Source of the DNA: Nemertoderma westbladi
Taxonomy: Eukaryota > Animalia > Xenacoelomorpha
Direction: 5' to 3'
DNA: 38,589 bases
Assembly: GCA_032718475.1 (NCBI GenBank)
Contig: JAUCBJ010003614.1
Coordinates: 1-38,589, forward strand
The position numbers were made by a program, and so were the translations under genes. Positions 1 through 38,589 of the stretch are shown here, in pieces. Within the stretch, counting starts at the first letter, position 1, and every line of letters begins with the position of its first letter. The notes under the pieces are model-generated. The model saw only the letters and a program-made list of their open reading frames with translations. It was not told the origin of the DNA and did not search any database.

Positions 1-1575
1 CCAGTTAATTCTCGATAAATAGAAGTTACTGATAAATAATATCCAGTTAATACTTGATAAATATAAGGTAACTAATAAATATTATTTAGTTAATTCTCGA
101 TAAATATAATTTACTGATAAATTTAATTCTCGATAAATAGAAGTTACAGATAAATAATATCCGGTTAATACTTTATATATATAAGGTACTAACTAATAAA
201 TATTATTTCATTAATTCTCGATAAATATAATTTACTGATAAATAATATCAGTTAATTCTCGATAAATAGAAGTTACAGATAAATAATATCCAGTTAATAC
301 TTGATAAATATAAGGTACTAACTAATAAATATTATTTAGTTAATTCTCGATAAATATAATTTACTGATAAATAATATCAGTTAATTCTCGATAAATAGAA
401 GTTGCTGATAAATAATATCCAGTTAATACTTGATAAATATTAGGAACTAACTAATAAATGTTATTTAGTTAATTCTCGATAAATATAATTTACTGATAAA
501 TAATATCAGTTAATTCTCGATAAATAGAAGTTACTGAGAAATAAAATCCGGTTAATACTTTATATATATAAGGTACTAACTAATAAATATTATTTCATTA
601 ATTCTCGATAAATATAATTTACTGATAAATAATATCAGTTAATTCTCGATAAATAGAAGTTACAGATAAATAATATCCAGTTAATACTTGATAAATATAA
701 GGTACTAACTAATAAATATTATTTAGTTAATTCTCGATAAATATAATTTACTGATAAATAATATCAGTTAATTCTCGATAAATAGAAGTTGCTGATAAAT
801 AATATCCAGTTAATACTTGATAAATATTAGGAACTAACTAATAAATGTTATTTAGTTAATTCTCGATAAATATAATTTACTGATAAATAATATCAGTTAA
901 TTCTCGATAAATAGAAGTTACTGAGAAATAAAATCCAGTTAAGTCTCGATAAATATGTTAGTTATTAGAATAGTTAGTGATATATAATATCTAATTTAAT
1001 CTCAACCAATATGTTACAGATAAATAATATCCAGTTAATTCTCGTTAAATATTAGTTACTAATAAATAATATACAGTAAAATTCTTGATAAATATAATAA
1101 GTTTACTGATACATATAGGAATAATGTATTTAGTCCATTTTCGATAAAATAAGTTACTGATACATAATATCTACTCAATTATCAATAATTCACTGATAAA
1201 TGATACCTAGACTATTTCAGATTATTATAAGTTTGTTACTGATAAATAATATCTAGTCATTTATAAATAAATATATGACTGATAAATAATACCTAGACTA
1301 TTTCAGATTATTATAAGTTTGTTACTGATAAATAATATCTAGTCATTTATAAATAAATATAGCTAACTGATAAATAATACCCAGTCACAATCCGATAAAT
1401 ACTTTAAGTTACAGATAAATTAATTTCCAGTTATATTTTTCAATAAATATAAGTTACTGATAAAATTTAGTCAATTCTCAATAAATTAGAATTACTGATA
1501 AATAATATCCAGTCAATTCTCAATAAATTAGAATTCCTGATAAATAATATCCAGTCAATTCTCAATAAATATATG
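1..1575. repeat. AT-rich minisatellite, ~42-bp monomer with 129-bp and 387-bp higher-order periods, decaying rightwards
   Basis: Monomer ccagttaattctcgataaatagaagttactgataaataatat. The variant cagttaattctcgataaatagaag recurs at 249, 378, 507 (129 bp). ccggttaatactttatatatataagg recurs at 161 and 548 (387 bp). Confidence 0.95.
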
Positions 1576-1591
1576 TTGCTCTATAACTTTA

Positions 1592-2340
1592 CTAAATCAA
1601 ATAGACATACATTGTAATCAAGAAAACATATTTGGAAACATCAACTGCTGAAGCGCTATCCGCTACTGTAGTGGCAGTTGCTACAGTAGTGGTTTCCTCC
1701 AATAAAGTGGTCGTTTTCGCAATGGTAGTAGTACCGGGGCCGGGGGTTGTAACTGGTTTGAGTGATATTCTAATGAGAGAATTGCCAACATTTTGCTCGA
1801 AACCCTCTTCTATGCCTCTTTTCAAAAAACCTTGCATATCTTCAAAAACATATATGGTTAAAGATATCGTACCGTAAATATCCCACTTTCCAAAGCATAG
1901 AAGTTGCCCAATGTGGTAATTCATTTTTCCTACATCTTCTGCGAATTCTAATGTTATAGCTAATATAATATCGCCAATTGTGAAATCCGAACAAGGGGAA
2001 TAGGTGATGTTATAAGGTATCGGCACCTGGTAGATTATGTCATCAATGGTGCGATATTTCCCATCAACTTGAATCAATTGGCTTTCATAAAATACATTGT
2101 ACTGATCCGATAAAACGTCGATGAACTGATCCGTAGTTTGGTTCACAGATATATCAAAATATTCTATATCCACAATAATAGATCCGCATCTGATATTAAT
2201 ACTTGCTATTTTGGCTGTTTTCATTACAACTTGGAAGATATCATTCTTGAGTTTTTCCATGGCGGTATTCTTACTTATGAAGTCATAACATTCTTCTGTG
2301 GTTGCATTGATAACAAATTTCACGCTGGCCTTATTGCTTT
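1592..2340 (-). CDS. Probable terminal exon of a cell-surface protein: SEA-like domain, Thr-rich stalk, hydrophobic GPI-signal-like C-terminus
   Basis: Open frame. Minus-strand acceptor ttgttgttttttttag ends at 2341 (phase 1). RCGSIIVD resembles the SEA GSVVV motif. The C-terminus is PVTTPGPGTTT...ATTVADSAS then YVFLITMYVYLI-stop. Confidence 0.65.
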
Positions 2341-3335
2341 CTAAAAAAAACAACAACCTCATATAACATAGAACAATAATTACTATAATTTAAATGTCGG
2401 TTTCAAATATTGTTTGTTTAAAATTTAAATGTCGGTTTCTAATATTGTGTGTTTCCACGTGTTTTACCTACATACTGTTCTACTGTACACTACATTATGT
2501 GGACTGAGCAAAGGTGAGCATAGCATCATCAAGTCTTGGGTTCTGCAGTTGCAGCCAGACCATCAAGTTATAATCAAGAGAACCGAAATTCCATATGTCA
2601 TATTATAACTCCATATTTACATCATGAATCATTTACTCTCACAATTGTTTATCTTCCCTCTTTCTCACATATTGCATATGCATGATATCTAATATATAAA
2701 TTCGATACAGGAATGAAATGATTATGTGGCCTAACCTAAATACAATGTAACCGTAATACAAATACAGAAATACCTGAGTATTAGGCCTACCAGTAAGTCT
2801 GTAAGCCTATGCAGGCTGCCTGATGTCTGAAGTAGTAAAATGTTATGGCAGAGTTTAAGTTGATTGAATCGGCATGTAAACTATCGGCAGCTCAGTTAAA
2901 TAAGGCTAACAAAGTTCAGCAGAAATCTTTATTGGATTTGTACCATGAGGAGGATATCCGACAGTGTACTACTAACTCTACTGACGCCCAATCGGGTACT
3001 GGTATTCCTGGCGACACAATGACGAAGAAACACTAAAAGCTGATACTTGATGAGATTATAAAAGCCTTCGGAAAGAAGTGAGCGAATCTAATAAGCTACG
3101 CGAAGAGGTAGTCAGCCTATCCAAAGATCTGGGCAAAGCATTCTGAATCATATGTAACCAGCAAGCATTCCTAAAAACACTGGACAAAAGTCACATGAAA
3201 AAAATGTCATAATAACAGGAGTGGTCGAGAACTCAACTCTGCCTGATGTTTTCACCACTGATATCAAGAATTGTTAAGGAGATTTTTAAATAGATGATAT
3301 GGGGTGACACCCGATATCCTGGCAGCTAATATTAC

Positions 3336-4158
3336 TGATCTAGACTGATCTAAACTGATCTAGACTTTGCTGATGACTTAGGTGTACTCTCAGAATCATT
3401 AGATGGAGCCCAGCGGCTCCTCAGCTCATTAGAACATGCTGCTTCTAGTGTTGGTCTTTTTATTAACTCCAGAAAGACCAAAATTCTGACAGTTAACTTT
3501 GAAAGTCCTCAGCAAGTCTCTGATCGGATGAGCATAAGCTCAAAGGATGGTATGCTTGAGCATGTGGACGACTTCTGTTACCTGGGATCATGGATCCGGA
3601 AGTCAGGTGAGGACCTTCGAATACGTAAGGGAAAGGCATGGGCAGCCTTTAATAGGCTTTCCAGGATTTGGAAGTCACCTAGAATTAATCGGAAACTTAA
3701 GGTCCGATTATTTAGAGCAGCAGTAGTTCCAGTACTCCTCTACGGGAGTCCATGCTGGGCTCTAACTGCTGAGGACACCAAATCTCTGGATGGCACATTC
3801 ACAAGAATGCTACGCCGGGTACATTGTGTCAAGTACAATGCACACATCTCCAACCAGACACTATATAACATTGGAGGTGTCTCATTGGTTCCCCCAAGCT
3901 TGACACTAGAACAAAATCGCCTCCGCTTTGCAGGACATTGCTTTCGCCGTGAGGACCAGCCAGTGCATAATCTTGTACTTTGGCAGCCTCATGGAGTGAA
4001 TAAGCATGGTGGACAGCCCATGACTTTCTTGAGACGCATCTTAAAGGACACTGGCCTTAAAGATGCGGATGATCTAGCAAATGTCATGGGTGATAGGGAG
4101 TTGTGGCGGTGCAATTTTGTTGACAATTTTGTTGGCAGCATGCCGATCCTAGTAGTAG
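3336..4158 (+). mobile_element. 5'-truncated RTE-clade LINE with (TAG)n tail, inserted in ORF1 of the host LINE
   Basis: 12-bp TSD agctaatattac at 3324-3335 and 4157-4168. Open frame TDLDFADDL...VDDFCYLGS...KAWAAFNRLSRIWKS...VLLYGS. Confidence 0.9.
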
Positions 4159-6432
4159 CTAATATTACAGTCCAACCTCTATGCAAACCCAAAACCTCTA
4201 CCAGTTATACTTCTAAACGCCCAATATTGGTAACATTATGAGATCGTAACACCCGTGACAGGATTTTAAGAGGAGAGAAGAACCTGAAGGGTGCTGCACA
4301 GTTTGGCCACGTCTATATTAATAAGGAGATACATCCAACTGTGAGGAAACAGATGGGGTGCCTTTCGTCAATGTGAATGGGAGGAAAACAGTAAACCTGA
4401 GAATCAAAGTATGACTATCCGGTATGACTAGAAAGATCACACACTGCTACGGGACAGGGTAGTGATCGATCGTTATGTTAAACCATCTATGTTCTATGGG
4501 CATGCGGCACAACCCAGGTGTCTGTCCATATGCGCTTGAAATATGTGTGCCGTACGTGAAAAACTATTAGACGATAAAACACTAGAATTTATTCAGAACT
4601 TTGACATTGTATTCATACTAGAAATGAAATCACCAGCTCAGCTATATGGTCCAGGTTTTAAATTATACCACAACCCTTCTAAACACTCACACCGAGGAGG
4701 TATTATGCTACTTATTAAACCCGACTTAGATAGGCATTTAATTAATCTGGAACTAGGCGTAGAAGGTCAAATATGGTTCAATCTAGCCTGTTGCTAGAAT
4801 ATTTATATTGGAGGGTGTTACATCATACCGAAGGAATCGCCATTCTTTGAACCCAGTTCCTTCAGTTTTTTGCATGAAAAAGGTTCTCTCAGGACTCGGT
4901 GACAGGAATATAGTTGTAGGCGACTTCAATTGGAGAGTGATATTTCCTGACCTCTCTGAAGATATGGGTAATTTGGGTTATTGCTAGTGATGTTGTAGAC
5001 TATAGAGCAAACCAAAGTGGATGAGTACTAAACGCAATTTGTAGAGACAGGGACTACAGTTCTCAATTATCTGAATCAGGATGGAAACTGTTTAGGTGGA
5101 GGGTTGTCCTACAGGAAAGGTCAGCACTGGGTTTCGGAGGTAGATCTTGCCATGGCATCAAGCAACATGGTGAATGATATCAATAGCGTTTTGATAGACA
5201 GTTCAGTGTGTATATCAGATCATGGTGCGATTTGCCTCAAATCAAAGCTCGACATCCTTCCCTGTAACAACTGGGATGATCTATCCAACCACTCTTCCAT
5301 GTTAGGAGATTACAGCTCATTTACAAAGGCTACGACACATCGTCCCGGAACAAAAGGAAGCCCTACTCATATTGGGTGAACATGACTCGTTTTAGTGACA
5401 TCCTAATAAATAAAACCCCACCAGACATGAACTTGATGACCTAGACAACCTAGATGACGTCGAATGAGTACTTGGTGAGGCAACTGATACTATAAACTCG
5501 GCCGCTGCTAAATCTGTTTCAAAATCCGGAACTGAAACAACAGAGTCATGGGGCCCACTCAGTAACCGATGGCAACATCTACTGGACTGCAATGATTTTG
5601 CCAAGATCTTGATTGGGATCAACTGGAAAGGAAATCCTTGCATCGAGAAAGTACGGGACACCCCGAGCGAATCCGAATTCACCAATCATTTCAGAGGTCT
5701 GCTAGGAGACAATGTGAAAGACAGTACTCCAAACTTTGACATTGAAAATACACCCTTACTTGCCTATCCTAGATGATCATTTTACCAAGAGTGAATTTGC
5801 TCACATCCTCAGCAGCCTGAACACAAATAAGAGCTACTTAGGTATAAACCCAGGTTTCTTTGTTAATTTGCCTGGAAATTGGTTAATGTTCTTCCTAAGT
5901 ATTTTTAATATTGTGTTTAGTAACTTTTGGTACCCATTAGGATTGTCTAGTACTAAACTTGTAATCCTGTTTAAATCTGGGAGCAGATTGGGTGTGTTGC
6001 GGTAACTACCATGGTATTAGTATACTGAACTCTATAGCCAAATTGTATTACCTGTTCATTTGTGCTCATCTTGCCCTCTGGTGCTCGTTTGACCAATGTC
6101 AAGCTGGTGAACTAAAGTTGTTTGTAATTTTAATAGACTTCTCTAAAGCCTATGATCGGGTGCCATGAGATGCTCTTATTAATTGTCTCAAAGAATTAGG
6201 CTGTGGTAAAGTTATGCTGTTAGCACTAAAACGCACATATACCTGTACCTAAAACGTACTCAAATCCAATGTGTATATAATTTCAACTTTAGGAGTAAGA
6301 TAAAGGAGCACCAACTAGCAGCCTATTATTTTGCCTTTATTTAAATCGAATGGTTATTATGTTACGTAAAGCTATTCAACGCAATGGGTTTCTAGGTGTT
6401 GTGCATATATTATTGTTTATGGATGACACCGT

Positions 6433-6485
6433 CGGCTGGTGGTGGGTATTGTTTAACATTAACGTTTTATTATCTATGTGAATAA
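6433..6485 (+). mobile_element. 53-bp insertion, probably an extremely truncated LINE/SINE 3' end
   Basis: 14-bp direct repeat atggatgacaccgt at 6419-6432 and 6486-6499. The insert ends ...tatgtgaataa. Confidence 0.6.
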
Positions 6486-6777
6486 ATGGATGACACCGTA
6501 CTCTTATCTACCAGCAGGTCAATGTGTATCAAAAAGTTCAACTGTGTTTTAGAGTTCTGTAAAATTTCTGGTATTGCAATTAATGGGAAAAAAACTAAAT
6601 TTTTCGTTATATCGTTATGCCTCTGACAGAGTTGATATGATATTCGAATCTATAAAAATCGCACATTGTACTAGGTATATATACTTAGGATCACCCTTCA
6701 CTGAAGATGATCGATTGAAACGGGTTTTATCTATACATTAGATATAAAGCGGTAGGCCATTGCCAGTGGTTTTATTT

Positions 6778-6970
6778 AAATAATAATAAATATAAATTAC
6801 CATAAGCAAAGTATAGCATATAGGTAAGTATTAGGGGTCTACACTGGCTGATTATAATGAAACGCTGAATTTGGTGAACGTTTTCGCCCTACCGGGCTAC
6901 GTCAGACCTACAGTATTATATTAATAAAGTATAATGGAGTAATTAAATTCAATTCGAAATTCCCGCCACC
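6778..6970 (-). repeat. Inverted pLTR copy (partner at 14882-15072)
   Basis: Near-perfect reverse complement of 14882-15072, apart from small indels and about one substitution. Confidence 0.92.
6873..6908 (-). ncRNA. Minimal type I hammerhead ribozyme (PLE-type)
   Basis: Minus strand reads ggt-CTGACGTA-gccc(ggta)gggc-GAAA-acg-TTC-acc. Confidence 0.7.
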
Positions 6971-7099
6971 ATCGACGATCACGAAAACGAAAGAGAACCC
7001 AATTCCGGACGTTTCTACCTACCCTGCACCGCACAACTCAGAAATAAATTCAGATCCATCACGAAAAGACATTTACACGGAAGCGACCTTAGAATCAAC

Positions 7100-7591
7100 G
7101 TGATAACCAGCAATCCCGACTCCCTGGGACAAATGCTTATGAACAACAAGACTATCGTATCGACTTTGCGACTTGGTAATCACCCCTGTAAGACACCGGG
7201 ATGTCTAACATGCCAGCATATCACTAACGTATCGCAAACTCCCTGGGGCGATAACATACACGGGCGGTTTAATTGTAAAACACACCATATAATATACATT
7301 GCCTGGTGCTCCTTACACACCCCTAGCTTTTACATCGGCAAAACAATACAACATTTAAATGAGCGAGTCAACGGCCACCGTAATATGGTTAAGAACTACC
7401 CAAGTAAAGCGAATGACTTCAAAACCCACGATGATATCCTTCTAGCAAGACACCTCTATGGTTGCGGAATGCGGTGTTTCCGCATTTGCGCATTTAAATA
7501 CTTTGGGAATACCGTTGAGCTACTCGCAGCGGAGGGACTCCTAATCAAAACTCATCGTCCGCCCCTTAACGTCTACCAACCTACACTTTAG
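7100..7591 (+). pseudogene. GIY-YIG endonuclease, C-terminal remnant of the PLE ORF
   Basis: PCKTPGCLTC...FNCKTHHIIYIAWC...FYIGKT...LNERVNGHR...LARHL...EGLLI...PPLN: the Cys-rich linker plus GIY-YIG layout typical of PLEs. No RT upstream. Confidence 0.85.
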
Positions 7592-7724
7592 TAACTGCTC
7601 ATTAATAAGGGTCCAATCTAATGAAATTATGGACTCTCCTAAAATAAAAATAATAATAATTATTCTTTAGTTTACAACGTATACTTTGCATATTATACTG
7701 ACTTCACATATTTAATATCTTTGG

Positions 7725-10620
7725 TTTCACTTAAATTTATACATTGCATAACCTACAGTTAGACTTATTCATTAACCTAACTTTAATCTAACTTACTTAA
7801 CGAGCAGTACATATTGAATGTTTTTTGTTTGTCTTAATCTGTTACTTTATACATTATTTCCAATATTACTTATTTTTCACTTAAACTTATACATTGCATA
7901 ATCTACAGTTAGACTTATACATTAACCTAACTTTCTTAACGAGTAACGCACAATGAATGTTTTTGGTTGGTCTTAATCTGTTGTTTTATGCATTATTTCC
8001 AATATTACTTATTTTTCACTTAAACTTATACATTGCATAATCTACAGTTAGACTTATTCATTAACCTAACTTTAATCTAACTTACTCAACGAGCAGCGCG
8101 CATATTGAATGTTTTAGGTTTGTCTTAATCTGTTACTTTATACATTATTTCCAATATTACTTATTTTTCACTTAAACTTATACATTGCATAATCTACAGT
8201 TAGACTTATACATTAACCTAACTTTAATCTAACTTACTCAACGAGCAGCGCGCATATTGAATGTTTTAGGTTTGTCTTAATCTGTTACTTTATACATTAT
8301 TTCCAATATTACTTATTTTTCACTTAAACTTATACATTGCATAATCTACAGTTAGACTTATACATTAACCTAACTTTAATCTAACTTACTCAACGAGCAG
8401 CGCGCATATTGAATGTTTTAGGTTTGTCTTAATCTGTTACTTTATACATTATTTCCAATATTACTTATTTTTCACTTAAACTTATACATTGCATAATCTA
8501 CAGTTAGACTTATACATTAACCTAACTTTAATCTAACTTACTCAACGAGCAGCGCGCATATTGAATGTTTTAGGTTTGTCTTAATCTGTTACATTATACA
8601 TTATTTCCAATATTACTTATTTTTCACTTAAACTTATACATTGCATAATCTACAGTTAGACTTATACATTAACCTAACTTTAATCTAACTTACTCAACGA
8701 GCAGCGCGCATATTGAATGTTTTAGGTTTGTCTTAATCTGTTACTTTATACATTATTTCCAATATTACTTATTTTTCACTTAAACTTATACATTGCATAA
8801 TCTACAGTTAGACTGACTTACTCATTAACCTAACTTGAACCTATCTTACTTAACGAGCAGCGCGCATATTTCATGTTTTTGGTTTGTCTTAATCTGTTGT
8901 TTTATGCATTACTTTCAATATTACTTATTTTTCACTTAAACTTATACATTGCATAATCTACAGTTAGACTGACTTACTCATTAACCTAACTTGAACCTAA
9001 CTTACTTAACGAGCAGCGCGCATATTTCATGTTTTTGGTTTGTCCTAGTCTGTTGTTTTATGCATTATTTTCAATATTACTTGGTTATTTTTCACTTAAA
9101 CTTATACATTGCATAATCTACAGTTAGACTGACTTACTCATTAACCTAACTTTAATCTAACTTACTTAACGAGCAGCGCGCATATTTCATGTTTTTGGTT
9201 TGTCCTAGTCTGTTGTTTTATGCATTATTTTCAATATTACTTGGTTATTTTTCACTTAAACTTATACATTGCATAATCTACAGTTAGACTTATACATTAA
9301 CCTAACTTTAATCTAACTTACTTAACGAGCAGCGCGCATATTTCATGTTTTTGGTTTGTCCTAGTCTGTTGTTTTATGCATTATTTTCAATATTACTTGG
9401 TTATTTTTCACTTAAACTTATACATTGCATAATCTACAGTTAGACTGACTTACTCATTAACCTAACTTGAACCTAACTTACTTAACGAGCAGCGCGCATA
9501 TTTCATGTTTTTGGTTTGTCCTAGTCTGTTGTTTTATGCATTATTTTCAATATTACTTGGTTATTTTTCACTTAAACTTATACATTGCATAATCTACAGT
9601 TAGACTGACTTACTCATTAACCTAACTTTAATCAAACTTACTTAACGAGCAGCGCGCATATTTCATGTTTTTGGTTTGTCCTAGTCTGTTGTTTTATGCA
9701 TTATTTTCAATATTACTTGGTTATTTTTCACTTAAACTTATACATTGCATAATCTACAGTTAGACTTATACATTAACCTAACTTTAATCTAACTTACTTA
9801 ACGAGCAGCGCGCATATTTCATGTTTTTGGTTTGTCCTAGTCTGTTGTTTTATGCATTATTTTCAATATTACTTGGTTATTTTTCACTTAAACTTATACA
9901 TTGCATAATCTACAGTTAGACTTATTCATTAACCTAACTTTAATCTAACTTACTTAACGAGCAGCGCGCATATTTCATGTTTTTGGTTTGTCCTAGTCTG
10001 TTGTTTTATGCATTATTTTCAATATTACTTGGTTATTTTTCACTTAAACTTATACATTGCATAATCTACAGTTAGACTGACTTACTCATTAACCTAACTT
10101 GAACCTAACTTACTTAAGGAGCAGCGCGCATATTTCATGTTTTTGGTTTGTCTTAATCTGTTGTTTTATGCATTACTTTCAGTATTACTTATTTTTCACT
10201 TAAACTTATACATTGCATAATCTACAGTTAGACTGACTTACTCATTAACCTAACTTGAACCTAACTTACTTAAGGAGCAGCGCGCATATTTCATGTTTTT
10301 GGTTTGTCTTAATCTGTTGTTTTATGCATTTTTTTTTCAATATTACTTATTTTTCATTTAAACTTATACATTGCATAATCTACAGTTAGACTGACTTACT
10401 CATTAACCTAACTTTAATCTAACTTACTTAACGAGCAGCGCGCATATTTCATGTTTTTGGTTTGTCTTAATCTGTTGTTTTATGCATTTTTTTTTCAATA
10501 TTACTTATTTTTCATTTAAACTTATACATTGCATAATCTACAGTTAGACTTATTCATTAACGACTTACGACTTAACGACTAACGACTTAACCACTTACTT
10601 AACGAGCAGCGCGCATATTT
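7725..10620. repeat. Satellite array, ~19 copies of a 152-160-bp unit
   Basis: Marker cattgcataa at 7742, 7892, 8031, 8183, 8335 ... 10527. Confidence 0.97.
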
Positions 10621-11467
10621 TCATTATTCACTTATTACTCACAGCGCACTTATTCATTAACCTAACTATAATCTATACAGTAGATGCTATAGTTTTATCT
10701 TAATTAACTAAGGATTGCTTTGAGCTGTTTTATGTTTCACTACCTTTGGACTATATATGTATGGGGGAATTTTGGAATTTGGGTTTTGGAGGGAATGTTG
10801 TTATACTGAGTAGAAACTGAGCGTTTTGGGGTATTTTTTTTTTATAATAATAGTACGAGAGTTACTTAGAGACAGGATTAGCTTTTTACGTTATGTAAGT
10901 TTGGATAAAAATCTATTTTATTCTGGAGACTTTTGTTTTTTGACTTTGTTTTTTTGACTTTGTTTTTGACTTTGTTTATATAATATTACACGAAGTGGGG
11001 CCTTCGCGCAGCACGTGACTTAAATTTAATTTAAGTACTAATTCGAAAGTATTACTGTATTAGCAAATTTTAAGCAGATTTCGCCTAATCACTTTTTACC
11101 TCTTTCATTTCTATTCAGACATTTCTGACTCTAGCGGTATAGTGAGAACTGAAGATGGATTAGGGTCTCCAGCCCCACAAAGACACAGCCTATGGATGAA
11201 TAGTACATACGTACATCGGCCAAGTTTCATCTTGAATAACGGATAACGAAATGAGAGACGGATCTCACTTTCAGAAATTTCGTCGTATAGCGGCAGACCG
11301 ATTAAATCCCCCCCCCCCCCCCCCCCACAAAGACGCAGCATGTGGTCCAGAATATATGGCAAGATTCAGCTTAAACTGATTAAAATCAATGAGACGGGAG
11401 AATCTATTCACTTTCAGGCATAAAGTAGTCCTATAGCGGGTGACTGTTGAACTGATTTTCAACAAAA

Positions 11468-14400
11468 CAAATTTTCAACTTGGCAGCTTTAAATTCGACA
11501 AAGTTATAAGCATGTCAATATCATAACGACGACAACGATTTCACTTTCAGACATTTGGCCCTCTAGCGGCAGACTGGAGAACTGCAGATCGATTCGCCTC
11601 CTTTGAAAGTCACAGCTAATGGTCTAATACATATCTGCCAAGTTTCAGCTTAAACGGATTAAAAGCAAAGAAATGGGAGGGCATTTAATGTTTAGACATG
11701 TGGCCCTCTAGCGCGAGACCATTGCACTGATGGTGTCTGAAAGTCTCTCAAAAATCTCAACTTTAGCTCATATTGATACCTACAAATTTTCAACTTGGCA
11801 GCTTTAAATCCGACAAAGTTATTAGCATGTCAAAATCGTAACGACGACAATGATTTCACTTTCAGACCTTTGGCCCTCTAGCGGCAGACTGGAGAACTGC
11901 AGATGGATTCGCCTCCTTTGAAAGTCACAGCTAATGGTCTAATACATATCTGCCAAGTTTCAGCTTAAACGGATTAAAAGCAAAGAAATGGGAGGGCATT
12001 TAATGTTTAGACATGTGGCCCTCTAGCGGGAGACCATTGCACTGATGGTGTCTGAAAGTCTCTCAAAAATCTCAACTTTAGCTCATATTGATACATACAA
12101 ATTTTCAACTTGGCAGCTTTAAATCCGAAAAAGTTATTAGCATGTCAAAATCGTAACGACGACAACGATTTCACTTTCAGACCTTTGGCCCTCTAGCGGC
12201 AGACTGGAGAACTGCAGATGGATTCGCCTCCTTTGAAAGTCACAGCTAATGGTCTAATACATATCTGCCAAGTTTCAGCTTAAACGGATTAAAAGCAAAG
12301 AAATGGGAGGGCATTTAATGTTTAGACATGTGGCCCTCTAGCGGGAGACCATTGCACTGATGGTGTCTGAAAGTCTCTCAAAAATCTCAACTTTAGCTCA
12401 TATTGATACCTACAAATTTTCAACTTGGCAGCTTTAAATCCGACAAAGTTATTAGCATGTCAAAATCGTAACGACGACAACGATTTCACTTTCAGACCTT
12501 TGGCCCTCTAGCGGCAGACTGGAGAACTGCAGATGGATTCGCCTCCTTTGAAAGTCACAGCTAATGGTCTAATACATATCTGCCAAGTTTCAGCTTAAAC
12601 GGATTAAAAGCAAAGAAATGGGAGGGCATTTAATGTTTAGACATGTGGCCCTCTAGCGGGAGACCATTGCACTGATGGTGTCTGAAAGTCTCTCAAAAAT
12701 CTCAACTTTAGCTCATATTGATACCTACAAATTTTCAACTTGGCAGCTTTAAATCCGACAAAGTTATTAGCATGTCAAAATCGTAACGACGACAACGATT
12801 TCACTTTCAGACCTTTGGCACTCTAGCGGCAGACTGGAGAACTGCAGATGGATTCGCCTCCTTTGAAAGTCACAGCTAATGGTCTAATACATATCTGCCA
12901 AGTTTCACCTTAAACGGATTAAAAGCAAAGAAATGGGAGGGCATTTAATGTTTAGACATGTGGCCCTCTAGCGGGAGACCATTGCACTGATGGTGTCTGA
13001 AAGTCTCTCAAAAATCTCAACTTTAGCTCATATTGATACCTACAAATTTTCAACTTGGCAGCTTTAAATCCGACAAAGTTATTAGCATGTCAAAATCGTA
13101 ACGACGACAACGATTTCACTTTCAGACCTTTGGCCCTCTAGCGGCAGACTGGAGAACTGCAGATGGATTCGCCTCCTTTGAAAGTCACAGCTAATGGTCT
13201 AATACATATCTGCCAAGTTTCAGCTTAAACGGATTAAAAGCAAAGAAATGGGAGGGCATTTAATGTTTAGACATGTGGCCCTCTAGCGGGAGACCATTGC
13301 ACTGATGGTGTCTGAAAGTCTCTCAAAAATCTCAACTTTAGCTCATATTGATACATACAAATTTTCAACTTGGCAGCTTTAAATCCGACAAAGTTATTAG
13401 CATGTCAAAATCGTAACGACGACAATGATTTCACTTTCAGACCTTTGGCCCTCTAGCGGCAGACTGGAGAACTGCAGATGGATTCGCCTCCTTTGAAAGT
13501 CACAGCTAATGGTCTAATACATATCTGCCAAGTTTCAGCTTAAACGGATTAAAAGCAAAGAAATGGGAGGGCATTTAATGTTTAGACATGTGGCCCTCTA
13601 GCGGGAGACCATTGCACTGATGGTGTCTGAAAGTCTCTCAAAAATCTCAACTTTAGCTCATATTGATACCTACAAATTTTCAACTTGGCAGCTTTAAATC
13701 CGACAAAGTTATTAGCATGTCAAAATCGTAACGACGACAACGATTTCACTTTCAGACCTTTGGCCCTCTAGCGGCAGACTGGAGAACTGCAGATGGATTC
13801 GCCTCCTTTGAAAGTCACAGCTAATGGTCTAATACATATCTGCCAAGTTTCAGCTTAAACGGATTAAAAGCAAAGAAATGGGAGGGCATTTAATGTTTAG
13901 ACATGTGGCCCTCTAGCGGGAGACCATTGCACTGATGGTGTCTGAAAGTCTCTCAAAAATCTCAACTTTAGCTCATATTGATACCTACAAATTTTCAACT
14001 TGGCAGCTTTAAATCCGACAAAGTTATTAGCATGTCAAAATCGTAACGACGACAACGATTTCACTTTCAGACCTTTGGCCCTCTAGCGGCAGACTGGAGA
14101 ACTGCAGATGGATTCGCCTCCTTTGAAAGTCACAGCTAATGGTCTAATACATGTCTGCCAAGTTTCACCTTAAACGGATTAAAAGCAAAGAAATGGGAGG
14201 GAATTTAATGTTTAGACATGTGGCCCTCTAGCGGGAGACCATTGCACTGATGGTGTCTGAAAGTCTCTCAAAAATCTCAACTTTAGCTCATATTGATACC
14301 TACAAATTTTCAACTTGGCAGCTTTAAATCCGACAAAGTTATTAGCATGTCAAAATCGTAACGACGACAACGATTTCACTTTCAGACCTTTGGCCCTCTA

Positions 14401-14675
14401 GCGGCAGACTGGAGAACTGCAGATGGATTCGCCTCCTTTGAAAGTCACAGCTAATGGTCTAATACATATCTGCCAAGTTTCACCTTAAACGGATTAAAAG
14501 CAAAGAAATGGGAGGGCATTTAATGTTTAGACATGTGGCCCTCTAGCGGGAGACCATTGCACTGATGGTGTCTGAAAGTCTCTCAAAAATCTCAACTTTA
14601 GCTCATATTGATACCTACAAATTTTCAACTTGGCAGCTTTAAATCCGACAAAGTTATTAGCATGTCAAAATCGTA

Positions 14676-14680
<5 letters not shown>
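11468..14680. repeat. Highly homogeneous satellite, 10 full 315-bp units plus a partial unit
   Basis: attttcaacttggcagctttaaat at 11471, 11786, 12101 ... 14621. Confidence 0.98.
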
Positions 14681-14713
<33 letters not shown>

Positions 14714-14760
14714 AACGACGACGACGACGATGACGACAACGACGACGACGACGACGACAA
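14676..14760. repeat. (ACG)n/(GTC)n microsatellite
   Basis: Direct reading. It is an expanded form of the acgacgacaacga present in each 315-bp unit. Confidence 0.95.
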
Positions 14761-14881
14761 CTATTTGCATAAATTGACCCACCCCCTAACAGTGTCAATT
14801 CGCTAAGGCTCCGCCAACTTCGTGGCTCGCCCCACATACAGGACTTACTTAGAACTATCTATTCTATTAGTGCTTTATTCA

Positions 14882-15072
14882 GGTGGCGGGAATTTCGAAT
14901 TGAATTCAATTACTCCATTATACTTTATTAATATAATAGGTCTGACGTAGCCCGGTAGGGCGAAAACGTTCACCAAATTCAGCGTTTCATTATAATATTC
15001 AGCCAGTGTAGACCCCTAATACTTACCTATATGCTATACTTTGCTTATGGTAATTTATATTTATTATTATTT
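14882..15072 (+). repeat. PLE 3' pLTR, sense copy
   Basis: Reverse complement of 6778-6970; abuts the right direct repeat. Confidence 0.9.
14939..14974 (+). ncRNA. Minimal type I hammerhead ribozyme (PLE-type)
   Basis: ggtCTGACGTAgcccggtagggcGAAAacgTTCacc: stem I ggt/acc, stem II gccc/gggc, palindromic AACGTT stem III, predicted cleavage after C14971. Confidence 0.7.
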
Positions 15073-15625
15073 ATCTATACAAGTAGAGCGATGCACAGAG
15101 GACATAAACAAGTTTTCAATTTTTTGTGTGAACAAGAGTGCTATGCCTTTTCGCCTGAAATTAAGAGAATTTGAAGCGTGTGTAATGTGTACGCTTCTCT
15201 ACGGATGTGAATATTGGTTTAAAAATGACCTACATAGCTTGTAAAGTGCCTCTTAGGAGGAGTCCTCATACAGACTCCCAACGATATTGTGCTTGGCTGA
15301 GCTAGGTCTACCGCCAATTGAAGTTGGGTATCTACCGCATGGAAAAGATTTCTTACTAAAATTATACTTATTCTCTTTTATGGCTAGCATTTACCAAATT
15401 GCGACTTATTTCTCATAACCTCCGTATCGAAACAGGCTGGTTGAGTAGAATACCCTGAGATTCCAAGAGTATGTCATTGTGATAACTTGGTCGTCCAGAG
15501 AGAGCAACATAACATGTATTACTCGATTGCCTGCTCTCTGAACCACTGGGTCTAAATTTAACACCGATTTTAGATTTTAGCGACATGGAAGCATTAGTTT
15601 CAATGCGCTCAAAAAATGACCACAC
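15070..15625 (+). mobile_element. Decayed host LINE, right part (post-RT region)
   Basis: SIQVERCTEDINKF...EACVMCTLLYGCEYW continues ...LKRVLSIH from 6737. Confidence 0.75.
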
Positions 15626-15796
15626 AGTTTTATGACTAAATATACATACGCATACATATTTATATATATATACATACGTAGTCTATACTTTCTATAAATT
15701 TATTTACTAAATTATAGTGCTATGATTATTATGATTTATTAATTAGTCGATCAATTTTATGTTTATTATATATTTTAGATTGCTATTGTTACCTGG

Positions 15797-16171
15797 TCTT
15801 TGTGTCCCAATCTATTTGGTCTATATCTAATTATTATCCACTTCACAGATTCGCGGGGCACTCATAGATTGATGTAAATGAATCATCTAAACCACATACA
15901 AAAATCATGGAGCTCTTCCACTGAATTAAATGGCCGATAAGCCAAATCCTTGATATCTCAGTCAAAGGAAATAATTCAAACAACATTACAGAAATCGATT
16001 TCACCGGCTCAATTTGTTAGTAGTAGTATAGTTTATTGTCCTTAAATAATATATAATAATTAGATATAGACCAAATAGATTGGGACACAAAGAGCTCCAT
16101 GATTTTTGTATGTGGTTTAGATGATTAATTTACATCAATCTATGAGTGCCCCGCGAATCTGTGAAGTGGAT
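15797..16171. repeat. Permuted inverted duplication (X Y ... X' Y')
   Basis: 15797-15837 is inverted at 16053-16093, and 15836-15917 is inverted at 16090-16171. Confidence 0.85.
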
Positions 16172-16189
16172 CTATTAACTAAAGGATGT

Positions 16190-17242
16190 ATAGTGGCTTG
16201 TTCCGCGGATGAGTTGGGGCAATGGTGTTAATAATGCCTCACTACAATACTGAAACTCTCCCATTTTCCGGAATGATACACGTTGCCCAAGATCCCCCAT
16301 TAAAGCTTACATATGCATGAGATTGACAATCCTGTTAGAGCTTGGACCTTGGATCTTGGAATCAACATGAGCCATACTGGCAATTTCAAGATCTACATTG
16401 AAAGCACAATAATGTCGAGACGCTATGCAACTATGTGGCTGGATTCTATGTGTTTTCACAGTACACGACCCGCTAACAATGAAAACACTGTTCACATCTT
16501 TAGTATGATCTAAACTCGAGTACTGTTGTCAGCTGTGGCATCCGAACAATAACATACACGAGACTCAAAGAATAGAAGAAGTACAACGATCGTTCACGAG
16601 GAGAATCCAAGGAATGAACGAGCTTAACTACTGGGAACGCCTTAAGCAATTAAAGTTAAACTCGCTGGAATGGCGAAGGGAACGCTACATCGTCATTTAC
16701 ATATGGAAGATATTGGAAAACCTCGTTCCCAATTTATCAAACAAACCAATCACCCTGAAATGTAGTTTGCGTCGGGGTAGAAACTGCCAGATTCCAACCT
16801 TACTACGAAATTGCAGATCAAACGTCCACAATCTGCACGAGAATAGCTTGGTGGTGACTGGACCGCAACTATTTAACTCCTTGCCAAAGGAAATACGAGA
16901 CCTGACTGGCTGCAGTCTGGAAATATTAAACTAGAATTAGATACATATCTGAGCGACATTCCAGACCAACCGGGCTGCCGGGGTTACACAGCCTGCAGGA
17001 GCGTCCAGTCGAACTCTCTTTTAAGATTGAATTGTAATTAAAACAATTTCAATCAACCTTGTTTTTTATCCGATATTTCTTTTTAAACAGAATTACAATC
17101 AATCAAATTAACATTTTTTAAGTATTATATGTATTTTATTGTAATGTATATTTTATTTGGTGTGCTCGTGGAGTTCTCCGTGGTAGAGCTGATTTTCACT
17201 TCTAATGAATACCTAAAACCATTTCAATAAACAATAAACAAT
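16190..17242 (+). mobile_element. Decayed CR1/L2-group LINE 3' fragment
   Basis: DLGINMS, LEYCCQLWHP, IEEVQRSFTRRI, YWERLKQLKLNSLEWRR, GPQLFNSLP, IPDQP. Possible (CAATAAA)n tail at 17225-17242. Confidence 0.8.
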
Positions 17243-17551
17243 ACGCTTGTACGCTGATTTATTCGTAATGCATATTGGTTAGAGGGCCATGATTATATAC
17301 ATGTCGGGATCAGACGTGTACCACCGCGTGCGTGGAAGGTAGTACACTATAGTTATCAATACTGGATATTTCACCTTTCAACTTTCAAGATAGATGGAGA
17401 ACTAGTGCATTTTGAAAGTTGATTATTTATGTGTGGACATCTACTTAGGCTCAGTGTGTTCTATTTTTAGTTGAAAGTTTAATGTTGAAAGTTTTAAGCT
17501 CGTGAGTGACACGGGCCTAGTGTATTGGAAACATAATTCATCTTTACATAC

Positions 17552-17674
17552 CATGACAGGAAACACCATCGCCAACATAGCCAGAATTACATCCACATGT
17601 GAAACTACCATCATTGTTTGTGCAGCTGGCACTACTGTGGCAATTATCAGTATTGGTAGAACATTCATCAATAT
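17552..17674 (-). CDS. Calcium-binding EGF exon (phase 1-1, 123 bp)
   Basis: cttcag acceptor and gtatgt donor. Encodes [41 protein letters not shown]. Confidence 0.93.
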
Positions 17675-17833
17675 CTGAAGACCAAATTATGGGAATTTAT
17701 TAATTTTTCAATTCACAAAAATTTTAAATTAAAAAACGTCAAAGCCATATGGCATGGTTATGGTTAACCGGTTTAAGTTAATAAGATAGTGTAAAAGATG
17801 TATGTATTTGAAATGTATTAGAAATTTGCTTAC

Positions 17834-17956
17834 CATTGCAGGAAACACCATTGCCAGAATAGCCTGAATTGCATACACATGTGAAACTACCATCATTGTT
17901 TGTGCAGCTAGCATTACTGTGGCAATTATCAGTATTGGTAGAACATTCATCAATAT
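17834..17956 (-). CDS. Calcium-binding EGF exon (phase 1-1, 123 bp), tandem paralog
   Basis: cttcag acceptor and gtaagc donor. Encodes [41 protein letters not shown]. Confidence 0.93.
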
Positions 17957-18004
17957 CTGAAGATCAATATATGGGAATTTATTAATTTTTCAATTCACAA
18001 AAAT

Positions 18005-18644
18005 TGTGACGGTATCCACTGGAGTTGACAGTGGTGTATACCGACCGGTGTAGGTTGTACTCGTCGTCGCGTCGCTGGGCTGCTGAGCTAAGGTGGATAT
18101 ATATGTTTGGCCAATGGCCGATAAAAACAACAGAGTTAGTTGTCAGTATTGATAATCACAGCAATTGATAATAGCACAGTCTGAATATAATAATATGCAA
18201 TACAAACAGTAACGGTGACGACGGTCAAAAACTATTCCGGTCTCACAACCGTAAGGAAATCAACTAACTAATAATCAGTAATTACAAGGGTTATATCGTT
18301 GACACATATTACTTTAGCCCTACACACTGGGCGGCCTTAATATCCAATGGATGGGCTCTTGTCCTAGCCAATGTGCTTTCCCGACCACTATTGGCCTATC
18401 CTGATTAATTGTCACCTCGCCATTCCCTGTTGGCATTACCCCTTGGTGCTAGCCTTACTAGCTTGTTTCTCCCTCTGAGGTAGTTTGACCTCACCTCTCT
18501 CTGTGGCTTATGGCGTGTATCATCCCCCCCCCGTTTAGTTATGAGTTGAGATTATTATTGGTAATCTCACATCGCCAACTATATTGGTAAAATTCCACTA
18601 GTCCCATTTTCGGTGGGTAATGCACGGAATTGAATATGCTTACA
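18005..18644 (-). repeat. 3' LTR of element B (640 bp)
   Basis: Minus strand TGTAAGCATATTCAATTCCG...CCGTCACA, with termini like the A LTRs. Preceded by a G-rich PPT (18645-18654). Similarity to the duplicated intron stops at 18004. Confidence 0.88.
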
Positions 18645-19334
18645 CTCCCCCCCCATGCTATCTTCCCGGTGAGAAGATAGCATCAACCTTAAGTGCGCTT
18701 CAATTCCGCTGGAATCCAATCTAATATTGGATGTGGGGTGGAATTTTCTTCTCGGGGTCGGCTTTCCAGACCGGCCCCCATGGGTCTGTTATCACTACCC
18801 ATCCTTGGTACATCTGCGAGCTATGTTGTACCAAGGTATCTGGCGTCTCTGTTTAAGATCATTGCTCTCACTCTTCACACAATTTTCCTCAAATTTTCCT
18901 CACAGACTTTGTTGTCCCTTCCTCTCTCACCAGTCCCTTTGGGACTCATCCTCTTCCATGCTCACCCCCCACACTTGAATCTCGCACTTCCTCAACTCTA
19001 ACACCTCCTCCCCATACTTCCCTCATTTCCCCACACTCAACCCACACTCAACCCACATCTATTGTTATTCTCCACACTCTTATCGACTCCCACGCATGTG
19101 TGCACCATGTCAGTGAGATCCGTCTAATGTCTCATCCTCCTAGTTTAGTCAATTGGTCCCCGATCCCAGTAGCTAGTTGGAAAAGGTTATATATGACTAT
19201 AGTACTTACATTGATTATATTTGCTATTAATTAATTATTTTACGTATGTACATACAAATTGTAAATACATTTAATTAATTGCAGTTAGGAGTTTGTACTG
19301 TTCCGTTCATGTGGTGCCTTCCAGGCACACCCAT

Positions 19335-19902
19335 TGTTAGCGTATTCAATTCCGCTAACCAGGCCCACACAAAGTTGGTTTTAAGCAATATTGGGAGCAC
19401 GAGGTTGGTTACCAATCAACCTCGTGTCATCCCAATAAGCGGGGACAACAGGCCCCAAGGGAACACACACAGCGGGGTCAGAGGTTACACCTCCGGGAGG
19501 GAGAGAGAGACAGCAGCAGGGGGGAAGCACTCCCAGGGAGATGGGAGGGTGAGAAGTGAGTTATTAGCCAATGGGGGGAAGGCATCGGCTGAGTAATGTA
19601 ATGCGGCCAACCGATGCAATATATTACCGGTATCTGTGTTATTTGCTCACTTTAGCTAGTCAGTGCAGTCAGGGCGGAACGGGAACTTCTATCACCGTCC
19701 ACTACCGCCACCACATGCAATACTTATTAGCGGTATCTGTTAATCCTATACTCAATACTGTGCTCAGTTTACTTATTCAATATATCTCATATACATCAAT
19801 CAAAGAACTTCAGAACTCTTAACGAACCTTTTCATATACACGGCGGGGACGCGTAGATCGAAAACCCAAACGGATAAATCGGGATCTGTAGATCCCGTCA
19901 CA
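19335..19902 (+). repeat. 5' LTR of element A (568 bp)
   Basis: TGTTAG...GTCACA. About 10 substitutions and 2 indels versus the 3' LTR, counted by eye. Confidence 0.97.
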
Positions 19903-19948
19903 GTGATAGAAGCCAAACTGCCAGAACTGCCAGCTAGTTAGTAAAGCA

Positions 19949-22900
19949 ATGAGTCGAGAAGGAGAGACGACACCGCCGCGGACCCCGGATGGCGACCTAA
20001 CGATCCGCGAGGCTGCGACGCGACGGTACAGACCTACGACGCCGGACCCATCGATAACGGGCGATCCGGCAACCAAAGATGAGGGGGGCCATCTACAACC
20101 AAGAGACGAGTCGGGAGAGGAGAGAGATGAGTCGACACACAGCGGCGGTCGACGTGCCGATGTCGCCGGCCAGCCACAGGCCGAGGGCGACGGACGGCCC
20201 ACCGGAACGGCGACGGTGGGGCCACCGGTACGACGCCGGACCCGGAGGGATGAAGGAGATGTCGGCGATGAGGACGTCGGGGTCAGCGACTGGCTCCGAC
20301 GAGCCTACGCCACGACCCGGAAGCAGTTGAGAGAGGCCAAAGGAGGGGCGAAGATAGACGAGGTGAAGTTGATGAAACGACTAGGTGAGTCGAACAGACA
20401 TTTTGATTACCTAATGCGTTTTGGGCAGAGAGAACTAGCCGATGAGAGAGCGAGAGGGGTTGCCAGCGAACTGTTCGAACTATGGGAATGTAGGGGTATG
20501 GAACCTAGCGTAGTGTACGTAGGGCCATACTTAGTCGATGCCTGGGGAGTAAAATTGGTGGGTTGGAGGAGACCGCAGGAGAGCGAATCCGAGGTTAACC
20601 CCGAGGATTCGGTCTCGTTGGTAGGGGAAAATTCCGGGAGGCGGGGGAAAGTTAGTGGGACGGGAAGGCGACGGGAGTCCGTCGCGACCGATAAGTCCGC
20701 TACATCCTCCGCAAAAGAAAGACAGGTGCGGGAAATAGATCTGGCGTGCCAGCTCGATCTGGCGGCGCTAGACCAGAGGGAACTAGAGAGACAGTTAGAG
20801 GAAGGGAGTGCGTTATTAGAGAAGGAGAAAGAACTGGTTAGAGTGAACAGAGAGAGGGCCGAGAAGGCCACGAGAAGCTTTAAGAAGTGCGAGGAAATAG
20901 GGGGGATAGAAAGGAAGGAGCAAGAAGAGCGCGAGGCGAGAGAGCAGAATAGACGTGAAGAGTGTGAGGCGAGAGACCAGAGTGAGCGAAAAGAGCGTGA
21001 GGCGAGAGAGCAGAGCGAGCGAAAAGAGCGCGAGGAGAGACGACTGGAGAGAGTTGCGAGAGAGGTGGAATTAGCCGACCAGAGTGCGCGGGAGGATCTG
21101 GAAAGAGAGGCAAAGGGGAAGCGTGTGCGGGATGATTTGCATGCCCGCCTAAGGGGGCTTATTCAATATCAAGCCAAACAGAAGCGCAGACTGGAACTAG
21201 CGCAGATGGGATTGTCAGAGAGCGAGACTGGCTCGAGTATTTACGAGGAGCCAAGGGCTGTGGAAACGTTTATTGGTGCCCCACTTACCGGGACCGCACG
21301 ACAGACCCAAGACTGGTGTGACCGTACGGGCGGGGGGGGGGGGGGGGGGGGTAATAATACGGTAGATAACGTTAATATTAATAGTACCGTATTGGATAAT
21401 TCTAACCAAACTTTCATTGCAGGAAATATTTTACCTAGTAGTAGTAATTTAAATTTAAATACAAATAATTCAAATAATCCGAATAATCCGAATAGTCCTA
21501 ATTCAAATAATATAAATTTACAAAATATTTCAAATAATATAAATTTACAAAATAATTCAAATAATATAAATACGCAAAATAATTCAAATAATCTTATTTC
21601 GAACGAACAAAATAATTCCGTTTCTAATTTAGGCGTGCAAAATAATTTAATTGATTTGGAGGATTTAATTGATTTAACGGGCGATACTAGTAATGGTGCT
21701 ATTAATATAAACGCGGCGGGCGCAGACGGCCCGACAAACGAGGACCTGGTAGGCCACGCAGTTAATAGGCAGGGAGTGTCCCACAAGCGTCGGCGGATAG
21801 TGCGCGGGGCGAATTAGGTGAACCGCAGCACCCGGCGATGGAGAGTAATAGGGGGATTACGAGTATCCCCAGCGGCGTGCGATCGAGCAGAGAAAAGCAG
21901 GTTGACGTCGCGAGAGGGTGAGCGACAAGGCGTCGAGCCCAATCAGAAGAGGGAAGAAGAACAGTGGAGTTTAACCGGGAGGTCAATGAGAGATCTCACG
22001 ACCGGGGATACTGCACTACAGAGAGAAGAAAGGAAGAGAGTAGAAGAAGTGTCGCCGCGAACGACAGGAGAGCGAGGACGGATAGCGAGCCATCGGTAGT
22101 AGAGGTGGAGATGGAGAGTCAGTGGGGTCGAACTTCGGGAGATTGCCGTTGTCCCGGAGGAACGCGACCTGACGGAGGCGTATTGCGTGGAGAGAGAGGA
22201 CGAGAGCAGTAGAGGGGGTCGAAGAGAAACTTCCCGACGGGATATACCTACCGATCGAGAATACGGTAGCCGCGGGGAGGATTATTCGAGAAGGATAAAC
22301 TTTGATCCCGAGCGATACATACAGACTGCAGGACATACTGTAGGCCTTACTGCACATACCATAGGCCATGCTGGGAGAGATAATGTAGGCGATAGGATAG
22401 CGCGAACAACGGGATTAAACCCGGAAGTCGCGGAGTACATACCGGCAGGTAGGCCAGAAGTGGATAGGCCTATACCAGTACCAGCACAGCAGTATGACTA
22501 CAGCATGCAAGGACATAACATATACCCAGGGGAGGGGAGAATTATTGCAGATAGGTGTATGGGCCCCAATATATTAACATCAACCCCAGTACCAAACATA
22601 CTGGTGGGGGGGGGGGGGGGGGGGGACAGGGTGACATTCCCCCATCACAATATCAACAATATACCCCAATAGGAGTAAGAACATCAAACCCCTTGGATGA
22701 GAATAGATCGTGCGACACAGAAATATGGAGGGGGCCGCTACCCCCAATGATATATCCAAGTCAGAGGAAAGCGGCAGACAGGACGAACGGACCGCACCCA
22801 ATGGGAGAACCTTTACAGCACCCATCGAACCCATTGGAAGCGCAAGCGATGGGGATGGCCACGTTAAGCGATGCATTAAAGACCAGGATCGAGTTACCAC

Positions 22901-23705
22901 CCATGGAACCATTCAAATTCGATGGAAGTAGGCCGGAAGAATACCTACAGTTTCGGCGCATGTATAGTAACGAAATATTAACAAAGAATTTGACGCAGGC
23001 GGAGTGCCTAAAGTATCTGCAAGTATATACAGGGGGCCCAGCATACGACATCGTGAGGCAATACCAGGGCATCGAGGGGGGCTTCACGACGGCATGGCGG
23101 GCATTAGACAGGGAATACGGGCACCCGACCAAGATCATCCGGCAGACCCTGAGAGGTATAACATCGGGTGGCCTACAGGATAACCCCATTAGCATAAAGA
23201 CATTCGCTAACAAAGTCGAGAAGTTGCTAATCGTACTAAAGACGCTGGACGCGCCATACAAACTCAACGCGTCTAACAACATCACTACGATAGCGCAGGC
23301 ACTACCGATTTGGCTGCGCAACAAGTGGAGAAAAATCGCTTTCACCACTCGAGATAGGAACGGTGCGGAACCGGGTTTAGAAGAGATGTCGAGCTTCTTA
23401 AACTATGACAACAACAAAAAATAACAACACAAATAAACATAACCCCAGCACGCCCAGTAGGCCGAACCCAAACAACAAGAATAGTATGGACTTTGGTACA
23501 AACATAAGTGCGATATGCAATGCACTTTATAAGGATGGCTACAACCCAAAGAGCAAATGCCAACTACATACAAATGCACTTCATCAGACCATGAACTGCA
23601 GGTATTGGTAAGCGCTACCCAGTGAAGATCAGGTAGAATACGCGAGGAGAAATGAAATCTGCTCGCGATGTGTGATGAGTGGACATAGAGCTAACCAATG
23701 CAAAG
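19949..23705 (+). pseudogene. gag: Gag of element A, disrupted: long charged/coiled-coil and Asn-rich N-terminus, DUF1759-like core, Cys/His knuckles
   Basis: MEPFKFDGSRPEEYLQFRRMY...AWRALDREYG...LPIWLRNKW, CQLHTNALHQTMNC and CSRCVMSGHRANQC. Frameshifts near 21780, ~22190, the 22606-22625 poly-G and ~23400. Confidence 0.85.
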
Positions 23706-23769
23706 AAACGCCAATTAAGTTCGGTCAGAGTAAAGGACAGACAATGGCAACGAGCACCGTAGTGGCGAG

Positions 23770-26700
23770 GAAGAGAGGAACGGTACTATTAGGGGTAGTA
23801 CCAGTAAGGGTAATCGGGGAAGGCAATCGATCAGTAACCACACTGATGCTGGTCGACAGTGGTGCAGCCTTCACCTTAGTTGAGGATTGGGTGGCCGAAG
23901 AGATAGGATTGAGAACGAGGCCAAGTAGAATGGCGGTAACAACCATCTCCAGCAAAGATGAGGTTCTGGAGATGAGGACCAGACGGTGCGCGATAGCAGC
24001 GATAGCACCGGGATGCCACTATGGGGCGACCATCAACCCCATCCAGGTGATAGAGTCGATAAATATCAACGCCAGGCGGCCAACCAACATCGAGGTCGAA
24101 CAATATAGATTCCTGGACAGTATCGACTTCTCAATCCCAGAGGTGGACGTTAGGAAGGTATCCATCATAGTAGGAATGGACTGCCCAACGGCCCACGAGA
24201 GAATGCAAACGGTCTTCGGCGAAGACAGGCAGTGTGACCCGGTGGCGATATTAACACCATTCGGGTGGACGCTAAGCGGCCCAATAAGGAGCAAAATACC
24301 ATTTAGGATGTCGGAGACATCAGGATGCATGTTCGCGGGAACTATGCGAGAAATGGGAGATGAGGGAGTGGAGGAGCAGCTCAGGAGACTGCTCAGGCAG
24401 GATTTTGAGGGATTAAAAGAGACCGGGGTCGGGACCTCAGTAGAAGACAAGCAGGCTTTACAAAGTGTAAAGGAATCGATGACATGCGATGAGGGGCGGT
24501 ATACCATAGGAATGGTATGGAAGCTACCGAAGCTACCGTTACCCGACAATAAAGGGATGGTACTCACAAGGCTTCGTAAGTTGAAGCAGACGCTAAAACG
24601 GAGCCCCGAGAAGAATGAGTACATTCATAAGACAATCAGGAAGTATGTCGAGAAAGGATGGGCCGTGGAGTTACCGGTCGACAAACCAAGAACGGACAGG
24701 ACCTATTACCTGCCACTCCACGTGGCTCTAGACCCGAAGAAAGGTAAACTGCGGATGGTAGTTGACGCATCGGCCAAGACCAACGGAAAATGCCTAAACG
24801 ATTATCTGCTGGAGGGTCCCAACATCTACAACTCAGGGATCGAGGTCCTACTCAGATTCAGGAATGGTAAACACGCTTTGACTTGCGACATCGAAGGCAT
24901 GTTCAACCAAGTCTGTGTAATGGAAGAGGATAGCGACAGCCAGCGCTTCCTATGGTACGACGGCGATGAGGAACCTAGTTCCAAGGAATGGGTCCCGGAT
25001 GAGATCAGCAAGCAATGGAGCAAGTGGACAGAGAGTTTAGAGCAGATGGGAACATACAGCATGCCACATGTATATTTCCCGGATGGGGACATGACGAATC
25101 TGGATCTGTACATGTTCTCCAATGCGTCATTCGAGGCATACGGAGCGGCACTCTACTTAGTACAACGAGAGGGGGCTCACAAGCCCAGACTCGCATTCAG
25201 CAAAGCGAAGTCGACGCCACCAGATTCAGCATCAGTTCCGAAACTCGAGTTGACAGCTGCGAGATTAGGAGTTAGGGCCACAGCCTACTTAGTGGACGCT
25301 ATTCCCAACATAGTGGAAACACATTACTGGACGGATTCCATGGTAGTGCTCGGTTGGCTACATAACGAAAGGACGAGATACCCCATATTCGTCGCAAATA
25401 GGGTGGACGAAATAAGGGCGACCACAGAGTTAGAAAGGTGGCACTACCGCCCAACGGACGAGAACCCGGCGGACTTGTTATCGAGGGGCGTGGCACGCCA
25501 CACTTTCTTGAGGAAGGAAGTATTGTGGCAGCATGGGCAGCAATTCCTGAACGATAAGACAGCCTGGCCGCCGATGAGAAAGGTGGACCCGGGCGCAGAA
25601 CAAGTAGCGTTAGAGGAGGAGGGAGTAGATTCAGAAGGTGAGGAGATATATAGCCAGATGGTGAGGGAGATAAGGGACGTGCAACCGAAACCGGAAGAAC
25701 TGTGCGATAACCCAACGGACAAACTCCTTAGCTACAGCTCTAGTTCGTATAAGACCAAGAAGTTAGTGGCGTACTGGAGAGCCTTCGGGGACTTCCTTAG
25801 GGGAACCGGTAGAGATACAAAAGGTAAAATAACCGTCGATCTGGAGGGGGCGGCCAAAGCCGTCATCCACTACGAACAGAGGAAGAATTACGGCAATGAG
25901 GTGGAACGCGTCGGTAAACAACACCATCTCTGATGGGACAGCGAGCTGATCGCACTGTCACCACAACTCAATGATGACGGGATCCTAGTAATGAACTCTA
26001 GGGTGTTGAACAACAACAGTATTGTCATCCCAACAAAGCCCATCATCATCCCTAATGGATCACCGATAGTCCATCAGATCATCTGGGACTCCCATAAGTC
26101 GATATTGCACGGGGGCACCAACCGAACCCTCACGGAGATACGAAGGACCTTTTGGGTCAAACAGTTGAGAAAGAAGGTAAAGGCAGTAGTGGGGCAGTGC
26201 CAGACCTGCCGACGAGCTAAGAAGGAGTGGGCCATACAGGAAATGGCACCACTACTGGCCAGTAGAGTAAGACAGCACGACCCGCCATTTACGCATTGCG
26301 GTGTGGATATGTTTGGGCCGATAAAGATTAAGGTGATGCGACACACGGGAAGCGCTACGGCATCATCTTCGTATGTAACAACACATGGGCGGTAGGGTTA
26401 GAACTCGCCCAAGATGCAACCGCATCAGCATTCATTAAAGCTCTAGAAAGGTTCAGAGACCGCAAAGGTGGGACGATCGCAGTAATATATTCTGACAACG
26501 GAACCAACTTTATGGGGGCAGAGAACGAGATGGCGGATGCCTTAGATATCCTGGAAGGGGAAGAAGTCAGGGCAGCCATGAGAAGACGACAGGTGAAGTG
26601 GGAGAGGAGAACGCCGTATGCTCCACATACTCTAGGATGCATCGAGAGACTAGTGGGTAGTTCCAAGCGTCTGATGACGAAATTGATGAACACCCAAATG

Positions 26701-27194
26701 GTAACAGAGGACGTGCTGAGGATGGTACTAGCAAAGTGCGAGGGTATCATTAATAGCAGACCGCTATATCCAGAAAATGATGACCCGGAGTCATTAGACG
26801 TGCTGACGCCCAGTCACTTTCTAATGGAGAGGCCAGCGGCCATCGACATGCGGGGTGTAGACCCAGACGATATACACTCCTGACAGAGTTGGAAAGTCGC
26901 TAAGGCGATAAGCGCAGAGTACTGGAGGAGGTGGGTCGAAGAATATCTACCCACGCTTCATAGGAGGAGCAAGTGGTGAAATACAAATAGGGAGTTGAAG
27001 GAGGGTGATCTGGTGATCGTCACAGACGATAACATCATCAACAACCAATGGAGATTGGCGAGAGTTGTGGGCACTTACTCCGATGAGGATGGATAGTGCG
27101 GATAGGTGGGAAAATAGGAGCGAAAGATAGAAAGACCTATAGAAGGGCTGTAGGCAAGTGCTGCCTACTAGAGGGAGCACCTTAAACGAATAGA
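23770..27194 (+). pseudogene. pol: Pol of element A: protease, internally deleted RT, RNase H, integrase
   Basis: LVDSGA; TPFGWTLSGP; YYLPLH...LRMVVDAS...LNDYLLEGP...DIEGMFNQV...RFLW; FSNAS, PKLEL, WTDS, NPADLLSRG; HHCC, GVDMFGP, SDNGTNF, ERLV. Stops at 25931 and 26881, frameshift ~26348. Confidence 0.95.
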
Positions 27195-27309
27195 GTTTAG
27201 TCATCCAAGTTTTGGACTGAGGGGGGTGGGATTGAGGGCGAGACGCCCTTCCCACACATAAAATATAAAAAAAATAATAAATAAAGAAAGAGTAAGCAGG
27301 CAGATGGAA

Positions 27310-27785
27310 GTTAGTAAGAGTTAGGCAGATAGTAAGAGTTAGTAGTTAGAGGGTACATAGTACCGTTAGTTAGTTAAGTAGTTAGAAGGTATGTAGTACC
27401 TCTTATTAGTTAGTAAGAGTTAGTAGTTTGAGGGTACGTAGCACCGCTAGTTAGTTAGTAAGAGGGTACATAGTACCGTTAGTTAGTTAGAGAGAGTTAG
27501 AGTTAGTAAGAGTGTACGTAGTACCGTTAGTTAGTTGGAGAGAGTTAGAGTTAGTAAGAGGGTACGTAGTAGCGTTAGTTAGTTGGAGAGAGTTAGAGTT
27601 AGTAAGAGGGTACGTAGTACCATTAGTTAGTTAGAGAGAGTTAGAATTTAGTAAGAGGGTACGTAGTACCGGTTAGTTAGTTAGTGGAGTTAGAGGTTAG
27701 TGAGAGTGTACGCAGTACCGTTAGTAGAAGTTAGTTAGAAGTCAGTAAGAGGGTACGTAGTACCGGTTGGTGGAAGTTAGTTAGA
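27310..27785. repeat. Minisatellite (~45-bp unit) in the pol-ORF3 spacer of A
   Basis: Repeats of ttagtaagagggtacgtagtaccgttagttagttagagagagttagag. Confidence 0.9.
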
Positions 27786-27870
27786 AAATTGCAATTTAGG
27801 GTACAATTTAGCACTTTTAGAAATTAAATAGAAAAAATTAGGCTATAACTCAAAATTAAGTAAGAAATAG

Positions 27871-27975
27871 GCCATTGTCGAACTGTACAGACCATCTTAA
27901 ACTTATCACTCATCTGTACTGCGCCTTGGCAAGGCACCACCTTACAGGTGAGCGAGTGAGAGAGTTCGGAATGGC
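27871..27975 (+). promoter_or_regulatory. Predicted structured RNA element enclosing the ORF3 start codon (A)
   Basis: GCCATT..CGAACT/AGTTCG..AATGGC, CTCATCTGTA/TACAGGTGAG and GCCTT-ggc-AAGGC. Same fold with different sequence in B. Confidence 0.6.
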
Positions 27976-30540
27976 GGGGAAACTGATCAGGAAGAGAAAG
28001 GCGGAGTCAGGAGGAAAGGAAATACTGGTGGATTTCACCAAGAGGCATCCAGAAGAGAAGACGAGGGGATACTACGAGCGGTTAGAGAGAGGTCACACAG
28101 CGCGAGCGCTACAGGACCATTTCAGGGAGGTGCACGAACAGCGGCTGGTCAGGACCTACGGGACGCCATCGCTGGACAACGCGATCTTCGAGCATTTCCA
28201 ATACATGGTGAAAGGAGACGAGGCGAAGTTTGGGATTCCGAAGTACGCGAGAGAGCCACCGAGGAAAGATTGGAAGAGGTTCGTAGAGTCCGTCAGCAGA
28301 GAAGGGTACATGGTCCTAGATGATGAGGGGACCGTGGCAGATGAGGAGGGTTCGAGGAGAGGATCGGCGGGGTCAGCCAGAACCATACTCCTACATTTGG
28401 CCGCGCCAAATGGGGATATATTCCTATTCGATCTAGGAACGTATGGAAAGAAGGACGGGCCGAAGTTGAACTGGTTTCCGAAGGCGGTGCAAACCCTAGT
28501 GAGAGAGAAGTCGACGACGAAAGTGGGATCGGCGATTCGCGACGACGCGGAGAGAATCATCGGTCCGGACACCCCGAACCTTCTGGATATGCAGACGGTC
28601 TATATGGCTATGACAGCACCAGACGGGTTGGGACTAGTGGAGAACACAGGACATTGCGGGGCGGTGGCAATGGGCCATCTAATGGGGCTCGTGTGTCACA
28701 AACCGATGGACTGGAGTAAGTTCAGCGAGGAGTACGGAGCGGACTTGGCGAACTCGCTGAAGTGGGGAGCGAGGCCAGGGAGACAAGAGGTGTATCAATT
28801 CCGGAGAGGAGCGATAAAGGTATATCAGAAGCGATATATCCTACAGGAGGACTGGATAATGATAGGTTTGCTTAACCTATTCATGACCGTGGTTATCGAG
28901 AGGGAACCAACGGCATTCCTATTATCGGGATCACCCCTAAGCTACAGAAGAGCCTTTAAGACGGCTTTCGAGGGTCTGGTAGACCACCCGGGGCTGAAGG
29001 GCGAGTCGGTGTACTACAACAGCCGACATCTGGTAGACGGGGAGGTAGATACGCCATATCAGAGGTGGGAGCAGCTAGAGACGGATAGACGAGAGGCGAA
29101 GCGATTGGAAGAAATCGCTAGACAGGAGAGGAGAGAAGCAGAGGAAAGGGAGGAGGAAGCTAGGGCACAGAGCTACGGCTTCGAGGACCAGGCGGCCTTA
29201 GACAAACTTCGTTGGACATCGTCAGGGAGTTCGGGGGAGTCTCTCGGGCGAGAATTAGGATGGACGGTGGGATCACCGAAACAGTCGACGTCGGGATTGC
29301 AGACGACGCCCATATCAGCGGGCGCCGAGGGCGATCAGCCGCTAAGGAGGCTAGGGGAGCTGGAAGGATGGAAAGTTACGGGCGAGAGCCAAGGCGGGAA
29401 GGGACACAGTGGGTCCACCGGGATACCGGGGTTGGAGCCACTGCCAGAGGAGGACGAGGACGACGACGAGTTCGGAGAGATGCCGCCCATCGGGAGGATC
29501 AGCCACTCGGACACAGACTGGGTTGGCGGGAGGGTGGTGACGGCCAGTGGGGCGAGAGCCTTCTGGGATAGACCCGGCAAGCGGGCCTGGGTGCATGAGG
29601 ACCCAGCGATGGATTTCACGGGGAGCACTATCAGGTTGGGCGAGCAACCGGGCACGGCACCACGGGTAGTATTCGGGGAGACGATGCCCGGGAGGGGCGA
29701 GGAGATCGACATAGACAGGGACGCTAACGTCCGGAAGTTCGCTTACCAGCGACTCCACAGACCGCGGAGATCGCTTGGGACGAAAGACGATGTGGGGCGG
29801 GAGACATTGGTGCTTGGCTGTGACTACTGTGGGAGACAGACCCATCAGGAAAGGAGCTGTTTGTACCGGTTCCAGAAAGGGACTAGTTGTCTCTACTGCC
29901 ACGAGTCGAGCCACAGGATGGGGGCGTGTCCACGGTTGCACAACTGGTGTTCGAAGTGCAACTTTTGGGGACACTATACGGACGCCAGTGCGACTGGATG
30001 GACGACGAAGAGAAGTTTAGGATCTTCGAGGAGTGGGCCGACGTCGGAGCCATGACTCGGCAACGCATGAAGGCCCAGGAGTTCCGGTGGGGCTTCTTTA
30101 ACATCAATCAGGAGGCCCACATGGAGATTATTAAACGGAGGCTTCCGTTTACTTACCAGGAAGTGGCGACGGCGGCGTCGTATGCCGGAGTGATAAATAC
30201 GCAGAGGTATTTGGACAGGTGGATGCCACAGAACAGAGGAGAGTTCAGGGATTTCTTGGTGGAGCATGTGCCGCGGGCGATGAAAGTGATCCTATGGGAC
30301 GCCACCAGGGGGAGACAACAGGGCCACTCGGAGGGGCCACCCGCGAAGCGATACCAGGAGCTAATAACACCAGCGCCCAAGGAGTCGACGACAGGGATTA
30401 GTAAAGAGGTGACAGCGAGGGTCAGGAGCCTGAAAGCAGACAAGACCAAAGGAGCGGCAGTGACCAGGAAACGACCAAGGGAGGAGGACAATAGAGGGAA
30501 AGAGTTGAGGTGGTTCCCAAAGGCAGGTGGAACGAACTAA
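27971..30540 (+). pseudogene. ORF3 of A: DEDDy-like 3'-5' exonuclease + coiled coil + 3 CCHC knuckles (2-bp frameshift at ~29975)
   Basis: ATG 27971 matches ATG 34408 of B. Motifs VLDDEG, LLHLAAPNGDIFLFDL, KVGSAIRDDAERI, LLDMQ, QKRYILQED. Knuckles CDYCGRQTHQERSC, CLYCHESSHRMGAC and, after repair, CSKCNFWGHYGRQC. Confidence 0.8.
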
Positions 30541-31223
30541 GACATCCGTGTAATATGCTTGGAAGGCACCACGCGAGACGTGCGAACTCCTAAGTACGAA
30601 TTCAAGTAATTTAAATAATTGAAAAGTGCAATTAGTATGTACGTACGTAGTAATCATTATTAGTTTAGCAAGTAAATACAATGAAAGTAAGTACTATAGT
30701 CGTACAACCTTTTCTCAATTAGCTACTGGGACTGGGGACCAATAGACTATAATACTATCACGGACGAGACACTGGACGACATCACACTTCTTGAGTGCGA
30801 TGGCACAGGAGGGGGGTGAACTCGTCGGGAGTGAGTGGGTGAGATAGGGGTTGAGTTGTAGTGCGGAGAGAGTGTGGGTGCAATTCAAGTGTGGGGGGGG
30901 GGAGGAATAAGAGGCTGAGTGAGGGACAGGGAAGTCCGAGAGTTAGAGCGGAAGTGGGGAGAAGTAGAGGAGAGTCAGGGTGAGATGAGTGGAGTTGGAG
31001 TGGCGAAAGTGTTGGGGAAACAAAAGTCGTGTGAGAGGAGCACGCGATCAGCCCGACACGGGATGCCAGGTAAACAGGGTAGCGATATCATACCCATAGG
31101 GGGCGGTCTGGAAAGCCGGCTCCGAGAAAAATAGTTCCACCCCACACTCGATGCTAGGTCGAGATCCAGCGGAATTGTAGCGCACTAGAGGTGGATGCTA
31201 TCTTCTCACCGGGAAGATAACAT

Positions 31224-31239
31224 GGGGGGGGGGGGGGAG
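31224..31239 (+). other. Polypurine tract of A
   Basis: G14-AG immediately before the 3' LTR TG. Confidence 0.9.
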
Positions 31240-31790
31240 TGTTAGCATATTCAATTCCGCTAACCAGGCCCACACAAAGTTGGTTTTAAGCAATATTGGG
31301 AGCACGAGGTTGGTTACCAATCAACCTCGTGTCACCCCAATAAGCGGGGACAACAGGCCCCAAGGGAACACACACAGTGGGGGTCAGAGGTTACACCTAT
31401 GGGAGGGAGAGAGAGACAGCAGCGGGGGGGAAGCACTCCCAGGGAGATGGGAGGGTGAGAAGTGAGTTATTAGCCAATGGGGGGAAGGCATCGGCTGAGT
31501 AATGTAATGCGGCCAAGGTATCTGTGTTATTTGCTCACTTTAGCTAGTCAGTGCAGTCAGGGCGGAACGGGAACTTCTATCACCGTCCGCTACCGCCACC
31601 ACATGCAATACTTATTACCGGTATCTGTTAATCCTATACTCAATACTGTGCTCAGTTTACTTATTCAATATATCTCATATACATCAATCAAAGAACTTCA
31701 GAACTCTTAACGAACCTTTTCATATACACGGCGGGGACGCATAGATCGAAAACCCAAACGGATAAATCGGGATCCGTAGATCCCGTCACA
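31240..31790 (+). repeat. 3' LTR of element A (551 bp)
   Basis: Direct repeat of 19335-19902 with an 18-bp deletion. Confidence 0.97.
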
Positions 31791-34408
31791 CCCATACCCC
31801 TGTTCCTGAGTTCTAATTTGCTCCTCCCGTCTTGGGAACCATCTGTGTTCCTTGCCCCTATCGTCATCTTGCCTGGGCCGTTTTCCTCCTTCCTTTTTAT
31901 CCTTGAGGCTACTCATCCTCGTCAATACCGTCTTACTAAGTCCCGTCATTGGTTCTTTGGGCGCAGGTGTTATCAACTCCCGGTATCACTTTGCAGGTGG
32001 TCCACTGAGTGTCCCTCCTCTTTCCCTCTGGTAGCATCCCACAAGATCATCTTCATTGCCCGCGGCATGTGCTCCCCCAGAAAGTCCCTAAATTCGATTC
32101 TATTTTCTGGCGACCACCTGTCTAGGTATCTTTGAGTGTTAATGACCCCTCCGTATGATGCTGCTGTCGCTACCTCCTGATACATGAATGGTTGTCTCCT
32201 CTTGGTGATCTCCTGGTGGGCTTCCACGTTGATGCTAAAGAAGCCCCACCGGAACTCCTGTGCCTTCATCCTTTGTCGTGTCATGACTCCGACGTCGGCC
32301 CACTCCTCAAAGATCCGGAACTTCTCCTCATCGTCCATCCAGTCGCACTGACGCTCAAAGTTCCCTCTAAACTTGCACTTTGAACTTCTGTTCTGCAAGT
32401 GGTAGTAGAGACACGCCGCCCCCTTCTGGAAACGGTACAGACAGTTCTTTTGCTGGTGGGTTAGTCTCCCACAGTAATGGCAATCGTGTACCAGTGTGTC
32501 CTGCCCCAAGTCGTCCTTGGCTCCGCGTGGCCTTCTGGGTCTATGGAGTCGCTGGTAGGCAAACATCTGGACGCTGTCCTCCCTACCCATGTCGATGTCC
32601 TCCTCCATCCTCGGCATTGTTTCCCCAAACACTACCCATGGTGCCGTTCCCGGTTGCTCGCCCAACCTGATCGTACTCGCCGCAAAATCCATCGCCGGCT
32701 CCCCGTGCTCCCAGGTCCGCTTACCGGGTTTGTCCCAGAAGGCTCTCGCCCCGCTGGCCATTGCCACCCTCCCGTCCACCCAGTCCATATCCGAGTGGCC
32801 GATCCTCGCTATCGGTAGCATAGCCCCGAATTCGTCCTCCTCCTCTTCTCCTGCTGGGGCCGCAATCCTCTCTATCGGCGGCATCGCCCCGAACTCATCC
32901 TCTTCTTCCTCTCCTGCCGGGAGTGGATCTGAACCCGGTAGCCCGGTCGATCCACTGTGTCCCTTTCCACCCTGGTATCCGCCCGTAACCTTCCACCCTT
33001 CTAGCTCCCTCCATCTCTTCCTCCCAATGTCGCCTTCAGAGCCCCCTGGCATGGGCGTTCCTTGCAACCCCGAGATGTTGACTGTCTCGGTGCTTCTTCC
33101 ATCCAACCCAGTTCGTCCTCCAGTCGAAACTCGTCTGAGGTCTCTGATCCCCACCTCCCCAATCTTCCGTTCTCGATCTTCCAAGAGTTGGGCTTCGAGC
33201 TCACGCTCCTCTCCCCTTATATCCGCTTCTCTTTCCGCTGCCTCGCTCCTTTCTCTCCTGGCAACCTCCTCTAGTCTCCTCTCCTCGACCCTATCCGCTT
33301 CCAGTTTTTTCCATCGTTTGTACGGTGTGTCTACCTCTCTGTCCACTAGGTGTCTGGTATCGTAATATACCGCCTCGCCCTTCAGCCCCGGGTGGTCTAC
33401 AAGACCTTCGAAGGCCACCTTAAAGGCTCTCCTGTGATTCAGAGGTGCTCCTGATAGTAGAAATGCCGTCGGCTCTCTCCCGATAGTCACCGTAATGAAT
33501 AGGTTTAATAAACCTATCATTATCCAATCTTCCTGTAAGATATATCTCTTCTGATATATCTTTATCGCTCCCCTCCGGAACTGATATACTTCCTGCTTTC
33601 CTGGTCTCACTCCCCATTTCAGCGAGTTAGCAAGTTCCGCTCTGTATTCTTCCCAAAACTTGCTCCAGTCCATCGGCTTGTGGCAGACGAGCCCCATGAG
33701 TTGGCCCATCGCCACGGCTCCACAATGGCCCGTGTTCTCCACCAATCCCATCCCCTCTGGTCTCATCATAGCCATATAGACTACTTGCATGTCCAGGAGA
33801 TTGAACGTGTCCGGTCCAATAATCCTATCCGCATCGTCGCGGATTGCCGATCCCACCTTGACCATAATTTTCTGTCTCACTATGTCCTGCACTGCCCTCA
33901 GCAACCCGTTTAACTTCGGCCCGCTCTTCTTTCCGTTGGTCCCCAGGTCGAATAGAAAGATATCACTGTTCGGCGCTGCCAAATGCAGCAATATAGTTCT
34001 AGCCGATCCCGCCGACCCCCTTCTCGAGCTCTCGTCATCCTCCACAGTCCCTTCGTCGTCTAGGACCATGTAACCACCCCTCTCCATGGAATCTACAAAT
34101 CTGCTCCACTCCTTCCTCGGTGGTTCCCTCGGATACTTCGGTATCCCGAACTTCGCCTCGTCTCCCTTCACTACGTAGCAAAGATGCTCATGGATTGCGT
34201 TGTCCAACGACGGCGTCCCGTAGGTCCCGACCAGTCGTCGTTCGTGCATCTCCCTAAACTGGTCCTATAGCGCATGTGCTCTGTGACCCTTTGGCAGTAG
34301 TTTGTAGTATCCCTTCGTCTTCTCCTCTGGATGCCTCTGTGTGAAGTCCACTAGCAACTCCTTTCCAGTCTTCTCCGACTTTCTCCTCTTTACTAACTTC
34401 TCCGCCAT
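31791..34408 (-). pseudogene. ORF3 of B (homolog of A ORF3); last codons lie at 19285-19334
   Basis: MAEKLVKRRKSEKTGKELLVDFTQRHPEEKTKGYY. TAG at 34265-34267, 63-bp duplication, deletion in knuckle 2, frameshift ~32000. The frame continues ...QGYG|CAWKAPHERNSTNS-stop across the TSD. Confidence 0.85.
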
Positions 34409-34509
34409 CACGAATCAACTCGCTCTCACTTAACTGGTGGGGCCTTACAAAGGCTCAGTTCAAGTGAGGGTCGTCAAACAGAATGCTGACTGTTCCATTC
34501 AGTGATGGC
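34404..34509 (-). promoter_or_regulatory. Predicted structured RNA element enclosing the ORF3 start codon (B)
   Basis: GCCATCAC(T)GAAT/ATTCGTGATGGC, CTCACTT(G)AACTG/CAGTTAAGTGAG and GCCTT-tgt-AAGGC. Confidence 0.6.
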
Positions 34510-34904
34510 CTACCTCCTATGCTACGTTTCTTTCGGTATATTTGCACAAATATACACCCCTACGTGTCAATTTCTCCTAATTTGTAATTTTTGTCCATTG
34601 CTTTTATTAATGATTCTAGAATTTTCTCCCCCCAGTTGCCATAATTTGTTAATTTGTTAATTTTCTATTTTCATTTTTATTTATATTTCCCCATTCCGTG
34701 TGCTATTATTAACTGTCTGTCATTGGCTTACTTACTTGAGTATCCCCTCTACTTGTATAAAGAGAAGACTAGCTACAATTTTCTCATTGCTGCGCTAGCT
34801 TCCTACCAGACAGGTTTCTGGCGCTGTAACAATACCCTATGTCTGTACTATGGGCTGTGTGGTACAGTAGTCTATTTCGTGCAGCCTACACGGTCAATCC
34901 TACT

Positions 34905-35175
34905 ATGCCCACATGCCCCCCTCTTCCCTCCGTCGTGCCCTCAGTGCCCACAAGTTCTACGGTACTGTGTACTCTTCTACTACGGTATTGTACATACCCC
35001 AATTCCTCACATGGCGCCCTCAGTGCCCACAAGTGCTACGGTACTGTGTACCCTTCTACTACGGTATGCGTACATACCCCCCAATTCCTCACGTGACACC
35101 CTCAGTGTCCACAAGTTCTACGGTACGTGTATCCTTCTACTACGGTATGCGTACATACGGTACTACGGTACGTAA
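34905..35175. repeat. Tandem repeat (~80-bp unit, ~3 copies) in the pol-ORF3 spacer of B
   Basis: ccctcagtg(c/t)ccacaagt...tactacggta recurs at 34938, 35017, 35098. Confidence 0.85.
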
Positions 35176-35427
35176 ATTAGGTACATTGGTACATTATTGT
35201 ACCCTTCCAACGTACATAATTGTAACTACCTACATTGTATATTATGTACATTGGTACATCTCTACCCATCAGATGTACATAATATCTACTATCTACCTAC
35301 AGCGTACCTTGGTACTAAGTACTTATTTCATTATTTTGCTTATTTTTTATGTTTATTTTATGTCTGGGAAGGGCATCTCGCCCTCATTCCCACCCCCCCT
35401 CAGTCCAATATATTGGACGACTCAACT

Positions 35428-37342
35428 CTAAGGCGACCCTTCCAATAGGAATTACTTTCCTACCGCCCTCCTGTAGGTATTCCTATCTTTGGCCCCTATC
35501 TTTCCTCCGATCCTTACTTCCACGGATCTAATCCTTCCATCCTCGTCGGGGTAGGTTTCTACTACCCTAGCTAGTCTCCACTGGTTATTGGTAATTGTGT
35601 CATCCGTGACAATTATCAAGTCACCCTTCTTTAGTTCCCTTTGGCTATTCTTCCACTTACTCCTTTTATGTAGTGTTGGAAGGTACTCCTGTATCCACCT
35701 TGTCCAATACTCTGCTCTTATCATCTTAGCGACTTTCCAACTTTGACGCGAATGTATATCGTCTGGATCCACGCTTCGCATGTCAATCATCGCTGGTCTC
35801 TCCATGAGTACGTATGCTGGTATGAGGATGTCCAGTGATTCTGGGTTGTCGTTCTCGGGGTATACAGGTCGACTATTAATAATCCCTTCACATTTCGCCA
35901 GCACTGTCCTCAATACGTCCACTGTGACCATGTGATTATTCATCAGTTTGGTCATTAGTCCTTTGGAGCTTCCCACAAGCCGCTCTACACACCCTAGTGT
36001 ATGTGGCGCGTATGGTGTTGTCCTTCCCCACCTTATTAGGTGTTTCCTCATCGCCGCCCTGACATCTTCTCCCTCCAGGATGTCGAGGGCCTCCGCTAAC
36101 TCATTCTCCGCGCCCACAAAGTTAGTCCCGTTGTCTGAGTATAATACCTCAACCGTCCCTCCCCTGCGGGTTACAAACCTCTCTAGTGCATTGATAAATG
36201 CCGACGACGTAGTCTCCTGGGCTAGTTCTATCCCCACTGCCCTAGTATTATTGCAGACGAAGATAATGCCGTAGCGTTTCTCCGTATGCCGCATCACCTT
36301 TATCTTAATCGGCCCAAACATGTCCACGCCGCAGTGTGTAAATGGTGGGTAGTTTGTTTGTTGTATCTGTTTGCCGGTAATGGCCCCATCTCCTGTACAT
36401 CCCTCTCCTTCTTCGTCCGTTGGCAGGTCTGGCACTGCCCCACTACCGCCTTTACCATCTTTCTGAGTTGGATAACCCAGAATGTCTTCCGGATCTCCGT
36501 CAGAGTCTGGTTAGTGCCCCGATATAGTATAGATTTATGGGAATCCCATATGATCTGGTGGACTATTGGTGACTTGTTGGGGATTATTATCGGTTTTGGT
36601 GGAATGACTGGGCTGTTGTTGTTTACCACCCTGGAATTCATCACCAGGATCCTGTCATCGTCCAATTGTGGCAACAGTGCGTTGAGTTCGCTGTCTTGAC
36701 GAAGGCGTTGTTGCTTGCTGACTCTGTTCACTTCGTCCCCGTACCCCTTCCTTTGCTCGTATCGTATCACGGCTTTGGCCACCCCTTCCAGATCGATAGT
36801 GGGTCTCGTTTTGGTATCCTTACCAACTCCCCTGAGGAAATTTCCATAGGCCCACAGATGTGCTACCAGCTTCTTAGTCTTATACCAGCTGGAGATGTAA
36901 CTGAGCAACCTATCTGTTGGGTTGTCGCACGGCTCTCTAGGTTTTAGTTGCGGTGGCACTTCCTTAATCTCCCTCGCCAATTGGCTGTATATTTCTTCCT
37001 CCTCCGATTCCTCTCCCTCCTCCTCCACTGTCACTTCCTCTGTACCTGGGTCTACCTTCCTCATTGGTGGCCAACTCGACCTATCATTAAAGAAGTGCGG
37101 CCCATGCTGCCACAACCGCTCGAGAAATGCTTTCTCGAGAAATCGTGGCATACAATGCCCCTTGATAGCAGATCTGCTGGATCGTCGTCGTTTGGGCAGT
37201 AGTGCCACTTTTCCAGATTGGTCATTGCCCTTATCTCGTCCACCCTGTTTGCCACAAATATAGGGTAATGTGGCTTCTCGTTATGTAGCCATCCTAACCC
37301 TACCATAGAATCTGTCCAGTAGTGCATCTCTACTATACTCGG
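35428..37342 (-). pseudogene. pol: Pol 3' part of B (RNase H end + integrase), frameshifted
   Basis: HYWTDS, DPADLLSRG, GVDMFGP, SDNGTNF, GCVERLV, WTRWIQEYLPTL, WRLARVVETYPDEDGRIRSV. Confidence 0.93.
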
Positions 37343-37914
37343 TGATGGATTATTTCACTATAAGGTAGCATTTGTAGCTTAACGTAAAAACTTTCTAAAA
37401 TCCGACGCATTTTGATTAAATTACAGTAATGTAATATGCCTATTCATATTGGTACACATAAACCCATAGGTAACTCTATTGGCGCAGTGGTCAGATGGTT
37501 AAGGCGTTGGTTACATTACAAGTAGGTTACGAGTTCGAATCCCGGTCGGGAATTTGCATTTTTGGGCAATTTATTTTCGCTTTGATTAAATTAGATAAGC
37601 CAATGAGGTGCATACAACATGTGGAACGTTGAGTTGGGCCAATCATAGGGCATAGAACATCTTATTGCTCCAATGTGAGGCCATGGAATGCTCTGGAAGG
37701 TTCTAGCGGATTCTATGTCCCAGATTTGCTATATAAGGGCTGGTTTGCCTTTGGTTATCACTTGTTATTTCTAACATCTCTCTCCCTAATATCATTAGGA
37801 TAATATCTTAGTTATCACCTTTCTGAGAATTATGTAAATTTAGTTAATAAATCTTTTGTAAATGACATAAATATACTGTAAACTTTGAACATGTATATTT
37901 ATCTTTGCCCACCA
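37343..37914 (+). mobile_element. Possible LTR of a third element that truncates B
   Basis: B pol homology stops at 37342 and TGATGG begins. TATATAAG at ~37730, AATAAA at ~37846, ends CCCACCA followed by cTGG. No second LTR in the window. Confidence 0.4.
37481..37550 (+). other. tRNA-derived (SINE-head-like) sequence with Pol III A and B boxes
   Basis: TGGTCAGATGGTTAAGGCG and GAGTTCGAATCCC, followed by a T5 run at 37559-37563. No intact cloverleaf. Confidence 0.6.
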
Positions 37915-38482
37915 CTGGGACAGCCAAGCATTTGGAAGATGGCAGCCTAGACCATTAGGCCATGAGCAACGCAGGGAAAGATGACCACAACACGCTAAGC
38001 GCCCACATTAGATTTGCCCGCGCGCCCGTTCGAAGCATGCCCCCTTGCCATACAGCACCCACTTCAGAGGAAGGTAAGACTTTGTTTGACGCCCTTGCCC
38101 GCAGTAGGACCTATAGATCAGGGTAAGCATGACGCCGTCCTGGGACGCTGTAAAATTTAGGATCGAATATTTTAGACTTAGACAGGAGCAAACAAGCAAA
38201 ATCCCCGGATTAACCTGTATCTCCTACAGGTGTGAACTATTGCTGATCGTCAGTACGCGCAAGTACACTTTAGGTGCAGACAGCACAAGTTAATAATAAT
38301 TATAATAATTTGGTGATTTGCAGTACTGACAGCTCTGTACCAGTTCACTTTGTAGTTTATACATTTGCCCGCCCCTGTCTGAGCCCGAAATATTTGATCA
38401 GGCAAGGAGCAGCTTTCTGCTACTGGCACATGCTTGGCCTAGGGAGGTTACTAATATCCTAGCGCGCCTTGCCACATACTGA

Positions 38483-38589
38483 TACTACTACTACTACTAC
38501 TACTACTACTAGGATCGGCATGCTGCATTGCAGCTGCATTTTTAAGAATGCTGTGCCGGCTTGTCAACAAAATTGCGCCGCCACAACTC
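38483..38589 (-). mobile_element. 3' end of a second copy of the RTE family, with (TAG)n tail
   Basis: Reverse complement gagttgtggcggcgcaattttgttgacaa...gcagcatgccgatcctagtagtag matches 4098-4158. Confidence 0.9.

Follow-up and report, generated by a model that had tools for sequence, protein, structure and literature searches.

A BEL/Pao retrotransposon in the genome of Nemertoderma westbladi carries, downstream of its integrase, a third open reading frame (ORF3) whose product very probably contains an exonuclease domain of the RNase D/WRN type, followed by CCHC zinc knuckles. The exonuclease domain is under purifying selection, and ORF3 is a standing part of a large, multi-copy family. An exonuclease with knuckles in a BEL/Pao element, with a Glu in the ExoIII motif and a C-terminal domain of no known family, appears to be undescribed; already known are a DEDDy third ORF, in rotifer gypsy elements, and the pairing of an Exo domain with CCHC fingers, in trypanosome RNase D. 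The window, the whole stretch of DNA analysed, is 38,589 nucleotides long (contig JAUCBJ010003614.1, assembly GCA_032718475.1) and contains two related LTR elements, A on the + strand and B on the - strand.

Element A (19335-31790) is a BEL/Pao retrotransposon sitting inside the 3' UTR of element B, since B resumes beyond A and runs down to a polypurine tract (PPT) and 3' LTR of its own. A has the direct TG...CA repeats, short target duplication and PPT of an LTR retrotransposon. Its 5' LTR (19335..19902) starts with TGTTAG and ends with CCGTCACA, its 3' LTR spans 31240..31790, and the target duplication CCCAT stands just before the former (19330-19334) and directly after the latter (31791-31795). 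The two LTRs align with 539 matches and 10 mismatches over 549 aligned bases, plus 19 gap columns. The window retains, all on the - strand, the 3' part of B's pol with the integrase (35452..37336; PF18701 E 9.3e-25, PF00665 E 2.7e-6), a broken ORF3 (31813..34408) and, past the insertion of A, the remainder of the element (18005..19329), made up of 3' UTR, PPT and 3' LTR (about 18644 to 18005). B is 5'-truncated at about 37336, with the reverse transcriptase (RT) outside its surviving part. The identity between A and B is 72% across the integrase and 74% across ORF3, and both are defective copies.

Pao-type Pfam domains in the order protease, RT/RNase H and integrase bear out the assignment of the elements to BEL/Pao, a metazoan group (PMC3118150). 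In A, gag (19910..23700, + strand) is spread over several broken frames, with DUF1759 at about 22918-23328 (PF03564 E 5.7e-11) and a single readable CCHC knuckle near 23660. The pol region of A (23612..27186, + strand), also broken, comprises an aspartyl protease, a partial RT, the Pao Peptidase_A17 region (PF05380 E 2.1e-21) and an integrase (Integrase_H2C2, PF17921 E 1.3e-13; rve, PF00665 E 0.0011). A Y/F-x-D-D motif is absent from A's pol in all three frames, and stops are present. Peptidase_A17, DUF1759 and DUF5641 (PF18701) each pass the Pfam cut-offs, the last of them in B.

ORF3 of A occupies 27971..30540 on the + strand, from an ATG at 27971 to a stop ending at 30540. Its 2570 nt, or about 856 codons, imply one frameshift, which falls in the third knuckle; the open frames are 27860-30055 and 29887-30540. 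In B, ORF3 has an in-frame stop near 34267, a deletion in the knuckles and more breaks toward its 3' end. An earlier note on this DNA had described an ORF of about 850 amino acids between integrase and PPT in both elements; the position holds for both, but in neither is the frame intact. The motifs on which that note based its nuclease assignment were all recovered, namely VLDDEG at 28313, LLHLAAPNG at 28388, FPKAVQTLV at 28475, KVGSAIRDD at 28520, LLDMQ at 28580 and QKRYILQED at 28826. Its statement that ORF3 has neither a membrane anchor nor a signal peptide also agrees with our results: the best 19-residue hydropathy is 1.46 in A and 1.34 in B, below transmembrane strength, and the N-terminus is basic and not signal-like. 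No N-glycosylation sequon (NxS/T) occurs in the first frame of A's ORF3. With no membrane segment and no sequon in that frame, an env identity of ORF3 was rejected.

The predicted exonuclease domain covers 28259..28915 on the + strand, and residues 97-315 are assigned an RNase D/WRN-type fold with high confidence. When residues 90-345 were compared with the ESM Atlas, 24 of 30 matches fell in PF01612-type clusters (score 0.94), the top three being unnamed clusters; for the nuclease core, all 30 named matches were PF01612 (score 0.93, recognition 3404). A profile of 51 bacterial exonuclease domains (WRN-like, RNase D and PolA), containing no sequence from the window, was run over 234 six-frame segments of the window and ranked ORF3 of A (E 0.002) and of B (E 0.007) ahead of the next segment (E 2.0). 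The core of A scored 13.5 bits against this profile, as high as none of 2000 shuffles, which reached 2.7 at most. With HHalign, an alignment to the bacterial profile spanning 166 columns reached E 7.7e-5 in local and 1e-6 in global mode, with a score of 34.5, compared to 20.5 for the best of 60 column shuffles and 10.3 on reversal. Sub-profiles of 29, 15 and 7 sequences all scored the domain weakly and singled out no subgroup, and HHalign against a 4-sequence profile gave a probability of 3% and a misalignment. In absolute terms the profile scores are low (10-13 bits).

Pfam, PF01612 included, gave no match to the exonuclease domain at E values up to 10, and nothing matching it was found in NCBIfam, PHROGs or the PDB sequences. 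Word-index searches among longer and similar-length proteins (3227 and 1659 candidates) returned no relatives, and none were found in metagenome and viral contigs, plasmids or phages. No genuine relative of the N-terminal 385 residues was found by phmmer among 1.84 billion representatives; the single match, P0003, a TPR-repeat protein with 33 residues aligned, was dismissed as spurious. An AlphaFold model made from the sequences of A and B alone had a pLDDT of 32.6, whereas a model guided by the reference alignment reached a pLDDT of 73.8 and a pTM of 0.77. The top structural matches of the guided model are all DnaQ-like, with Z of 12-13.6 and all within about one unit, and include RNase D, WRN, Nibbler, TbRND, Exd1 and Egalitarian. 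Because DEDDy proteins were in the alignment from which the model was made, these matches are not independent, and the model shows compatibility with a DEDDy fold rather than independent proof of it.

Active-site positions were located in a MAFFT alignment of both ORF3 copies with 43 of the 51 bacterial references: D117 (28319), E119 (28325), D192 (28544), Y289 (28835) and E293 (28847), the last of which is Asp in the references. Eight of the 13 invariant columns are matched in both copies (D117, E119, K184, D192, K250, W265, Q286 and Y289), and three of the five that deviate lie within ExoIII. For the ExoI D-x-E, expected at the end of a hydrophobic strand, D117 and E119 stand on columns invariant in 43/43 references, and for the ExoII Asp, K184 and D192 likewise stand on invariant columns. 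HHalign instead aligned ExoI with D124/E126, another pair of conserved acidic residues. In ExoIII the Y-x3-D pattern is not found: Y289 is kept, and four residues on comes Glu (E293), with D294 after it. The earlier note had called QKRYILQED ExoIII-like; the sequence is YILQE compared to YAAxD in 43/43 references, and both copies are altered. The DEDDy-like nuclease of that note is supported for the fold, by the ESM Atlas and the bacterial profile, and not for a canonical ExoIII. The domain is DEDDy-like, with three of the four catalytic acids and the tyrosine kept. The altered ExoIII makes catalysis uncertain, and we lean towards a nuclease that is active despite the Glu at the ExoIII Asp position.

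About 300 residues separate the nuclease from the knuckles. They include an E/R-rich charged stretch at 29057..29176 (residues 363-402), judged by inspection as likely helical or coiled coil, which is the sole place where pLDDT rises in the poor two-sequence model. An acidic patch, EEDEDDDE, follows at 29447..29470 (residues 493-500), in accordance with the earlier description, and is doubled in B through a 63-nt tandem repeat. The CCHC knuckles of A lie at 29819..29995. Three C-x2-C-x4-H-x4-C knuckles had been claimed; those at 29819 and 29888 are complete in A, but in the third, from 29948, C-x2-C-x4-H is left and the frameshift removes the final Cys. In B a single knuckle is complete. Contig pieces from other copies show an indel difference in the knuckle region, so the frameshift is not common to all copies. 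The best matches of the knuckles among PDB sequences, all weak (E at least 0.011), are retroviral nucleocapsid, TbRND and Lin28. Past the knuckles, and not mentioned in the earlier note, is a well conserved C-terminal domain (29986..30330), in which A and B share 85% identity (dN 0.089, dS saturated) and which had no match in Pfam, NCBIfam, PHROGs or the PDB sequences.

Over 193 codons in unbroken frames, the nuclease cores of A and B differ at 23, 15 and 88 sites in codon positions 1, 2 and 3, respectively. This corresponds to a dN/dS of 0.085 (Nei-Gojobori; bootstrap 0.039-0.138), similar to that of the pol linker (0.074), and the remaining segments of ORF3 have a dN/dS of 0.10-0.19 or a saturated dS. 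In four public runs, 38109, 21392, 19593 and 259 contig pieces matched element A at 80% or more; these depths do not give a copy number, and the element is not spanned by any single piece. All 30 bins of A, ORF3 among them, were covered in four of four runs, and this coverage together with the purifying selection makes ORF3 a standing part of the family. The family is highly diverse in these runs. Among 40 listed of 145 differences in the nuclease domain of other copies, 30 are at third positions and 25 are synonymous, including a synonymous difference at D117.

RNase D-like DEDDy ORF3s, with activity not shown, have been reported for the rotifer LTR elements Juno and Vesta and for Athena retroelements (Rodriguez et al. 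2017, PMC5408684), and according to a review Terminons carry a DEDDy ORF too (PMC6431247). The rotifer precedent given in the earlier note is thereby real; the nematode precedent named beside it is absent from PMC5408684, where the word 'nematode' does not occur, and was not found elsewhere. The rotifer ORF3s share with ORF3 of A and B the RNase D-like DEDDy domain, the env position in an LTR element, the lack of a transmembrane domain and the replacement of a catalytic Asp by Glu, giving DEED in rotifers and, by alignment, D-E-D-E here. They differ in that Juno and Vesta are rotifer-specific retrovirus-like lineages, whereas the host of ORF3 here is BEL/Pao; the rotifer DEDDy ORFs are stated to be without coiled coils, with no CCHC knuckles described for their ORF3. 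The rotifer ORF3 shows no departure from neutrality within the genome, in contrast to the low dN/dS between subfamilies found here. In the same paper the word 'Pao' occurs once, in none of the ORF3 passages covered.

The mitochondrial RNase D of Trypanosoma brucei, TbRND (PDB 7C42/7C45), has CCHC fingers behind its Exo domain that increase both the binding of single-stranded RNA and its cleavage (PMC7797062). Tandem CCHC motifs C-terminal to a DEDD Exo domain are common to TbRND and ORF3, the likeness being one of architecture only. TbRND matched the homolog-guided, and thereby biased, model with Z 12.7 and an rmsd of 3.5 over 181 aligned residues, and in the knuckle search it was a weak match (E 0.17). 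It is a cellular enzyme with four fingers about 30 residues from Exo and a canonical site, unlike ORF3 with its three knuckles, one of them broken, charged helix, acidic patch and extra C-terminal domain, and the TbRND-like architecture of ORF3 is likely convergent. The host genes Egalitarian, Exd1, Nibbler (Mut-7) and WRN belong to the same fold group by the profile and by the biased model (Z tied at 12.1-12.9), with 11-16% identity to ORF3.

Most BEL/Pao elements encode just gag and pol (PMC3118150). A third ORF after the integrase is present, as here, in roo and in mosquito BEL/Pao elements with a chuvirus-like glycoprotein (PMC13524379, PMC3118150), but there it encodes a fusion glycoprotein, in contrast to the ORF3 without membrane segment. 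In these two papers, env is the sole third gene mentioned for BEL/Pao, and the word 'exonuclease' is absent. Our literature search, which had Repbase, Dfam, subscription journals and supplements outside its scope, found no exonuclease ORF for BEL/Pao. The earlier note named no fusion of nuclease and knuckles in BEL/Pao; no report of one was found, although the fusion itself exists in the cellular TbRND.

Regarding function, we tentatively favour a reading in which ORF3 is an RNase D/WRN-type exonuclease with CCHC knuckles that trims RNA 3' ends, most likely blunting host small-RNA silencing. The knuckles would hold single-stranded RNA, as in TbRND, and the exonuclease domain would shorten it from its 3' end; if this RNA were a host guide RNA or an unprotected precursor, small-RNA silencing would be blunted. 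RNA is the putative substrate, and host guide RNAs or their unprotected precursors are the candidate target. Mature piRNAs are shielded from such trimming by 2'-O-methylation, which counts against a small-RNA target. It is favoured by the separation of ORF3 from gag-pol, as for a trans-acting factor, and by the fact that most BEL/Pao elements, with gag and pol alone, replicate without ORF3 (PMC3118150). This last point also speaks against the view, which we rate as somewhat less probable, that an active enzyme serves the replication of the element by trimming the 3' end of its own RNA, primer or cDNA in the particle. A self-made primer would need a 3' end flush with the duplex, of the kind that 3'-5' trimming of single strands could produce, and A has a candidate geometry for self-priming: the 10 bases at the primer-binding position (19903..19912, + strand), directly 3' of the LTR, exactly complement LTR bases 19686-19695, and the 10-mer occurred in 8 of 20000 shuffled LTRs. 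However, this match comes from one copy, the primer site of B being outside the window, and the Tf1 self-primer is made by RNase H alone. ORF3 also lies outside the polyprotein, so its packaging into the particle is not given. On the other side, the ORF3 knuckles are weakly like nucleocapsid fingers, Rodriguez et al. suggest 3'-end processing of element RNA (PMC5408684), and processing of cleaved 3' ends has been proposed for the DEDDy domain of Dada DNA transposons (PMC3706591).

Slightly less probable again is that ORF3 is a pseudo-nuclease or 3'-end holder, comparable to Egalitarian or Exd1, acting as an RNA adaptor that either binds the element transcript, for example at the conserved hairpins of its 3' UTR, or ties up small RNAs. 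The ExoIII change in both copies would fit such a role, as would the Foldseek list of the biased model, which is headed by Egalitarian and TbRND; but D117, E119, D192 and Y289 are kept in both copies, the fourth position is still acidic, and dead exonuclease relatives often lose several acids. The Egalitarian EXO domain retains all DEDDy residues without needing them: its binding of stem-loop signals, among them the one in the I factor retrotransposon, does not depend on the catalytic residues. Exd1, too, has no activity (bioRxiv 10.1101/2025.08.03.668247). A candidate ligand exists in that a 3' UTR segment is 82.5% identical between A and B, above the 72-74% of the ORFs, and has a hairpin (31147-31163) with 3 of 6 pairs altered on both sides, a covariation drawn from two sequences only. 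Proofreading of reverse transcription, by removal of mismatched DNA 3' ends, is very improbable, and the least likely of the three roles put forward in the earlier note (anti-silencing, cDNA end processing and RT proofreading). Polymerase proofreading domains do have the same fold and WRN-type members work on DNA (PMC5408684), but ORF3 is separate and has knuckles of RNA-binding type, the family is highly diverse, and the PolA-type sub-profile fits worst (E 0.85 compared to 0.017 for the WRN-like one, both profiles being small). We give equally little credence to a resemblance by chance, or to ORF3 as captured host DNA that is neutral, or as an env that has degenerated. Curated libraries give no family-level match and the profile scores are low, as such an origin would allow, but it is largely refuted by the strong purifying selection, the Atlas matches, and the profile and HHalign scores relative to shuffles; two independent methods agree on PF01612, ORF3 has the same position in two diverged elements and no membrane features, and it is covered in all four runs.

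A more specific proposal, doubtful as a whole, is that a highly amplified BEL/Pao lineage has built a TbRND-like DEDE exonuclease, with three knuckles and an undescribed domain after them, which destroys piRNA/siRNA guides or matures a self-made primer. If true, no nuclease accessory gene would have been shown to act for a BEL/Pao element before this one. The nuclease cargo in the env slot of rotifer elements has been described, but with neither an assay nor a demonstration of selection; ORF3 here is under clear purifying selection, belongs to a different LTR superfamily and has its own predicted RNA-binding module. The nuclease domain of A is unbroken and can be assayed as found. With an unbroken, selected domain, the role of captured 3'-5' exonucleases in retrotransposons becomes testable, that is, whether they act against small-RNA silencing, for the element's own replication, or as RNA-binding scaffolds.

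Two non-coding parts of the elements flank ORF3. Downstream, 31075..31239 on the + strand holds the PPT of A and the structured final part of its 3' UTR; the folding of the 3' UTR tail is no stronger than that of shuffles in A (z -1.02) and is modestly stronger in B (z -2.36). Upstream, the spacer of A (27200..27970, + strand) contains a 48-nt tandem array at 27453-27765 with 6.5 copies, and the spacer of B has at the same place a 79-nt array unrelated to it.

The BEL/Pao retrotransposon A (19330-31795) sits in the opposite orientation within B (18005-37336), a related element on the reverse strand, and its insertion point lies ∼20 bases past the stop codon of B's ORF3, the third gene, which is located between integrase and the polypurine tract. 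Contigs from two public sequencing runs of the source organism connect position 19330 directly with 31796, the short side of the junction being 22 letters, and represent either the empty site or further B-like copies. The YxDD catalytic motif is absent from the reverse transcriptase of A (24887-25000), where the DIEGMF region runs straight into the Peptidase_A17 region. Lacking this motif, A, a young copy, is likely non-autonomous. The gag N-terminal frame of A (19910-21817) is long (635 aa) and had no match in a Pfam search; it includes a helical segment rich in charged residues as well as a low-complexity stretch rich in Asn.

No tRNA-type primer site was evident downstream of the 5′ LTR of A. 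The first 10 bases past this LTR (19903-19912) are the exact complement of an LTR-internal 10-mer (19686-19695), a 10-mer that also occurs in 8 of 20000 shuffled LTRs, and the pairing has the geometry of a candidate self-made primer.

The 3′ UTR ends of A (31075-31239, forward strand) and B (18644-18802, reverse strand) share 82.5% identity in this comparison of only two sequences, which is above that of the ORFs. This end contains a hairpin with a GAAA loop, and a long hairpin lies immediately upstream of the polypurine tract; in another hairpin, both sides have changed in three of the six pairs between these two copies. The C-terminal domain of ORF3 (29986-30330) is as conserved as the nuclease domain, and was without a match in Pfam, NCBIfam or PDB.

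Elsewhere in the window, the reverse-strand stretch 1592-2389 has a SEA-like start by eye, followed by a Thr-rich stalk and a hydrophobic end; Pfam gave nothing significant for it, and it is possibly a host exon. A non-LTR reverse transcriptase fragment is found at 3354-4241 (Pfam RVT_1, E 3.8e-5, and DUF6451). Two inverted repeats of ∼190 nt (6777-6970 and 14882-15073), 96-98% complementary and spaced 8 kb apart, enclose a Penelope-like GIY-YIG fragment (6947-7591; PF01541, E 1.5e-7) and two satellite arrays, one with units of 152-160 nt (7725-10646) and the other with 11 units of 315 nt (11352-14688).
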